Shown here piece after piece: positions 1 through 64,000 of a DNA stretch of 64,000 nt. The notes beneath the pieces were generated by a model. The model did not search any database. It was not told the origin of the DNA and saw only the letters and a program-made list of their open reading frames with translations. How positions within the stretch are numbered: position 1 is the stretch's first letter; every line of letters starts with the position of its first letter. A program made the translations under genes and the position numbers. This DNA comes from an uncultured Desulfospira sp. GTDB lineage: Bacteria; Desulfobacterota; Desulfobacteria; Desulfobacterales; Desulfobacteraceae. Location: NCBI GenBank assembly GCA_963663165.1, contig OY760175.1:256001-320000 (forward strand), read 5' to 3'.

Positions 1-2
1 TG

Positions 3-377
3 GAACAGGCCCGTATCCGGCTTTCTGGCGTGCCGGACATCAATCTTCGGCTAGGAGAGCTTGAAAATCTCCCCATGAGGGACCGGGAAGTGGATGCCGT
101 GATCATGAGCATGGTGTTGTTTCATATTTTTGAGCCGCCAAAGGCCATTGAAGAAGCGGCCCGGGTCCTTAAGCCTTCGGGCCGGTTTGTCCTGGCTGAT
201 TTTGAAAAACACGGCCGGGAAGAAATAAAAAAAATTATCGGCGGCGTCTGGCTGGGGTTTACCCGATCCAGTATTGAAGCCCAGCTGAAGTCATCAGGAT
301 TTAACCCATTGGACTATCAGCGGTTTAAGGTGTCCCATGACCTTCATATCAGCCTTTATACCGCCGATAAAATTTAA
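3..377 (+). CDS. Class I SAM-dependent methyltransferase, 5'-truncated by the window edge (probably the C-terminal domain of an ArsR-methyltransferase fusion)
   Basis: Frame is open from the window start (EQARIRLSGVPD...). Motifs GELENLPM..VDAVIMSMVLFH and ARVLKPSGRFVLADF are typical of Methyltransf_11, and WLGF is typical of ArsR-MTase fusions. Confidence 0.8.
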   Translation, partial: EQARIRLSGVPDINLRLGELENLPMRDREVDAVIMSMVLFHIFEPPKAIEEAARVLKPSGRFVLADFEKHGREEIKKIIGGVWLGFTRSSIEAQLKSSGFNPLDYQRFKVSHDLHISLYTADKI

Positions 378-399
378 CCCGGGATATAAAATCAAAAAC

Positions 400-469
400 C
401 AACAGCTAAAGGCTAAAGGCTATCAGCTATCAGCCAACAGCTAAAGGCTAACAGCCAACAGCTAACAAA
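400..469. repeat. Tandem heptamer array (YAWMRGC-type, about 10 units)
   Basis: CAACAGC TAAAGGC TAAAGGC TATCAGC TATCAGC CAACAGC TAAAGGC TAACAGC CAACAGC TAACAAA, ending just before the AAGGAG RBS of manC. Confidence 0.9.
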
Positions 470-481
470 CAAGGAGACCCC

Positions 482-1903
482 ATGATTATTCCTGTCATTC
501 TGGCCGGAGGGTCCGGCACCCGCCTGTGGCCCCTTTCCCGCGAATTGTTTCCCAAGCAGCTGATCGATCTCTACAACCAGGACACCATGATTCAAAATAC
601 AATCCTGCGCCTTGACGGCATAGAGGGCCTTGGCGCCCCCATGGTGATCTGCAATGAAGACCACCGGTTTATGACCGCTGAACAGCTGCGGCAGATTGAT
701 AAAGAGCCCATGGCCATTATCCTGGAGCCCGTGGGCCGCAATACAGCCCCGGCCATTGCCTTGGCCGCCCTTAAACTCCTTGAAGCCAATGAAGACCCCA
801 TCATGCTGGTGCTGCCGGCAGATCATGTTATTGAGAACGTAAACGCCTTTCACCAGGCCATCGCCACAGGCGAACGGCTGGCCGGGCAGGGGAACCTGAT
901 CACTTTTGGCATTGTGCCCTCAAGCCCTGAAACCGGTTACGGGTATATTCAAAAAGGGCAGGAAATTGACAGTGAATCCAACACCTGCAAGATCGCCCGG
1001 TTTGTGGAAAAGCCGGACCTTGAAACGGCAAAGGCGTATCTGGCCGCCAATGAGTACTGCTGGAATTCGGGCATGTTCATGTTTAAGGCCTCTACCATTG
1101 TTTCAGAATTGGAAGCATATGCGAAGGACATGCTCGAACTTTGCAAGAAGGCCGTGGCCGGCGGTAAAACCGACCTGGATTTTCTCAGGATAGACCCGGC
1201 GGTGTTTGAGCAGATTGCCCCGGACTCCATTGACTATGCCGTAATGGAAAAAACCCAACACGGCGCCATGATTCCCCTGGATGCCGGGTGGAATGACCTG
1301 GGCTCTTTTGACGCCCTGTGGCAGACCGGAAAGCAGAATGATGACGCCAATGTCCTGGACGGCGATGTTATCTGCCATGATGTTAAAAATTCATTTATCC
1401 ATTCCGGGTCCCGGCTGGTTGCTGCGGTGGGGCTTGACGGGTTTGTCATTGTGGAAACCAAAGACTCGGTGCTGGTGTCTCCAAGGGACCGGGTTCAGGA
1501 TGTCAAAAAAATCGTTAACCGGTTAAAAGAACTCAACCGTGAGGAATCCGTCTGCCACCCGAGGGTCTACCGCCCCTGGGGGGATTATGAAACCATTGAT
1601 ATGGCGGACCGGTATCAGGTCAAGCGGATCACTGTAAAACCCGGGGCCAAGCTGTCTTTGCAGAAACACTTTCACCGGGCCGAGCACTGGACCGTGGTGT
1701 CAGGCACCGCCATCGTTACCCGCGGCAAAGAAGAAATTCTGTTAAAAGAGGATGAATCCACCTATATCCCCTTGGGAACCCTGCACCGGCTTGAAAATCC
1801 GGGCAAGATCCCCTTAGAACTCATTGAGGTCCAGTCCGGGGCGTATCTTGGCGAGGATGATATTGTCCGGTTTGATGATGTTTACGGTCGGCAGGCGGAT
1901 TGA
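482..1903 (+). CDS. manC: Mannose-1-phosphate guanylyltransferase / mannose-6-phosphate isomerase
   Basis: VILAGGSGTRLWPLSR, EPVGRNTAPA, ETGYGYI, FVEKP, SIDYAVME, and a C-terminal cupin (RPWG, SLQKHFHRAEHW). Confidence 0.97.
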   Translation: MIIPVILAGGSGTRLWPLSRELFPKQLIDLYNQDTMIQNTILRLDGIEGLGAPMVICNEDHRFMTAEQLRQIDKEPMAIILEPVGRNTAPAIALAALKLLEANEDPIMLVLPADHVIENVNAFHQAIATGERLAGQGNLITFGIVPSSPETGYGYIQKGQEIDSESNTCKIARFVEKPDLETAKAYLAANEYCWNSGMFMFKASTIVSELEAYAKDMLELCKKAVAGGKTDLDFLRIDPAVFEQIAPDSIDYAVMEKTQHGAMIPLDAGWNDLGSFDALWQTGKQNDDANVLDGDVICHDVKNSFIHSGSRLVAAVGLDGFVIVETKDSVLVSPRDRVQDVKKIVNRLKELNREESVCHPRVYRPWGDYETIDMADRYQVKRITVKPGAKLSLQKHFHRAEHWTVVSGTAIVTRGKEEILLKEDESTYIPLGTLHRLENPGKIPLELIEVQSGAYLGEDDIVRFDDVYGRQAD

Positions 1904-2016
1904 TGAGCCATTAAAAAACTGTTGCAAAACCGTTGAAAATATTTAAAACTACCCCTTTAACAATCACATTGCCGGGCAAACGCTGCCCATATCAAGCGTA
2001 ACTGTGGAGCATATGT

Positions 2017-2547
2017 ATGAATGAATCCCTTTTTCCGAGCATGAAGGGCAAATTTCTTTTGGCCATGCCCGGACTGCCTGATCCCAATTTTGCGCAGACA
2101 GTGACATGCATGTGTGAACACAACGATTCCGGGGCCCTCGGATTTATTGTCAACAAAGTCCATCCCCTGCTCACGGGGCGGGAACTGTTTGAAGACCTTG
2201 AGATCGAATTTAACGAAAGTGTGGACAAACTTGATATCTTTCTGGGCGGCCCGGTTCAGCCTTCCGGCGTCTTTATTCTTCACGGCCCGCCCTTTAAATG
2301 GAACGAAACCCTCAAGGTCAGCGACTGGCTGGCCTTGAGCAATTCCAGGGACATTCTTGAGGCTATTGCTGTCGGAAAAGGCCCAGATTTTTTTATGATC
2401 ATGCTCGGATGCGCCGGATGGGGCCCCCTGCAACTGGATAATGAGCTTCAGGATAATGCGTGGTTAACCTGTGACGCCACCCGGGAGATCATGTTTGACA
2501 CCCGGACGGACCACCGGTACGAGAAAGCCATGATGCTGATCTACTGA
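2017..2547 (+). CDS. YqgE/AlgH family protein (DUF179)
   Basis: LLAMPGLPDPNF, GALGFIVNK, GGPV, GCAGWGPLQLDNEL..NAWL. Confidence 0.93.
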   Translation: MNESLFPSMKGKFLLAMPGLPDPNFAQTVTCMCEHNDSGALGFIVNKVHPLLTGRELFEDLEIEFNESVDKLDIFLGGPVQPSGVFILHGPPFKWNETLKVSDWLALSNSRDILEAIAVGKGPDFFMIMLGCAGWGPLQLDNELQDNAWLTCDATREIMFDTRTDHRYEKAMMLIY

Positions 2548-2565
2548 CACTTTATCTAAGCGCCT

Positions 2566-4875
2566 ATGACAGCCAACGACTCCCCGATTCAATCCATTAA
2601 ACATTCAATTTCACAGCTGCTGACCGTTATGGACATGATGGAACAGGTGCCGGGGCTGTCTGATCCGGGGCTTTCTACCTTTAAAAGCCAGTGTGAAACC
2701 ATTCCCGGCCTGCTGAACTCGGGAAAGATCAAGGTCGCGGTGGTGGGGGTCATCAAGTCAGGAAAATCCACCTTTATCAATGCCCTGGCCGGAAAAGAGC
2801 TGGTTAAAAGAGGGGCGGGCGTTGTCACCTCTATTACCACACGGATCACCAAAGGCAAGAAAAACCGGGCCGTCATCACCCTTAAATCCTGGGATGAGAT
2901 CAACGCCGTTCTATCAAAAGCCCTTGAGATGTTTCCTGAGAAAATTCCTTCACCGGCACCGTCGAACACCGGCATGCCCCATCCCAAAGATTTTGAAACA
3001 GATTATGGGGATGGCGGCTTAGATATCCGGCGAAGTTCAGACCGGCAGTTTCTAAGACAGGTCTACGATAAGATAGTGCAGGATTTTCCCATTACCGACC
3101 AGGGAATCCGGCCTGAAGCCCTGGTATTGAAAAACGCCCTTGAAGGGTATGAATTTTTAAAGGATAAAACCGGTGCCGACCCGGTCTGTCTTGAGTTTTC
3201 AGGCAAAGATTTTGAGTTTCACCAGGGGTTTACAGGGGATCCGGCCAGGGCCTTTTACGTGAAAGATGTCTGCCTGGAGATCTTTGGCAAAATCATTGAG
3301 CCCAACATTGAATTGGCCGATTGCCAGGGGGCGGACTCCACAGATCCCGGGCAGCTGTCACAGATCCTGAGGTATATTGAATCAGCCAATTTTATCGTAT
3401 ATTGCATCAGCTCAAGAAACGGGCTAAGACAGGCGGATATGGAGTTTCTAAGGCTGATCAAGAAACTCGGGCTGCTTGAAAATATCTTGTTCCTCAACAA
3501 CTGCGACCTTTCCGAACACGAGAACCTTGCCGATCTTAAGGCCATTGAGTCAAAGATTTTAAATGAGTTACGTTTTTTTCTGCCCCATCCCCGGCTGTAT
3601 TCTTTTTCTGCCCTGTATGACCTGTTCGCTGCCATGGAACAACGGCTTACCCCAAAAAACCGGCTCAGGTTTGACGCATGGCAGGGTGAGGATCAGATGG
3701 TTTCATTTTGCAGCGAAAACAGCCAAAAATTTCGTGAGCAATTCAATAAGGCGCTGGCCGGGCAGCATTTTTACCTGGTGTTTGCAAGCCACAGGTCCCG
3801 GCTGTTGTCCATGGCCGGGGCAATGGACAAGACGGCCGGCATGGCCCTGCAGATGGTCCGGGCCAAGGCGCCGGATCAGGATAAGGCAAGGCAGCGCGTG
3901 ACCCGGATCAGGGAAGATGGGCTGCGCTTGAGAACCATTGCCGACAATTCCGTTGAAGGGGCCGTGGCAGGCCTTGAAAACCAGATCAGGGCAGACCTTG
4001 GAAATATTTTTTTCAAGGACGCCATGAACATCAGAAAAAAGACCCGGGACTTTATCCGGATGACCCCCATTGACCCTTCCCCTTACCGGCATTTGCTTCG
4101 GGAATCGGGGTTCCGGCATATTCTTTATCTCATGTTTCAGGATTTTAAACGGAAGCTGGATCTGTTTGCCGTTGCCAATATCCTGCCGGATATTAAAAAA
4201 ATGGTTCAGGAACAGGAAAAAAGGGTGGAAACTTACTTTCAATCCCTGCTGGATTCCTATAAAATTGATCTGCTCAAAGGCAAACAAATTCTGGATCAGG
4301 GCCCGGTGCCTGTCAATACCGTGGCCCCGCAGAACAATGCCCCCCATGGGAACACCGTTGGGGACCGCGAAACCGAAAAGGCCTCAGGTGAAGCTGAAAC
4401 CATTGATATGGCAACGATTAAGAAAATTTTAGGCCTGGAACTGCCCGAGACCTTGTTTTCCCCGGTGTATACCCCTAAGGTTAAGGCAGGGGCCATGACC
4501 GGCCTAGGCATTCAAAGTGTTTTGATGCTGGTGGCATCGTTTTTAAACAAAAATACCACCTTTTCATTTACGCCGGGATTTAACCGGGCCGCCGCCGTCA
4601 TCAAAAAAGAAAGCCAGAACCTGGTTGGGCAGCAGATTGAGCAGTACTACCACGTTCTTTTAAACCAGTATTTCATTCCGTTGATTCAGGCCGCTACCCG
4701 GGATTTCAAGGAGAAGATCCATGACCGGTTTTCCCTTTACGATTCGCTGAAAGAGGACATGGACCGGATTCTTGCCCTGCATGAAACGGAAAAAGAAAGA
4801 CAGGAGGAAAACATTCTGGCCATCAGGGCAACCCTTGCCTCAGTCACCCAGACCCTGGAAGCCATGGGGAGTTGA
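2566..4875 (+). CDS. Bacterial dynamin-like GTPase
   Basis: G1 VVGVIKSGKSTFINAL, G2 GVVTS, G3 LADCQG, G4-like NNCD; long helical C-terminus with a hydrophobic patch (GLGIQSVLMLVASFL). Confidence 0.8.
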   Translation: MTANDSPIQSIKHSISQLLTVMDMMEQVPGLSDPGLSTFKSQCETIPGLLNSGKIKVAVVGVIKSGKSTFINALAGKELVKRGAGVVTSITTRITKGKKNRAVITLKSWDEINAVLSKALEMFPEKIPSPAPSNTGMPHPKDFETDYGDGGLDIRRSSDRQFLRQVYDKIVQDFPITDQGIRPEALVLKNALEGYEFLKDKTGADPVCLEFSGKDFEFHQGFTGDPARAFYVKDVCLEIFGKIIEPNIELADCQGADSTDPGQLSQILRYIESANFIVYCISSRNGLRQADMEFLRLIKKLGLLENILFLNNCDLSEHENLADLKAIESKILNELRFFLPHPRLYSFSALYDLFAAMEQRLTPKNRLRFDAWQGEDQMVSFCSENSQKFREQFNKALAGQHFYLVFASHRSRLLSMAGAMDKTAGMALQMVRAKAPDQDKARQRVTRIREDGLRLRTIADNSVEGAVAGLENQIRADLGNIFFKDAMNIRKKTRDFIRMTPIDPSPYRHLLRESGFRHILYLMFQDFKRKLDLFAVANILPDIKKMVQEQEKRVETYFQSLLDSYKIDLLKGKQILDQGPVPVNTVAPQNNAPHGNTVGDRETEKASGEAETIDMATIKKILGLELPETLFSPVYTPKVKAGAMTGLGIQSVLMLVASFLNKNTTFSFTPGFNRAAAVIKKESQNLVGQQIEQYYHVLLNQYFIPLIQAATRDFKEKIHDRFSLYDSLKEDMDRILALHETEKERQEENILAIRATLASVTQTLEAMGS

Positions 4876-4880
4876 TCCGA

Positions 4881-5699
4881 ATGATCAAAAAAATAATGTC
4901 CGGCGGCCAGACCGGGGCAGACCGTGCCGCTCTGGATGTGGCCATGAAATATGATATTCCCCATGGCGGCTGGATTCCCCGGGGAAGGAAAACGGAGGCC
5001 GGCCCCCTGTCCCTGCGTTATAAGCTCAAAGAGACCCCGGGCGGGGATTACCCCTCAAGAACCCGGCAGAACATCATGGATTCAGACGGGACCGTGATCA
5101 TTTCCCGAGGTCCTCTGACCGGCGGCTCTCTGCTGACCCGGACCTTTGCCCGGACAGGCAAAAAGCCCAACTGCCACATTGACCTTTCCTGTGGCGAGGC
5201 CTTTGAAGCCTCCATGATCATTCAGTCCTTTATCCTGGACAACGGAATACAAGCCCTCAATGTGGCAGGGCCCAGGGCCAGCCATGACCCGGGCATTTAT
5301 CATGACGTCAAAACCATCCTGGAAGCCGTGATCTATCTGCTGTTTTTGGAAAACGGCAGGGAGAAGGCGGTGTTGCAGGACCTGCCCGGAAAGGTGCCTG
5401 AGGCGGCGTTCCCTGAGAGTGCGCAAGGGGCTGCAGCCTTGTTGTTTAATGACCTCAGCCTTCGGATCAGGGCCGGCATGGCCCGGTCCAAAGATCTGCG
5501 GCTCATGGATATTTACTTTGTATGGATGGAGTATGTCCGCCAACGGGTGGGACTGGATGCGGGAAATGCCCCCCTCCTGGCCGCCTGCAAACCCTATGAT
5601 GACCTGGCATTTTTCTGTGCTGAAGACGCTGTCATGGAGATATTAAAAGTATTGTACGCCATGCTTAAAAAAACGTGTTGCCTCAGGATCGTTGAATGA
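4881..5699 (+). CDS. SLOG-superfamily 'putative molybdenum carrier' protein with C-terminal extension
   Basis: ISGGQTGADRAALD-like motif, HGGWIPRGR, RTRQNIMDSDGT and LNVAGPRAS. Confidence 0.88.
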   Translation: MIKKIMSGGQTGADRAALDVAMKYDIPHGGWIPRGRKTEAGPLSLRYKLKETPGGDYPSRTRQNIMDSDGTVIISRGPLTGGSLLTRTFARTGKKPNCHIDLSCGEAFEASMIIQSFILDNGIQALNVAGPRASHDPGIYHDVKTILEAVIYLLFLENGREKAVLQDLPGKVPEAAFPESAQGAAALLFNDLSLRIRAGMARSKDLRLMDIYFVWMEYVRQRVGLDAGNAPLLAACKPYDDLAFFCAEDAVMEILKVLYAMLKKTCCLRIVE

Positions 5700-6673
5700 T
5701 CCCCATTCGAGACAGCCAGCCGTCCCATATGAGGCCTGTGGCCACCTACGCCCTGATGGCCCTGAACCTGTTGTTTTTCATGGTTCAGCTTCAGGCAGGG
5801 CTTGGCAACCAGGCTTATTTTTATCTGTTTGGCCTGGTGCCTGCCAAATATACGGTTCCTGATGTGTCCGCCCATTTCTCCCTGGCCAACCATTTTATCT
5901 CTCTTTTTACCTATATGTTTCTTCATGGCGGGTTCTGGCACTTTTTAGGGAACATGTGGACCCTGTACATCTTTGGCGATAATGTGGAGGCCCATTTCGG
6001 ATCTTTGCGGTATCTGACATTTTATTTGATTTGCGGCACCATTTCCGGATTGTCCCACTGCCTGCTCAATCCGGTTTCAACGGTTCCCACTATCGGAGCT
6101 TCCGGCGCTATTGCCGGGGTTATGGGCGCTTATTTCCTGTTATACCCAAAATCCAAAATATTGACCCTGATTCCCATTTTCATCATTATTCCCTTATTCA
6201 TCCAGGTGCCGGCCTTTATTTTCTTAGGGGTCTGGTTTTTGATCCAGTTTTTAAATGCCGCCGGCTCGGGCGCCGGTGCCGGGATCGCCTGGTGGGCACA
6301 TATCGGCGGCTTTCTTGCCGGCATGGCCTTTGTCAAACTCCATGAACGGCTGCCCAAAACCGGGGTGGGTGAAAAATTACGGCAGATGAACTTAAAGAAA
6401 CACACGCCCAAGCTTCAGGTGATCTCCCCTGAATCTCTGGATCAGGGGCCTGACCTTTACGGGACCATTGAGCTGAACTCCCTGGAGGCTTTGGGAGGGG
6501 CACGGAAAATGATTACCATTCCCTGGGGCGGTCACAAACCCCTTTACAAGGTCACCATTCCAGCGGGCATCCGCCAGGGAACCAAGCTTAAACTTGCGGG
6601 CATGGGCCGGTCCCTGCCCGGCAGGCCCAAAGGAGATTTATTCCTTACGGTTCAAATTAAAAATGTCTTTTAA
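5696..6673 (+). CDS. Rhomboid intramembrane serine protease fused to a C-terminal DnaJ_C-like domain
   Basis: MFLHGG..H..GNM, catalytic GASG and WWAHIGG; tail DLYGTIELNSLEAL..VTIPAGIRQGTKLKLAGMG..GDLFL resembles DnaJ_C. Confidence 0.9.
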   Translation: MIPIRDSQPSHMRPVATYALMALNLLFFMVQLQAGLGNQAYFYLFGLVPAKYTVPDVSAHFSLANHFISLFTYMFLHGGFWHFLGNMWTLYIFGDNVEAHFGSLRYLTFYLICGTISGLSHCLLNPVSTVPTIGASGAIAGVMGAYFLLYPKSKILTLIPIFIIIPLFIQVPAFIFLGVWFLIQFLNAAGSGAGAGIAWWAHIGGFLAGMAFVKLHERLPKTGVGEKLRQMNLKKHTPKLQVISPESLDQGPDLYGTIELNSLEALGGARKMITIPWGGHKPLYKVTIPAGIRQGTKLKLAGMGRSLPGRPKGDLFLTVQIKNVF

Positions 6674-9323
6674 AACCGTCATGAAAGTGCTTGTCCTGGT
6701 GGCCCTTGCCGGCGCGGCCGGGCTTGCCCTCCTTGCCGCCAACCTTTCTGTTGTGGCCCAGAAAGCGGTTCATGCCAAATTCGATGCCCTGATTCAGGAC
6801 CTGGACCTTGATTTTCAGATTTCTCATATCGGCCTGAACCACGGACTGGTATTGGATGTAAGATATGGCAAAGGGGGGGGGGCCGAAAAGGTTTTTGTTG
6901 ACTGGGTATTTAAAAAGACCGGGCCCCGGTCTTTCAAAGTTTCCCCCCGGACATTGTCTGTTTCAGGCCTTTCCATTAACCTTGTTATGGATGAAACCGG
7001 CAGGGTATATCTTCAAGGAAAAGGGCCGCCCAAAGCAGATACCGGCCCGCCCGCCACAGCCGTGATCCAACAGATACGGCCCTTTTTCCCCGAAACCGTA
7101 ACCGTCTCCCAATCTAAGCTTATTCTTCACCTTCAAAATCGCGATATCATCCTTCCCTTTGATGTTGCCATCTGCCTTAACCGGGAAGAAAACAGAGCCG
7201 ACTGCCGGATTCATCTGTTTCCCGCCGGTGACTGCTTTGAAGTGACCATGGTGGCGGATTTGTCCTGTCTGGATCAGGTTTTTGAAAATCCCTTAAGCCT
7301 TGTGCAGGATTTGAAATTTTCCGGAACCCAAATCCATCCCGGGGCACTGGCAGGACTTTTTGGGGTTGATTTTCCCGGATTTTCAGGCCCCTGTGATGTT
7401 GCTGTGAATCAAAAGGGAAAGAACGGGGCACAGGTTCGCCTTTCCCGGCTTGATCTTGTCTATCCTGTTGAAGTTAAGATAACAAATTTTACGGCCGACC
7501 TTGGATTCACCCCCCGGGGCCTGGCCGTGGATACACGGTTTGAGATGGCCTGTTCTCAAATTCAACCGGCCGGCATTCAATTGTCGGCCGACCAGGATAC
7601 AGCGCCTTTGATCCTGCCGGTATCCGGAAGGATCAGTCTGAACCGGGCAGGGCAGGGGGGGGATGACTGGGCGGTTAAGCTGGACGCCCAGACCTTGCCC
7701 GTAAAGGCGGTTGCCCTTGCCATGGGAAAAGACCGGCTTTCCATCCAGAACCCGTTCATGGCCGTGGACCTGAAAGGCGATATGAAAACCCTTGGCGGAA
7801 AAGTGCTCATCCGTTCAGATCAGGTCCGGGTGAACCACCCGTTGATTACTCTGGATGCCCGGTCCTTTGAGTTGGATTCGACCCTTGAGGCGGATTTGGC
7901 CCGCTCCGGAGAGAATAATGAAAATACCTGGGAAGCCACGGTGGCGTTTACATCTAAAATGTCCGGGATAACGGCAGCGGGGAACGGCGTCAAAGGATCT
8001 ATAAAGGCCCTTGAAAAACAGGGAAAAGTGTATCTGGCCAGGGCAAAACCTGCCCGACTCAATGTCCGGACACGCCTGGTCAACGGCAAAGCCGCCCTTG
8101 CGGATGCCGGGGGAGACTTAAGCGGGATATTTGTCGATCTGTCCTATGCTAATCCGTTCGACGGCCGACAGGCCAAAGAAGGCCGATATGCCATTTCCCG
8201 GATTCAAACCGGGAGCCTGCCCGGGGTAACCGTTTCCGGCCACCTGATTCAAACCGGCCCCATGGGGGTGAAATTCAGTGGCAAAGCCGGCAGTAAAGCG
8301 TTTGAACCTCTTGATGTGACCTTCTCGGGCATGGCAGATCTGGAAAATAAGGTGTTGGCAAAGGTTCATGCCTTTTTCAGCCAGACCCGGCTGACCTCGG
8401 ACCAGGTGGGGCCCCTGTTTCCTGGGCTTGCCCGAGCCGGAACCTTTGAACTTGATATGTCAGGCGATGCCGAGGCGGTGTATGACGGCACGGCCGTCAA
8501 AACCCGGGCCGGACTTGAGATCCACCAGGGCCATATGGTGCTGGGCGAAACCGGGATAAAGGTGGACGGAATTAAAGGCACCATAGCGTTTAACGACCTG
8601 GTGTGCCCCGAGTCCCTGCCCGGACAGATCCTGACCATTGACACCATTGAGTCGGGAAAGGTTAAATTTTCAGACATCCGGGCAAGGTTCAGCATTGAAG
8701 ACGGTGCCTTCTTGAATCTTGAAAATTTAAAGGCCGGCTGGTGCAGCGGGCTGATCTCAACTGAAGCCGCAAGGTTCCCCGACAAAGACATGCGCCATAC
8801 CTTGATTCTTTACTGTGACCGGCTCAAGCTTTCCGGACTTTTGGAGCAGATGGGCTCATTTGAGGCGGAGGGCACCGGGACATTAAGCGGCCGCATTCCG
8901 GTGGTGATTTCTCAAGACGGCATTGCTTTTGAAAACGGATTTTTGTTTTCCACCCCCGGAACCGGGGGCAGGATAAAGATCGTGAATACCCAGGGGCTTT
9001 TGGCCGGTATCCCCATGGGAACACCCCAGTTCGGCCAGCTGGACCTGGCCGCCGAAGCCCTCAAAGAATTTGATTATGACTGGGCCAAGCTCAAACTCAA
9101 TACCCATGAAGATACCCTCTCAGCCAATCTTGAACTTTACGGCAAGCCGGCAAAGGTGCTTCCCTTTGAGTATAAAAAAGAAATCGGCTCTTTTATCCGG
9201 GTGGGGGCGAAGAGTCCCGGATCCCGTTTCCAGGGGATACAGCTGGACGTTAATTTAAAACTGCCCTTTAATAAAATGGTGAAATTTGGTAATCAGTTGA
9301 TAAATCTATTTGAAGATAAATAA
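6663..9323 (+). CDS. ydbH: YdbH-like AsmA-superfamily intermembrane bridge protein
   Basis: N-terminal TM anchor, long beta-rich body, C-terminal GTLSGRIPV / LAAEALKEFDY motifs, and synteny with ynbE- and ydbL-like genes. Start set at ATG 6663. Confidence 0.8.
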   Translation: MSFKTVMKVLVLVALAGAAGLALLAANLSVVAQKAVHAKFDALIQDLDLDFQISHIGLNHGLVLDVRYGKGGGAEKVFVDWVFKKTGPRSFKVSPRTLSVSGLSINLVMDETGRVYLQGKGPPKADTGPPATAVIQQIRPFFPETVTVSQSKLILHLQNRDIILPFDVAICLNREENRADCRIHLFPAGDCFEVTMVADLSCLDQVFENPLSLVQDLKFSGTQIHPGALAGLFGVDFPGFSGPCDVAVNQKGKNGAQVRLSRLDLVYPVEVKITNFTADLGFTPRGLAVDTRFEMACSQIQPAGIQLSADQDTAPLILPVSGRISLNRAGQGGDDWAVKLDAQTLPVKAVALAMGKDRLSIQNPFMAVDLKGDMKTLGGKVLIRSDQVRVNHPLITLDARSFELDSTLEADLARSGENNENTWEATVAFTSKMSGITAAGNGVKGSIKALEKQGKVYLARAKPARLNVRTRLVNGKAALADAGGDLSGIFVDLSYANPFDGRQAKEGRYAISRIQTGSLPGVTVSGHLIQTGPMGVKFSGKAGSKAFEPLDVTFSGMADLENKVLAKVHAFFSQTRLTSDQVGPLFPGLARAGTFELDMSGDAEAVYDGTAVKTRAGLEIHQGHMVLGETGIKVDGIKGTIAFNDLVCPESLPGQILTIDTIESGKVKFSDIRARFSIEDGAFLNLENLKAGWCSGLISTEAARFPDKDMRHTLILYCDRLKLSGLLEQMGSFEAEGTGTLSGRIPVVISQDGIAFENGFLFSTPGTGGRIKIVNTQGLLAGIPMGTPQFGQLDLAAEALKEFDYDWAKLKLNTHEDTLSANLELYGKPAKVLPFEYKKEIGSFIRVGAKSPGSRFQGIQLDVNLKLPFNKMVKFGNQLINLFEDK
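6873..6882 (+). repeat. G10 homopolymer inside the ydbH coding sequence
   Basis: AAA GGG GGG GGG GCC; the longest G/C run noticed in the window. Confidence 0.85.
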
Positions 9324-9335
9324 GGGGTTTGGGCG

Positions 9336-9533
9336 ATGAAAAAAACGATTGTTCTTTTATTTGCAGCCTTTTTGATGCTCCAGGGATGCCAGTCCAGCCA
9401 TGAGGTGGAAGTCAAGCCCGTGGAAATCAAGCCCATTCATATCACCATTGACGTGAATGTCAAAGTGGACCGGGCGCTGGATGATTTTTTTGATGATGTC
9501 TATGCCGATGACACTGAAACGCAAAGCAAGTAG
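9336..9533 (+). CDS. ynbE: YnbE-like lipoprotein
   Basis: Lipobox LQGC followed by KPIHITIDVNVKVDRALDDFF. Confidence 0.85.
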   Translation: MKKTIVLLFAAFLMLQGCQSSHEVEVKPVEIKPIHITIDVNVKVDRALDDFFDDVYADDTETQSK

Positions 9534-9541
9534 GAGGGGCC

Positions 9542-9910
9542 ATGAAATTTAGAATATGCCTGATGGGCTTGATTCTTCTGGTGATGGGATTTGGGATGGC
9601 TCAGCCGGGCCACGCACAGGGGGTTAAAGAGCGGATGAAAGAACGGCTGCCGGTGATTGCCGATCTTAAGGCCAGAGGGGTTATCGGCGAGAGCCATGAC
9701 GGGTATCTGGCTTTTGTGGGAAAGCAAAAAGAAAATCAAGACGTGGTCAGCAGTGAAAACAAGGACCGCAAAGCCGTTTATACAAAAATGGCCCAACAGC
9801 AGAAAACTACGTTGGACCTGGTTGAGAAGCGGGCGGGGGCCAATCTTGCCAAAAGGGCAAAGCCCGGAGAGTTTGTTCAAAAACCCGGTGGGGAATGGAT
9901 TAAAAAATAA
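9542..9910 (+). CDS. ydbL: YdbL family (DUF1318) periplasmic protein
   Basis: Signal peptide; LKARGVIGESHDGYL, ENKDRKAVY, GEFVQKPGGEW. Confidence 0.88.
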   Translation: MKFRICLMGLILLVMGFGMAQPGHAQGVKERMKERLPVIADLKARGVIGESHDGYLAFVGKQKENQDVVSSENKDRKAVYTKMAQQQKTTLDLVEKRAGANLAKRAKPGEFVQKPGGEWIKK

Positions 9911-9928
9911 AGTCCGCCGGAATCCGGG

Positions 9929-10351
9929 CTATAAGGTAACGAAACGGTTCAGTTCCTTGAGTATGGTAAAATAAATATCCTCATCGCTACCGTAGATATC
10001 AATCACATCTTTGTGGTTGATCAGTTTTTCAACAATAAATGCGGTCAGATACAGGCAGGCAATGTTCGGGCTTGATACCAGTGACCTGAACGGCGCAATC
10101 ATGTAATCCACATCAAAATCCTCGGCTTTGATCAGGTCGTCCAGGCACCGGACAATCTGGTTTTCAATGCTGGATTTGCTTACGGTTTCGATAAGGCCGG
10201 TTTCAATGAGTTTCATGCACACCTTGTTGCTGAAATCATCAATGTTGTCCCGGATGGCGCGGATGGTTTTAACTCGTTCCCTTTCTTTTGAAGATTCAAT
10301 TTTGGAAAGAAGTTTGGATTCCCTGTTTCCGGTATAAAACATTTTGGCCAT
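9929..10351 (-). CDS. Hypothetical protein (140 aa)
   Basis: Clean ORF with AAGGA RBS and protein-like composition; no family recognised. Confidence 0.75.
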   Translation of the reverse strand: MAKMFYTGNRESKLLSKIESSKERERVKTIRAIRDNIDDFSNKVCMKLIETGLIETVSKSSIENQIVRCLDDLIKAEDFDVDYMIAPFRSLVSSPNIACLYLTAFIVEKLINHKDVIDIYGSDEDIYFTILKELNRFVTL

Positions 10352-10369
10352 GAATTTATCCTTAATATG

Positions 10370-10419
10370 CCGTCACGGACAGCCCTTAATACCAGGGGTG
10401 GTCCACAACAAAATTAAAA
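10370..10419 (-). repeat. Degenerate partial copy of the 90-bp double-hairpin repeat
   Basis: CCGTCACGGAC...GTCCACAACAAA matches the reverse complement of blocks within 28840-28887. Confidence 0.5.
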
Positions 10420-10525
10420 CTGATGCCTCAAGGGTTTCCCCTTTAATTTTCTTCTCAACACTAATCCATTATAATATGCCATATAAAATTCACGCGCAAG
10501 CTAAAATAATGGGCATCACAGGGAA

Positions 10526-12244
10526 TCAGGAATTCATATCTTCCACAATCAGCTGAATCGAGTCCGGCCGGAATTTATTGAGCTTGAGCCTGAAGGCCAG
10601 AAAACTGTAGAAATCGGGCAGGTCGTTGATATTGTCAACGTTAAAGTGAAAGGCTTCAATAGAGGGGCTGTTGTCATGGGATGCCGCATCTTTTAACACC
10701 ATTCTCCGGTGCAGGCCGCCAAGGATGTGAGATGAGACCACTTTAAGGTTCCGGCACAGAAAAACAGGTTCCGGATTAGATGTGCCAAAGGGGCGGAAAA
10801 GGTCAATCTGCTTTGCCAGGGACAGATCCATGTCATTGAATTCGAGCTCGGCATCAATGGTCAGCCGTTTTTGAAAATCTTTTTTGGTGTAATGGGTGTT
10901 AAAATGGTCGCTGAGCCCCGACCAAAGCGCTGACAGTCTTTTTTCGGTTAAGGTCAGGCCCGATGCCAGGGCATGGCCCCCGAATTTTTCCAGCAAATGA
11001 GCGTTTTCAGCCAGGGCATTGTAGATATTGATCTGATTAATGCTCCGGCATGATCCCACCAACAGGTCGTCCACACAGGATAGAAGCACCACCGGGCAGG
11101 CGTGTTTCCGGGCCAGCTTTGAGGCGGCAATTCCCAGGACCCCGGGATTCCATCCCGGATCATGGAGGAACAGGAGTCTTTCGGAAATCAGGGACGGGTC
11201 TTTGAAGATCCGTTCTTCAATATCCAGAACAATCTGTTTTTCAACGGCCTGGCGTTTCCGGTTAAGCTCATCGAGCAGCATGGCGGTCTGCTCAGCCTCA
11301 GCATGGTGCTTACAGGTCAGCAGGGAAACACAGATCCTGGCATGGGAAATCCGGCCGGCCGCGTTGAGCCTTGGAATAATTTTAAAGGACACATCATCGG
11401 AGTCCAGCCGCCCGGCATCCAGACGGGCGGCCCTGAGCAGGGCGGCAAGCCCGGGCCGTAAGTTCTTGCGCATCTGCCGGATCCCGGCGGCACACAGCTG
11501 CCGGTTTTCCCGGATCAGGGGGACCATGTCCCCGATAGTGCCCATGGCAAACAAATCCAGAAGCGGGGCAAGGGAGGGTTCCCCAAGGGTTTCCCACATC
11601 CCGTTTTTCCGGAAAAATTTTCGAAGGGCCATGGCCAGATACAGGGCAACCCCCACCCCGGCCAGATAATCCAGTCCCGAAGGGCAGTCCTTTTGTTTGG
11701 GATCAATCAGGGCTAAGGCCGGCGGCAGTTCTTCGCCGGGTTCATGGTGGTCCGTGACAATGACATCAATGTCTTCTTTGGCCGCGGCATTCACGGCATC
11801 AATGGAAGAAATACCGCAGTCCACGGTGATGATCAGGTCTACATCCATGTCTGCTGCCATGGCGGCATGGCCCTGGTTCATACCGTATCCTTCCTTGATC
11901 CGGTGGGGGATGTACCAGGTAAGATCTGCGTCCACCCGGGACAAAAAATCCAGCAGCAGGGATGTGGCCGTGATGCCATCGGCATCAAAGTCGCCGAAAA
12001 TCATGATCTTTTCATGGTTGATCACGGCCGTATAAATCCGTTCTACAGCCTTGCCCATGTCCTTGAGGGTAAACGGATCAGACAGGCCGTTTAAATCCGG
12101 TTCTAAAAAGGCGCGGGCTTCGTGAGACGTGGTAATCCCGCGCCGGACCAGCAATCCGGCAATAACCGGATGACAGGCAAGTTCATCTGAAAGCCGGGCT
12201 GCCGTGTCCGGATTAAAATGGGGGTATGTCAGCAAGGGTTCCAT
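10526..12244 (-). CDS. recJ: Single-stranded-DNA-specific exonuclease RecJ
   Basis: GDFDADG, HRIKEGYG, ITVDCG, TDHH, PRLNAAGR, GGHA, RPFG..NPEP. Confidence 0.96.
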   Translation of the reverse strand: MEPLLTYPHFNPDTAARLSDELACHPVIAGLLVRRGITTSHEARAFLEPDLNGLSDPFTLKDMGKAVERIYTAVINHEKIMIFGDFDADGITATSLLLDFLSRVDADLTWYIPHRIKEGYGMNQGHAAMAADMDVDLIITVDCGISSIDAVNAAAKEDIDVIVTDHHEPGEELPPALALIDPKQKDCPSGLDYLAGVGVALYLAMALRKFFRKNGMWETLGEPSLAPLLDLFAMGTIGDMVPLIRENRQLCAAGIRQMRKNLRPGLAALLRAARLDAGRLDSDDVSFKIIPRLNAAGRISHARICVSLLTCKHHAEAEQTAMLLDELNRKRQAVEKQIVLDIEERIFKDPSLISERLLFLHDPGWNPGVLGIAASKLARKHACPVVLLSCVDDLLVGSCRSINQINIYNALAENAHLLEKFGGHALASGLTLTEKRLSALWSGLSDHFNTHYTKKDFQKRLTIDAELEFNDMDLSLAKQIDLFRPFGTSNPEPVFLCRNLKVVSSHILGGLHRRMVLKDAASHDNSPSIEAFHFNVDNINDLPDFYSFLAFRLKLNKFRPDSIQLIVEDMNS

Positions 12245-12367
12245 TCTGATTGGTGAAGAAATATATCTGCCGGGCCGGATAAAGTCAAAAAAATTGTTTG
12301 GGAATTCATTTTGTTAGATGGTATACTGCACAACTTGATTCTGTGCTAACCCCGGGATTTGAAGGAA

Positions 12368-12577
12368 ATGCAAACCATCATCAGGGAATACCAGGTGGAT
12401 AAAACCAGGATTGGTTTTATCAGATTTATATTAGAAGCGTATGAGGGCATTGCCGTTATGACCACCCTTGATCCGGTCAGGGGCCTGGTCCGGATAAGGA
12501 TGGCCCCGGGCTGCCAGGAAACCGTATTCCGGGTGATTGAAGATTTAAGAAAGGATATGGCGTTTAATGAGGTTTAA
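12368..12577 (+). CDS. DUF4911 family small protein
   Basis: IGFIRFILEAYEGIA..TTLD motif; overlaps the miaB start. Alternative TTG start at 12359. Confidence 0.8.
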   Translation: MQTIIREYQVDKTRIGFIRFILEAYEGIAVMTTLDPVRGLVRIRMAPGCQETVFRVIEDLRKDMAFNEV

Positions 12578-13952
12578 AGGCCTGGCATATGTCCATACCA
12601 TTGGCTGCCAGATGAATGTGTATGATTCGGAAAAACTTTGTGGGATTCTCATGGACAAGGGATTTGAGCCAACCCTGGACATGGACCGTGCCGATATTGT
12701 GGTCTGCAACACCTGCGCCATCCGCCACAAGGCCCAGGAAAAGGCTTTCAGCTTTTTAGGCCGGTTTGCCGCCGCCAAAAAGAAGCGGCCGTCCCTGATT
12801 ACAGTCATGTCCGGGTGTGTGGCCCAGCAGGAGGGAAAAAAGGCTTTTGAGCGGCTCCCTTTCCTGGACCTGGTTCTGGGAACCCAGGCCTTTGAACGGT
12901 TTTCAACCCATATTGACGCCATTCAATCCGGAAAAAAGAGGCTGGTCGATACAGGTCCTTCTGATGCCATTTTTGAGGCCATGCCCCATGAATCCGGCCT
13001 GACCCAGAATAAAATCTCCCGGTTTGTGACCATCATGCAGGGGTGCGATAATTATTGCACCTATTGTGTGGTTCCCTATGTCAGGGGCCGGGAACGAAGC
13101 CGGGACCCTGAACATATTGTCCGGGAAATAACGGCCCTTGCTGACGCAGGGGTCAAAGAGGTGACCCTCCTTGGCCAGAACGTCAACTCCTACGGCATCA
13201 AAGAAAAGGGCATCTCCTTTGCCGGGCTTTTAGAAAAGGTGGCTCAGGTTGAGGGGATCCGGCGGATCCGGTTTGCCACTTCCCATCCCAAGGATTTGTC
13301 CTCTGATCTGATCCATGCCATAAGGGATATCGATAAGGTCTGCAATCACCTTCATCTGCCGGTCCAGTCCGGTTCCGACCGGATTTTAAAGAAAATGAAC
13401 CGCAAGTATACCCGGCAGATATACATGTCAAGAATTCAGGCCTTAAGGGAGGCCTGCCCCGGGATTGCCCTGTCCACGGATATTATTGTGGGGTTCCCGT
13501 CTGAAACCCTAGACGATTTTAACGAGACCATGGCCCTGATCCGGGAAGTTGAATTTGACTCTATTTTTGCCTTTGCCTACTCAGACCGGTCCGTGGCACC
13601 CGCAGCCAAATTCCCGGACCAGGTCAGGGAAGACGAAAAAATGATCCGGCTCAACCGCCTTCTGGAGTTCCAGGAGACCATTACGGAAAAGAAAAATTAC
13701 CAGGAAACCGGAAAGGTCCTTTCGGTTTTGGTGGAAGGAAAAAGCGCCAAACTCCGGGATGGATTTGTCAAAGAAACCGAACAGACCTGTCAAATGTCCG
13801 GCCGCACCGAATCCAATAAAATCGTTCATTTCCCTTCTGAAACCGGTCAAATCGCAGATGAAGTAACCATAAAAATAGAAAAGGCATATCCCCATTCCTT
13901 ATGGGGATCCCCTGTTGGGAGAAACAGTGAAAATGAAGAAAAAAGCCGGTAA
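12567..13952 (+). CDS. miaB: tRNA-2-methylthio-N6-dimethylallyladenosine synthase (radical SAM methylthiotransferase)
   Basis: [46 protein letters not shown], and a C-terminal TRAM domain. Confidence 0.96.
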
Positions 13953-14814
13953 AATCGGTAGAAACGATCCTTGCCCCTGCGGGTCGGGCATAAAGTATAA
14001 AAACTGCTGCATGAATAAAACCAATGCCGTTACCTTAAGCCAGGAGTATAAACAGCGGTACGATATTATCCTGAAGACCCCGGAACAGGTGGAGGGCATT
14101 CGACAGTGCGGAGAACTTTTGCTGTCCATCATGGACGGGGTGGAAAAGATGATCAGGCCCGGGCTTAAAACCGAAGAGATCAACACCTATGTCCACGAAC
14201 AGACCATCAATGCCGGGGCTGTCCCGGCACCTTTGAACTACCGGGGATATCCCAAAAGTGTCTGTGTGTCTGTCAACGAAGTGATCTGCCATGGTATTCC
14301 GGGGGATCTTGAACTCAAAGACGGCGACATCGTCAATGTGGACATCACCCCCATCCTGAACGGCTATTACGCTGATGCCAACAAGACCTTTTTTGTGGGC
14401 ACGCCCACCCGGGACGGGGAAAAGGTTGTGGCCGTGGCCGCCGAGTCCTTAAAGCGGGGAATGGAAGTGGTGAGGCCAGGGGCCACCCTTGGCGATATCG
14501 GCCATGCCATCCAGTCCTATGCCGAAGGCCAGGGCTGTTCCGTGGTCAGGGAGTTTGTGGGCCACGGGGTTGGTCTTGATTTTCACGAGCAGCCCCAGGT
14601 CCTTCATTTCGGCTCACCGGGAAAGGGCCTGGTCCTGGTTCCGGGCATGGTGTTCACCATCGAACCCATGGTCAACCTGGGCAAGAAGGATCTTCACGTC
14701 CTGGAAGACCGGTGGACCGCCGTGACCGATGACGGGTCTTTATCGGCTCAGTTTGAACAGACCATCCTGGTCACTGAAACCGGGTACGAGAGCCTTACCC
14801 CTTATGAGTTATAG
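13933..14814 (+). CDS. map: Type I methionine aminopeptidase with N-terminal SEC-C motif
   Basis: [18 protein letters not shown], then [40 protein letters not shown]. Confidence 0.95.
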
Positions 14815-15556
14815 CGTTAACCTCTTTTTATCATTCTGCTATATCCTGTTTATCGGTATCAGTTCCGCTGTTTTGTTCTGCATCTCTTTGGTGATCTGGC
14901 TGACGACCGTCTGGTGTGACAAACGAAAAGTGATTCTCAACCTGTTTGCATCCTTCTGGGCGTGCCTTTATATCTGGCTGATGCCCCTCTGGTCCGTCAC
15001 CATCTCAGGCCGGGACAAAATGGACTTTCACAAGGGATATGTCCTGGTGTCCAATCACCAGTCACAGCTGGACATTCTGGTGCTTTACCGGCTGTTCTTT
15101 CCCTTTCGGTGGGTGTCCAAAGCCGAAGTGTTCCGACTTCCTTTTATCGGTTGGAACATGGTCTTAAACGGTTATATTAAATTAAAAAGGGGAAACAAGG
15201 AAAGTGTTGAAAAGATGATGCAGGACTGCCGGAACCTGCTGGCAAACAATATATCGGTGTTCTTTTTCCCCGAAGGAACCCGGTCTAAAACCGGTGTTTT
15301 AAGCCCGTTTAAGCCCGGGGCCTTTATCCTGGCCAAAGAGATGAAAATATCCATTCTTCCCGTTGCCATCAACCATACCAAAGATGCCCTCCCCAAACAT
15401 TCATTGCGGTTCCGGGGCCGGCACAGGATGTCGGTGACGGTGCTGGACGAAATTCCTTTTTCTGAGTTTGAAAACGAAGAAATTGAAGACCTGGCCGAAC
15501 GTGTCCGGTGCTTGATCGGCTCCCATGTGGCCGAACACCAGGCCGGTCAGATTTAA
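14804..15556 (+). CDS. plsC: 1-acyl-sn-glycerol-3-phosphate (lysophospholipid) acyltransferase
   Basis: SNHQSQLD (HX4D) and FFPEGTRS; start ATG 14804 overlaps the end of map. Confidence 0.9.
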
Positions 15557-15631
15557 AAAATTCGCAACTGTTCAACACCTATTGAAGAAAAGCCAAAAAT
15601 CGGGGTTTGTAACTGTTTGATATGTGAGTAT

Positions 15632-15755
15632 CAATGTCATTAACTTAAGCGTTAATACAAGAAACTGGAAACAAGAGACAAGAGGGTGAAGCGCCGTTGG
15701 CGCCCATTTTATAACCCCTGCGCGCTATGCCAAATTTCTTAAGTTAATGGCATTG
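15632..15755. mobile_element. 124-bp MITE, copy 1
   Basis: 18-bp TIR CAATGTCATTAACTTAAG / CTTAAGTTAATGGCATTG (1 mismatch); flanked by the 10-bp direct repeat ATGTGAGTAT (15622-15631 and 15756-15765); near-identical copy at 46603-46726. Confidence 0.93.
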
Positions 15756-15861
15756 ATGTGAGTATGGATGATAAAGAATGGAAGACTTTGGACCAGAGAT
15801 TGCAACTTCCTCAGGGCCAGGCATCCCGGTCTGCTGTCTGAGGCGGTTCTGTAACCGGGTA

Positions 15862-15904
15862 GAAAAACATAAGCCCCTGGATACTTGCAGCATCCAGGGG
15901 CTTA
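15862..15904 (-). terminator. Rho-independent terminator of the csp gene
   Basis: Minus strand TAAGCCCCTGGATG-loop-TATCCAGGGGCTTA followed by TGTTTTTC, about 25 nt after the csp stop. Confidence 0.85.
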
Positions 15905-15928
15905 TTAATCTTTTGAAGAAACGAATTG

Positions 15929-16132
15929 CTAGATAACGGTTACATTTGAGGCAGACGGGCCTTTAGGCCCCTGTTCAATATCGAATGTTACCTGGTCCCC
16001 CTCGTTAAGCGATTTAAATCCTGTTGCGTTGATGCCGGAATGATGCACGAAAACATCTTTTCCGCCGCCTTCTACTTCGATAAAACCAAAACCTTTTGTT
16101 TCATTAAACCACTTTACGGTACCTTTTGCCAT
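15929..16132 (-). CDS. csp: Cold-shock protein (CspA family)
   Basis: [38 protein letters not shown]. Confidence 0.97.
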
Positions 16133-16928
16133 GCGGACTTTCTCCTAAATAAAAATAATAAAAAATTCGCTTCGTACTTTGGGGGGTAATCATTGATTGT
16201 ACAGATATACACACCTTAAAGAGGAAACTACTGATGCACTAAAATGTTGCATTTGACACACTCTACAGGAAAAATTTAAAATGTCAAGAAATTTTAATCG
16301 TTTTGGCAGGGAAATCGCCTGTAAAATTGTTGCAAAATTTTCAGCCCGGAGAACGCTTTTGCCGATTTCGTGCATCAGGTTTCGCAAAAGGGTGGGCATG
16401 TAACCGTCGATCACCACTTCAAGCGTCCTGGTTTTCCGTGATTATGCCCGGGGTCTTATTCTTGAAGGCGGTACTGGATGGACAGGCCAAATTTGAAATA
16501 TGGTTCTCCCGGCCAAAAACTTAATTCCATTTGACCGGGCCGGCATTTTTTTTGCTTGCAATTCGATTTCAATCCTGTATGCTGAGTGGCAAATATTTAA
16601 GTAAAAAGCACATTCCCTGTGAGGACAAGATTTTACAGGCAGTCCTCGTTAATCAATTTGTTTTACGGTTAAAACATCTTAAATTATCGTTGAATTTATG
16701 CTGCTTGCTTCAAAGTGAAATACAGTATTGAAATTTAATTGATGATTTGTCTGTTTTTTAAATTCATTAACACAACCTCAAAAATCTAAGTACTTATTTT
16801 CACACTCGGTTTATTGTGTGTTCCAACGCCGGTCCGGCAAAGTGGTTGTGAAACGTGTGCTTATGTGCGGTGACCTTGATGGGTATGGCGTCTCTTATCG
16901 AAAATTCATTTAGAAAAGGGAGGAATGT

Positions 16929-17096
16929 GTGGCCCGTAACGAGTATACATTTAAAAAAAGGCAGAAAGAGTTAGCAAAGAAAAAGAAAAAAGAAGAAAAA
17001 ATGAAACAAAAGTTAAATAAACGGAAAAATTTTTCTGAAATAGAGGCTGAGCCGGCGGAAGTATTTCCGGGTATTGGTTTGCCGGATCAGGATTAG
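16929..17096 (+). CDS. Small lysine-rich protein (55 aa), absent from the ORF track
   Basis: GGGAGGA RBS, GTG start, translation MARNEYTFKKRQKELAKKKKKEEKMKQKLNKRKNFSEIEAEPAEVFPGIGLPDQD*. Confidence 0.7.
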   Translation: MARNEYTFKKRQKELAKKKKKEEKMKQKLNKRKNFSEIEAEPAEVFPGIGLPDQD

Positions 17097-17169
17097 GCCG
17101 TTTGATGGCCAATGGGATTGAGATTTATTTGCGTTAACAACTTGTAACTGTATTAGAAAGGACGTGCCT

Positions 17170-17352
17170 ATGCCCGTGAAAAAAAATTTAGATCATGTTT
17201 GCAGTAAAAAAGAATTAATGAAAATTATAGAAAAGATGGATATGGACCGGTTTCAAAACCGGTCTTTCGAAGACCAGACCGAAAGGCGGGGGAGAAAATT
17301 GATCAGAAAACCCTCTATCGGCACTACAAATCCAATGAAAGACAGAATGTGA
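17170..17352 (+). CDS. Small hypothetical basic protein (60 aa)
   Basis: GAAAGGA RBS 7 nt before the ATG; follows the lysine-rich ORF. Confidence 0.5.
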   Translation: MPVKKNLDHVCSKKELMKIIEKMDMDRFQNRSFEDQTERRGRKLIRKPSIGTTNPMKDRM

Positions 17353-17395
17353 TATGTCATGTTTTAGAAACAACGGGGTTTAAGAGGTTTTTTAT

Positions 17396-17457
17396 AAGAA
17401 ACTGGAGACAAGAAACAAGAGACAAGAGGGCGAAGCACCTGCGGTGCCCAATTTATA
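17396..17457. repeat. Free-standing homolog of the MITE internal segment (heptamers + hairpin, no TIRs)
   Basis: AAGAAAC TGGAGAC AAGAAAC AAGAGAC AAGAGGG CGAAGCACC-TGC-GGTGC CCAATTTATA versus the MITE's AAGAAAC TGGAAAC AAGAGAC AAGAGGG TGAAGCGCC-GTT-GGCGC CCATTTTATA. Confidence 0.8.
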
Positions 17458-17481
17458 GACTACCGTTGCCGGTATCTTCAG

Positions 17482-17599
17482 TTTCATTATTCGTTGTGGG
17501 CTTGTGGCCCATGGCAGTTATATGAAAGTCTCACTAACGTCCTGAGAAGACTTTCAATATTTGTTGTGGGCGGTTCTTGGCAGGATAACTCAGGCGGGC
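17482..17599 (+). repeat. 90-bp double-hairpin repeat (one unit preceded by a partial unit)
   Basis: 17518-17569 is identical to 28798-28849 (52 bp); 17482-17517 resembles the tail of another unit. Confidence 0.88.
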
Positions 17600-17744
17600 A
17601 AGGTTTCTGCCCTGTATAGGGGGATGGCCGGTATAAAAAAATGTGCATATACTGCCAAGACCTTGCCGTTTACTTAAATTCAGGCTTCTCTGGCCGACAT
17701 TCCTGGCCGCGGTTTTAAAAATCAAAATTATTTCATCCGGTGCC

Positions 17745-17773
17745 TTGACTTTGAATTTTCTCGGATTTATGAT
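17745..17773 (+). promoter_or_regulatory. Sigma70-type promoter of marR-MFS
   Basis: TTGACT-17 bp-TATGAT, about 40 nt upstream of the marR ATG. Confidence 0.7.
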
Positions 17774-17800
17774 TGACTAATCAATAATTGATAAGTCAAT
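17772..17800. promoter_or_regulatory. Probable MarR operator (double palindrome)
   Basis: ATTGACTAATCAAT-A-ATTGATAAGTCAAT: the two halves are inverted (13/14) and each half is itself near-palindromic; overlaps the -10 box and likely start site. Confidence 0.75.
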
Positions 17801-17812
17801 AAAGGAAAGTCA

Positions 17813-18265
17813 ATGCCTCAAACATATAACCCATCCCTTGGGCGAAGGTTCGGACTGCTGTTCCGGCTGAACACCCATTTTTTAAACCACCGGCTGAAAT
17901 CCTTTGGGATCAGTGCGGGGCAGGTGTCCTGTCTGGCCGAACTGCTTCATAATAAGGTTCCCGTTACCCAGGAGGAAATTTCTTCCACCCTTGCCGTTGA
18001 CCCGGCGGCAACGGCAAGGACCGTGAACCTTTTGATCAAAAAAGGGTTGGCCGCCCGGGTGGTGAATCCTGAAAACCGCCGGCAAAAGCTTGTCTCAGCC
18101 ACCTTGGCCGCAAGACAGATGGAAAAAGATTTTTTTTATACCTTAAAGGACATTGAAAAGAATTTTAATGAAGACCTGACCGTGCAAGAACACCGGATCC
18201 TGTTAGACTTCATGGACCGGATGATCTCCACTGCAAAAAGGAGAAAACATGAATCAGCCCGATAG
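17813..18265 (+). CDS. MarR family transcriptional regulator
   Basis: TQEEIS..LAVDPAATARTVNLLIKKGL..R..NPENRRQKLV winged HTH. Confidence 0.92.
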   Translation: MPQTYNPSLGRRFGLLFRLNTHFLNHRLKSFGISAGQVSCLAELLHNKVPVTQEEISSTLAVDPAATARTVNLLIKKGLAARVVNPENRRQKLVSATLAARQMEKDFFYTLKDIEKNFNEDLTVQEHRILLDFMDRMISTAKRRKHESAR

Positions 18266-19640
18266 CCGGCAGCCCGGTACCACATCTCCCGGGGCGACCT
18301 TGCTCGTGGTCTCTGTTGTCCAGTTTCTGGCACCGTTTATGATGTCGGCGGTGGGGGTTGCCCTTCCCACCATCGGAAGTTTCTACAATGCCAGTGCCGT
18401 GAGCTTGGGGCTCGTGGAGCTGGTCTATATTCTGGGGGTAACCCTTTTTTTGCTGCCCGTTGGCCGGTATGCCGATATTGTGGGCAGGAAAAAAATATTT
18501 GTCACCGGGGTGGCCTCATTTTTGGTTGCCACGGCCATCCTGCCCTTTGCCCCCACCATTGAAATTTTTATTGCCATAAGATTTTTTCAAGGCGTCGGGG
18601 CCTCCTGCAACACGGCCACCTCCATTGCGATTTTGTCTGCGGTTTTCCCCAAGGAACGGCGGGGCAGGGCCATGGGGGTGATTGTGGCCTGTGTTTATTT
18701 AGGGCTGTCTGCGGGCCCGTCTCTGGCCGGACTGCTCATCACCTATGCGGGATGGCAGTGGATTTTTTTCGTGGCGGTGTTTCTTGCCCTGATGGCCTTA
18801 ATCTTGACCGTCACCCGCCTTAAAAGTGAATGGAAAGGCGCTCAAGGACAAACCTTTGACCGCATGGGCAGCATCATTTATATTATTTCCCTGTTTTGCG
18901 TGATCATGGGGGTTTCCCATTTAAAGGAGGGGGCCTGGCCCGTTGTGGTCGGGGGGGCGGGGCTGGCCGGCCTGGCCGGCTTTGCCGTTTTTGAATACCG
19001 GAACCGGTCCCCCATTCTGGATGTCCGGCTCCTTTTAGGCAACCGGGTCCTGGCCTTCAGCAACATAGCCACATGGATCAATTATGCCGCCTCATTCGGT
19101 GTGACGTTTTTCTTTTCATTGTATCTTCAGGTGGTCAAAGGGATGCCCCCCCAGAACGCAGGGGTGCTTCTTGTGGTTCAGCCGCTGATTCAGGCGTGCC
19201 TTGCGCCGGTTTCCGGCATATTAGCTGATAAATATTCGCCGTCCATTCTGGCCACCTTGGGCATGGCCGTCTGTGCCGCAGGCTTGGGGCTTGCCGCCTT
19301 TATCGGACAAAACTCCCCTGTGGCCCATGTGGTCGTAGTCCTGATGGTCATGGGGGTGGGATTTGCCATGTTTTCCACACCCAATATGGCCACCATCATG
19401 GGGTCGGTAGGGCCGGCCCACTACGGCATTGCATCCAGTCTTGCGGCCACCATGCGGTCTGCCGGGATGCTGTCAACAACCGCCATTATTACCCTGTTAT
19501 TGAGTATCTATATGGGGGATGCCCCGGTTTCGGTCGATACCATCCCCGGATTCTTGGGCACCATGCACACAGGGTTTGTGGTGTTTGCCCTGTTTAGCCT
19601 GGTGGGGATACTGTTCTCCCTGGTCCGGGTCCGGAACTAA
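18249..19640 (+). CDS. MFS efflux transporter (DHA2-like, about 14 TM)
   Basis: GRYADIVGRKK motif A, RFFQGVG, FPKERRGRAMG; overlaps marR. Confidence 0.92.
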   Translation: MNQPDSRQPGTTSPGATLLVVSVVQFLAPFMMSAVGVALPTIGSFYNASAVSLGLVELVYILGVTLFLLPVGRYADIVGRKKIFVTGVASFLVATAILPFAPTIEIFIAIRFFQGVGASCNTATSIAILSAVFPKERRGRAMGVIVACVYLGLSAGPSLAGLLITYAGWQWIFFVAVFLALMALILTVTRLKSEWKGAQGQTFDRMGSIIYIISLFCVIMGVSHLKEGAWPVVVGGAGLAGLAGFAVFEYRNRSPILDVRLLLGNRVLAFSNIATWINYAASFGVTFFFSLYLQVVKGMPPQNAGVLLVVQPLIQACLAPVSGILADKYSPSILATLGMAVCAAGLGLAAFIGQNSPVAHVVVVLMVMGVGFAMFSTPNMATIMGSVGPAHYGIASSLAATMRSAGMLSTTAIITLLLSIYMGDAPVSVDTIPGFLGTMHTGFVVFALFSLVGILFSLVRVRN

Positions 19641-19900
19641 CCGGCAAGCCAGTAGTCCGGGTCCCATTCGGTCAGGTCGGTTTCGAATTTGGGGGTAGTG
19701 ATTTGATCGATGGTTTCCATGGGGCCTTTTGCTTCATACCGGCACAGCTCACAGTTAAAACTTGCCCAGTCCAGGATGGCCGCTTGGTAGAGACATTTAT
19801 CATAGAAATTACATGCCAGTGCCCGTTTGCCTTCCCCTTCCATGGGAAAACGGGACAACACACTAAAATAACGGGGTATAGCCTTTCCTGATCCCACCAC
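19637..19900 (-). CDS. Small 4-Cys putative metal-binding protein
   Basis: Strong AGGAAGGAGG RBS; CNFYDKC...FNCELC; lies downstream of a consensus sigma54 promoter. Confidence 0.65.
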   Translation of the reverse strand: MVGSGKAIPRYFSVLSRFPMEGEGKRALACNFYDKCLYQAAILDWASFNCELCRYEAKGPMETIDQITTPKFETDLTEWDPDYWLAG

Positions 19901-20080
19901 TGCCGCCTCCTTCCTATCAACTTCTTGTCAACGCCGCCATGTCCAGTGGACTTTCGCTTCGTCCATAATCCGGTTCCAGCGTCCATGCCAAAGCCGGTAA
20001 TACGGTTTTAAGTCCTGTGCAGTGAAAGAAAATTATCCGGATCTTAAGGTGCAGACACCGGTAATGATAGGAATTAAGTT

Positions 20081-20096
20081 TGCAATAATGGTGCCA
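20081..20096 (-). promoter_or_regulatory. Sigma54 (-24/-12) promoter
   Basis: Minus strand TGGCAC-CATTA-TTGCA, matching TGGCAC-N5-TTGC(A/T), with an AT-rich upstream region. Confidence 0.8.
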
Positions 20097-20441
20097 TGAT
20101 CGATAAAATTGATTTTTGTAATCAATTGGTAAGGTTAGAAAAAATATAGAAACGTCGTAAAACGTTGATTGTGAAAAAAAAGTAATATTATTGAGAAATA
20201 TAGTTCACAATATGGAAAGGGTTGGGTAAATTTTTACCCTCTTAGGGGCCGGACGGGTCGGCATGGAATTATTTTCAAATATCAGCCTGACAGGTCCGGG
20301 CGGCTTGTTGCATAACCGGCTGAGGATAGCGGACAAGGCGGGCTTTGTGTGGTGAACCCCATAAATGCCTGCCGGGTCCACTAAAGTCCACCTTGTCCAC
20401 AAAACGCTTTCGTGGTTTGTGTCCTTTGATTTAATTAATCA

Positions 20442-20942
20442 TCACCGGGGCGGATCAATCACTATGTATTGAAGTGTGGTCCCAGAATAGCAGGGCTGGT
20501 ACCAAGTCGAACCGCACTGGCGGTAACTGACGTTGTTGATGACCACCGTGGTGCAGGACGGGGGCATGGAGGCCGCTGCCACAATCGACCCCACAACCAG
20601 GCCGGTAATGGCGCCGGCGATGATGGAACCGCCGTCATGGTGGTGGCTGTCATGGTGATGGCTGTCATGGTGATGATTGTCATGGTGATGGTCATCATGG
20701 TGGTGGTCGTCATGGTGTCCATGGCCGCCGCCGGGGTTGTTCACATTCACGTTTATATTGGTGTTGGGGCCGCCGCCGGGACCGCCACCATGCCCGCCGC
20801 CATGGTTAACGGAAACATGGGCCGATCCCCGGACCGGGGGTTTGGCCTGGGCAGACCGGGGCAGGATAAAGCTGGTGCCTAAGGCGAGAAGCACAACCAG
20901 CGTCAGAACCGTGGTTTGACAGAATATAGATGTTGTTTTCAT
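20442..20942 (-). CDS. Secreted Gly/His-rich protein with C-terminal Cys-containing domain (DUF6515-like)
   Basis: GGAGGAG RBS before ATG 20942; signal peptide ending AQA; (HHHD-x)n tract; hydrophobic segment; C-x12-C..WYQP tail. Confidence 0.8.
   Translation of the reverse strand: MKTTSIFCQTTVLTLVVLLALGTSFILPRSAQAKPPVRGSAHVSVNHGGGHGGGPGGGPNTNINVNVNNPGGGHGHHDDHHHDDHHHDNHHHDSHHHDSHHHDGGSIIAGAITGLVVGSIVAAASMPPSCTTVVINNVSYRQCGSTWYQPCYSGTTLQYIVIDPPR
20634..20717 (-). repeat. 15-bp coding tandem repeat (five units plus a partial) encoding HHHD[D/N/S]
   Basis: GTCATGGTGRTGGCT-type units on the + strand. Confidence 0.9.
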
Positions 20943-20952
20943 GTTCTCCTCC

Positions 20953-21759
20953 TTAATTTTTCTTGGCAAGGGGTAAGAAATTAATGGGATGGGCACCCTT
21001 GGGAGGCGTGAACGTAAACAGGGCATCGTCCACATCCGGTTCCAAATCCCAATTGAGCCTTGCCGCATACTGGGGCTGGGAATCGTCAGAGGTGGTGGTG
21101 ATCACCACCTGGAGGGGCAGGGACCGCTCGCCTTTCTGAATCCACAGCTGCCAGTCAACCCCTTCCTGCCGGTATGCATAATGGGTACAGGCTTTACCGC
21201 CAAGCACGGCATTTCCGATGATCAGGGCCGACGTGACGGCGTCCTGGTCAGAGGCTTGGGTTCCCCAGAGGAACAGGTCCTGCAACGGCAGCTCAATCCC
21301 TTTTTCAACAAAGGTTTTTTCAGCCAGGTCCTTTAAAGTCCCCGGGGCTGAAACCGTGGCGTAAAAGTTGTGGGTTTCCCCGTACAGGGTAAAATTCTGC
21401 CCGTCAAAGTACATGGCAAAATTGCGTTCTTTTTCATCCACACTTACCTTGGAATAGAGCTTGTTGGGAACCTTGACCTTAAGGGCGCTTTGTCCGCTTA
21501 CCAGAATTTTCTGGCCAGAAACAAGGACTTCATCCAGGTAAAAGTTGGATGTGACCTCAAAGGCCGGCAAGGTTCTCAGATAACTGCTCATGGTGTAAAG
21601 GGCCTCAAGGGCTTCGGGTTCCAGGGTGTTTTCGGTTTGTGCGCTCTCCTGATCCTGCTGATCGGCGGCCATGGCAGCCGGGACGGCAAAACAAAAAGCC
21701 ATGACAAGGGCCAGTGCCCATGCGAGCCATAAAGCGCTTGACTGATGGTTTTTCATCAT
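20953..21759 (-). CDS. DUF2092 periplasmic protein (LolA-like fold inferred)
   Basis: Signal peptide; MSSYLRTL..F, FDGQNFTLY, ELPLQDL, VDWQLWI..G..LP, PQY...W, FTFTPPKGA. Confidence 0.85.
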   Translation of the reverse strand: MMKNHQSSALWLAWALALVMAFCFAVPAAMAADQQDQESAQTENTLEPEALEALYTMSSYLRTLPAFEVTSNFYLDEVLVSGQKILVSGQSALKVKVPNKLYSKVSVDEKERNFAMYFDGQNFTLYGETHNFYATVSAPGTLKDLAEKTFVEKGIELPLQDLFLWGTQASDQDAVTSALIIGNAVLGGKACTHYAYRQEGVDWQLWIQKGERSLPLQVVITTTSDDSQPQYAARLNWDLEPDVDDALFTFTPPKGAHPINFLPLAKKN

Positions 21760-21858
21760 AAATTTCTCCGTTAAATGTTTGGTGAATCAATATTCATCAA
21801 GTGCTTATCCCGGATGTTCCATCCAGGACAACCCGTGACGGCTTTATAATAATCAAGG

Positions 21859-24800
21859 TCATCCCTTTACCCGGTAAAAAATACCGTAAAATGCCGGGAC
21901 AAACAACAGGGTGATCCCTGTGGCAAAAATCAGCCCGATCATGATGGCCACGGCCATGGGCTGCCACATGACACCGCCCCCCAAATACAGGGGGATCAAC
22001 CCTAAGGTGGTGGTCAGGGTGGTGAGCATGATGGGCCTAAACCGCTGGCTGCACGCATCTTCAATGGCCCTGGCCGGGGGCTTGTTCAACTCGGTTTTTT
22101 CAATTTCAATCCGGTCGATGAGCACAATGGCGTTGTTGATTACAATACCGGCTAAGGAGATCACCCCGAGAAAGGCCATGAACCCAAAATAGGATCTAAA
22201 GACAATCAGCCCGATCACCACGCCGATAATCCCTAAAGGAATGGTGGACAGCACCATGACAGTTTTCCGGATTCCGTTAAACTGGAAAATCAGCAAAAAT
22301 ACAATAATGCAGCCGGAAAGGGGCAGGTACTGGATGACTGCGGACATGTTTTCCTGGGTGTTTTCAGCATCCCCGCCAAATTCATATCCATACCCTGAAG
22401 GCCAGTCCTTGGTTTTTTCATCCAGCCAGGTCTGCATCTGGCTTGTGATTTCAGAGGCCGTGGCCCCTTCCCTGAGTTCCGAGGTAATGGTGATGCTCCG
22501 GGACAGCCCGTAATGCATGATCTTGGCATAATCCCATTTGGGGACAATGGTGGCCACCTGGCTTAACGGAACGGCCTTGCCCGTGGACTGGACAAACACG
22601 TTGATGTTTTCCAGGTCCTGAAGGGTCTGGGTGGAGAACTGCCGGCTGCGCATGAGAATGGACAGGCTGTCCTGTCCTTCCCTGAAGGTTCCGGCCTTGT
22701 AACCGGAAAGCCCTGTCTGAAGGCTGATGGCAATGTCTTCATTGGTAACCCCGGCCTTTCTGGCCTTTATGGCATCAATGTCAATGATGAATTTTAAAAG
22801 CTTGGGCCCCCAGTCATCCATGACGTTTTTGGTCCCTGAAATCTGGTTTAACTGGTCTTTTGTCTGCCCGGCAAGCCGGTAAAGGACATCCTGGTCCCTT
22901 CCCAGAATCCTGATTTCAATCGGTGTGCCGCCGCCGCCCTGGCCTAAGGAGGATACTTTGATGTCGGCATTGGGAAAGGTGTTAAAGCAGAAGGTGTCCA
23001 GTTCTTCGATGATTTTGGGATTCACATCCCCGGAGCTGGTGTTGACAAGGATGTGGGCATAACTTGAGTTGGCCTCGTCGGGTGTATACCCGAGATCGTA
23101 GGATTCAGGGCCTTCTCCGATATATGAGGACCAGTCCGTGATCCCCTCGGGCTTATCCGGGCCGGTTTGCAGGGTGGCCATATGCTCCTCAAGGGATTTC
23201 ACAAGTTCCGCGGTCTGATCAATATGGGTGCCCAGGGCCAGGTTGATATCCACAGTAATCATGTTCCGGTCACTGTCCGGAAAAAAGATAAACGGGACCA
23301 GGCCGAATCCTTTCAGGGAAATAAAAAAAGCGGCAAACATTGAAATCACAAAGATAAGCTTGGCCTTCATCACCCATTTTAGAACAAACGCGTAAACCTT
23401 ATTGAGCTGGTCAAAGATGGAGAATTTGGAAGATCCCCCTTCTTTTTTCTTTATTTTGACAAAATAATAGGCCATCAACGGGATAATGGTCAGGCTCATG
23501 AGCCAGGAAGAGACCAGGGCAAAGGTAATCACCACAAAAAGCGGCCCCATGATGTCCCCCATGTTGGATTCTGCCAGAAAAAAGGCCAAAAATGCCGCTG
23601 AAGTGGTCAGGGTGGAGATCAGCAGGGGGACCATTAGTTCGTTGCAGGTTTCAAGGGCCGCATCCATCCGGTCCTTGCCGGCTTCGAGTTTGACGATAAA
23701 GGACTCGGATACCACAATGCCGTTGTCCACCATCATGCCTAAGGCCATGATCAAGGCGGCCAGGGTCACCTGGTTGAGCCCCATGTGAATGACCCCCATG
23801 AGCATCAGGGTCGTGATGGTGACCAAAGGGATGAGCCCGGCCACCACAAGGCCGGTGCGAAATCCTAAAAACACCAGCATGACGGCCATGACAATCACAA
23901 TGCTCTGGATCAGGTTGCCGATAAAATTGTCAATGGAATGCTGAACATAGCCGTCCAGGGAGGCCAGGCGGATGACCTCAAAGCCCAAGGGCAGCCGGTT
24001 GTTGTATTCTTTGATCCGTTCTTCCACCATGTTGCCCAGGGCAATGATATTGGCCTGGTCTTTAAGGGAAATGGCCAGGGAAATGGCCGGTTTCCCGTTG
24101 ACCCGGACCAGGCTGGTCGGCGGATCTTTATAGGTTTTTTTGATGGTGGTGATGGCCTCTAAAAAAACGGTTTCTCCCTTGTCGCCGATGGGGATAATGG
24201 TTTTTTTCAAGTCTTCGATGGTATCGTAGTTGCCCGTGGGTTCAAGGATGAGCCGTTTTTCCCCCAAATTGATCTCACCGCCCGAGTCCAGGATATTGGT
24301 TTCTTTAATGATCTGCCCCAACTTCTGGACGGTCAGGCCGTATTCGCTCAGCCGTGTGGTGTCAAATTCCACCACCACCTGCTGCTCCTGGACCCCGCCA
24401 AGCTCTACCTTGGCCGAGTCAGGCAGGGTGATCAGGTCATCCCTGATCCGTTTGGCCACATCTTCCATGTCGGCAAAAGAAAACTCATCTGAGATCAGCC
24501 CCAGGATAATCCCGTATACCACCCCGACATCATCATCGTTGAGCTTGGGAACTACCCCTGAGGGCAGGGTGGTGATGTCTTCTAATTTTCGCCTCAGTTC
24601 ATCCCATACCCCCTGAAGGTCTTGTTCGGTCACCTCATCCTTGAGTTCAACCGTGACGACGGAAAGGCCGGTTCTGGACTGGGAGGAAATGGTTTTGACT
24701 TCAGGAATTTCCTGGACCACCTCTTCAATGTTTTTGCTGACCAGAAGTTCCACCCGCTCGGGATTGGCCCCGGGAAAATAAGACACGATGGTGGCCACCC

Positions 24801-24927
24801 GCACCACATAAGGGGGCATGCTGTCCCGGGGCAGCCCCTTGTACAGGGCAATCCCTAAAAGGACCACAATGGCCAGCAGGCTCAGTGAAATTCGGTTTTT
24901 CTGTATGGCAAACGCTGTAAGGTTCAT
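21859..24927 (-). CDS. RND efflux permease (AcrB/AcrD/AcrF family)
   Basis: 1022 aa; FPGANPERVE, ALGMMVDNGIVVSE, GIVINNAIVLID, RFRPIMLTTLTT. Confidence 0.96.
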   Translation of the reverse strand: MNLTAFAIQKNRISLSLLAIVVLLGIALYKGLPRDSMPPYVVRVATIVSYFPGANPERVELLVSKNIEEVVQEIPEVKTISSQSRTGLSVVTVELKDEVTEQDLQGVWDELRRKLEDITTLPSGVVPKLNDDDVGVVYGIILGLISDEFSFADMEDVAKRIRDDLITLPDSAKVELGGVQEQQVVVEFDTTRLSEYGLTVQKLGQIIKETNILDSGGEINLGEKRLILEPTGNYDTIEDLKKTIIPIGDKGETVFLEAITTIKKTYKDPPTSLVRVNGKPAISLAISLKDQANIIALGNMVEERIKEYNNRLPLGFEVIRLASLDGYVQHSIDNFIGNLIQSIVIVMAVMLVFLGFRTGLVVAGLIPLVTITTLMLMGVIHMGLNQVTLAALIMALGMMVDNGIVVSESFIVKLEAGKDRMDAALETCNELMVPLLISTLTTSAAFLAFFLAESNMGDIMGPLFVVITFALVSSWLMSLTIIPLMAYYFVKIKKKEGGSSKFSIFDQLNKVYAFVLKWVMKAKLIFVISMFAAFFISLKGFGLVPFIFFPDSDRNMITVDINLALGTHIDQTAELVKSLEEHMATLQTGPDKPEGITDWSSYIGEGPESYDLGYTPDEANSSYAHILVNTSSGDVNPKIIEELDTFCFNTFPNADIKVSSLGQGGGGTPIEIRILGRDQDVLYRLAGQTKDQLNQISGTKNVMDDWGPKLLKFIIDIDAIKARKAGVTNEDIAISLQTGLSGYKAGTFREGQDSLSILMRSRQFSTQTLQDLENINVFVQSTGKAVPLSQVATIVPKWDYAKIMHYGLSRSITITSELREGATASEITSQMQTWLDEKTKDWPSGYGYEFGGDAENTQENMSAVIQYLPLSGCIIVFLLIFQFNGIRKTVMVLSTIPLGIIGVVIGLIVFRSYFGFMAFLGVISLAGIVINNAIVLIDRIEIEKTELNKPPARAIEDACSQRFRPIMLTTLTTTLGLIPLYLGGGVMWQPMAVAIMIGLIFATGITLLFVPAFYGIFYRVKG

Positions 24928-24977
24928 TAAAATTTTCCCAAGGGTTATGGGGTCAGTGTATTGGGGTTAGACTTCAG

Positions 24978-26132
24978 TTACCACTGGTTCACCGGGTCAT
25001 CGAGAAGCTTGACCATCATTTTGTCCGTGAGCAGCTGAAGGCCCGATGTGGCCACCATCTGCCCTGCCTGAAGCCCTTTTTTAACCAGAAATCCCTTTTC
25101 AGTGAGATCACCGATTTCGATATTCTGTTTTCGGATGGTGCCGGTATGGTCCTTGCCTTTGTCAACAATAAAGACAAAGTTGACGCCCTGGTCTTCGCCA
25201 ATGCCGTCGGACGGCACATAAAGCCCGGTTTGTTCGGCGGATTCCCCAAAATCAAAGGTAACCTGGGCGGCCATGCCCGGCCTTAACCGGGGGTCTTCGG
25301 ACCGGATATCCACGGTAACCGGATAGGTCGGGGCGTCGGTTGAGCCGTAGGAAACTTCGGTGACCTCGCCTTTAAATTCCACATCCTTTAAAGGGGAAAA
25401 AGTGACATTACAGGGCATGCCGGTTTTAATTTTTGCAATGTACAAATCCGATACATCCACGGCCACCTCAAGGTTCCCGATGCCGTTCAGGGTCAGTACC
25501 GGGCTGCCCGGAGAAATTTCCTCGTTTTCTTCTACGGGGATGCTGTTGACAATCCCGGTAAAGGGGGCGGTGAGCTTGGTATATTTGAGCTGGTTCTGGG
25601 CGGCCTGAAGTTTGGATTTTTCAGTGGTGATCCTTGACCGGGCCGCCTCAAGGCTGGCCTGTGCGGTTTCATAGTCCCCCCGGGCCTTTTCAAACTCACT
25701 TAAGGAGACATTATCATTCTCGTAAAGTTTCTGGACCCGGTCATAGTTGGAGCTTGTGGTATATACACCGGTCTGGGCGGATTTGGCATCGGCGCCGGCG
25801 GTTTTGACCCCGGCCCTGGAAGATTCCACCTCGATCTTGATATCGGTTTCGTCAAGTTCCGCTAACAGGGTGCCCGCATCAACCCGGTCGCCGACTTTGA
25901 CGGGAATTCGTTCAATGGTCCCGTTTACTTTAAAGCTTAAGACCGCCTCTTTTGTGGCTTTGGCCGTACCGCTGAATCTCTGGTTCATGGTCTGGGTCTG
26001 GGGAGACAGCACCACATACCTGACCGGGCGGGCAGGGGGCTCTTTTTCCTGTTCCGTTACCGTATCACTGTCCCTGCAGCCGGACAGCAGCAGCGTAATG
26101 CATGCGAAAATGGCTAAATAATTGGATTTCAT
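24978..26132 (-). CDS. RND periplasmic adaptor (membrane fusion lipoprotein)
   Basis: Lipobox LSGC, LSFKVNGTI..V.VGD, coiled coil, LTAPFTG, LRPGMAA. Confidence 0.95.
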   Translation of the reverse strand: MKSNYLAIFACITLLLSGCRDSDTVTEQEKEPPARPVRYVVLSPQTQTMNQRFSGTAKATKEAVLSFKVNGTIERIPVKVGDRVDAGTLLAELDETDIKIEVESSRAGVKTAGADAKSAQTGVYTTSSNYDRVQKLYENDNVSLSEFEKARGDYETAQASLEAARSRITTEKSKLQAAQNQLKYTKLTAPFTGIVNSIPVEENEEISPGSPVLTLNGIGNLEVAVDVSDLYIAKIKTGMPCNVTFSPLKDVEFKGEVTEVSYGSTDAPTYPVTVDIRSEDPRLRPGMAAQVTFDFGESAEQTGLYVPSDGIGEDQGVNFVFIVDKGKDHTGTIRKQNIEIGDLTEKGFLVKKGLQAGQMVATSGLQLLTDKMMVKLLDDPVNQW

Positions 26133-26141
26133 TGGCTTTTC

Positions 26142-28526
26142 CTATGAATCTCGTTTTGAGGTGGTTTCCATATATTCTTTTAACCGACGGAGAAAGGCCT
26201 GCTTCTCGTCGGGGGTGTCAAGGAAGTAAAAGCGGCCTGTGGCCCGTTCCATTTCCAGAAAATCAAGCACAAACTGGTATTTGGCCGAGGCCAGGGCCCG
26301 CTCGCTGTTGAGTTTGGTATTCTGGGCATCCACCAGTTCGGTGACGCTGTTGCGGCCTTCGGCGTATCCGGCCTGCATGATGTCAAAGCTTTTCAGGGCC
26401 GCCTCATACCGGGCATTGGCCAGGGCAATTTCCCGGGCCGATACGGCCGCAGTTTCAAGCTTTGACCGGATATCTAAGTGAAACTGGTTAACGGCATCTC
26501 TTTCCTGTAATTTGAGCTGGGACAATTCAAGCCGGCTCTGGGCCAGTTCCTTTTGGTTGGCCCCCCCGGTAAACAGGGGCCATGTCGCGGTCAGGGAAAC
26601 CGACCAGGGATGATCCAGGTCTGAACTGGTGTTCTGCCGGACCTCATATTCATCCAGGATTTTTTCTATATTGGCCTCAAGACCGACACTGGGCAGGTAC
26701 AAGGCCCGTTTTTTATTGAGTACCAGCCGTTCCTGGGCCTTAATGTTTTCCTGAATCTGTTTGAGTTCAGGCAGATACCGGTCCGCTTCAGTGACCAGAA
26801 AATTACTGAATTTACGAACCTGTTTTAAATTGTTGAGAAACCGGTATACCGAAGGATCTGTAATCATCAGTTCAATGCCCTTGTCCGGCCCCACATCCGC
26901 TAAGGAGAAATCCCGCAGGATAGGCCGGTCCAGAATCTGGTTGAGCTGCATCCGGGCGGTTTGAAAATCCCGGAACGCATCATTGAGGCTGATCTGATTG
27001 GCGGCCTTTTCACTTTCCCACCGGCTCACCTCGGCCAGGTTGACCGTTCCCACAGCCGCTTTATTTCGGGCGATCTCCAGGTTTTTACGGGTCACACTCA
27101 GGTTGTCATTATGAATGTTCTGGGTACTCATGGCCAGCAGCAGGTTGATATACGCCCGGGAGGCCGTCAGCACCGTATCCAGAAGGGCTGCTTTTTCACT
27201 GTACTGCCGGGCCCCGGTCAATATTTTCTGGACGGCCAGGTTGGCTAGAAGATCGTCTGAAAAAACGGCCTGTTGCAAACCGGCACCCGCCGAAAAAGTG
27301 GTCTGGGCATTATACGTCTGGGCGATGTTGACCCGGTTTTTATCGATCCGTGTCAGGCCTGCCGAAACGCTGACCTGGGGAAACAGGGCGGCCCGGGCGA
27401 TCTGGGCCTGGGTTTCCTGTATCTGGGTGTCTGCCTGTGAGGAAAGGTAGGCCAGGTTTCGTTCAAGGGCCTCTAAAATCACCCCTTTAAGCTTGAGCCC
27501 GGGGCCCCCCTGGTGAAGTTTTTCAAGGTTGATGAGCCGGGCCTTGGCTGCCGTCTCAAAAGACGGGTAATAATCAATTTTTTTCATGGTATCCACATTG
27601 AGGACAAAGTTGTTCGAGTAACTGGATATGGATACGGGCAGGGTCCCGGCATCAGCGCCTTCAAGGATGTCCAGGACATTAATGGCCACCCGGCGGGCCA
27701 TGGTGTTGATGTTCCGGTCCGGGGCAATGGACGAAAGCGCCCCGAGCCTTACATGGGATTCGCCGAGCAGGGCAAAGGAGGGCAGCCGGCGCCGGTTGAC
27801 TTCTTTGATGATGGCGGCCATCTGCTCATCCCCGTTTTCTGTGAACACCGGCACCAGATAAACGGCATCAGATTCCAGGGGGACCTGGGGGAGGCCAGTG
27901 TCAATATGCGCCGGGTCAATGGTTACCAGAGAAAAGGTTGAATCCGGGGCAATGGTTTTTAAAATGGTGGTGAAATATGTTTCAAGGGCCTTTAGGACCC
28001 CCCGGTCATCCTTTGGCAGCACCACACTCAGATGCCGGTAGTCAACCAGGGATTTAAAGGTTGTCAGGTCCTGCGCCACATCAAAGTGGGATTCAATATA
28101 ATTTAAATTGTGTACGCCGGAACCGCCTTCTGAAGAGCGGGGGGCTCCCTGAAGCCTGGCATCCATAACGCCCACGGCAATAACCGGCCGGGGATACTGA
28201 TTAAGGCGGATCAGCCGGTCACTGAGCTCTACCCCAAGCCCGATAAAACAGTCCCCCCCCTTATGGGTAAGCAGGCGGCCAATGGATTCAATGCTTTGTT
28301 CCCGGGGATTCACGGGAACCATCTGGTTCTGGTACCTGATGTCGGCCCGGCTTTTCATGAGGGTATTGATTTCCTCTTTAATCTGCTGGGCAAAAAGTCC
28401 AAGCCCGGTTTCTTCATTGGCCCCGTTGATAAATGTGATGGTGTAAACCGGCCTGGCGTGTCCTATATTCCCCGCCAAGACCAGCAGGCAGCCCACAAGA
28501 GCCGGTATCAGTTGCTTGATTTTCAT
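26142..28526 (-). CDS. TolC-family outer-membrane factor fused to an N-terminal substrate-binding-like domain
   Basis: C-terminal about 450 aa has OEP features (ALFPQVS, AYINLL, YLPSV, WPLFTGG, YAEG..SVTELVDAQ). N-terminal about 330 aa resembles an ABC substrate-binding domain (DAVYL.P, LPSF, GAL, G...GTLPV, VLN..T...I). Confidence 0.85.
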   Translation of the reverse strand: MKIKQLIPALVGCLLVLAGNIGHARPVYTITFINGANEETGLGLFAQQIKEEINTLMKSRADIRYQNQMVPVNPREQSIESIGRLLTHKGGDCFIGLGVELSDRLIRLNQYPRPVIAVGVMDARLQGAPRSSEGGSGVHNLNYIESHFDVAQDLTTFKSLVDYRHLSVVLPKDDRGVLKALETYFTTILKTIAPDSTFSLVTIDPAHIDTGLPQVPLESDAVYLVPVFTENGDEQMAAIIKEVNRRRLPSFALLGESHVRLGALSSIAPDRNINTMARRVAINVLDILEGADAGTLPVSISSYSNNFVLNVDTMKKIDYYPSFETAAKARLINLEKLHQGGPGLKLKGVILEALERNLAYLSSQADTQIQETQAQIARAALFPQVSVSAGLTRIDKNRVNIAQTYNAQTTFSAGAGLQQAVFSDDLLANLAVQKILTGARQYSEKAALLDTVLTASRAYINLLLAMSTQNIHNDNLSVTRKNLEIARNKAAVGTVNLAEVSRWESEKAANQISLNDAFRDFQTARMQLNQILDRPILRDFSLADVGPDKGIELMITDPSVYRFLNNLKQVRKFSNFLVTEADRYLPELKQIQENIKAQERLVLNKKRALYLPSVGLEANIEKILDEYEVRQNTSSDLDHPWSVSLTATWPLFTGGANQKELAQSRLELSQLKLQERDAVNQFHLDIRSKLETAAVSAREIALANARYEAALKSFDIMQAGYAEGRNSVTELVDAQNTKLNSERALASAKYQFVLDFLEMERATGRFYFLDTPDEKQAFLRRLKEYMETTSKRDS

Positions 28527-28797
28527 TTAAGGGTTTACCCTTTCCCCCTTGACGCCTTTGCCGGGGTGCGTTAAAAAAACAGTGGTCTATTCCTTATTGT
28601 ATATGCGGAATGGGTTTTGGTTTCCTTATTATGACTGTCCGGGGTATATTTATAATATAAGTCAGCCGGCCAGGTCAAACACAAATGACGCTATACCGGC
28701 AATGGTTTTTACTCAAGGAAATCAACAGACAGATAGCCGTATCTTGCCCCGCTCTTTCAAGATAAGGAGTAAAATTTGAGTGTTTTCCCTGGTGCAT

Positions 28798-28900
28798 TTA
28801 TATGAAAGTCTCACTAACGTCCTGAGAAGACTTTCAATATTTGTTGTGGACGGTGCTTGGTTGGATAATCCAAGCCGTCCGTGACGGTTATATGGAAAGC
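28798..28900 (+). repeat. 90-bp double-hairpin repeat (full unit plus start of a second)
   Basis: TTATATGAAAGTCTCA...GACTTTC...TTGGTTGGATAATCCAA...GTGACGG, then TTATATGGAAAG again 90 bp after the first start. Confidence 0.88.
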
Positions 28901-29431
28901 CTTTTTGGGGCGCACCCTTGGGGACGGTGGGCATTAGACCGGAACAGCCGGTTTAAAATGTGTTTTTTAATCTTTTTTTCGTACATTAGAAAAAAATCGG
29001 CCGCCCAAGCAAAAAACTTTAAGAGGGTAGTAAAATGCGGTTGTCGTTGTTCGTAATATTCTGAAATATATGAATAATATTGTATTTAGAGCGGGGCTTA
29101 TTTCCCCTCGTTATCCAGAAATAAGACAGGGGGCAGACGGAAAGATTGACAAATTTGCAAAAAAAAACCTTGAATTGTAATGAATAATCAGATAGTTAAG
29201 ATACAAAACAATCAACTATGTGTTTTAATGGGTTTTTGGGTTCTAAGTAGTCAAAAAAATATCGTGTTCCCGTCTATATCGGTCTACATACAGTATCGGC
29301 AGGGTGAGGTGCATTCCCCATTGGAGATGCTTTGAGAATTTCCTGCCATGGGGGACCACATTAACTGGGGGTTTAAAGTTACTGCACACACGCCTTGTGC
29401 AGGTATGGGATAATGTAAGGAGATTATACTG

Positions 29432-30829
29432 ATGCGTTCTAAAATATTGTTAAACATAGCTGTCCTGCTGGTGTGCTGTATCGTTATCGGATGTGTGGGG
29501 ACGAGCCAGAAGGCTGAAAACGTGGCCCCTGAACCGGCAGCGGCGGAAGAATCCCACAGTTCTTTCCATAAATCGCAGCTGCACGACTGCGAGCCCGTTG
29601 ACACCACCGGTTATGTTAAAAAAGTTGACAATTTTATGCTGATATTTGATCCTTCGGCTTCAATGACACAGACGGTAACGGCATCCCGGTCATGCATGTC
29701 CTGCCATACGGCTTACCAGGACCAGAAATTTGCGGAAGACCATGCGGTTCAGTATGGCGGCCGGGAATTTGAAAAGAAAGGGGTCCTGAAACTGTTTACC
29801 GGCCGGCAGAAAGAGGAAATTACTGAACAGGACCGGGTCAATCGCTGCTGTGAATGCCACCAGGACGCCCTTTCAAACAAACTGGAGTTCGGCCGGAGCC
29901 TGGCCGCCTGCATGAATGACAGCATCCCTGATTTTGACTACAACAGTGCCCTGAGAACCTTTGGATATCCCGTGTATACGCAACTTGGCAACGGGCCCAA
30001 GCCTTACGACCGTGACGAATACGGCCATGTCATAAGGAAACTGTTCGAAGCGGACGGGGCAAGCCCGCTGTGGGTCACCCTCCGGGCGGCGGGCCGGGAC
30101 TGGTATGCCCATAAGGGAAAGATTGCCGTCATCATCATCAGCGACGGCATGGATATGGGAGAAAAAGAGGTGCTGGGCGCAGAAGAACTAAAGCTTCGCT
30201 ACCGGGATGATATCTGCATTTATACAGTGCAGATCGGGTATGATGTAAAGGGGGGCGAGATCCTGAAAAGAATTGCCGATGCCGGCCGGTGCGGAACGTT
30301 TTTTACCGGGCAGGACCTTAACTCCAAAGACGGTATGGAAAATTTTGTGCGCGAGGTGTTTCTTGAACCGGCACCGACTATGGCCGGCGACAGTGACGGT
30401 GACGGGGTCCCCGATGATATGGATGACTGCCCGGATACCGAGCCCGGCGTACCGGTGGATGACCGGGGCTGCTGGAAACTGTCGGTCATTGCCGATGTCC
30501 TGTTCGACTTTGACAAGTACGTGCTTCGCCCTGAAGGCAAAAAGGTCCTTAACAAAGTGGCGGCCCTGATGAACAAACATCCATACCTTAACCTGCACTT
30601 AAGCGGCCATACCGATAACTACGGCAGCATGAAGTACAATATCAAGCTGTCTAAAAACAGAACCCTGGCCGGGTTCACCTATTTGAAAAAACAGGGGATA
30701 GACCCTGAGAGAATATCGTTGAGCTGGCATTCTTTCTCCATTCCGGTGGCAACCAATGAAACAGATGAAGGACGGCAGCTCAACCGGAGGCTTGAGTTTA
30801 AATTTACAAAAGTTAGGGAAAACAAATAG
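29432..30829 (+). CDS. Lipoprotein with vWA-like domain (containing two CxxCH motifs), TSP3-type Ca-binding repeat and C-terminal OmpA peptidoglycan-binding domain
   Basis: Lipobox VIGC; FMLIFDPSASM and IIISDG (vWA); CMSCH (aa 88) and CCECH (aa 139); DSDGDGVPDDMDDCP; VLFDFDK, GHTD, N..LS..R, NRRLE. Confidence 0.9.
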   Translation: MRSKILLNIAVLLVCCIVIGCVGTSQKAENVAPEPAAAEESHSSFHKSQLHDCEPVDTTGYVKKVDNFMLIFDPSASMTQTVTASRSCMSCHTAYQDQKFAEDHAVQYGGREFEKKGVLKLFTGRQKEEITEQDRVNRCCECHQDALSNKLEFGRSLAACMNDSIPDFDYNSALRTFGYPVYTQLGNGPKPYDRDEYGHVIRKLFEADGASPLWVTLRAAGRDWYAHKGKIAVIIISDGMDMGEKEVLGAEELKLRYRDDICIYTVQIGYDVKGGEILKRIADAGRCGTFFTGQDLNSKDGMENFVREVFLEPAPTMAGDSDGDGVPDDMDDCPDTEPGVPVDDRGCWKLSVIADVLFDFDKYVLRPEGKKVLNKVAALMNKHPYLNLHLSGHTDNYGSMKYNIKLSKNRTLAGFTYLKKQGIDPERISLSWHSFSIPVATNETDEGRQLNRRLEFKFTKVRENK

Positions 30830-30838
30830 GAAAAATCT

Positions 30839-31873
30839 ATGAAACGTGCAACTGTAAGTTTACTCTTTGTTTTTTTCCTGTCTGCATGCGGCTCGCCTGA
30901 AGTCAGCATACAAAAGGACGTTATTTACAACCGGCCCATGCCCAAGTACGAGTTTGAGTATGAGCTTGGGCCCGGCGACGTTATGGAAATTGTTTACCAC
31001 TATACCCCGCGCCCGGATACCAACGAGTATTATCTGGCCGTTGGCGATGTGGTCCGGGTTGAATTTGCCTTTCACCCGGAAGTCAACCGGAACGTTACGG
31101 TGACGCCGGACGGCAATGTGTCCATGCCCCAGCGCGGGGATGTCAAGGCCCTGGGCCTGACCCCGACCCAGCTTCAAAAAAAGCTGACCGAGCTGTACAG
31201 TGACGACTTTATTGATCCGGTCATCACCATCACCATGGTGGAATACAACCGGACCATTGACCATCTCAAACGGGCCATCACCACTGCGGCCCGCGGGCAG
31301 AGCAAGCTGACCACCATCCGCCCGGACGGATATATTTCCTTTCCGGTTATCCGGGATGTATATGCCAAAGGCAAGACCCTTCCCGAGTTAAAGGAAATTG
31401 TCCAGAGGGAATATTCACAACAGGTGGACAACCTGACCGTGACCCTGATCCTCAAAGAGGTCCATGCCAACCTGGTCTATATTATGGGCGAAATCGGAAC
31501 CCCCGGTTATTTTCTAATGGAACATCCCTATACGGTCAGCCAGTTGGCGGCCAGGGCCGGCGGCCTTTTGAACACCGCGGAACGAAGCTCTATTCTGGTG
31601 ATCACCAGAGATAAGGAAAGGCGGCCCTGGGGCCGGATCGTTAATTTGAAAAAGGTGGTTGAGGATGGTGATATGAGCCAGGACATTGTACTGAACCAGT
31701 ACGATGTGGTGTATGTGCCAAAATCAAAAATTGCCAGGGCAAATCTGTTTGTTGAACAATACATCAACAACATGATACCATCCAATCTCATCGGCCCCTA
31801 TGACATGGGTGGCACATTGTTGAATACCCGTCCCCTTATTAACGACGGTATCGGCAATACGAATATGCCTTAA
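30839..31873 (+). CDS. wza: Polysaccharide export lipoprotein (OPX/Wza family), copy 1
   Basis: Lipobox LSAC; YELGPGD, LAVGD, PDG..S.P twice, VYIMGE, L...DVVYVP. Confidence 0.88.
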   Translation: MKRATVSLLFVFFLSACGSPEVSIQKDVIYNRPMPKYEFEYELGPGDVMEIVYHYTPRPDTNEYYLAVGDVVRVEFAFHPEVNRNVTVTPDGNVSMPQRGDVKALGLTPTQLQKKLTELYSDDFIDPVITITMVEYNRTIDHLKRAITTAARGQSKLTTIRPDGYISFPVIRDVYAKGKTLPELKEIVQREYSQQVDNLTVTLILKEVHANLVYIMGEIGTPGYFLMEHPYTVSQLAARAGGLLNTAERSSILVITRDKERRPWGRIVNLKKVVEDGDMSQDIVLNQYDVVYVPKSKIARANLFVEQYINNMIPSNLIGPYDMGGTLLNTRPLINDGIGNTNMP

Positions 31874-31944
31874 AGGCAGCATTATTAAACATGAAGCAGG
31901 CATTCCTCGGCAGGAACAGCAAATTTCTGAAAGGTGAGTGTGAA

Positions 31945-32030
31945 GAGACTTCAGATATTAGACTTTAGATTTTGAAATCGGCTGAAAGGCACCCCAAGTC
32001 TCAAGTCCCAAGTCTCAAGTCTTATATCTA
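31945..32030. repeat. Inverted heptamer arrays (imperfect hairpin) between wza1 and co-polymerase 1
   Basis: GAGACTT CAGATAT TAGACTT TAGATTT ... AAGTCTC AAGTCCC AAGTCTC AAGTCTT ATATCTA. Confidence 0.75.
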
Positions 32031-32054
32031 AAAAATCAGGAGCCTTTAACTCGT

Positions 32055-33518
32055 ATGGCGATTACAAAATTAGAATCATCCAAAGATTATCTTCGCATCT
32101 GGTTTCTCTGGAAACGGCAGGCCATCATTGTGTTTTGGGTTATTGTTCTTTTGGTGATGGCGTATGCCTATACGGCCAAATCCGTGTATGAGAGCAATGC
32201 CGAACTGCTGGTCATGCCCAAAACCAGGGAAGGAGAAGTGATCAGTGCCGGTGAAGATGAGCGACGGGTGGTGCCGATTACGGAAAATGACATTTATACG
32301 GAAATTGAAATTCTAACCAGCCATTCGGTTCTGGCCAATACGGTGAAATCCCTTAATGATGAACAGTCCAGTCTTTCAGATTCCAAAAAGTCCATTGTCT
32401 CTTTGGTCCTGACCCCTATCAAGATGACGGGCAGCGTGATTTTAAGGGCACTTCACCTGACCACCGATCAAAGTTCTGAGTTGGAAAAAAAGGTGTCCAA
32501 GCTAAAAGACTCACTGGTCATCAGCCCGGTGATTGATTCTAATATCATCACCATTGCTCTCCATGGAGAGGTGCCAAGAAACACCTATACCATCCTTCAA
32601 ACACTTCTGGACAAATACTTTGAGCATCGAAGCCGGGTGTTTTCCCAAAGGGAAGGAATGCATTTTTTCAATGACCAGGCCACGGATTTTAGAACAAGGC
32701 TTCAAGAGGCGGAAAGAAAGCTGAAGTCTTTTGAGTTCTCCCAAAATATTGTTAATTTCGGCGAGCAGATATTTACCGAGATTGAACTGCTCGCAAAGCT
32801 GACCGAAGAGTTAAAAATGCTCGAGGTGAGCTATGCTCAAAACTGTGCCCGGATATCCATGCTCCGGTTGAAGATGAGTGCGGACACCACCCGGGTATAT
32901 CTGACCCGTGATATGCGCCGGATTCCGGCTATTCTGGAACTTGAAAAAGGGCTGGTCCCGGTCCTCATTGAAAGAAGCGGTATCAGCGGCGGATTTACGA
33001 AGGGAAGCCGGGAATTTAAAATCATTGACCAGCAGATCGATATGCTCAGAAGTGAAATCCGGTTTGAAGTTGAAAAGGCCATCCGGACGGAAGAACTTGA
33101 AATTGAGAGCATGCGCATCAAAATTTTGAGCCTCAAAGAAAAAATTGCCCAGCTTCGGTCCAATGTCTGTGAACTCAATCAAAAAGGGCGCACCCATCAG
33201 GACCTGACACGGAAGGTGTCGCTTTACAGAAAAAACTTTTCCCTTTACGAAAACAAGGCTGAAGAGTCCAAGGTGTTTAACCGGAAAAGCGAAAGAAGGC
33301 TTGCCAATGTCAGTGTGTCATCAGAGCCTACCCTGCTCCAGAAGCCCATTGCACCCAAACGGGGCTCGCTTCTCTTGCTGGCCCTTGTTTCGGGCATTGG
33401 CGCTGCGTTAGCCCTTCCTTTTCTTCTTGAAGTGATTGACAATAAATTGAAATCCGCCGACGACGTGGAAGCGCTGGTTAAGCTGCCGGTAATATGCAGC
33501 TTTAACGATATCAAATAA
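32055..33518 (+). CDS. Polysaccharide co-polymerase (Wzz/GumC-like, Wzc membrane part), copy 1
   Basis: Two TM segments flanking a long coiled coil; YESNAELLV, TEIEILTS, PIAPKR, DVEALVKLPV. Confidence 0.9.
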   Translation: MAITKLESSKDYLRIWFLWKRQAIIVFWVIVLLVMAYAYTAKSVYESNAELLVMPKTREGEVISAGEDERRVVPITENDIYTEIEILTSHSVLANTVKSLNDEQSSLSDSKKSIVSLVLTPIKMTGSVILRALHLTTDQSSELEKKVSKLKDSLVISPVIDSNIITIALHGEVPRNTYTILQTLLDKYFEHRSRVFSQREGMHFFNDQATDFRTRLQEAERKLKSFEFSQNIVNFGEQIFTEIELLAKLTEELKMLEVSYAQNCARISMLRLKMSADTTRVYLTRDMRRIPAILELEKGLVPVLIERSGISGGFTKGSREFKIIDQQIDMLRSEIRFEVEKAIRTEELEIESMRIKILSLKEKIAQLRSNVCELNQKGRTHQDLTRKVSLYRKNFSLYENKAEESKVFNRKSERRLANVSVSSEPTLLQKPIAPKRGSLLLLALVSGIGAALALPFLLEVIDNKLKSADDVEALVKLPVICSFNDIK

Positions 33519-33557
33519 CCGTCAAAGAGCAATTTCTAAATCTCAATGGAGTGGACA

Positions 33558-34277
33558 ATGTTCAAAAGGACAAAAACGCAGGACGAACCGCCGAAACCAG
33601 TCATTACCGACCCGAAGCCCCGTTCTGGAAATTGGAACTTCTTTGATCTGCGGAACCGGAAACAGAGCGGAGACCTTGAAAAGAAAATCTATAATTTAAA
33701 AACGGAAAGCCAGCGAAAGGTATTTAATTTTGTGAGCAGCAGACGCCAGGAAGGGGTCACCACTGTCCTGGCCAATTTTCTGCAATACCTGCGTGAACAG
33801 GGCAGTGAAAAAAAGATCCTTATTATTGACGCCAATTTCCTGGTGCCCGGCCTGCACCGGGTGTTTAACAAAAAACTTTCCGCAGGCCTTGCCGATGTGC
33901 TGGCAGGGGGCATTCAGATTCATGAGGCCGTTATCAGCCTCAATGTGTTGAACATGAGCTTGTTAACCTGCGGCCAGGATTACAAGCGAATGGCGGGAAA
34001 CATCAGCCTGGAGCGGTTCAGCGAGGTGATTGAAGAGGCCAAAAAAGGGTTTGACTATGTGTTTATTGATTCCTCTCCGCTGCTGATTTCATCAGATGCC
34101 ATTTCAACGGCCATTGCTGCGGATGTGACCCTTCTGGTGATCCAGGCCCTCAAAGTACAGCGGGAAGTCGCCAGGCGCTCAAAAAGCCTTTTGACGGACA
34201 ATGCCTGTGAGATCGGCGGCGTTATTTTAAACAGAGTCCCCCAGGTGATTCCTTCCTGGGTTTACCGGATGATATGA
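33558..34277 (+). CDS. CpsD/CapB-like BY-kinase homolog with degenerate Walker A, copy 1
   Basis: SSRRQEGVTT, LIIDAN, GLADVL, YVFIDSSP, GVILNR; no Tyr-cluster tail. Start placed after the GGAG RBS. Confidence 0.85.
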   Translation: MFKRTKTQDEPPKPVITDPKPRSGNWNFFDLRNRKQSGDLEKKIYNLKTESQRKVFNFVSSRRQEGVTTVLANFLQYLREQGSEKKILIIDANFLVPGLHRVFNKKLSAGLADVLAGGIQIHEAVISLNVLNMSLLTCGQDYKRMAGNISLERFSEVIEEAKKGFDYVFIDSSPLLISSDAISTAIAADVTLLVIQALKVQREVARRSKSLLTDNACEIGGVILNRVPQVIPSWVYRMI

Positions 34278-35368
34278 ACCAGGGCAGAACCATGCTTGCG
34301 ATACTTAAGGAAACTCAAAAATGCGCACTGTTTGGCCTGATAGTGGTTTTTTTGTTTTCCTGTGCCGGCCCCAAGGTTGAGATCACATCGGATGTTATTT
34401 ATAACCGTCCCATGCCCAAAGGCGAGTTTGACTATGAGCTGGGACCCGGGGATATTCTGGAAGTCGTTTACCACTACACCCCGCGTCCGGACACCACAGA
34501 GTACCACCTGGCCGTGGGGGATGTGGTCCGGGTTGAATTTGCCTTTCATCCGGAAATCAACCGGGACTTAAAGGTAACGCCGGACGGCAACATTGCCATG
34601 CCCCAGAAAGGAGATGTCAAGGCCCTTGGGCTGACACCCACCCAGCTGAGAACAAAAATTACAGATCTTTACGCCAAAGAGTTTATTGAACCCGTGGTCA
34701 CCATTACCATGATTGAGTACAACAAGGCGGTGGAACACCTTAAAGTGGCCATTACCACAGCAGACCGCGGACAAAGCAAGCTGACCACCATACGGCCGGA
34801 CGGATATGTGTCTTTCCCGGTGATCAGGGATATCTTTGCCCGGGGAAAAACCGTCCCGGAGCTAAAGGAAATTGTCCAGGGGGAGTATTCCAAAGAGGTG
34901 GAGAACCTGACCATCACCCTGATTTTGAAAGTGATGAAATCCAATCTGGTGTTTGTCATGGGGGAAGTGAATGCCCCGGGCTACTATCTGATGGAACATC
35001 CCTATACCGTCAGCCAGCTGACCGCCCGGGCCGGGGGGCTTGCCAACACAGCTGAACCCAGCAGTGTTCTGGTCATCAGCCGGGATAAACAGCGCAAACC
35101 CTGGGGCCGGATCATCAATTTGAGAAAAGTGTTATCCATGGGGGACATCAGTCAGGACGTACTGCTCAACCAATATGACGTGGTGGTGGTGCCCAAATCC
35201 AAAATTGCAAGGGCAAACCTTTTTGTGGAGCAGTATATCAATAACATGATTCCATCAAATCTTGTCGGTGCGTATGATATGGGCGGCACGGGGCTGAACA
35301 CCCGTCCCATTATCAATGACGGTTATGGAGACGCAACCGCAGCACCCACGGCAGGGGATGAAGAATAA
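34274..35368 (+). CDS. wza: Polysaccharide export lipoprotein (OPX/Wza family), copy 2
   Basis: Lipobox LFSC; colinear paralog of 30839-31873; ATGA overlap with the preceding gene. Confidence 0.88.
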   Translation: MNQGRTMLAILKETQKCALFGLIVVFLFSCAGPKVEITSDVIYNRPMPKGEFDYELGPGDILEVVYHYTPRPDTTEYHLAVGDVVRVEFAFHPEINRDLKVTPDGNIAMPQKGDVKALGLTPTQLRTKITDLYAKEFIEPVVTITMIEYNKAVEHLKVAITTADRGQSKLTTIRPDGYVSFPVIRDIFARGKTVPELKEIVQGEYSKEVENLTITLILKVMKSNLVFVMGEVNAPGYYLMEHPYTVSQLTARAGGLANTAEPSSVLVISRDKQRKPWGRIINLRKVLSMGDISQDVLLNQYDVVVVPKSKIARANLFVEQYINNMIPSNLVGAYDMGGTGLNTRPIINDGYGDATAAPTAGDEE

Positions 35369-35410
35369 AGGGCTGTAAATAACTTATCCAATAAAAGAGA
35401 TATTACTGGT

Positions 35411-36874
35411 ATGGCAATTACAAAATTACAATCCTCAAAAGATTATCTTCGCATCTGGTTTCTCTGGAAACGGCAGGCATTAATTGTTTTCGGGCTTATT
35501 ATCGTTTTGGTGATGGGATATGCTTATTCCGCCAAGTCGGTATATGAAAGCAATGCCGAACTGCTGGTCATGCCCAAAACCAGAGAAGGCGAGGTGATTA
35601 CCACCGGTGATGATCAGCGAAGAGTTGTGCCGGTCACTGAAAATGATATCTATACGGAAATTGAATTGATCAGCAGCCAGTCGGTACTTGCCGGTACCGT
35701 CCAGTCCCTTGAAGCGGATAAGGCCAACCTGATCGATCCCAAAAAATCTATTTTTTCTCTGATTCTGATGCCGGCCAAAAAGGTCATTAATGCTGTTTTG
35801 GGCATGTTTAAACTATCCTCCGACCCGGGCACAGAACTTGAACAAAAAGTGGCGGATTTAAGAGATGCGTTGAATATTTCCCCTGTCATTGAGTCCCACA
35901 TTATTGAGATCGCCCTTCATGGTGAGATTCCCCAAAATACCCTTGTCGTTCTTGAAAAACTGCTTGAAAATTACTTTCTGCACAGATCCAAGGTGTTTGC
36001 ACAGGAAAAGGGGCTGCACTTTTTCAGTGACCAGTCCCAGGAGTTTAAAACCAAACTGGATGAGGCTGAAAAGGAATTAAAGGCTTTTGAATTAAACGAA
36101 AATATATATAACCTGGAGCAGCAGATTGCCGCCGACATTGCATTGATTGCAAAGCTTACCGATGAACTCAAGATGATTGAGATCTCCTATGCCGAAGACC
36201 GGGCCCGGATCAGCATGCTCAAGCAGGAACTGATGCAGAATCCGGATATGGTTAACCTGTCCAAGGAAATGAACGATATCCCTTCCATCCAGGAGCTTGA
36301 AAAGGGGATGGTGCCGGTCCTGATCCAGCGCAGTGCCGTCAGCGGAAGATTTTCCAAAGACAGCAGACAATTTCACAACATTGACGGCCAGATCAAAATG
36401 CTCAGAAATGAGATCCGGTATGAAGTCGAAAAAGCCCTTTACACCGATGAACTTGAGTTAGAGGCCACGGCCATTAAAATTGAGAGCCTTAAACTCAAAA
36501 TAGCGGAACTCAGATCCGATGTGAACGACCTTAACCAGAAGGGGCGTTTCCACAATGAGCTGTCAAGGAAAGTGGATATCTATAAACAGAATTTTGAACT
36601 GTATGAAAGCAAGACCGAGGATGCCAAAGTGCTCAGTCGAAAAAGCAAGCGGAAACTGGCCAATGTCAGTGTGTCATCCGAGCCGAACCTGCAAGAGCAG
36701 CCCATTGCCCCCCAGCGGGTGACGCTGCTGATGCTTGCCCTGGCCGGTGGCCTGATGGCGGCGGTTTTTCTGCCCTTTATTCTCGAATCCATTGATAATA
36801 AACTCAAATCTGCCGATGACGTGGAGGCCCTTGTTGATTTGCCGGTGGTATGCAGTTTTAACAACATAAAATAG
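35411..36874 (+). CDS. Polysaccharide co-polymerase, copy 2
   Basis: 487 aa, colinear with 32055-33518. Confidence 0.9.
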   Translation: MAITKLQSSKDYLRIWFLWKRQALIVFGLIIVLVMGYAYSAKSVYESNAELLVMPKTREGEVITTGDDQRRVVPVTENDIYTEIELISSQSVLAGTVQSLEADKANLIDPKKSIFSLILMPAKKVINAVLGMFKLSSDPGTELEQKVADLRDALNISPVIESHIIEIALHGEIPQNTLVVLEKLLENYFLHRSKVFAQEKGLHFFSDQSQEFKTKLDEAEKELKAFELNENIYNLEQQIAADIALIAKLTDELKMIEISYAEDRARISMLKQELMQNPDMVNLSKEMNDIPSIQELEKGMVPVLIQRSAVSGRFSKDSRQFHNIDGQIKMLRNEIRYEVEKALYTDELELEATAIKIESLKLKIAELRSDVNDLNQKGRFHNELSRKVDIYKQNFELYESKTEDAKVLSRKSKRKLANVSVSSEPNLQEQPIAPQRVTLLMLALAGGLMAAVFLPFILESIDNKLKSADDVEALVDLPVVCSFNNIK

Positions 36875-36880
36875 TTCCTC

Positions 36881-37059
36881 ACGGCCACGGGCCGTCTTGG
36901 TTATCCAACCAAGCACCGCCCACAACGAAAAATGAAAGTCTTTTCAGCTTGTTAGTGAGACTTTCTTATAACGGCCACGGGCCGCTTTGGTTATCCAACC
37001 AAGAGCCGCCCACAACAAATATTGAAAGAACTCAAAAGGTTGCTGAGTCTTTCATATAA
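36881..37059 (-). repeat. Two tandem 90-bp double-hairpin repeat units (reverse orientation)
   Basis: ACGGCCACGGGCCG..TTGGTTATCCAACCAAG..CCGCCCACAAC at 36881 and 36971; the reverse complement matches the 17518 and 28798 copies. Confidence 0.9.
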
Positions 37060-37141
37060 AAAAAGTAAAGGGGAGGGCGGGCGCAAGGTTTAAAGAGTTA
37101 AGCATTTCAAGGATGGCGGATGAAAACCGGAGGGTGAGTCT

Positions 37142-37819
37142 ATGCAAAAGCAAGGCAGTTCAAACGCTTTGGGGTGGCATTTTTTTGACTTAAAAAACCG
37201 AAAACAAAGCGGGGACCTTGAAAAAAAAGTATTCCATCTTTTCTCCAGAGACGCTTGTAAAGCCTTTAACTTTGTGAGCAGCAGAAGAAAAGAGGGGGTG
37301 ACCACTGTCCTTGCCAATCTTGTCCAGTATGTCAGAGAACAGCGCAGCGGTAAAAAACTGCTGGTTATTGATGCCAATTTTGTAGCGCCGAGGCTGCACC
37401 ATGTATTTGGCCTCAAGCCCGATACCGGCCTTGCTGAAGTCCTGGCCGGCAACGCGACCCTTAATGAAGCCCTGGTGATTTTGCCTGAAGCCAACATGGC
37501 GTTGCTGCAAAGTGGAAAAACTTACCGGTCCATGACCGGGGATATCAGCCTGGAGCGGTTTCAGGCTGTGATCACCGAGGCAAAAGACAAGTTTGATTAT
37601 ATTTTTGTTGATTCTCCGCCTTTGCTGGCATCATCTTCGGCTGTTTCCACCGCGGTTTCGTCTGATGCCACCTTTTTGATCCTCCAGGCACTCAAGGTAC
37701 AGCGGGAAGTGGCCATGCGGTCTAAAAACCTCTTGGTGGAGAACAACTGCATGATCGGCGGTGTGGTATTAAACAGGGTCCCCCAGGTGATTCCTTCCTG
37801 GGTGTACCGGATTATCTGA
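37142..37819 (+). CDS. CpsD/CapB-like BY-kinase homolog with degenerate Walker A, copy 2
   Basis: SSRRKEGVTT, LVIDAN, YIFVDSPP, ends IPSWVYRII. Confidence 0.85.
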   Translation: MQKQGSSNALGWHFFDLKNRKQSGDLEKKVFHLFSRDACKAFNFVSSRRKEGVTTVLANLVQYVREQRSGKKLLVIDANFVAPRLHHVFGLKPDTGLAEVLAGNATLNEALVILPEANMALLQSGKTYRSMTGDISLERFQAVITEAKDKFDYIFVDSPPLLASSSAVSTAVSSDATFLILQALKVQREVAMRSKNLLVENNCMIGGVVLNRVPQVIPSWVYRII

Positions 37820-37878
37820 CCGGCACTTAAGCTTTAAAATAACCAAATTAACATAAAAGGGCATCTGAACCAGTCAAC

Positions 37879-39168
37879 ATGATCGCTTTATTACTCCCCA
37901 TAGCCGTCTTCCTTTTTCTTCTGTTTATCTGCTCTGTTTTCAAACCCAAATACGGGCTTTACCTGCTGGTGTTTATCCGGCCTATTATCGACAACCAGGC
38001 CTTGTACATCACGGAAAAGTTCCCGGGGCTTCCCTTCAATTATTTACAGACAGTGGGGGTTATTGTCCCCGTTATCCTGTTGTTTTCTTTAATGCTTAAA
38101 AAACTGGATGCCGCCAAGGCAAAGGTCCTGTTTTTTGACCAGAGAATTGCCAATTATTATGCGCTGTTTCTGCTGGCCGGCATTCCCGCAGTGGTGCTGG
38201 CCAGTGAGACGGTCCTCATGGTCGGGGACTGGCTCAAATACTTTACCCTGTGGACAATCCTGATCTATGCCATCAACATCATTGAAACCCCTGAAGACCT
38301 TAAACAGCTGTTTGTTGTGATTGTCATCAGTTCGTTTTATCCCCTGCTCCAATTTGTCATCCACCAGGTGACCGGAGATCTGGTGGATGACAGAGGGCAT
38401 CTTCGGAATCTGGGGGGGTACCCCCATCAGAACGTGGCCTCCAGAACCCTGTTGGCCTTTATACCGGCATATCTGTACATGATTTTCAGGGATCAGACAG
38501 CCAAAAAAATGAAGCTGATGTTTTTAGGGCTTTTGATGTTTCTGCTGTTATGCATTTATATGACCTACTACAGGACCCTTTTGCTGGCGCTGGCCGCGCT
38601 GTTGCTGTCCTTTGCCTATTTCAGGAAATATTATTTAACCCTGGTATTGTTGTTTTTGGCCGGCGTTATGATTATTCTCAGTTCTCCTTACCTGCTGAAC
38701 AAAGTCGTGGTCCAGTCCGGGACGGTCCTGTTGAATTTTGATGAGCTGTTCAACCCGAGACCTACCCCCTATGACAGCATCCTGGCCGGCCGGTTTGCCA
38801 CATGGCGGATCCTTACCGATCATTATCTGAGGCACTCCACGGTTATTCAGATGCTGTTCGGGTTCGGGTTCAGCCTGCCCACCCGTGCCGTTGAGGTGTC
38901 GACGGCCCATAATCAGTTTATCCAGACCATCTTTCGGTCGGGAACCATAGCGGCCGTGGTTTTTTATTTCTGGCTTTTTAAAACCATGTTGTTTTCTTTA
39001 AAGAACAATACCGGGCTGATTCCAAACGTCATATCCGCCTATATCATTGGCCTTTTGTTCGCCACCTTTGCCGGAGATTTTTTCAGTGATGCCAGAACGC
39101 ACTGGTTTTTAGCCCCATATCTGGCCATTATGATCAAGTATCACCAGTTTGCCCTGGAAAAGGAATAA
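37879..39168 (+). CDS. wzy: O-antigen ligase/Wzy-type polysaccharide polymerase
   Basis: About 11 TM segments; R..GG..HQN, T..RT, GRFATW, FGFG, AHNQF...G. Confidence 0.8.
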   Translation: MIALLLPIAVFLFLLFICSVFKPKYGLYLLVFIRPIIDNQALYITEKFPGLPFNYLQTVGVIVPVILLFSLMLKKLDAAKAKVLFFDQRIANYYALFLLAGIPAVVLASETVLMVGDWLKYFTLWTILIYAINIIETPEDLKQLFVVIVISSFYPLLQFVIHQVTGDLVDDRGHLRNLGGYPHQNVASRTLLAFIPAYLYMIFRDQTAKKMKLMFLGLLMFLLLCIYMTYYRTLLLALAALLLSFAYFRKYYLTLVLLFLAGVMIILSSPYLLNKVVVQSGTVLLNFDELFNPRPTPYDSILAGRFATWRILTDHYLRHSTVIQMLFGFGFSLPTRAVEVSTAHNQFIQTIFRSGTIAAVVFYFWLFKTMLFSLKNNTGLIPNVISAYIIGLLFATFAGDFFSDARTHWFLAPYLAIMIKYHQFALEKE

Positions 39169-39173
39169 CATTC

Positions 39174-41030
39174 ATGTGCGGTATCCTTGGCGCCATTTGT
39201 TATGATGATGAGCAGCGATTTCGTGATGCCCTGGACCTGATGCATCACCGGGGGCCGGACAATACCGGTATATACCGGGCAGATCCCCATGTCCTTTTAG
39301 GGCACAAACGCCTTGCCATCATTGACCTGGATGAAAAAGCCAACCAGCCCTTTGTCGACAGCGGCGGCAAACATGTGATGGTCTTTAACGGGGAAATTTA
39401 TAATTACCTGGACATCAAAAAAGAACTCCAAGGACTCGGCGTCGTGTTTCGCACCGAATCCGACACGGAAGTCCTTTTAAAAGCCTATCTTCAATGGCAG
39501 GAAAACGCCTTTATCAAGCTGCATGGCATGTTTGCCTTTGCCATTTATGATCTGGAACAAAAAAAGATGGTCCTTGGCCGGGACCGGATGGGGGAAAAAC
39601 CCCTTTTTTATACCAAATCCGGCAACCGGTTCTTTTTCGCATCAGAGTTGAAAAGTATTTGCCGCCTGCTTTCAGACCGCCCGGTTGTTGACCTTAAGGC
39701 CCTGCTCGATTATTTGTCCTTTGGGTATGTCCCCACCCCCAAGACCATTTATTCGGGTATCCGAAAATTAGAGCCCGGGTCATATTTAAATATTGATGTC
39801 AAAACCCTTGAAACGGCCCAAAAACCCTACTATACCGCCCGGTTTGAAAACAGCATAAAGGACCCGGTACAGGCCGCCGAGATGTTTGATCAGATTTTGT
39901 CCGATGTCTCAAAAGAAATCACATTGTCAGATGTGGGGTATGGGGTGTTTCTAAGCGGCGGGGTCGATTCCAGCGGGGTTGCCGCTTACATCAGCCGGAA
40001 CAACAGCCGTGTCAACGCCTACACCATTGGATTCAATGACGCCCAATTTGATGAATCCCCTTATGCAACGCAGGTGGCCCGCCATCTTGACTTAACCCAT
40101 CATATCCTCACCTTGGATGCCGACAACCTCATTGACATCTATGAACAGATGGTTGACCTGTATGATGAGCCGTTCAATGATTTCAGCTTTATCCCCAGCT
40201 ACTTTGTTGCCCACCAGGCCAGGCAGTTTCAAAAGGTGATTGTTTCCGGGGACGGGGCAGATGAAATCTTTTCAGGCTATCAAAAATATCCGCGCCTTAA
40301 ACGGCTCACTGCCGTGTATCCGTTCAGGCCGGTTTGCAAGATGGCCGGGGCCTTGTCCATGCTGCTGCCGGAATCATCCGATTATAAGCGGCAGTTACAC
40401 CGGGTCGGGCTGTCACAAACCGAGCTGTTATTTGATATGATGGCCATTGTGTATAAGCGCCGGGAGCTTGCTAAAATTCTGGGGCCTGCCTTAAAACCCG
40501 TACACCTTCAATATTCTTCCGGCACCATTATCGAAAACCACATCAATGATTTGCCGGCAGACACGTCGCTGCTGCAAAAGCTACGGTATCTGGATGTTAA
40601 AATGCGACTGGTGGATGCCATGCTGGTCAAGGTTGACCGGGCATCCATGGCCAACTCCCTTGAAGTCAGGGCATTTTATCTGCACCCCAGGATAACGGAT
40701 TTTTCCTTTCAACTGGATGATACCCTGCTGGTCAGAGATAAAACCGCCAAGTTTATTTTAAAAAAGACGCTGGAAAACCGGCTGCCCGACCCCATCCTAT
40801 ACCGACCCAAGATGGGGTTCTCAATTCCGTTGAAAAAGTGGATCACCAAAGATTTAAAGCCTGTTTTTGACGAAGCGGTCGGGAACCTGCCCGATGAGCT
40901 GTTTGATAAACAGGCCATTGATGCCGTTGTCAGGCTCCACGAAAAAAGCCAGCGTGATTTTATCTTACAGCTCCACGCCCTGATGTTTTTAGGAACCTGG
41001 CTTAAAAGACGCAACATCAGTTTTTCTTAA
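39174..41030 (+). CDS. asnB: Asparagine synthase (glutamine-hydrolysing) family amidotransferase
   Basis: MCGI, HRGPD, RLAIID, FNGEIYN, LSGGVDSS, SGDGADE, KVDRASMANSLEVR, RPKMGF. Confidence 0.94.
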   Translation: MCGILGAICYDDEQRFRDALDLMHHRGPDNTGIYRADPHVLLGHKRLAIIDLDEKANQPFVDSGGKHVMVFNGEIYNYLDIKKELQGLGVVFRTESDTEVLLKAYLQWQENAFIKLHGMFAFAIYDLEQKKMVLGRDRMGEKPLFYTKSGNRFFFASELKSICRLLSDRPVVDLKALLDYLSFGYVPTPKTIYSGIRKLEPGSYLNIDVKTLETAQKPYYTARFENSIKDPVQAAEMFDQILSDVSKEITLSDVGYGVFLSGGVDSSGVAAYISRNNSRVNAYTIGFNDAQFDESPYATQVARHLDLTHHILTLDADNLIDIYEQMVDLYDEPFNDFSFIPSYFVAHQARQFQKVIVSGDGADEIFSGYQKYPRLKRLTAVYPFRPVCKMAGALSMLLPESSDYKRQLHRVGLSQTELLFDMMAIVYKRRELAKILGPALKPVHLQYSSGTIIENHINDLPADTSLLQKLRYLDVKMRLVDAMLVKVDRASMANSLEVRAFYLHPRITDFSFQLDDTLLVRDKTAKFILKKTLENRLPDPILYRPKMGFSIPLKKWITKDLKPVFDEAVGNLPDELFDKQAIDAVVRLHEKSQRDFILQLHALMFLGTWLKRRNISFS

Positions 41031-41090
41031 CATTTGAAGAGCGACCCGCCACATATTGCCGGCCTTTCGTAAAGGCTTTTGGAGAAAAGG

Positions 41091-42053
41091 ATGAAAATTT
41101 CAGTCGTTATCCCGGCCTACAATACGGAAAAATATATTGCCAGAGCCGTCAACAGCGCCTTGAACCAGACCTTTACGCCCTTTGAGATCATTGTGGTTGA
41201 TGACGGGTCTTCCGACAATACGGCTCAGAAGGCCAAAGCCTGCGCCAAGGACGTTATTGTCATTTCCCAGCCCAACGGAGGGGTTTCAAATGCCAAAAAC
41301 ACCGGCATTGCAAAGGCCAGAGGCGACTGGATCGCTTTTCTGGATTCCGACGATGAATGGCTCAGTTACCACCTTGAACAGGCCCGCGATATTCTATCGG
41401 GCCATCCGTTTTTGCACTGGTACTTTGGACTGGACATCATCAAATCTCAGGATACGGGAAGAATCCTTTATTTTAAACCCTTAAAAGAATCGGTCCGGGA
41501 TACCCTGCTGATACAGGGCGCCTATTTTGATAATTGTTTTGAAATTGAGGCCATTCACCCCATTATGACGACAGTTTCCGCCATCGTTAAAAAATCGGTC
41601 CTTTTATCCCTTGGCGGGTTTAACGAGTCCCTTGGGAGCGGAGAAGACCGGGAATTGTGGCTTCGGATAGGGCTTTCCCATCCAAGGGTGGGATATGGCG
41701 CAAGGCTTTCCGGTATTTACTGGATTCGCGGCAATTCCATCACCAATACCGCGAGTGTAAACCGGTCTTCGATGAATGATGCGCTCAAATTCCTGTTTCA
41801 TATGGACCGGGTTTCCGGCTCAAAGGGGCCGGTGGCCAAAAAGGCGGCCGAACCGTTTATTCTCGATTGTGCCCGGCGAACCGTTGCCAGGGCCGTTAAA
41901 TTTAATGACCTTAATGCTGTTAATGATATTTTCAAAAAATACGGGTATAAACTCGGGTTCCGGTATAACCTGCTGGCGTTTTTCGGCCGGTTCATCCCGC
42001 CTTCACTGATGCCGGCAGTCAAAAAACTTAAAGATACCGTAAAACCCCGATAA
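41091..42053 (+). CDS. Glycosyltransferase family 2
   Basis: ISVVIPAYN, VVDDGSSD, AFLDSDD, GEDRELW. Confidence 0.93.
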   Translation: MKISVVIPAYNTEKYIARAVNSALNQTFTPFEIIVVDDGSSDNTAQKAKACAKDVIVISQPNGGVSNAKNTGIAKARGDWIAFLDSDDEWLSYHLEQARDILSGHPFLHWYFGLDIIKSQDTGRILYFKPLKESVRDTLLIQGAYFDNCFEIEAIHPIMTTVSAIVKKSVLLSLGGFNESLGSGEDRELWLRIGLSHPRVGYGARLSGIYWIRGNSITNTASVNRSSMNDALKFLFHMDRVSGSKGPVAKKAAEPFILDCARRTVARAVKFNDLNAVNDIFKKYGYKLGFRYNLLAFFGRFIPPSLMPAVKKLKDTVKPR

Positions 42054-42070
42054 CAGGTGAACAAACGTAA

Positions 42071-43603
42071 ATGATCAGCATCGACGATGCCAAAAAACGG
42101 CTGGTACTCAACACCATCTCCAATATCCTCAACGTCGGTGTAACGTCACTGATTCTGTTGTGGCTGACCCCTTTTCTGGTCCGGCAGCTGGGCGTGGATG
42201 TCTACGGCATGTATCCCCTGGTCGCCGATATAGCCCTTTACATCATGATTTTATCCGGCAACTATACAACGGCGTTCAGCCGGTTTATCTCCCTTGCCAT
42301 TGAAAAAAACGATATGGCATCCGGGCGGACCTATTTTTCCACGGCCGTGGTGTCGCTTTTCGGCATCAATATGGTGGTGCTCATCCTGGTATTGGGCGCC
42401 GCCTTTTTCCTGTCCAGCCTGATCCATATCCCTTCCGGCGCCCAAACCGATACCGCTGTTTTCTTTGTGCTGATGATTGCCTCAGGCCTTGTGGATACCT
42501 TTGCAAGTCCCCTGTGGGTTTCCACCTTTGTGACCCATAAACTTTATGTTCAGAACATATCCGTGGTGATCAGCCGGATCGGGCAGCTTCTGGCCATTCT
42601 GGTGTTGTTTTATCTGTTTGACGCATCATTGACCATTGTGGGCGTCAGCCGGTTTGGCATGTTTTGTTTCCAGTTTATCATGGCCCTGATGTTTACGAGG
42701 ATGTTCCTGCCAGACCTGACCCTTAAGATCAAAGCCTTTTCCTGGCCGGCATTCAAGGAAATGGGGAAAATGAGTTACTGGATCACCATTGACACCATTG
42801 GCAGCCTTTTCTACCTTCAGTCAGACCTGATCATCATCAACCTGATCACCCATTCCGGGATGGTGGGCCTTTATGCGGTGGTGGTTCAGTGGGTCTTGTT
42901 TTTACGGACCCTGACACCGGCCATCAGCAATGCCTTTTCACCCATTGTGATTGATTTTATCGCAGAAAATAAGATGCCTGACCTGGCCTTTCATACCAGG
43001 CGAGCCATTAAATTCATGGGCATGATTCTGGCCTTGCCCATTGGCCTTTTGACCGGCCTTTCCACCCCTTTGCTGGTGGTATGGCTGGACCCGTCATTTG
43101 CCCATCTGGGTCCCTTGATGAAGCTGGTGGTTTTCCCCCAGATTATCTTTCTGGCCATCAACCCCCTTTATTTCATCAACCGGGGGTTGAACAAGGTTAA
43201 AATCCCGGCACTGGTCACCTTTGCCGGCGGGATCCTGAACGTCATCTTTTCCGCCGGCCTGCTCAAGTACAGCAGCTGGGGGCTTTATGCCGTGGCCGTG
43301 GCCACGGTTCTGGCATTTATGCTCAGAAGCATTGCCTTTACGCCCATCTACACCGCCGGGCTGCTCAACCAGAAGCGGTATTATTTCTTAATGCCGGTGA
43401 TCCCCGGGGTTATTCTGGCATCTCTGGTTGCGGCGGCGGCCTTTGGCATGGCATCAACGTTTGCCATAACGTCCTGGTGGCATCTGATAGCCGCAGGCCT
43501 GGTCATGACGGTTATTTACGTTCCGGTTTGCTTTTTAACCGTATTAAGAGGGGATGAAAAACGATTTTTGATCTCTCTTGTGGGAAAAAAGTTCAGCCGG
43601 TAA
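42071..43603 (+). CDS. wzx: Wzx-type oligosaccharide flippase (MOP superfamily)
   Basis: About 14 TM segments; TPFLVRQLG..YG, DLIII, VGLYAV. Confidence 0.88.
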   Translation: MISIDDAKKRLVLNTISNILNVGVTSLILLWLTPFLVRQLGVDVYGMYPLVADIALYIMILSGNYTTAFSRFISLAIEKNDMASGRTYFSTAVVSLFGINMVVLILVLGAAFFLSSLIHIPSGAQTDTAVFFVLMIASGLVDTFASPLWVSTFVTHKLYVQNISVVISRIGQLLAILVLFYLFDASLTIVGVSRFGMFCFQFIMALMFTRMFLPDLTLKIKAFSWPAFKEMGKMSYWITIDTIGSLFYLQSDLIIINLITHSGMVGLYAVVVQWVLFLRTLTPAISNAFSPIVIDFIAENKMPDLAFHTRRAIKFMGMILALPIGLLTGLSTPLLVVWLDPSFAHLGPLMKLVVFPQIIFLAINPLYFINRGLNKVKIPALVTFAGGILNVIFSAGLLKYSSWGLYAVAVATVLAFMLRSIAFTPIYTAGLLNQKRYYFLMPVIPGVILASLVAAAAFGMASTFAITSWWHLIAAGLVMTVIYVPVCFLTVLRGDEKRFLISLVGKKFSR

Positions 43604-44777
43604 ACGGCGATCTGTTTTTTATGATCTGCTCATAAACCTTTCGGGTATTTTTCCCCATGTTTTCCAGCTGAAAGTATTGACAGGCATGCTGCCGGAGGCG
43701 CTGCCCCTCATCCCTGGCCTTAAGGCGATCCGAGACAAGCTGCATGAGCTTTTCTGCCAAATCATCCGCATCCCACAACCGAAACACCATTCCCGGGGGA
43801 TCCGGGGCCGTGCGGTCCGTTGATTGCGTTTCAAACACGGCCACATTTTCAGGAATGTCGCTGACTATGCTGGGAAGGCCGTAGGCCATGGCCGACAACA
43901 GTGAATTGGACATGCCTTCAATGGACGAGGGAAGGATAAAGGCAAAGGCATTGGCAAACAGTTCATCTTTAAGCCGGCCTGAGGCAAATCCAAGCAGTTT
44001 GATCCGCTCGTCACCGGCCTGTTCAACCAGTTGATTGTAATAATCCGGGGACTTTCCTTTGTGGCCTGCAATGGCGAGCTTAAGTCCTTTGGCCTCCGGG
44101 GTGTCCTTGATTTTTTCAAAGGCCTGAACCAGGGTATGGCACCCCTTTTCCGGTTCAAGCCTTGCCATAAACAGCAGGTAATCCTGTTTGCCAAGCCCCC
44201 ACTTGGTGATCTGGTCCGGCTCAGGAAGGACCCTGGGCAGGTCCACGCCGTTGGGGATATAGGCGGTTTGCGCCTGATAGGTCCGGGTAAAATACCGCTT
44301 CATGGCCAGGGAATTGACCGTGGTCACATGGGCGAACCTGATGCTGCACAGCTCTCCAAACCGGAGCAGGGAAGATGAAAACTTGTCCCATTTTTCCCGC
44401 TGGGAATCCAAGGCGCGCATTGCCCCGACCACTTTTTTGCCCATGAGCCTTGGAATAAACGAAAACAGGCATGGCCCGGGGTTGTTGATCTGCACAATGT
44501 CGATGTCGGGATTGAAGCTGACATGGATAACCGAAATCAGTGAGCGGATCAGATTGTCCAGGTGTTTGGAAGGGATACTCGGGATTTCAATTCTGCGAAT
44601 GTTCTTGGGATAGGTTTTCTGAAGCGCCTGCTGCCGCTCCTGTCCGGATAGTTTCTGGCAGTATACGATGACGTCGTCTCCCTTGGCGGCAAGATGGAGT
44701 GAAAGGTATTCCACATAGGTTTCCGTACCGCCGTAGCAGGGCGGGATTCCTCTGGATCCGAGCAGGGCAATTTTCAT
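43593..44777 (-). CDS. Glycosyltransferase family 4
   Basis: GSRGIPPCYGGTE, YIPNG, RLEPEKG, PSSIEGMSNSLLSAMAYG, SDIPEN. Confidence 0.93.
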   Translation of the reverse strand: MKIALLGSRGIPPCYGGTETYVEYLSLHLAAKGDDVIVYCQKLSGQERQQALQKTYPKNIRRIEIPSIPSKHLDNLIRSLISVIHVSFNPDIDIVQINNPGPCLFSFIPRLMGKKVVGAMRALDSQREKWDKFSSSLLRFGELCSIRFAHVTTVNSLAMKRYFTRTYQAQTAYIPNGVDLPRVLPEPDQITKWGLGKQDYLLFMARLEPEKGCHTLVQAFEKIKDTPEAKGLKLAIAGHKGKSPDYYNQLVEQAGDERIKLLGFASGRLKDELFANAFAFILPSSIEGMSNSLLSAMAYGLPSIVSDIPENVAVFETQSTDRTAPDPPGMVFRLWDADDLAEKLMQLVSDRLKARDEGQRLRQHACQYFQLENMGKNTRKVYEQIIKNRSPFTG

Positions 44778-44792
44778 TTTGGTCCCTTCTGG

Positions 44793-45914
44793 TTAAGGGT
44801 TAAGGGTTTCAAGCAGGGCTTTTTTGTAAACCGGGTATATAAAACGGATATGAAAATCCCGGGCCCGGCCAAGGGCCTTTTGTTCATATGCCATTCTGAT
44901 TTTATCCTCATGATTCATTAAAATAAGGGCCCGGGCCAGGGCATTTTCATCATTGACCGGAATCAGGATGCCAAATTCCCCTTGGTGAACATCATTAACC
45001 GGGGGGTGAAACATTGGGTCGAGTATTTCTTTGGGGCCGGATTTGCAGTCCGTTGCCACCACGGCTTTTTCCAGGATCAGGGCCTCGGCCAGGCCGTTTG
45101 GAAAGCCTTCCCGCTGGGAGGACAGTACAAAAAATTTACAGTGTTTAATGAACGGATAGGGATTGGCGTGAAAACCGGGCAGAATGACCTTGTCTTTTAG
45201 CGCTAACTGTTCGATAAGGGTTTCAAATTCACCGCGCAACGGGCCTTCTCCAAGGATGACCAGTTTGGGGGCAAGACTTGCCGCCGCATAGGCCCTGATC
45301 AGCAGATCAAATCGTTTTGCCGTGTTGAACCGGCCAATGGCGCAGATGTATTCTCCCTGGCCCGGCAAATGTTCATCGGCCTTTGCCTGGATATCTTCAA
45401 CCGGGTAGGGATTGTAAATGGTGATGACCTTTTTTTCAGGAATGGCGAAATGGTCAATCAGGTCATCCCGCCCCCCTGTGGAATTTGCAATGATGGTATG
45501 GGCAAAGGGATAGACAAAGCGGATCAGCATCCGGTTTAACCGGTGATAGAGGCTGGCATCCCCAAACCGGCTGCTGGCCGTTGAGCGCTCGCTGATGACC
45601 ACCTTGTGCCCAAAAAACAGGCGGGATGCCACGGAGAATTGGTTTGACCGTGTCAGAAAACTGAACACCAGGTCCGGCTTGATCTGTTTGATTTGTGCCA
45701 GAAAGGCGAAAAACGTTAATACCAGGTTTCTTTTATCCACACAGACCACCGGTGTCTTTTCGGGAAGCCTTTGGGTGATCACCCGGTCATCAAGCAGAAT
45801 CACGGTCACGGCAAAATCACGGGACAGCCGGTGGACAAGGGTGGTAAAAACCCGCTCAGCGCCGCCGCCTTCCAGGGAGTTGATCACCATTGCTATGCTT
45901 TTTTTACGGGGCAT
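44793..45914 (-). CDS. Glycosyltransferase family 4 (PglJ/WabH-like)
   Basis: GGGAER, ISER, IYNP, GRF..AKRFD, SQREGFPNGLAEA, DCKSGPKEIL. Confidence 0.93.
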   Translation of the reverse strand: MPRKKSIAMVINSLEGGGAERVFTTLVHRLSRDFAVTVILLDDRVITQRLPEKTPVVCVDKRNLVLTFFAFLAQIKQIKPDLVFSFLTRSNQFSVASRLFFGHKVVISERSTASSRFGDASLYHRLNRMLIRFVYPFAHTIIANSTGGRDDLIDHFAIPEKKVITIYNPYPVEDIQAKADEHLPGQGEYICAIGRFNTAKRFDLLIRAYAAASLAPKLVILGEGPLRGEFETLIEQLALKDKVILPGFHANPYPFIKHCKFFVLSSQREGFPNGLAEALILEKAVVATDCKSGPKEILDPMFHPPVNDVHQGEFGILIPVNDENALARALILMNHEDKIRMAYEQKALGRARDFHIRFIYPVYKKALLETLNP

Positions 45915-46078
45915 GAAATTTCTTTGGATGTTTTATGTTTTACTGATGACCGCTTTTCTTCTATATCACAAAAGCGGCAAAATATATAGAAACCATTGGC
46001 TGTTTGTCAGGGTGATCGCACGTAACTTGCCTGCCGGTGATTTCAATTTCGATGATAAGGATAATAATGTATATTGTT

Positions 46079-46168
46079 GAGACTTGGGATATGGGATATG
46101 GGATATGGGACTTGGGGAGGCCGTGGATGCCGCAATCCCCAGGTCCCATATCCCAAGTCCCAAGTCCA
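46079..46168. repeat. Inverted heptamer arrays (hairpin) upstream of the GT4 genes
   Basis: GAGACTT (GGGATAT)3 GGGACTT GGGGA - loop - TCCCC AGGTCCC ATATCCC AAGTCCC AAGTCCA. Confidence 0.85.
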
Positions 46169-46602
46169 ATTTTTTGGAGATTGAATGTATCATTATCAAT
46201 GCGGTTCCCCTGGCCTGTTTGCCAGGGGAGAGCGTGTAATCTTCAGCCGGTCTGATATGTCAATATAGCCAACCCTGTTAATAATCATCCGGGGGGGGAT
46301 TCCGGCATTGACGGCATTTCGTTTTTGCCATGCCCCGCATTGGAAACTTTTAGATGATGATATCCCCCACAATGCGGCTGTTATTCAGTGCTGTTTTCGA
46401 AAAAGCCTGGACGACAATTAGACATAAGTGTTGTCGTACGGTTCCTAAAATTCTGCTCTAATGTTTTTATCAATCCAAATGGTCTTTTTGACAATTTTAG
46501 CCTAAAATTTTATGATTTGGATAAACGAGGAATCGCTCAGGATGGGCTTTTTCAACGAGGTGCTTTGCATGCAACTATTCACCTTTTTAACCATGTGTCA
46601 AT

Positions 46603-46726
46603 CAATGTCATTAACTTAAGCGTTAATACAAGAAACTGGAAACAAGAGACAAGAGGATGAAGCGCCGTTGGCGCCCATTTTATAACCCCTGCGCGCTATG
46701 CCAAATTTCTTAAGTTAATGGCATTG
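46603..46726. mobile_element. 124-bp MITE, copy 2
   Basis: Same TIRs as copy 1 and one internal difference noticed (GGGTGAA vs GGATGAA); 10-bp direct repeat ATGTGTCAAT at 46593-46602 and 46727-46736. Confidence 0.93.
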
Positions 46727-46738
46727 ATGTGTCAATCA

Positions 46739-47422
46739 TTAGTCACCCCTCTGAATCACTTCAAAAGTTCTTAACCAGTCATTAAAAAGAGGACATTCGT
46801 TTCGAATTTTTTCGATACCGATTTCTTTGGCGATGGTCACCCCCATCGTTGTTTTCAGAAACTTCCCATTGATTGACCAGGCATCCAGGCGTTTGGAAGG
46901 AGCTGTCTGGGGATTATTATTGATTGCTTCTGGAGAGCCACATTCAGATATGACCGTTGCAACTGTAGATTCATCTATGCCCAGTTGCCTGGCAAGAATC
47001 CCGGCATCACTGAAAAGCAGTGCCTCAAATTCATGCACGGCTACGAAAGGTATAAATCGGCGTTCTGCCTGTTGTTCTGAAAAAAGCGAGATAACATGAT
47101 TTTTGGTCGCCTCATTCACCGTTTTGGCAATCTGTGAAGGATGCGCTTGCTCTGGTACTAAATCAAATCCTGGCCATTCTTTAGTCCCGTAATAATCGAT
47201 AAATGTCGTAACATAGGTATCAGGCCGTTGTTTTAAATGCAATTCCAGGTCCCTTTTGACACGGGAAAAACGAACATCACCACCCTTTTGTCCTGGCTTG
47301 GATACTTGAGTCGCACGTATCCCTATGTTTTTATAACCGATATACGGTGCTAAGATACTCTCAATGAAAATCTGCTCGGTCTTGCCTTCCACGATGGCGA
47401 TCACTTCAATGTAATTACTCAT
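46739..47422 (-). CDS. DUF4276 family protein (TOPRIM-like)
   Basis: IVEGKTEQ, TTFIDYYG, HEFEALLFSD, PEAINN..TAPSKRL, IR.ECP.F..W. Confidence 0.88.
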   Translation of the reverse strand: MSNYIEVIAIVEGKTEQIFIESILAPYIGYKNIGIRATQVSKPGQKGGDVRFSRVKRDLELHLKQRPDTYVTTFIDYYGTKEWPGFDLVPEQAHPSQIAKTVNEATKNHVISLFSEQQAERRFIPFVAVHEFEALLFSDAGILARQLGIDESTVATVISECGSPEAINNNPQTAPSKRLDAWSINGKFLKTTMGVTIAKEIGIEKIRNECPLFNDWLRTFEVIQRGD

Positions 47423-48548
47423 AAATCGGCCCTCCTGGAATAACGTTCTTTGACCAGAGTTCGCCTACTGAGTAATCTTCCAACCATGCTGAAAAGTCCT
47501 TTTCCTTCAGCCGTTTGAAAGTTGAAGCACCATCTTCACGGTTCACAACTATCGTATCTTCAATGCCAAATTGATCAATAAGTGCAGGAGATTGGGTTGC
47601 CACAATGACCTGGGTCTGTTTTGAGGCTACCTGAATTAGTTCACCAAGCACTACAATCGCCGCCGGATGCAGGCCCAGTTCCGGTTCATCTATAATAATC
47701 GTGGAAGGTGGATTCGGTTGTAATAATGCCGTGGCAAGACAGATAAAGCGAATAGAACCGTCCGATAGATGATAGGGCTGCATTGGAAAGTTCGACCCTT
47801 TCTGACGCCAACTAAGCCGGACTTTTTCCGCCTCACCAAGTTTGTGTACATCCAACTGGAAATCATCAAAGAAAGGTGTGACCATGCGGATGGCAGCAAC
47901 AATTCTCTTATAATAATCAGAATAGAATTCCTCATTTTTAAGGTGAAAGATGAACGGGGCAATATTTGCAGCATCTCCCCTTAGTTTATGATAGTCTTCA
48001 ACGATCTCTGAGCGTCGCATGGGAGATGACGCACTGGTATCATGAAAGTGGTAGACCATCCAATTGGAAATGGATTCATAAACGAAATGTCCTACTCCGT
48101 TCCACTGACCGTCCCTTGATTTTTCATTGCGCTCATCGTACAACCGGCTTTCTTTTGATGGACTTCCGTAAGAACGCCATTCTGTTGTGACATACTTTCG
48201 TTCTTCATTTATAAGAAAATTTTCATCGGCGGTTGGTGTGAGCTCAAACCGGTATGAATTAGAGCCCTTCGCATTACTACTGTGGGATGTAAAATCAAAC
48301 CCCATCTCAATTTTTGAGGTCACCTTTGGCCCTTCAAAAAGAAAATTATCTGCTCCTCCACGCTCAAGAATAAATTTGCTGAAATTCTTCTGCGTCATTG
48401 CCATCAACATACGAAAAATCTGAACAAAATTACTTTTTCCGGCGCCATTTGCACCAATAATTACATTGAGGTCACCCAGTTTGAATTCATTGACTTCCTT
48501 AATGGATTTGAATCCCTTAACTGTCAGTTTCTCTAAAGCACCTCTCAT
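47415..48548 (-). CDS. ABC/AAA_21-type ATPase
   Basis: GFKSI, Walker A GANGAGKS, YHFHDT, signature LSDGS, Walker B IIIDEPELGLHP, ATQS; overlaps the DUF4276 gene. Confidence 0.92.
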   Translation of the reverse strand: MRGALEKLTVKGFKSIKEVNEFKLGDLNVIIGANGAGKSNFVQIFRMLMAMTQKNFSKFILERGGADNFLFEGPKVTSKIEMGFDFTSHSSNAKGSNSYRFELTPTADENFLINEERKYVTTEWRSYGSPSKESRLYDERNEKSRDGQWNGVGHFVYESISNWMVYHFHDTSASSPMRRSEIVEDYHKLRGDAANIAPFIFHLKNEEFYSDYYKRIVAAIRMVTPFFDDFQLDVHKLGEAEKVRLSWRQKGSNFPMQPYHLSDGSIRFICLATALLQPNPPSTIIIDEPELGLHPAAIVVLGELIQVASKQTQVIVATQSPALIDQFGIEDTIVVNREDGASTFKRLKEKDFSAWLEDYSVGELWSKNVIPGGPIYE

Positions 48549-48963
48549 GGCATGCTCCTCAAAACATTTCTTTGTATTCCGTATATTCTATGGTCCATTC
48601 TATCTTCCAGCCTCTGGATTCTATATTTTCCTATCACCAATCTTCATTTAGATACTTTTTGAGTTGTCCTATAGTATTCATTGATTGGTGCTTGCATATA
48701 TAACCATCGGTCCTCAAAATGGTCCATATAAGAATCCTCAGGAGTGTTTATATATTAAGCATTCTCGAAGTTTGCAACTTACAAAGGCTCATTTTTCCAA
48801 TCCCAAAACAAGATCTTTCACAATAGGCAAGAACCATATCTATGTCAAAGGATTTCAATTGATTCTTAAGCTGCACGGGTTTCAGCTCTGTCTGTCTCTT
48901 CTTTTTTGTTTTCGCTCCAGGTATCCCAGGTCTCCCGGTCCCGATTTATTTTTTCATGGTTTC

Positions 48964-49821
48964 TTATGGCATGGGCCATGTTGAACCTATGCCAAAACTG
49001 CTTTTTATTTTGTCGATGGTTACAAGGTCTGGTTTAAAAGGTATCGTTGGCGCTTTGGGTACAGGCAGTTCATGGGTAGACCTGAACGGCGTGTCTTTAA
49101 TTTTCATGTTATATGCCATGACCATCAGCGTTTCCAGGTTAACAACGTCTTCGATATTATAGGCCAGGAGGGTTTCTAACGCTTTTTCATTTTTGTTTTG
49201 CTGATAGTCAAGCCACAAGAGAACGGCAAAATAACCGTCAACGCCGTCCAAGTCTCCACGATCGATATCCAATGCCTTTTCACAGCACTTCAAACCGCCC
49301 GAGTACCCTAAACTTTTTAAAACATATCTCAAATCTATATGGGCATGGTCCAGACTGATACCAAACTGCCCTTCGATAAACGGCACATCAAAGGTTTTTC
49401 CATTGTAAGTGATGATGACATTGTAATTACGGATTTCTTTTATGAAATCTTCAAGATTATGTCCTTGTATGAAGTATTGTATTTTTTTCCCGTCGTAGAG
49501 TGCAATGGTTGTAATCTCAAAACCGTAAAGCCCAAGACCCGTTGTCTCTATATCGATGTAAGCGGTTGAGTCACGGAATTCTTTGAATAATCTCCAGTGT
49601 TCCTTGGCCGGTAAAAGATTTGCAAAATAGGCCGGGTCATTGTTTTCAAGACGTTCAGCAGACTTTTTTATGTATGCCATTATGGTCTCAAATCTTTTGG
49701 GGGGAATTCTACAGTCATTATCAGGGGCAGCGTCCTGCCAGTCTAATAAGCCGGAACGCCATAACTGCAGTTCAGTCTTATCTCCGATACCTGGTATGTG
49801 TTGAAATGAATTTCTCAGCAT
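48964..49821 (-). CDS. YprB-like RNase H-fold 3'-5' exonuclease with N-terminal HhH motif
   Basis: HIPGIG, YIDIETTGL, TYNGKTFDVPF, HIDL, GGLK, YNIEDV. Confidence 0.9.
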   Translation of the reverse strand: MLRNSFQHIPGIGDKTELQLWRSGLLDWQDAAPDNDCRIPPKRFETIMAYIKKSAERLENNDPAYFANLLPAKEHWRLFKEFRDSTAYIDIETTGLGLYGFEITTIALYDGKKIQYFIQGHNLEDFIKEIRNYNVIITYNGKTFDVPFIEGQFGISLDHAHIDLRYVLKSLGYSGGLKCCEKALDIDRGDLDGVDGYFAVLLWLDYQQNKNEKALETLLAYNIEDVVNLETLMVMAYNMKIKDTPFRSTHELPVPKAPTIPFKPDLVTIDKIKSSFGIGSTWPMP

Positions 49822-49882
49822 GGTTTATTTCCTCCAGGGGACAACACTTTCCCGCATCTGTTTTAGCAGCCGGAAAAGAACA

Positions 49883-50329
49883 TTAAACTTCCTCTCGGAT
49901 CACTTTATCGCCCACCGTCTCAATGAGTTGATCCAATATCATCGCATCATGGCTGTCGATTTGCTTCCAGGAATTTCGAAGGACCTGATGGCCCATGGCA
50001 TCAAAATTTATGGCCGAGACCACAACTTCCGTATATTTCAGCCTCGGATCTCCTTTATGGTACGGCCAGACTTCAAAAATACGCAGGTCAGCTGTCTTCA
50101 ATATGAATTTTTCACAAATCCGGGGGATGATATATTCAATACAGTTGGAGGTCGGAACCCCCGTGTTGTCGCCCTGATCTATCAAAAGCATCCAGGTCGC
50201 TTTGGTGGTTGCCTCATGGGCGAGAATCAAATGGCAAAAGGAATCCATTAAACGGGGATCATTTTGTTCTTTTTCGGTCCCGGCACCTTTCCAGCTGTAA
50301 ATAGACGAATAAGTTATTTTAAAATACAT
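49883..50329 (-). CDS. Hypothetical protein (148 aa)
   Basis: Clean ORF co-oriented between neighbours; DNTGVPTSNCIE motif; family not recognised. Confidence 0.6.
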   Translation of the reverse strand: MYFKITYSSIYSWKGAGTEKEQNDPRLMDSFCHLILAHEATTKATWMLLIDQGDNTGVPTSNCIEYIIPRICEKFILKTADLRIFEVWPYHKGDPRLKYTEVVVSAINFDAMGHQVLRNSWKQIDSHDAMILDQLIETVGDKVIREEV

Positions 50330-50344
50330 AGTGAATCTGAATTT

Positions 50345-50542
50345 TTAAGCGTGAATAACCTTAACCCTTCCAACAAGGCCATTTTCCAGTCTAACTTTTA
50401 TACCGTGGGGATGGAAAGGTGATTTTGTTAAAATCGTTTTTACGACGCCTTGGGTCAGGACCCCTGTTCTTTGGTCTTTTTTTAATACAATGGAAACGGT
50501 TTGCCCGGGTTTAATTTGTGTTCTGTTTTGTCCGTCAGTCAT
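50345..50542 (-). CDS. YwbE / DUF2196 family protein
   Basis: IVLKKDQRTG.LT.G.V..ILT.S..HPHGIKVRL..G.VGRV. Confidence 0.92.
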   Translation of the reverse strand: MTDGQNRTQIKPGQTVSIVLKKDQRTGVLTQGVVKTILTKSPFHPHGIKVRLENGLVGRVKVIHA

Positions 50543-50767
50543 TATCCTTTTTATCCTCTATCTATGAATTTCTAATACATTTTAAACTGGATACTATTTA
50601 ATGCAAGAGCAAGAATACAGGCAGGATGATCTGCCCGGAACTTGTTCTTGCCGTATGTGCCTAAATAGGATAAGTATTACGCATTGACCCTAACTCTTTT
50701 TAAATTGTCGGCATGTCAGCCTCTTGGTTTAAAATTCTTCCATGAACCATAAGAAAGATCCCGCCAT

Positions 50768-52429
50768 ATGACCAAAATCCAGCAATATGAGCCCTGGCTG
50801 TTCGGGGCAATGGTTGTGTTGTTTATTATTCCCCTCTGGGTTTATCCTTATATCCCTACCCAGGACGGCCCGGCCCATCTGTTCAATGCCCATCTGATCA
50901 ATGGACTTTTGCAGGAACAAACTAACCCGATGATAGACGGGTTTTATGAACTCAATAAAGATTTTACCCCCACCTGGGTGTTTCATCTGGTTCTGGCCAA
51001 GCTTGGCCGTATGGCCGGGGTACAGACGGCTGAGCGGATCATATTGTCCATATTAATCGTCTTTCTTCCCCTGGTTACCCGTTTTGGTGTTTCAAAAATC
51101 AACCAGCCCATGGCACCGTTGGCCTGGCTTGTGTTTCCCATGAATTACAATCATCTGTTTTATTACGGGTTTTACAGCATGTGTTTTTCGGTGCCGTTCT
51201 TTGTCCTGAGCTTTACCCTGGTGCTGGAATTTTTAAAGTCCGGCAAGAAGATCTATCTGTTATGGATTATGATATCCGGGTTTTTCAGTTACTTCATGCA
51301 CATTATCAGTTTCGGGCTCCTTGGCATTGCCGTGGCCCTTTCCTGTATCGGATATGCCGTCAATTCGGTAAAGGGACAAGGCAAACTCGATGCCGGCGGA
51401 TTTGGCGGTTTTATGGTCAGCCGCTTTGTTCCGCTTTTTCTTTGCTATGTGCCGGTGATTGCGGTTGTGGTCCTTTTTCTGGGTGGAAAACAGTCTGTTT
51501 TTGTGCCGGAACTGGGGATAGGGCAGCTGGCCGGCCGGATGGCCTACCTGGTTCTTGGCGGAACCCTTTTTCCCATCCGGTTTACCGGGCTTTTTGCATT
51601 GATCAGTGTGGGGACGCTCTTTTCAGTCCTTGTGGTGTTTCTGGTTTTCCTTTTGGTCAGGCCCGGCGGGTTTAAAGGGATGCTGCCCAAAGTGATGCTG
51701 TCTGTTTTTTTTGCTTTTTGCCTGGTGCTGCTTTTTGTCCCGCAAATGTATTTTGCCACATCCCATGACAACATGCTCGGCGGCGGCTTTATCAAACACC
51801 GGATTGCATTGTTTATGATTCCTGTCCTGATTTTAGGACTTGCTTCCTGGACAAACAACCGGGACAGATTGATGAACCAATTGGGCATTTTGATCGGGTT
51901 TTCCATGATTCTCTTTTGTTTTCACCTCGCCGTGTTTTCCCATTTTAACCGGCACATCAAAGGGTACCTGTCTTTTGGCCCCCATATCGCACCTGATTCG
52001 GTGATTCTTCCCTTAAACCTGGACGGCAATGACGGTCTTACGGCCAAGGGGCCGCTGGGGGTCAGTCTCTTTTGGCGGACAGATCCCCTGCTTCATGCCT
52101 CTGACCATCTGGCCCGACAAACCCGTTCCATCAGCCTGGAAAACTATGAAGTTACCCTGGAGTATTTCCCGCTGCTGTACCGGCAGGGCATGGACCCGCT
52201 GGATTTCGGCTACACAGATGGTTCTTTTATAGATGAACATAACGGGCCATTAGAGCCATCAGCGGCATGCCGCAATTTGCTGACGCATTATGAGCAAAAA
52301 GGGTTTCCTGTCCGGTACATCCTGGCCTGGGGCAAAAACGGTTCTGATAAATTATGGAAGACGATTCATGAATCATATGCCCTGATTGCGAAAACAGACC
52401 GTGGGCAATTGTTTGAATTAAAACGATAA
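50768..52429 (+). CDS. Polytopic membrane protein, putative GT-C-type periplasmic glycosyltransferase
   Basis: About 11-12 TM segments; acidic TQDGPAH motif in the first external loop, YYGFY, H after TM5-6, soluble C-terminal domain with NYE. Function is inferred. Confidence 0.6.
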   Translation: MTKIQQYEPWLFGAMVVLFIIPLWVYPYIPTQDGPAHLFNAHLINGLLQEQTNPMIDGFYELNKDFTPTWVFHLVLAKLGRMAGVQTAERIILSILIVFLPLVTRFGVSKINQPMAPLAWLVFPMNYNHLFYYGFYSMCFSVPFFVLSFTLVLEFLKSGKKIYLLWIMISGFFSYFMHIISFGLLGIAVALSCIGYAVNSVKGQGKLDAGGFGGFMVSRFVPLFLCYVPVIAVVVLFLGGKQSVFVPELGIGQLAGRMAYLVLGGTLFPIRFTGLFALISVGTLFSVLVVFLVFLLVRPGGFKGMLPKVMLSVFFAFCLVLLFVPQMYFATSHDNMLGGGFIKHRIALFMIPVLILGLASWTNNRDRLMNQLGILIGFSMILFCFHLAVFSHFNRHIKGYLSFGPHIAPDSVILPLNLDGNDGLTAKGPLGVSLFWRTDPLLHASDHLARQTRSISLENYEVTLEYFPLLYRQGMDPLDFGYTDGSFIDEHNGPLEPSAACRNLLTHYEQKGFPVRYILAWGKNGSDKLWKTIHESYALIAKTDRGQLFELKR

Positions 52430-52473
52430 TGAATCAGGTTGCCTGAGGTTGCTATATCCTGGCGGTAAAGGCG

Positions 52474-53142
52474 TCAGTTCCAGTCTTTGCAGGGAATCCC
52501 GCCTGAAACCGCATAGGCCTTCAGCTTTGGGGTGGGGTTGACGGCCACGGCCTCATCGGCCGCTGTGATGATGGGGATATCCGAGTGATGGTCGGTATAT
52601 ACCGTGAACCGGGAACGGGGAAAATCCCGCCTTAATTCTTTAAAACAAACAGCTTTTACCCTGCCGTAACAGTTTTCGCCGGCAAGCTTTCCGGTAATGG
52701 TGCCGTAGCGGCTTATCCCTGCTTTGGTACAGATCACATCATCAAAGCCAAGGGCCTGGCCGATGATGGTGACATACAAATCAAAGCTGGCGCTCATCAG
52801 GATCAGATACCGGTTTTGGGCCTGAAGTTCCCGGATGGCTGAAAGGGCTTGGGGCCTGGCCGCCTTTGGCAAAAATGCCTTAAGAAAACCATGGGCGTAA
52901 CCCGCTGCCTGATCTTTGTGAAGCCCCCCGATCACATGGTAGAGAAAAAACCCCTTAAGCCAGGTGTTGTCCCGGACCCCGGCCTTGTGCATGAACACCG
53001 CCGCGGCCAGCAGCGGGCACCTGAACCATCTTGCCGGGCGGCGGATTAAAACATAGATCAGGAAGGCCGCATAGGTGTCTGTCCGGGTAATGGTCCCGTC
53101 TAAATCAAACACTTCCACATGGCTGAACCGGCGGTCTGTCAT
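52474..53142 (-). CDS. HAD-IB family phosphatase
   Basis: FDLDGTIT..DT, MSAS, NCYG..K, YTDHHSD.P, AVNP. Confidence 0.9.
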   Translation of the reverse strand: MTDRRFSHVEVFDLDGTITRTDTYAAFLIYVLIRRPARWFRCPLLAAAVFMHKAGVRDNTWLKGFFLYHVIGGLHKDQAAGYAHGFLKAFLPKAARPQALSAIRELQAQNRYLILMSASFDLYVTIIGQALGFDDVICTKAGISRYGTITGKLAGENCYGRVKAVCFKELRRDFPRSRFTVYTDHHSDIPIITAADEAVAVNPTPKLKAYAVSGGIPCKDWN

Positions 53143-53543
53143 GACCGTTTCCTGGACGGCCTGAAGGTGATGGTAAGGTTGCAGATAAAATTGAGCAGGA
53201 AAACAATTCCCGTGGCCAGCACCTGTGAAACCAGGTAGTAAAGCCCCAGAACAGACAGGAAAAATTTAAATATCTGTGCGTTCACAAACAGCATGATCAG
53301 GGCAAAGCCAAAATAGAATACAATGGCCCGGCCATGGTGTTCGCCTGAACTGAACACCCAGTGGTACTGGATCAGATAATTGACCATACAGCCCGTTACA
53401 AAGCCGGCAGACGTGGCAAAGATTTTGTCCATGCCTGTGGTTTCTACCAGCAGCGCCAATACCAACAGATGGACCAGCACGGCCAGGCCGCCGCTGACCA
53501 TATACCGGAAAAATTTTGTTGCGGTTTGTCTTGTGGGCAGCAA
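53139..53543 (-). CDS. GtrA family lipid-linked sugar flippase
   Basis: Four TM segments; FFRY..SG, NY....WVF, NF....TF. Confidence 0.9.
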   Translation of the reverse strand: MLPTRQTATKFFRYMVSGGLAVLVHLLVLALLVETTGMDKIFATSAGFVTGCMVNYLIQYHWVFSSGEHHGRAIVFYFGFALIMLFVNAQIFKFFLSVLGLYYLVSQVLATGIVFLLNFICNLTITFRPSRKRS

Positions 53544-53555
53544 GGCAGATGGCCT

Positions 53556-54515
53556 TTAGGAGAAATTGTTGACCAGGAAAATATGAAGCCAGGGGATGTC
53601 TACAAGGAGCAAAAAGGCAGTCCAGAGAAGAAGCCCTAAACTGAAAACAAGAAACTTCCACTCTTTATAAAGCTTTTCAGGGTTTTGAACCACCGAGTCA
53701 TCCTTGAGGCCAAGGTAGAGATACCCCATAAACAGCAAAGAGAAAAACGGATAGGTAAAGATCATTTCAATCCGGTACTTGTACAATAAAATCCCCAGAA
53801 AAAAAGCAGCGCAAAGGGCATGGAAAAATGAGGCCAGCATCAGCCGGTCCTGGGTGTAATACTTAAAGGAGGGGCGGTAGTCTTTTGAGGTTTTTTCGCC
53901 GATCTGCCGCAATTCCGCAAACCGTTTGATGGTCATGAGAAAAGATCCTCCGAACCAGTAGGCCAGCAATGCCGTTGACGGCGGAAACGGGCTGTCCAGA
54001 ACAATATACCAGCCGGCCAAAAACCGTATGGGATTGTTAAGGGCCTCGGACACCACATCCACAAAGGGCTTGTCCTTTGAGCGAAGGGGCGGGACATTAT
54101 AAATGATGCCCATGATTAACAAGGCCAGGATACTTAATAAAAAGGGGGTCCCGATGGCCCAGGCTATCCCTGAAGAGGCAAGGCACAGCAGCACATACTG
54201 GCCCATCATCAGATCAAACCGGACCAGCCCCCTGGCACAGGGCCGGTTCATTTTTTTGGGGTGCCGCCGGTCAAATTCACGGTCCAGGTACTCGTTGATG
54301 GTGTAATTGGCTGATGCTGCAAGGCTTGTGGCCAGCACGCCAAAGAAAATCGCCACAAAAAGGGACAGGCTGATCCGGTTATCCACAATCAGTGCTGCGG
54401 CAATGCCGGGAAGCATGAACACGTTTTTAAACCAATGGTCTATGCGCATGATCTGGATATATGGATTCTGGAAAAGAACAGATGCAGGGCCGGTTTTATG
54501 TGAAGTTTTAATCAT
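53556..54515 (-). CDS. UbiA-family polyprenyl-phosphate phosphoribosyltransferase
   Basis: R.DHWFKN.F, SANYTINEYLD...DRRHPKK.NRP.A.G, LRSKD.P.VD, KRFAE. Confidence 0.85.
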   Translation of the reverse strand: MIKTSHKTGPASVLFQNPYIQIMRIDHWFKNVFMLPGIAAALIVDNRISLSLFVAIFFGVLATSLAASANYTINEYLDREFDRRHPKKMNRPCARGLVRFDLMMGQYVLLCLASSGIAWAIGTPFLLSILALLIMGIIYNVPPLRSKDKPFVDVVSEALNNPIRFLAGWYIVLDSPFPPSTALLAYWFGGSFLMTIKRFAELRQIGEKTSKDYRPSFKYYTQDRLMLASFFHALCAAFFLGILLYKYRIEMIFTYPFFSLLFMGYLYLGLKDDSVVQNPEKLYKEWKFLVFSLGLLLWTAFLLLVDIPWLHIFLVNNFS

Positions 54516-54530
54516 GGGTCCTTTTATAAG

Positions 54531-55175
54531 TTAATTTTCAACGGTTCGCAATACAATATCATCGTACCGGACAAGTCCGGCCATATACCCCCAGATTCTG
54601 GGGACAATATAACCGTTCTCAGGGTCCTCAACGGTAAAATCCAGGGAAACCACCTGCCATGTGCCGATTTTGTCCATTGCCGCTTCTTGTTTGATAAAAT
54701 CGTACTTTGGGGTTTTGCGGTCCTTGTCAAATGCAACAAAGCTGATACCGGCCTTTCCTGACGGGCTGCCGATTTTCAGTTTGGCCTCATAGTGGAATTT
54801 GTCGCCCGGTTTAACCTTGACAAAGTATCCCGCATTGACGGCCCAGTCGGTTTTTTGGCTGCACGTGATCAGGAGGCAGCCGGTGCCGTTGCTGCCCTTT
54901 GGATCCTTAGAAAGCTTTGCCACCCCTTTTTCACCGGAATATATGGTGATCCAGAATCCAAACGGGTCAGCTGAATTAAAGTCGTCGATTCTGGCGTAAC
55001 CCGGACCCGGTTCGTCAATCACCGCTTCCGGGATCAGAAGGTTAAACGGCCAGTAATCGCTTAAATGAAAGGTATCAAATAAATTGATTCCCATCCGCAC
55101 TTTAATGCCGTATCCGGCGGCAAGCAAAACAAAAAGGATGACAATACCCACTAAAAAATATTTCACCATTTTCAT
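54531..55175 (-). CDS. Membrane-anchored protein with carbohydrate-binding (galactose-binding-like) domain
   Basis: N-terminal TM; VKPGDKF, W..VSLDFTV, YDDIVL pattern of CBM4/9-like beta-sandwiches. Confidence 0.6.
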   Translation of the reverse strand: MKMVKYFLVGIVILFVLLAAGYGIKVRMGINLFDTFHLSDYWPFNLLIPEAVIDEPGPGYARIDDFNSADPFGFWITIYSGEKGVAKLSKDPKGSNGTGCLLITCSQKTDWAVNAGYFVKVKPGDKFHYEAKLKIGSPSGKAGISFVAFDKDRKTPKYDFIKQEAAMDKIGTWQVVSLDFTVEDPENGYIVPRIWGYMAGLVRYDDIVLRTVEN

Positions 55176-55253
55176 AGCATATCTCCTTTCAAATTGTTTA
55201 CGATATTATTTTTACCCTCATATCAAACAGCCGGCAGAAAACCAGCCGCAAAA

Positions 55254-56429
55254 TTATTTTTGTTTTCGCCGGGTCTTCTGTATAAATTTATAGGTCAGGG
55301 AATGGGTGCGAATATAGGGCCGGATTTTGGTGACGTAAACCTTTCTTGCCAGGTAGCGGAACCGGACAATGGTGGTCAGCAGGTCGCCTTTCAGGGAATG
55401 TTTAAACAGGTAAAGGTCATAGACGTCCTCTTTTTGCGGCCGCATGTAATCCATATAAGACTTGCCGGTCATGAGGTTGAGCTGTTTGGGCGGCGCTTGA
55501 TGGTCATAATACCGCTGCATCATGTATTCAATCATAAAATGGCCCGGAGAATAATGGGCAAAGGATTCATCATATCCGGTTTTTAAGGTATATGCCCCCC
55601 CGGGAGCGGTTAAGACCAGTTCGGCAACCACAGGCTTGCCCTCAATCCACATCAGGTTGATTTCACACGCGTTCTGTGAAGAAAATGCCCGGTACAATGC
55701 CCTGTAAAAGTGATCAGACTCCTGGTTCAGCGCCACCGCACTGCCGGTTTCTTTTTTCCAGCCGGAGCTTTCGATTTTAAGGAAAATGCGATAAGCCTCC
55801 TTGAACTGCTGGCGGGATACGGCGGTCTGGAAATGAAACCCCGGCAGTTTGTTCAGTCGGTTTCGTTTGTTTCGCAATCGTTTCCGGGTGCTTTTGGACA
55901 GCTTCCCCAACATGGTTTCAAAGGGCTCCAGGAAAAAGATGTTGCAGCGGTTCACCTTTTTTTTAATGGAGCGCAGGGCCGGGACCCCGGCAAAACTTTC
56001 CATGGCAAATGATGATTTATACACCATTTTAATGCGCAGCAGATCCCAGGGCATAAGCCGGGCCAAGCGGTGATTGCCGCAAAGGGCCTGGTACAGGTCC
56101 AGTGGCGGGGACAGGCCGTCGGTTAAGATATCCCGGTAAGTTAAATGGCGGTGTTCGGGCACGCTCAATATGGTGACCCCGATTCCTTTAATCCCTATAA
56201 ATTGCCGCTTTAAAGGAATGATGGCCCTTAAATGATCCTGTTCATATATGGCAATAATAAAAAAATGGTCCGGGTTTTTTTCAAGAGCCGCAAGGTAACT
56301 CTCGTACCATTGTGGCGAATGAAAAAAATGAGTCCTGCCGGCCTTGTCAAATAGTGCCTGCCAGTCCGGCCGTATCGTCTGAAATCCTTTCATTCCCTTG
56401 AAGATACGAAGCTTGTGAATTGATGTCAT
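55254..56429 (-). CDS. GNAT acetyltransferase (CelD/BcsL, Acetyltransf_6)
   Basis: W..L, F.SPQW, IESSGWK, KTGYDE.FAHYSPG. Confidence 0.85.
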   Translation of the reverse strand: MTSIHKLRIFKGMKGFQTIRPDWQALFDKAGRTHFFHSPQWYESYLAALEKNPDHFFIIAIYEQDHLRAIIPLKRQFIGIKGIGVTILSVPEHRHLTYRDILTDGLSPPLDLYQALCGNHRLARLMPWDLLRIKMVYKSSFAMESFAGVPALRSIKKKVNRCNIFFLEPFETMLGKLSKSTRKRLRNKRNRLNKLPGFHFQTAVSRQQFKEAYRIFLKIESSGWKKETGSAVALNQESDHFYRALYRAFSSQNACEINLMWIEGKPVVAELVLTAPGGAYTLKTGYDESFAHYSPGHFMIEYMMQRYYDHQAPPKQLNLMTGKSYMDYMRPQKEDVYDLYLFKHSLKGDLLTTIVRFRYLARKVYVTKIRPYIRTHSLTYKFIQKTRRKQK

Positions 56430-56477
56430 TTACGGTTTCCCTTTAGACCTTAATTTGAACTTAGAAATAATGATGGA

Positions 56478-57674
56478 TTAATTCGCTTGCTTTTTCAGGG
56501 CGTTCAGCATACCGCGGGCCTTTGATTCAAATATAGGATTGCTTTTTACCGCGGTTTTGATCCCATTATAACATTTCTGGCCGAAAAAGGGCACCCCGTA
56601 GCGGAAAAGCGACAGTCGAAAGTTATGCCGGATGTGGGTGGCGAACCGGTGTTTGAATGCGGCTTTGCCGATGGTAAAATCGAATTCGTCCACCTGTTGC
56701 TCCAGGGCATATTCAAAAAGGTACTTAATCAGGACCTCTCCCGGTGAGTGTTTCTTCCAGCTCACATCAAAAGTCGGTTTATACCAGACAAACCGGCCGC
56801 CAAATATAAAGCCCAAATGATAGGCAATGGGGCGGCCGTTAAACAGAACCACGGAAAAGCGAAGCCAGGGGGTAGACACAAAGGCCTTTGACAGGTTCAT
56901 GAAAAAATTTTTCTGGCGGGTGTCCTTAAACTGGCTTGAATCGCCGGCCAGTGCCCTGCGCCCAATGTGCTGGGCAAAAAAAAGGGGAAAGTGGCGTTCT
57001 ATTTCCGATAATGACGTACAGTGTTGAAATTTCAGCTCTCCCATCCGGTTAAAATAGTTAAAATGCCGTTTAAGGCTTTTCTTCCTGGGGATTTTCAAGG
57101 CTTCATCAGGGTCGCTGAAAATGCAGGTGGGCGCTTCATACAGGCAGGTTTTTTGCAAGTGGTGGGAGGTGCCTGCCATTACTTTTTCCAGTATCTCAAG
57201 ATGGCATGAGGTATCGGGGATATCTGAAAAGTGCAGCACATCCCACAGGTGGCCGTGGATCATCAGCCAGTCCATAAAAGCGTTCAATACATGGGGATGA
57301 TCCGGATCAACCAGAAAATCAGAATAATCACTTTGGGCATAATCACTTTCAGCGGGTGCCCCTATAAACGCCACGACCCGCTGCCGGATGAAGCCGACCC
57401 GCCTGTCCGACACCATAAGGGGGGCAACGCCGGTCAATGCACGGTCTTCCGTCCATGCCGTCAGGATAAGCCCCTGGAACAGGTCACCATAGGTTTTCCA
57501 CCAGCACTCATGCCATTCATAGGTCTGGAAAATAGAGTGGGTTGTATTTTCTTTAGCCAGCCGGTTCCATTCATTTTTATAGGGCTTTGCCTGGGCCGGA
57601 TCCGTCAAAACAACAATATCAACCCCGTGAAGTCTGCAAACGTTTGAATTTTGATTTTTTATAGTCTGGTCCAT
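56478..57674 (-). CDS. GNAT acetyltransferase (CelD/BcsL, Acetyltransf_6)
   Basis: FQTYEW, GVAPL, SDY.DFL, HSPGEVL, FDFTIG..FK.RF. Confidence 0.87.
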   Translation of the reverse strand: MDQTIKNQNSNVCRLHGVDIVVLTDPAQAKPYKNEWNRLAKENTTHSIFQTYEWHECWWKTYGDLFQGLILTAWTEDRALTGVAPLMVSDRRVGFIRQRVVAFIGAPAESDYAQSDYSDFLVDPDHPHVLNAFMDWLMIHGHLWDVLHFSDIPDTSCHLEILEKVMAGTSHHLQKTCLYEAPTCIFSDPDEALKIPRKKSLKRHFNYFNRMGELKFQHCTSLSEIERHFPLFFAQHIGRRALAGDSSQFKDTRQKNFFMNLSKAFVSTPWLRFSVVLFNGRPIAYHLGFIFGGRFVWYKPTFDVSWKKHSPGEVLIKYLFEYALEQQVDEFDFTIGKAAFKHRFATHIRHNFRLSLFRYGVPFFGQKCYNGIKTAVKSNPIFESKARGMLNALKKQAN

Positions 57675-57714
57675 GATGCGGTTGGTTTCTCTTTTGCCCG
57701 CCGTAATGACGGCC

Positions 57715-58758
57715 CTATAGGTAATGCCCCTGGGGTGGAACCCGAAGCTGAAGATTTTTTTTCCAGAAGCCAGAAGCCTTTAGCCTGTATACCTCATGGG
57801 TATCGGTCAGGCCAATGCCGAATCGTTTCAGATGGTACCGCCGGGCCCGGATGGTTTCCGGGTCATTGATGCCGTTCACGGTTGAAAACGCGATGGACAG
57901 CCCGCTTTCCTTTACGGCGGCCAGGACTCTTTGATCAAAACGGCCCTCGGGAAAAGCCATGGCGGTAACGGTTTTGTTCAGCCGCATTTCAATGGCGTTT
58001 TTTGAAGAAAGAATCTCGGTTTTAATCTGCTCAGCATCAAGGACCGGCAGGCTTGGCGGATGGCTGGCCGTATGGCCTTCAATAGAAATACCGTTTTTGT
58101 TCAGCTCCCTTAGCTCGTTCCAGGAGCATATCAGCCCGGCATATTGGCCTGAATTAATGTGGCATTGTTCTTCTAACTGCGATAGAAGGTCATTGCGCTG
58201 TTGGATCGACAGGGCTGCAAAATCCGCAAACAATGCATCGTTGGTGATGACCGGAGCAGCGTCGGGGTTGCCCGTGAACCGGTTGAGCGCCTGTTTCATT
58301 TTTTCAAGGGACGAAACCCTTAGCACCATATAATACCGGTCTGCCCAGGGGACGTAAGCCTTATCGGCAAATCCTGAAGTGGCAAAGATAACGGCAGGGA
58401 TATGCCGTTGTTTCAACACCGGATAGGCATGCAGATAATTGTCCCGGTATCCGTCATCAAAGGTAATCATCACGGGATTGTCCGGCAGCGGGTTCCCGTG
58501 AATGACGGCATTTACCACATCTTTAAGGCTGACAATGCTGTAATGGGAAAGAAGATAGTCCATTTGCCATGCAAATGATTTTTTTTCAACAAACATTCCC
58601 CATTGCTGGGGATAGAGCCTGCCGGGGGTAGTCGTGATCCGGTGGTAGGTCAAGACGGTAAGCCCTTTTTTTTTGATACAGTTATAATATCGATCTGCCG
58701 GGAAAATGCTGGTCAGCGGAAAGGCAATCGCTTTTTTAGACAGTGCCTTGATTTTCAC
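57715..58758 (-). CDS. Polysaccharide deacetylase (CE4)
   Basis: LTYHR, ITFDDGYRDN, GHTASHP, AFPEG. Confidence 0.92.
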   Translation of the reverse strand: MKIKALSKKAIAFPLTSIFPADRYYNCIKKKGLTVLTYHRITTTPGRLYPQQWGMFVEKKSFAWQMDYLLSHYSIVSLKDVVNAVIHGNPLPDNPVMITFDDGYRDNYLHAYPVLKQRHIPAVIFATSGFADKAYVPWADRYYMVLRVSSLEKMKQALNRFTGNPDAAPVITNDALFADFAALSIQQRNDLLSQLEEQCHINSGQYAGLICSWNELRELNKNGISIEGHTASHPPSLPVLDAEQIKTEILSSKNAIEMRLNKTVTAMAFPEGRFDQRVLAAVKESGLSIAFSTVNGINDPETIRARRYHLKRFGIGLTDTHEVYRLKASGFWKKNLQLRVPPQGHYL

Positions 58759-59102
58759 TGTTCGCTCCGAATGGTGTTTTTATTTGAATGAAATGTTTGA
58801 TTGTCCATTCATAACAGATGGCACTCCGGGAGTCAACCTGGCGCAAAGGATCTTTGGCCGTCTTAAAAAAAACAATCTGGGGTGGGGGGCCGCCAAACCG
58901 GTTGCCACATTTAGACTTGATGTGCGCTTTTCTTTTGTGGTAATTGGTTGTAACCGATCTGATTGATGATGCCTATGCTGTCCCTGCCCGCCACATTTGC
59001 CGCCCCTGCTCGCCACTAAATGGGGGGTATTGTGGATAAGTAAAGTGTGTAAATTCTATCAATCTGACGACATGGCACCTGACAACACTTTGGAGAAAAT
59101 AA

Positions 59103-59963
59103 TTGAATACAATTGCAACAAAGACCATGAGAGAAAGGCGATTTGAATTCGGTAAAAACTGGCAAAGCTTTTTGGCCACCTTAACCGATGAACGGATCAA
59201 CCTTGCACAGGCATCCATAAAGGAAATGCTTAAGGTTGAAGACCTGAAGGGCAAAACCGTTTTAGATATCGGTTCTGGAAGCGGGTTGTTCTCACTTGCC
59301 GTGCGAAATCTGGGCGCAAAAGTCCACTCCTTTGATTGTGATTCAAACTCCACAGCCTGTACCCGGGAACTTCGCTTACGATATTATCCCAATGATCCTG
59401 ACTGGGTTGTGGAAGACGGTTCGGTGCTGGATAAAGTGTATCTTAAATCCCTTGGCAAATTTGACCTGGTCTATTCATGGGGGGTCCTGCACCATACCGG
59501 AAGCATGTGGGAGGCCATGGAAAACATTGTCCCCCTGGTTAAGGAAAACGGGACCCTTTTTATATCCATATACAATTATCAGAAGGTCCTGTCCAAGTTC
59601 TGGAAAAAGGTAAAGGCAGTGTATTGCTCAGGGGGCATTGGAAAAGCCGTCATTCTCTGTATTTTCTTTCCGTATTATATTTTAAAAAACCTGTTGTTGT
59701 GCGCCATAAAAAAAGAGAACGTTTTTGCCTCGTATAAGAAACAAAGGGGGATGTCCATTGTCCACGACTGGTTTGACTGGCTGGGGGGCTATCCCTTTGA
59801 AGTGGCAAAAGTAGAAGAGATATTTCACTTTTTGCATGAAAGGGGATTTTCGCTAAGCAATATTGCCACCACCAACGGCCTGGGCAATAATCAATTTGTT
59901 TTTGAAAAAAAGGTAACTGTTCAGCAGTGCCCCATCTTCGCTCATTCAGGCCTTCTCACATAG
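59103..59963 (+). CDS. Class I SAM-dependent methyltransferase
   Basis: RFEFGKNW, LDIGSGSG, YSWGVLHHTG, DWLGGYPFE; the last 16 codons derive from a TIR element. Confidence 0.92.
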   Translation: MNTIATKTMRERRFEFGKNWQSFLATLTDERINLAQASIKEMLKVEDLKGKTVLDIGSGSGLFSLAVRNLGAKVHSFDCDSNSTACTRELRLRYYPNDPDWVVEDGSVLDKVYLKSLGKFDLVYSWGVLHHTGSMWEAMENIVPLVKENGTLFISIYNYQKVLSKFWKKVKAVYCSGGIGKAVILCIFFPYYILKNLLLCAIKKENVFASYKKQRGMSIVHDWFDWLGGYPFEVAKVEEIFHFLHERGFSLSNIATTNGLGNNQFVFEKKVTVQQCPIFAHSGLLT

Positions 59964-60064
59964 CAACAGTATGCTACGAAGTCCTGACTAAACAAATATG
60001 AAGCACTGATGAACAGTTACGGACTCTTGTTTTGCTTAGTTTTCAGCATTAGCTGAATAGTTAC
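59913..60064. mobile_element. Small TIR-bounded element (108-bp core 59913-60020) with a second right-end copy ending at 60064
   Basis: GTAACTGTTCAGCAGTGC ... GCACTGATGAACAGTTAC (17/18 inverted), plus GCTGAATAGTTAC at 60052-60064. No clean TSD. Confidence 0.65.
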
Positions 60065-60183
60065 GAAAAATTATCACATCCTTTACAGTTAAGATTGCAA
60101 TGTTCAACTAAATGGACCTCAAATTGTATTTGTTTTTTGGGACTTCTTTTTGCCGTCTGTCTGATGAAATGTTTAACTTGCCT

Positions 60184-60202
60184 GTAGGCGGGCTTTAGCC
60201 CG
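60184..60202 (+). repeat. Single GTAG-type REP-like palindrome
   Basis: GTAG-G-CGGGC-TTTA-GCCCG between convergent genes. Confidence 0.45.
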
Positions 60203-60253
60203 GGGATAATGCGGAGCCGCTCTTTTATGAAGGTTTTCATGATTCCCCTTGGC

Positions 60254-61042
60254 TTATTTTTCCGGTCTCGGATGGCTTTTTATATACCGGATTGTATCCA
60301 TGGCTTTAATGGCGATCTTTCCCAGGATACTTTCCGGTTTATATCCTTTGAATTCTGTTACTTCAATGCCGCCGAACATTTTTTTAAAAAAATTTATCCG
60401 CTCCAGTTCATTACCGGCCCCGGGGGGAGCAATTCCGCCCATGTCGTAAATCCGAAAACCCTTTTTTTTAAATTCTGTCATATCCGCCCAGTGCAGGTAA
60501 CGGTTGGCCCTGCCGATAAGGTTTCGTCTTTCCTGGTCAGCGGCCTGCCTGAAGAATGAGGCTGAATACAGCAGCCGTACACGCAGGCCTGTTTGGTCTA
60601 TGATATAGACATGGTAACACAAAGGGATGCCGTCACCGTCTTTTGCAACCGAACAGCCAAGGGCGTTGTTTAACCGCAGGGCCGACAATCTTTTCCGGCT
60701 GCATGGGGATAAGCCTTTGTCTTTTGCAAACCCGTCATAGAACTGTGCAAATTCCCTTATATCATGTTCTTCAGGGGACAGGTCCATATGGACTGATAAA
60801 TTATCTTTTAGCGCCGCTCTCCTGATTTCATAACGTGTATTCTTTGTCATGCCATCGAGAATCGATTTTTCATCCATGGCCAGGTTTATATGAAGGGTTT
60901 TAAACTCTTCAAATCCGGGTGATTTGGTCATGCACTGGGTATAAACAACAATATCCGTTTTGTTTTTTTCTGCCTGCAGGGCTTTGGCGAAATATACTTC
61001 TTTGATCTTGAGGAGGTATTTTTTTTGTTCAATGGATAACAT
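60254..61042 (-). CDS. FemAB/FemX-like GNAT-fold protein
   Basis: TLHINL..I..M.KNTRYEIRRA, ANRYLHW, YDMGG, INFFKKMFGG. Confidence 0.8.
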   Translation of the reverse strand: MLSIEQKKYLLKIKEVYFAKALQAEKNKTDIVVYTQCMTKSPGFEEFKTLHINLAMDEKSILDGMTKNTRYEIRRAALKDNLSVHMDLSPEEHDIREFAQFYDGFAKDKGLSPCSRKRLSALRLNNALGCSVAKDGDGIPLCYHVYIIDQTGLRVRLLYSASFFRQAADQERRNLIGRANRYLHWADMTEFKKKGFRIYDMGGIAPPGAGNELERINFFKKMFGGIEVTEFKGYKPESILGKIAIKAMDTIRYIKSHPRPEK

Positions 61043-61212
61043 GATAAATAGTAAGCTGTTTAACGTTTAAACCTGATAAGCCGCAATTATAATCGGCTTC
61101 TTGTTTCAGGGCGTCGGAAATCCGTTCAACCCAACAGCCCTGGAATTTCGAATTTGGAAATCAGGGGCCGCCAATTCATATCACAACTAATTTAAAATTG
61201 CAGGGGGGGCTT

Positions 61213-62880
61213 CTAAACGGTTAAGGGGGGATTTGAAGGGGTACTCATATCCCGGGTTCCAATTAAAGGCCGGTTGGCAAGCCCTTCAATAAAGGCTTTG
61301 CACAATGCCTTGTCAACGGCATGTTCATATGGGGTTCCATCCCGGCCCACACCAAAAACTGATCCATCCCATAAAAAGAACGAAAGCAGTTTTTCACTGA
61401 TCCCCTCCCGGTCTGTCAGGTCCTTAAATGCCATGGACGGGTCAAATGGCAGTGCCCGGGGCAGGGGAAACCCCTTGTCAATCCGGGCTTTCACATAGTT
61501 GAGGATTCGGGCAAGCCTAAGCAGGGTCACGCTTTGAACCCTTGTGGTTTCATGCTCAATGGGAAGGGCTGTGGACCTCATAAGAGAGAAGGTCCCGGGC
61601 AGAAGATGTTTTTTTTGGCACATTTTAAAATCAGGGCTGCCAGGGGCCGGATAAAAAATGGAAAGTCCCGCCAGGGTAGGGCGTTTTGCCAGATACAACA
61701 GGTCTTTGACAGAGGATAAGGCGGTCTGGAAAGGGGCCGCGGCAATAATATAGGAGACGGTTGAAAGACCTTGTTCCCGGGCCAGGTCGAGAGCGTTGTC
61801 ATGGGCCTTTCGGACATCCGGGCGGGTAAACCGCCGCAGCTGTTCTGTTGAGGTGGACCCAAGGGACAGGTTCAGGGTTTTAAACCCGGCGTTTTTCATG
61901 GCCGTGATCATGTCACGGTCAAGGGACGGCGGAAACAGGCCGTTCATGGCCCGAAGTTCCGGGGGTTCTTTGCCGAATATTTCGGTGATGCCGTCCAGAA
62001 GGGCCATAAAATAGGGTTTATCAAGGCTCAGGTTCTCATCTTCAAAATCAATGAACCCCACCCTTACCTGACGGGCAAGGCCGCTGATCTCTTTTAAGAC
62101 GTCTTCCACCTTTCTTTGCCGGAACCGGCCGTGGGCAGACCTTGCCGAGACCGAACAATAGGAGCAGGGCATGGGGCATCCCCGGCTGGTCACAATGGTG
62201 AGGCACGCCTTTTTGCCCCGTTGGTAATAATCATGCCTGATATGGGAGATTAATGGTGAGGGCAGGGTGGACAGGTCATCTATCCAGGCCGGGGGATTTA
62301 TGTGAATTTCCTTGTCATGCCTGAAGGCAATGCCCGGGATCCCGCTTAAATCCACGCCGGAGGCAAGGGCCTTACAAAGCTGCGGGAACCCGGTTTCGCC
62401 TTCGCCCCGGATCACATAGTCCACCTGAGGGCATGACAGAACCTGTTCGGGAAAATGGGTGGGGTGATGGCCGCCCAGGACCGTGACGGCATCCGGGTAA
62501 AATTTCTTAACCACCCGGGCGGTTTCCAGGGCCTGGCCGGCATATGCCGTAAAAAGGCAGGATATGCCCACGATAAACGGTTTTTTTTGTCGGACCAGGT
62601 TGCCGATATGCTCAAAGCTGTACCCGTGGTGGCAGAATTTATGGAACAGCGAAAACAAGGACAGATCCTGGCGCCCAAAGTAGGGGGACAGATAGTCAAA
62701 CTCGGGGGGAAGGGCCATTTCCTTTGATTTGTCCGTGGCCAGGGCGTCAAAAATTTCGGTTTGAAATCCCTGTTGTTCAAGGGCGGCGGCTATACCGGCA
62801 AGGCCATAGGGAATGGTCCGTTTCCGGGTAATGTAAAAATCCTCAATCGGCGGCTGAATTAAAAGGATCTTTTGTGGCAC
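61213..62880 (-). CDS. B12-binding-domain radical SAM protein
   Basis: PYGLAGIAA, VGIS, VLGGHHPT, GEGE, TSRGCPMPCSYC, FEDEN. Confidence 0.93.
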   Translation of the reverse strand: MPQKILLIQPPIEDFYITRKRTIPYGLAGIAAALEQQGFQTEIFDALATDKSKEMALPPEFDYLSPYFGRQDLSLFSLFHKFCHHGYSFEHIGNLVRQKKPFIVGISCLFTAYAGQALETARVVKKFYPDAVTVLGGHHPTHFPEQVLSCPQVDYVIRGEGETGFPQLCKALASGVDLSGIPGIAFRHDKEIHINPPAWIDDLSTLPSPLISHIRHDYYQRGKKACLTIVTSRGCPMPCSYCSVSARSAHGRFRQRKVEDVLKEISGLARQVRVGFIDFEDENLSLDKPYFMALLDGITEIFGKEPPELRAMNGLFPPSLDRDMITAMKNAGFKTLNLSLGSTSTEQLRRFTRPDVRKAHDNALDLAREQGLSTVSYIIAAAPFQTALSSVKDLLYLAKRPTLAGLSIFYPAPGSPDFKMCQKKHLLPGTFSLMRSTALPIEHETTRVQSVTLLRLARILNYVKARIDKGFPLPRALPFDPSMAFKDLTDREGISEKLLSFFLWDGSVFGVGRDGTPYEHAVDKALCKAFIEGLANRPLIGTRDMSTPSNPPLTV

Positions 62881-62923
62881 ATCCCGCTCCTTTGTTTACA
62901 TAAAAACCGTCCACAATTAGTCA

Positions 62924-63007
62924 TCACAGCCAATGGCTAAAAGCCAATGGCTAAAAGCTAATGGCTAAAAGCCAACAGCTAAAAGCTAACAGCTAACGGC
63001 TGACAGC
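62924..63007. repeat. Tandem heptamer array (12 units), same family as 400-469
   Basis: TCACAGC CAATGGC TAAAAGC CAATGGC TAAAAGC TAATGGC TAAAAGC CAACAGC TAAAAGC TAACAGC TAACGGC TGACAGC. Confidence 0.92.
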
Positions 63008-63013
63008 TATCCC

Positions 63014-64000
63014 CTACCTGGTTCGGGGAAATCTGGTGATCAGCACAAGGGGAACCAGGGGAATAAAGGCCGTATAAAACAACACCGTTTCAATGCCGTA
63101 AATATCGGAAAGCTTTCCGATTAAAGGAGAGGCCAGCCCCCCAAGGCCGTAAGCAAATCCCATCATCAGGCTTGAGATCATGGCCCGTGATTTCGGGGCC
63201 AGCTTCTGGGCCATGCCCACCCCTAAAGGCATGGGGCCAAACACAAAAAATCCGCCCAGGAAAGCACCCGGATAAACCCAGGCACCGGGCAGGTAAAGAA
63301 AGAGCAGCAGGGTCGGGGTCATGAGCAGAAATAATACAAAAAAGACCGGCTTATATCCGATACGGTCTGCCGTATATCCGGCGGTCAACCCGCTCACGGT
63401 GCCGGATGCCACAAAAAGGGCCACAATCATCCCCACGGACGTCAGTGTATATCCTTTCTGGGCCAGGTATACCGGCATAAATGTCATGAACGCCTGTCCG
63501 GCCACCGCCCTGAGCACCATGACCAGCCAGATCAAAATAATGATTTTATATACCTTTCCCAGAGAATCCTTCAGGGAGCCGATAAACCCTAAGGAGGCCA
63601 TGCCTTCGCTCACCGGTGTGGGCAGGTATCTAAGGCAGAACAGAAAACAGACCAGCCCTAAGCCCATGGTCCAGGGCATGGCATCCAGGCCGAATCTGGC
63701 CACATACCAGGTGATGAATATGGGCCCGACGGAAAAGGCAAAGGTGCCGCCGGTGTTGAATATGGACAGGGAAGTGCCGGTCCGGTTGCCCGCGTAAAGG
63801 GGGACCATGCCCGTGGTGGAAGGGTGAAACATGGATGAGCCAAGGGATCCTAAAAGCAACAGCAGCAAAAGGCTCCAGAAATTAAGGGCAAGCCCGGTAA
63901 AAGGAATGGCAAAAAAAGCCAAAAACAGTCCGGACAGCACAAAAAAACGGCCTTCATGCCGGTCGGCCAGATACCCGACCACAGGCTGGACAATAAAGGA
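63014..64000 (-). CDS. MFS transporter (Fsr-like), 5'-truncated by the window edge
   Basis: Frame open to the window end (SFIVQPVVGYLADR); SSMFHP, S.F..GG, G..ADRIG, SSLMMGFAYG. Confidence 0.9.
   Translation of the reverse strand, partial: SFIVQPVVGYLADRHEGRFFVLSGLFLAFFAIPFTGLALNFWSLLLLLLLGSLGSSMFHPSTTGMVPLYAGNRTGTSLSIFNTGGTFAFSVGPIFITWYVARFGLDAMPWTMGLGLVCFLFCLRYLPTPVSEGMASLGFIGSLKDSLGKVYKIIILIWLVMVLRAVAGQAFMTFMPVYLAQKGYTLTSVGMIVALFVASGTVSGLTAGYTADRIGYKPVFFVLFLLMTPTLLLFLYLPGAWVYPGAFLGGFFVFGPMPLGVGMAQKLAPKSRAMISSLMMGFAYGLGGLASPLIGKLSDIYGIETVLFYTAFIPLVPLVLITRFPRTR

Follow-up and report, generated by a model that had tools for sequence, protein, structure and literature searches.

A predicted diheme insertion in a vWA-OmpA lipoprotein encoded at the head of a polysaccharide export cluster

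The window analyzed here, a 64,000-nucleotide stretch of a sulfate-reducer-type genome, contains a polysaccharide export cluster headed by the gene of a lipoprotein in which two CxxCH motifs occur. The question raised by this locus is whether the gene specifies a genuine heme-binding variant of a common lipoprotein type and, if so, how the motifs could bear on the exporter encoded downstream.

Domain organization of the lipoprotein

The gene starts with an ATG preceded by AAGGAG and ends with a TAG; its product has an ortholog with 94% identity at another locus (L001). Apart from the insert and its histidines, the product is laid out as follows.

29432..30829, + strand: whole ORF, 465 aa; vWA domain with diheme-motif insert, TSP3-like linker and OmpA-like domain
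29432..29494, + strand: signal peptide with lipobox V-I-G-C, from sequence; C21 is the predicted lipidated Cys
29648..29662, + strand: MIDAS motif D73-x-S75-x-S77, where vWA strand beta1 ends, invariant in 36/36 and 43/43 sequences
29876..30370, + strand: rest of the vWA domain, residues 149-313, from structure comparison, pLDDT and invariant columns
30383..30472, + strand: TSP3-like acidic repeat DSDGDGVPDDMDDCPDT...GC, residues 318-347; Pfam TSP_3 sub-threshold (E 0.047)
30476..30811, + strand: OmpA-like peptidoglycan-binding domain, residues 349-460, from PF00691 and Foldseek

Conservation was assessed in two alignments, one of 43 heme-motif members (49-94% identity to the window protein) and one of 36 sequences that takes in insert-less paralogs. 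The N-terminus, MRSKILLNIAVLLVCCIVIG-C21, fits the lipobox consensus found at the end of signal peptides, [LVI][ASTVI][GAS]C, which marks the product as a lipoprotein by sequence pattern, and C21 is invariant in 36/36 sequences, the insert-less paralogs among them. At the opposite end, PF00691 matches residues 357-452 with 63.1 bits (cut-off 27.2) and is likewise found in 43/43 heme-motif members, and Foldseek relates the domain to OmpA, Pal, YiaD and YfiB structures (E 1e-8). Within it, D395 (HTD) and R410 (LSxxR), the putative diaminopimelate-binding pair by analogy with OmpA-like structures, are invariant in both alignments. The description of the product as a lipoprotein ending in an OmpA domain, given in an initial sequence-only reading of this DNA, is borne out by both the Pfam score and the VIGC lipobox. 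In the linker, D320, D322, D324, G325, D331, C333, P334 and C347 are all invariant in the 36-sequence alignment.

The vWA assignment made in the same reading stands as regards fold, alignment to Pfam-VWA-positive paralogs and MIDAS residues, but not as regards Pfam profiles. None of the Pfam vWA models (PF00092/PF13519/PF13768 clan) matched the window protein at E <= 1, so that the gathering threshold was missed, and among the 43 members matches at E <= 0.01 were recovered for VWA_3 in five, VWA in two and VWA_2 in one. The insertion splits the vWA domain, and insert-less paralogs have precomputed PF00092/PF13519 matches. When the predicted model (range 64-313) was compared with known structures by VIA-align, it aligned to BatB 3ibs_A over 176 residues with a Z score of 18.9 and an rmsd of 2.6; each of the 50 matches listed has a Z of at least 16.2, and almost all are named as vWA or integrin I-type domains. 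Foldseek retrieved 4jdu (E 7e-7), the nearest ESM Atlas clusters are VWA (score 0.91), and pLDDT is mainly above 85 across residues 149-313. The MIDAS positions D73, S75, S77, S211 and D238 are invariant in both alignments, the last two being presumably part of the site from their alignment position and from known vWA motifs; C262 and C287 are invariant in the remaining part of the domain.

Among the closest known systems are insert-less vWA-TSP3-OmpA lipoproteins, annotated only as 'OmpA family protein' (726 representatives at E <= 1e-30), an example of which is the genome's own paralog, G000:C1:4471142-4472107. They share the lipobox, a vWA domain with a DxSxS MIDAS, TSP3-like acidic repeats and the C-terminal OmpA-like domain, with 28-45% identity over the common parts, but differ in that nothing is inserted after the MIDAS loop, that CxxCH is absent (0/211) and that most have more TSP3 repeats. 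Proteins of the BatA/BatB type (PDB 3ibs and 4jdu; Z 18.9 and 18.1, rmsd 2.6, 176 and 174 residues aligned) and eukaryotic vWA or integrin I domains have the same fold and MIDAS motif, but only 11-18% identity, other membrane anchoring and no OmpA-like domain. No heme or insert at the MIDAS site is mentioned in the descriptions of the 50 structure matches listed. Pal, YiaD and OmpA lipoproteins share the OmpA-like domain (102.8 bits to the YiaD model) and the lipoprotein anchoring, but all NCBIfam equivalog scores are below cut-off and the N-terminal 345 residues of the window protein have no counterpart in them.

A conserved insertion with two CxxCH motifs

The segment that sets the window protein apart, and the histidines that accompany it, are located as follows.

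29567..29569, + strand: H46, a putative distal heme ligand located in the N-terminal arm
29669..29875, + strand: insertion, about residues 80-148 (~70 residues), after the MIDAS loop and before vWA helix alpha1
29693..29707, + strand: CxxCH motif 1, C88-M-S-C91-H92, which always starts 15 residues past the MIDAS Asp
29741..29743, + strand: H104, separated from H92 by 11 residues, candidate distal heme ligand
29846..29860, + strand: CxxCH motif 2, C139-C-E-C142-H143

The two motifs first reported from sequence, CMSCH (residues 88-92) and CCECH (139-143), occur exactly at these coordinates, and alignment with homologs established what had been surmised, namely that the segment follows the MIDAS DxSxS loop (DPSASM, residues 73-78) and is missing from insert-less vWA-OmpA paralogs. 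About 74 of the 250 residues in the model range do not align to vWA structures; the insertion itself was modelled as helical at low confidence (pLDDT 44-66), with both CxxC motifs in predicted helices. When the mature sequence was shuffled 20000 times, one or more CxxCH arose in 134 runs and two or more in none, so the pair exceeds chance.

The motifs occur together or not at all, the count among 256 fetched relatives being two in 45 proteins, one in 0 and none in 211. Neither motif varies within the subfamily, whose genes are those linked to wza-wzz-kinase: H46, C88, C91, H92, H104, C139, C142 and H143 are conserved in 43/43 aligned members, and the pattern DxSxS-x10-CxxCH-x11-H-x15-70-CxxCH fits 50/50 two-CxxCH proteins. 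The upstream His is found in 48/50, the other two being N-truncated, and in insert-less paralogs its column holds E, L, T or Q. As to the additional histidines proposed as ligands, H104 (of EDHA) and H46 (of SHSSFHKSQLH) are invariant, but H42 and H51 of the latter stretch are not conserved. Judging from the sequences, the eight invariant residues are the set that two bis-His c-type hemes would require, and covalent binding of two such hemes by the insert is predicted: the product has a signal peptide, carries both motifs in every member, and is encoded in a genome with System II maturation, in which ResB/CcsB (269.9 bits) and CcsA-type (197.2 bits) genes lie side by side at 1.543-1.545 Mb. 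No CcmE was found in the genome, which is 96.7% complete.

Comparison with cytochrome families yielded weak matches. In neither the window protein nor the 43 members did a curated family (c3, c7, MtrC domain, NapB or CCP) score over threshold. Sub-threshold matches to multiheme families were recovered, MtrC/MtrF_II-IV in 29/43 members, Cytochrom_c3_2 in 13/43 and Cytochrome_C7 in 7/43, along with a cysteine-cluster family in 1/43; the best for the window protein are P460 (E 0.0042) and CCP_MauG (E 0.02). The profile of the insert retrieved nothing significant from PDB, the six weak matches (E 0.34-9.2) comprising four cytochromes, one unrelated protein and one zinc finger, the C2H2 protein ZNF346 (E 0.37), to which C88-x2-C91-x12-H104 aligned. 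Small bis-His multiheme c-type cytochromes of sulfate and metal reducers (c3, c7, MtrC/MtrF) are similar in the 36-58 residues that separate CxxCH motifs and in the additional His that goes with each motif, but the module of the window protein is an insertion within another domain.

An alternative is a protein without heme, in which the CxxC pairs and four His coordinate zinc or another metal, or make disulfides that staple a structural lid onto the vWA domain, so that the CxxCH pattern would be incidental. By number, the four Cys and four His would suit two Cys2His2 sites, the ZNF346 match has the same C-x2-C-x12-H spacing, no cytochrome family exceeds threshold, and further invariant Cys pairs (C262/C287 and C333/C347) suggest disulfide use. 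One relative, P0116, keeps both CxxC pairs as CxxCY and CxxCR, with Tyr and Arg replacing His. Nevertheless, a His follows the second Cys at both motifs in 50/50 proteins, which zinc or disulfide sites do not need; the weak multiheme matches (29/43) stand against a single cysteine-cluster match; the protein goes to the periplasm in a lineage with System II maturation; and both motifs are predicted to be helical rather than zinc knuckles, although model confidence there is low. P0116, for its part, is a single long-branch sequence, and a search seeded with it revealed no subfamily of that variant, the closest proteins being diheme ones (~40% identity), and yielded three further divergent diheme members. 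A heme-free insert is regarded as unlikely.

Phylogenetic analysis (FastTree) places the heme-motif proteins in one clade with 99% local support, which includes three non-heme members (3/51), two of them on long branches. The family comprises about 50 sequences, and the gene occurs in 10/161 genomes of one taxonomic family, plus a few others; one ortholog, P0021, belongs to a Desulfobacula strain. No stand-alone relative of the insert emerged when proteins of 60-230 aa were searched: nine short matches (76-181 aa) were retrieved, and the two inspected are pieces of the same diheme-lipoprotein family. Content at the insert site varies among relatives, with a Cys-free insert in P0204, a deletion in P0046 and short versions in P0117 and P0047, so the fold does not need the insert. 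This variation would accord with hemes that merely form the structural core of an extra vWA lobe, the protein permanently tethering the exporter to peptidoglycan and having no part in redox processes, all the more since hemes make up the hydrophobic core of small multiheme cytochromes. Such a role seems very unlikely, however, given that all eight ligand residues are strictly invariant across the clade, which indicates selection on the heme sites themselves, and that members lacking the ligands are rare.

Linkage to the polysaccharide export machinery

Downstream of the lipoprotein gene, the cluster continues on the same strand.

30839..31873, + strand: wza1, OPX-type polysaccharide export lipoprotein (Poly_export and SLBB_2)
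32055..33518, + strand: wzz1, chain-length determinant (PCP) homolog, from family match
33546..34277, + strand: BY-kinase-like ATPase 1, from family match
34274..37819, + strand: second tandem wza-wzz-kinase copy (34274-35368, 35411-36874 and 37142-37819)
37879..43603, + strand: rest of the cluster, with a Wzy-like membrane protein, an AsnB-type amidotransferase, a GT2 and a Wzx-like flippase

The stop codon (30829) and the ATG of wza1 (30839) are 9 nt apart, the spacing originally noted, and no terminator-like site was found between the two genes. Upstream, the 0.9-kb spacer gave 0 Rfam matches, and a scan for promoter and terminator consensus sequences performed no better than on shuffled sequence (18 vs 11.4 and 17 vs 11.8).

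The expectation that the gene would be consistently linked to export genes was upheld by comparison of orthologous loci. Genes of the wza-wzz-kinase series lie downstream in 11/11 loci that have downstream DNA, directly adjoining in 9/11 and separated by one ExeA-like ATPase gene in 2/11, and the Wzy-like gene is also kept. The genome's own insert-less paralog, by contrast, is located elsewhere and not beside wza. An ExeA-like ATPase gene accompanies the lipoprotein gene in 10/12 other loci and is absent at the window locus. Among the 161 same-family genomes, the matching Wza type occurs in 9, all of them within the 10 that carry the gene; the tenth copy, in a genome without this Wza type, lies at a contig end. 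As judged from these sequence comparisons, the product is most likely a diheme, exporter-associated protein.

A modelled complex of Wza1 (18-344), the vWA-heme domain (44-316) and two hemes obtained a score of 0.00, which bears neither way on an interaction.

The neighbours' best NCBIfam matches include models of the XrtA/PEP-CTERM system (TIGR03027 OPX, TIGR03007 PCP, TIGR03018 kinase, TIGR03015 ATPase and TIGR03108 amidotransferase), which head the match lists of the two Wza copies, of Wzz1 and of the amidotransferase, and take second or third place for each kinase and for Wzz2. A canonical XrtA/PEP-CTERM locus was nonetheless rejected, because scores fall below cut-off (TIGR03027 128/180, TIGR03007 92/279, TIGR03018 68/231, TIGR03108 482/817) and no exosortase is encoded in the locus, the exosortase genes lying at 0.578, 1.447 and 5.905 Mb while the window spans 0.256-0.320 Mb. 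None of these five models describes a vWA-OmpA lipoprotein.

Position in the operon fits a regulatory function of the hemes and, equally, one in which they are real but serve electron transfer, the wall-anchored diheme protein carrying electrons to or from partners in the matrix or outer membrane, or reducing oxidants where export takes place. Electron-transfer cytochromes of sulfate reducers typically have bis-His hemes, and the weak matches to MtrC/MtrF, c3 and c7, as well as that to CCP_MauG, could be taken in the same sense. Two peptidoglycan-tethered hemes cannot, however, span the periplasm, and no other cytochrome gene accompanies this one, with 0 further CxxCH ORFs in the 13 orthologous loci listed. 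Hexacoordinate bis-His hemes are also poor catalysts, and the placement of the module in a ligand-binding vWA domain, beside the MIDAS, would be left unexplained. An electron-carrying or detoxifying protein without a regulatory role is considered improbable.

Proposed redox coupling and its implications

The preferred reading, to which we assign a probability of roughly 0.45, is that a vWA and OmpA-like lipoprotein with an intact MIDAS and a diheme insert couples periplasmic redox state or oxygen to the polysaccharide exporter. Directly observed are the order of the domains, the inserted segment, four Cys and four His that never vary, the grouping in a single clade, the conserved position ahead of wza-wzz-kinase genes and a System II heme maturation pathway in the genome. 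The protein would first be exported by Sec and lipidated, after which C88/C91 and C139/C142 would receive heme from CcsBA, with H92 and H143 as probable proximal ligands and H46 and H104 as candidate distal ones. It would then hang from the outer membrane while its OmpA-like domain grips peptidoglycan, and the vWA metal site would hold a component of the exporter, for which the Wza-type OPX protein is the likeliest candidate. Since the heme module follows the MIDAS loop and precedes helix alpha1, a change in heme redox or ligand state would be expected to change the vWA binding site, and periplasmic redox or oxygen exposure might in this way be coupled to assembly or activity of the exporter.

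A more specific form of this mechanism, in which two c-type hemes on the ligand face of the vWA domain make a redox switch that grips or releases the Wza channel, strictly anaerobic sulfate reducers thereby starting or stopping matrix export as oxidants appear, is rather doubtful. If true, it would be without precedent both as a vWA domain under cofactor control and as a redox-sensing subunit of OPX/PCP export machines. Related anaerobes offer precedents for covalent c-type heme as a periplasmic redox or oxygen sensor, namely DcrA of Desulfovibrio vulgaris and the sensor domains of Geobacter chemotaxis receptors; these belong to inner-membrane signalling proteins with cytoplasmic output, whereas the window protein is predicted to be lipid-anchored in the outer membrane and has no domain for signalling output.

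The initial reading had not recognised the architecture as described, and the literature searched held no paper in which CxxCH or c-type heme is brought together with vWA, OmpA or Wza. Passages on von Willebrand domains in two papers describe no fusion: one mentions BatA/BatB genes beside cytochrome genes (bioRxiv 10.1101/2022.05.06.490989), the other has a domain count table (PMC5244752). The protein is viewed as a real, conserved and apparently undescribed variant of vWA-OmpA lipoproteins.

vWA domains rank among the commonest protein-binding modules, and neither the literature searched nor the descriptions of the 50 structure matches listed contained a report of a redox cofactor at their metal-dependent site. 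For exporters of the Wza/Wzc type, tyrosine phosphorylation is a known means of control acting from the cytoplasm, and the same literature yielded no redox input to them on the periplasmic side. If the insert binds heme, it would offer a small (~270 residues), testable system for cofactor control of a MIDAS, and genetic tests should be straightforward because the family travels with one exporter type. Heme binding would also suggest a route by which matrix production and aggregation may be linked to redox stress in oxygen-sensitive sulfate reducers.

A vWA lipoprotein with a conserved two-CxxCH insertion

The open reading frame at 29432..30829 (+) encodes a protein of 465 aa, with an ATG start preceded by an AAGGAG Shine-Dalgarno sequence and an N-terminal lipoprotein signal (MRSKILLNIAVLLVCCIVIG-C) whose C21 is invariant in 36/36 aligned relatives. 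A sequence-only reading had reported two CxxCH motifs in this frame and a distance of 9 nt from its stop to wza1, and both were borne out:

residues 73-78, DPSASM
residues 88-92, nt 29693-29707, CMSCH
residues 139-143, nt 29846-29860, CCECH
30827-30829, +, TAG stop of the lipoprotein frame
30839, start of wza1

Shuffling the mature sequence 20000 times gave at least one CxxCH in 134 cases and two in none, so that the pair is not an effect of composition.

The only Pfam family above threshold is the OmpA-like domain (63.1 bits, residues 357-452), and NCBIfam OmpA-like lipoprotein models, all below their cut-offs, cover only residues ~304-460. An AlphaFold2 model built with 43 homologs (mean pLDDT 73.8) is confident for most of the core at 150-310 (>85) and mostly at 72-93 in the OmpA-like domain, with only 44-66 for residues 80-148. 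OmpA, Pal and YiaD structures resemble the C-terminal domain (Foldseek E 1e-8), a TSP3-like acidic repeat occupies residues 318-347, and residues 64-313 adopt a vWA fold, with BatB (3ibs_A) aligned by VIA-align over 176 residues (Z 18.9, rmsd 2.6) and nearly all of the 50 rows listed, every one with Z >= 16.2, named as vWA or integrin I-type domains. About 74 of the 250 residues in this range are unaligned to vWA structures, which matches the size of the insert. The MIDAS residues D73, S75 and S77 never vary, and neither do S211 and D238.

A search with residues 1-345 recovered 113 relatives, 36 of which were aligned. Close relatives carry 55-85 extra residues immediately after DxSxSM, and in other vWA-TSP3-OmpA lipoproteins the MIDAS loop is joined directly to helix alpha1; the two-CxxCH segment, absent from insert-less relatives, is thus an insertion, as had been proposed. 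Among 256 fetched relatives, exactly two CxxCH occur in 45, one in 0 and none in 211, and the first always starts 15 residues past the MIDAS Asp. Conservation of the Cys and His residues in homologs, on which the earlier proposal depended, held when 43 full-length members (49-94% identity to the window protein) were aligned: H46, C88, C91, H92, H104, C139, C142 and H143 are invariant in or beside the insert. The pattern DxSxS-x10-CxxCH-x11-H-x15-70-CxxCH fits 50/50 two-motif proteins, later additions included; the upstream His is present in 48 of these, the remaining 2 being N-terminally truncated, and insert-less paralogs have E, L, T or Q in the H46 column. Four Cys, two proximal His and two further His are the exact set for two bis-His c-type hemes. 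Together these data show an exported lipoprotein in which an OmpA-like peptidoglycan-binding domain is combined with a vWA domain; the MIDAS of the latter is complete, and the conserved insert with its two CxxCH lies at the MIDAS face.

Origin of the insert and its probable cofactor

Two FastTree trees were built, the first of 127 rows (45 two-motif proteins and every second of 164 insert-less ones) and the second of 71. The two-motif proteins form one group (99% local support) within the larger insert-less family, and have one origin with few losses. Three members without heme motifs fall inside it: P0046, with the insert deleted; P0116, which keeps both CxxC pairs as CxxCY and CxxCR (Tyr and Arg for His) on a long branch (1.07); and P0204, whose insert at the same position is similar in length but Pro-rich and free of Cys, also on a long branch (1.75). 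In the nearest outgroups, P0117 and P0047, inserts are short with Cys, or absent. The site is thus an insertion hot spot, and strict conservation falls on the heme-motif version.

The main alternative to heme is that the insert forms a metal or disulfide site, and P0116, where the Cys pairs persist without the histidines, is in keeping with it. Other results also count against a cytochrome: curated cytochrome models were passed by neither the window protein nor the 43 members, the insert profile gave nothing significant against the PDB (one of six weak matches, a C2H2 zinc finger, shares the C-x2-C-x12-H spacing of the insert), and no stand-alone relative of the insert was found among proteins of 60-230 aa, the two inspected of the 9 short proteins recovered being pieces of the heme-motif family. 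Against a metal or disulfide site, sub-threshold matches to MtrC/MtrF domain II/IV occur in 29 of 43 members scanned singly, versus a single match to a cysteine-cluster family; matches weaker than threshold to Cytochrom_c3_2 (13/43), Cytochrome_C7 (7/43) and class III cytochromes (1/43) were also obtained. The protein is, moreover, exported, and its genome encodes adjacent System II maturation genes (ResB/CcsB, 269.9 bits; CcsA-type, 197.2 bits); CcmE was not found in this genome, which is 96.7% complete. The weak cytochrome-family matches, export and the System II genes favour the heme reading, and from sequence the probability that the insert binds heme is put at roughly three in four.

Linkage to a Wza-type exporter

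The gene at 30839 is of Wza/OPX type, as judged by its Poly_export and SLBB_2 domains. Downstream of the lipoprotein gene, a wza-wzz-kinase set occurs twice in tandem, accompanied by genes for a Wzy-like membrane protein, an AsnB-type amidotransferase, a GT2 glycosyltransferase and a Wzx-like flippase; upstream is a divergent RND efflux operon:

26142-28526, -, outer-membrane factor of the RND efflux operon, 794 aa
28527-29431, non-coding spacer of 0.9 kb between this operon and the lipoprotein gene
30839-34277, first wza-wzz-kinase module
34274-37819, second module, in tandem

The kinase-1 stop and wza2 start overlap by 4 nt, and identity between the copies is about 72-75% for Wza, 62-64% for Wzz and 66% for the kinase. 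The duplication also occurs in a same-genus genome (L001 / G408), other orthologous loci having one set. In the spacer, Rfam gave no match and no promoter consensus rose above shuffle background. In the RND outer-membrane factor the best Pfam OEP stretch is confined to residues 577-764, and matches to TolC-family models begin at ~576, which leaves a long N-terminal part with no family assigned. Immediately downstream of the polysaccharide cluster's glycosyltransferase genes, 46739-48548 (-) encodes a DUF4276 protein and an AAA_21 ATPase. They correspond to HEC-01B (E 6e-68) and HEC-01A (E 1e-136), a candidate defence pair in PADLOC.

Scanning 185,579 species genomes yielded 12 ortholog loci, plus an unrelated OmpA match (L013); L010 and L011 are two halves of one gene split between contigs, and a thirteenth locus (L060) was added by a separate genome search. 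Linkage of the heme-motif gene to wza, on which the earlier proposal also depended, held: wza, wzz and a BY-kinase-like gene follow on the same strand in 11/11 loci with downstream DNA. In nine of these wza is directly adjacent (L001, L003, L004, L006, L007, L008, L009, L012, L060), and in L005 and L010 one gene intervenes; L002 and L011 end at a contig edge. Locus L008 is a 3.5-kb contig (JAOZRY010000472.1) binned in a Bacteroidales MAG and carrying the heme-motif vWA gene, wza and wzz (about 49% and 64% protein identity to the window's), and is explained either by mis-binning or by transfer beyond the Desulfobacterota.

Within the window's family, the N-terminal heme-motif part occurs in 10/161 genomes (6/19 genera) and the window's Wza type (E <= 1e-90) in 9/161, all nine within the heme-motif ten, counts that describe a cluster whose genes travel together and not a statistical association, because the genomes are related and not independent. 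The tenth heme-motif copy is 142 nt away from the end of its contig. Among the matches listed for an order sample of 301 evenly drawn genomes, only that in the window's genome includes the N-terminal 140 residues, the others starting at residue 140 at least. Next to the insert-less paralog that the window's genome also encodes (42% identity, residues 150-456), the N-terminal sequences of the neighbours revealed unrelated genes and no recognisable Wza-like protein. The heme-motif lipoprotein gene is thus shown to keep the obligate company of one Wza-type exporter.

An ExeA-like ATPase gene adjoins the heme-motif vWA gene in 10 of 12 other loci, being the intervening gene in L005 and L010 (as in L005:7366-8988) and directly upstream in L002, L003, L004 (L004:4445-6016), L006, L007, L009, L012 and L060. 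Its best model is TIGR03015, an XrtA/PEP-CTERM-associated ATPase (162-260 bits, cut-off 324.5). It is absent at the window's locus and L001, the window's genome having only paralogs elsewhere (27-31% identity). XrtA/PEP-CTERM NCBIfam models also rank first, all below cut-off, for both Wza copies, Wzz1 and the amidotransferase; the three exosortase genes of this genome lie elsewhere. One of them (232 bits) and the best ExeA-like paralog stand ~15 kb apart at 0.578-0.594 Mb (G000:C1:577923-594217), which suggests a canonical PEP-CTERM locus elsewhere in the genome.

Proposed role and precedents

Two hemes would be attached by CcsBA, H46 and H104 serving as their sixth ligands, and the lipoprotein would anchor the exporter to both wall and outer membrane. 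The anchoring contact would be MIDAS-mediated, with the OPX protein as its most likely partner. As vWA proteins are often paired with AAA-type ATPases, the ExeA-like ATPase is a second candidate partner. Helix alpha1 movement accompanies opening of integrin I domains; because the insert sits between the MIDAS loop and this helix, heme redox or ligand state would likely tune the contact.

The closest relatives of the window protein are the uncharacterised insert-less vWA-TSP3-OmpA lipoproteins, and periplasmic c-heme sensors of related anaerobes (DcrA, Geobacter sensor domains) are functional precedents. Neither a heme-bearing vWA domain nor a cytochrome subunit of a Wza-type exporter was found described in the openly accessible full-text literature. 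The heme-motif vWA lipoprotein family is real, conserved and narrowly distributed, and a redox role for it is plausible.
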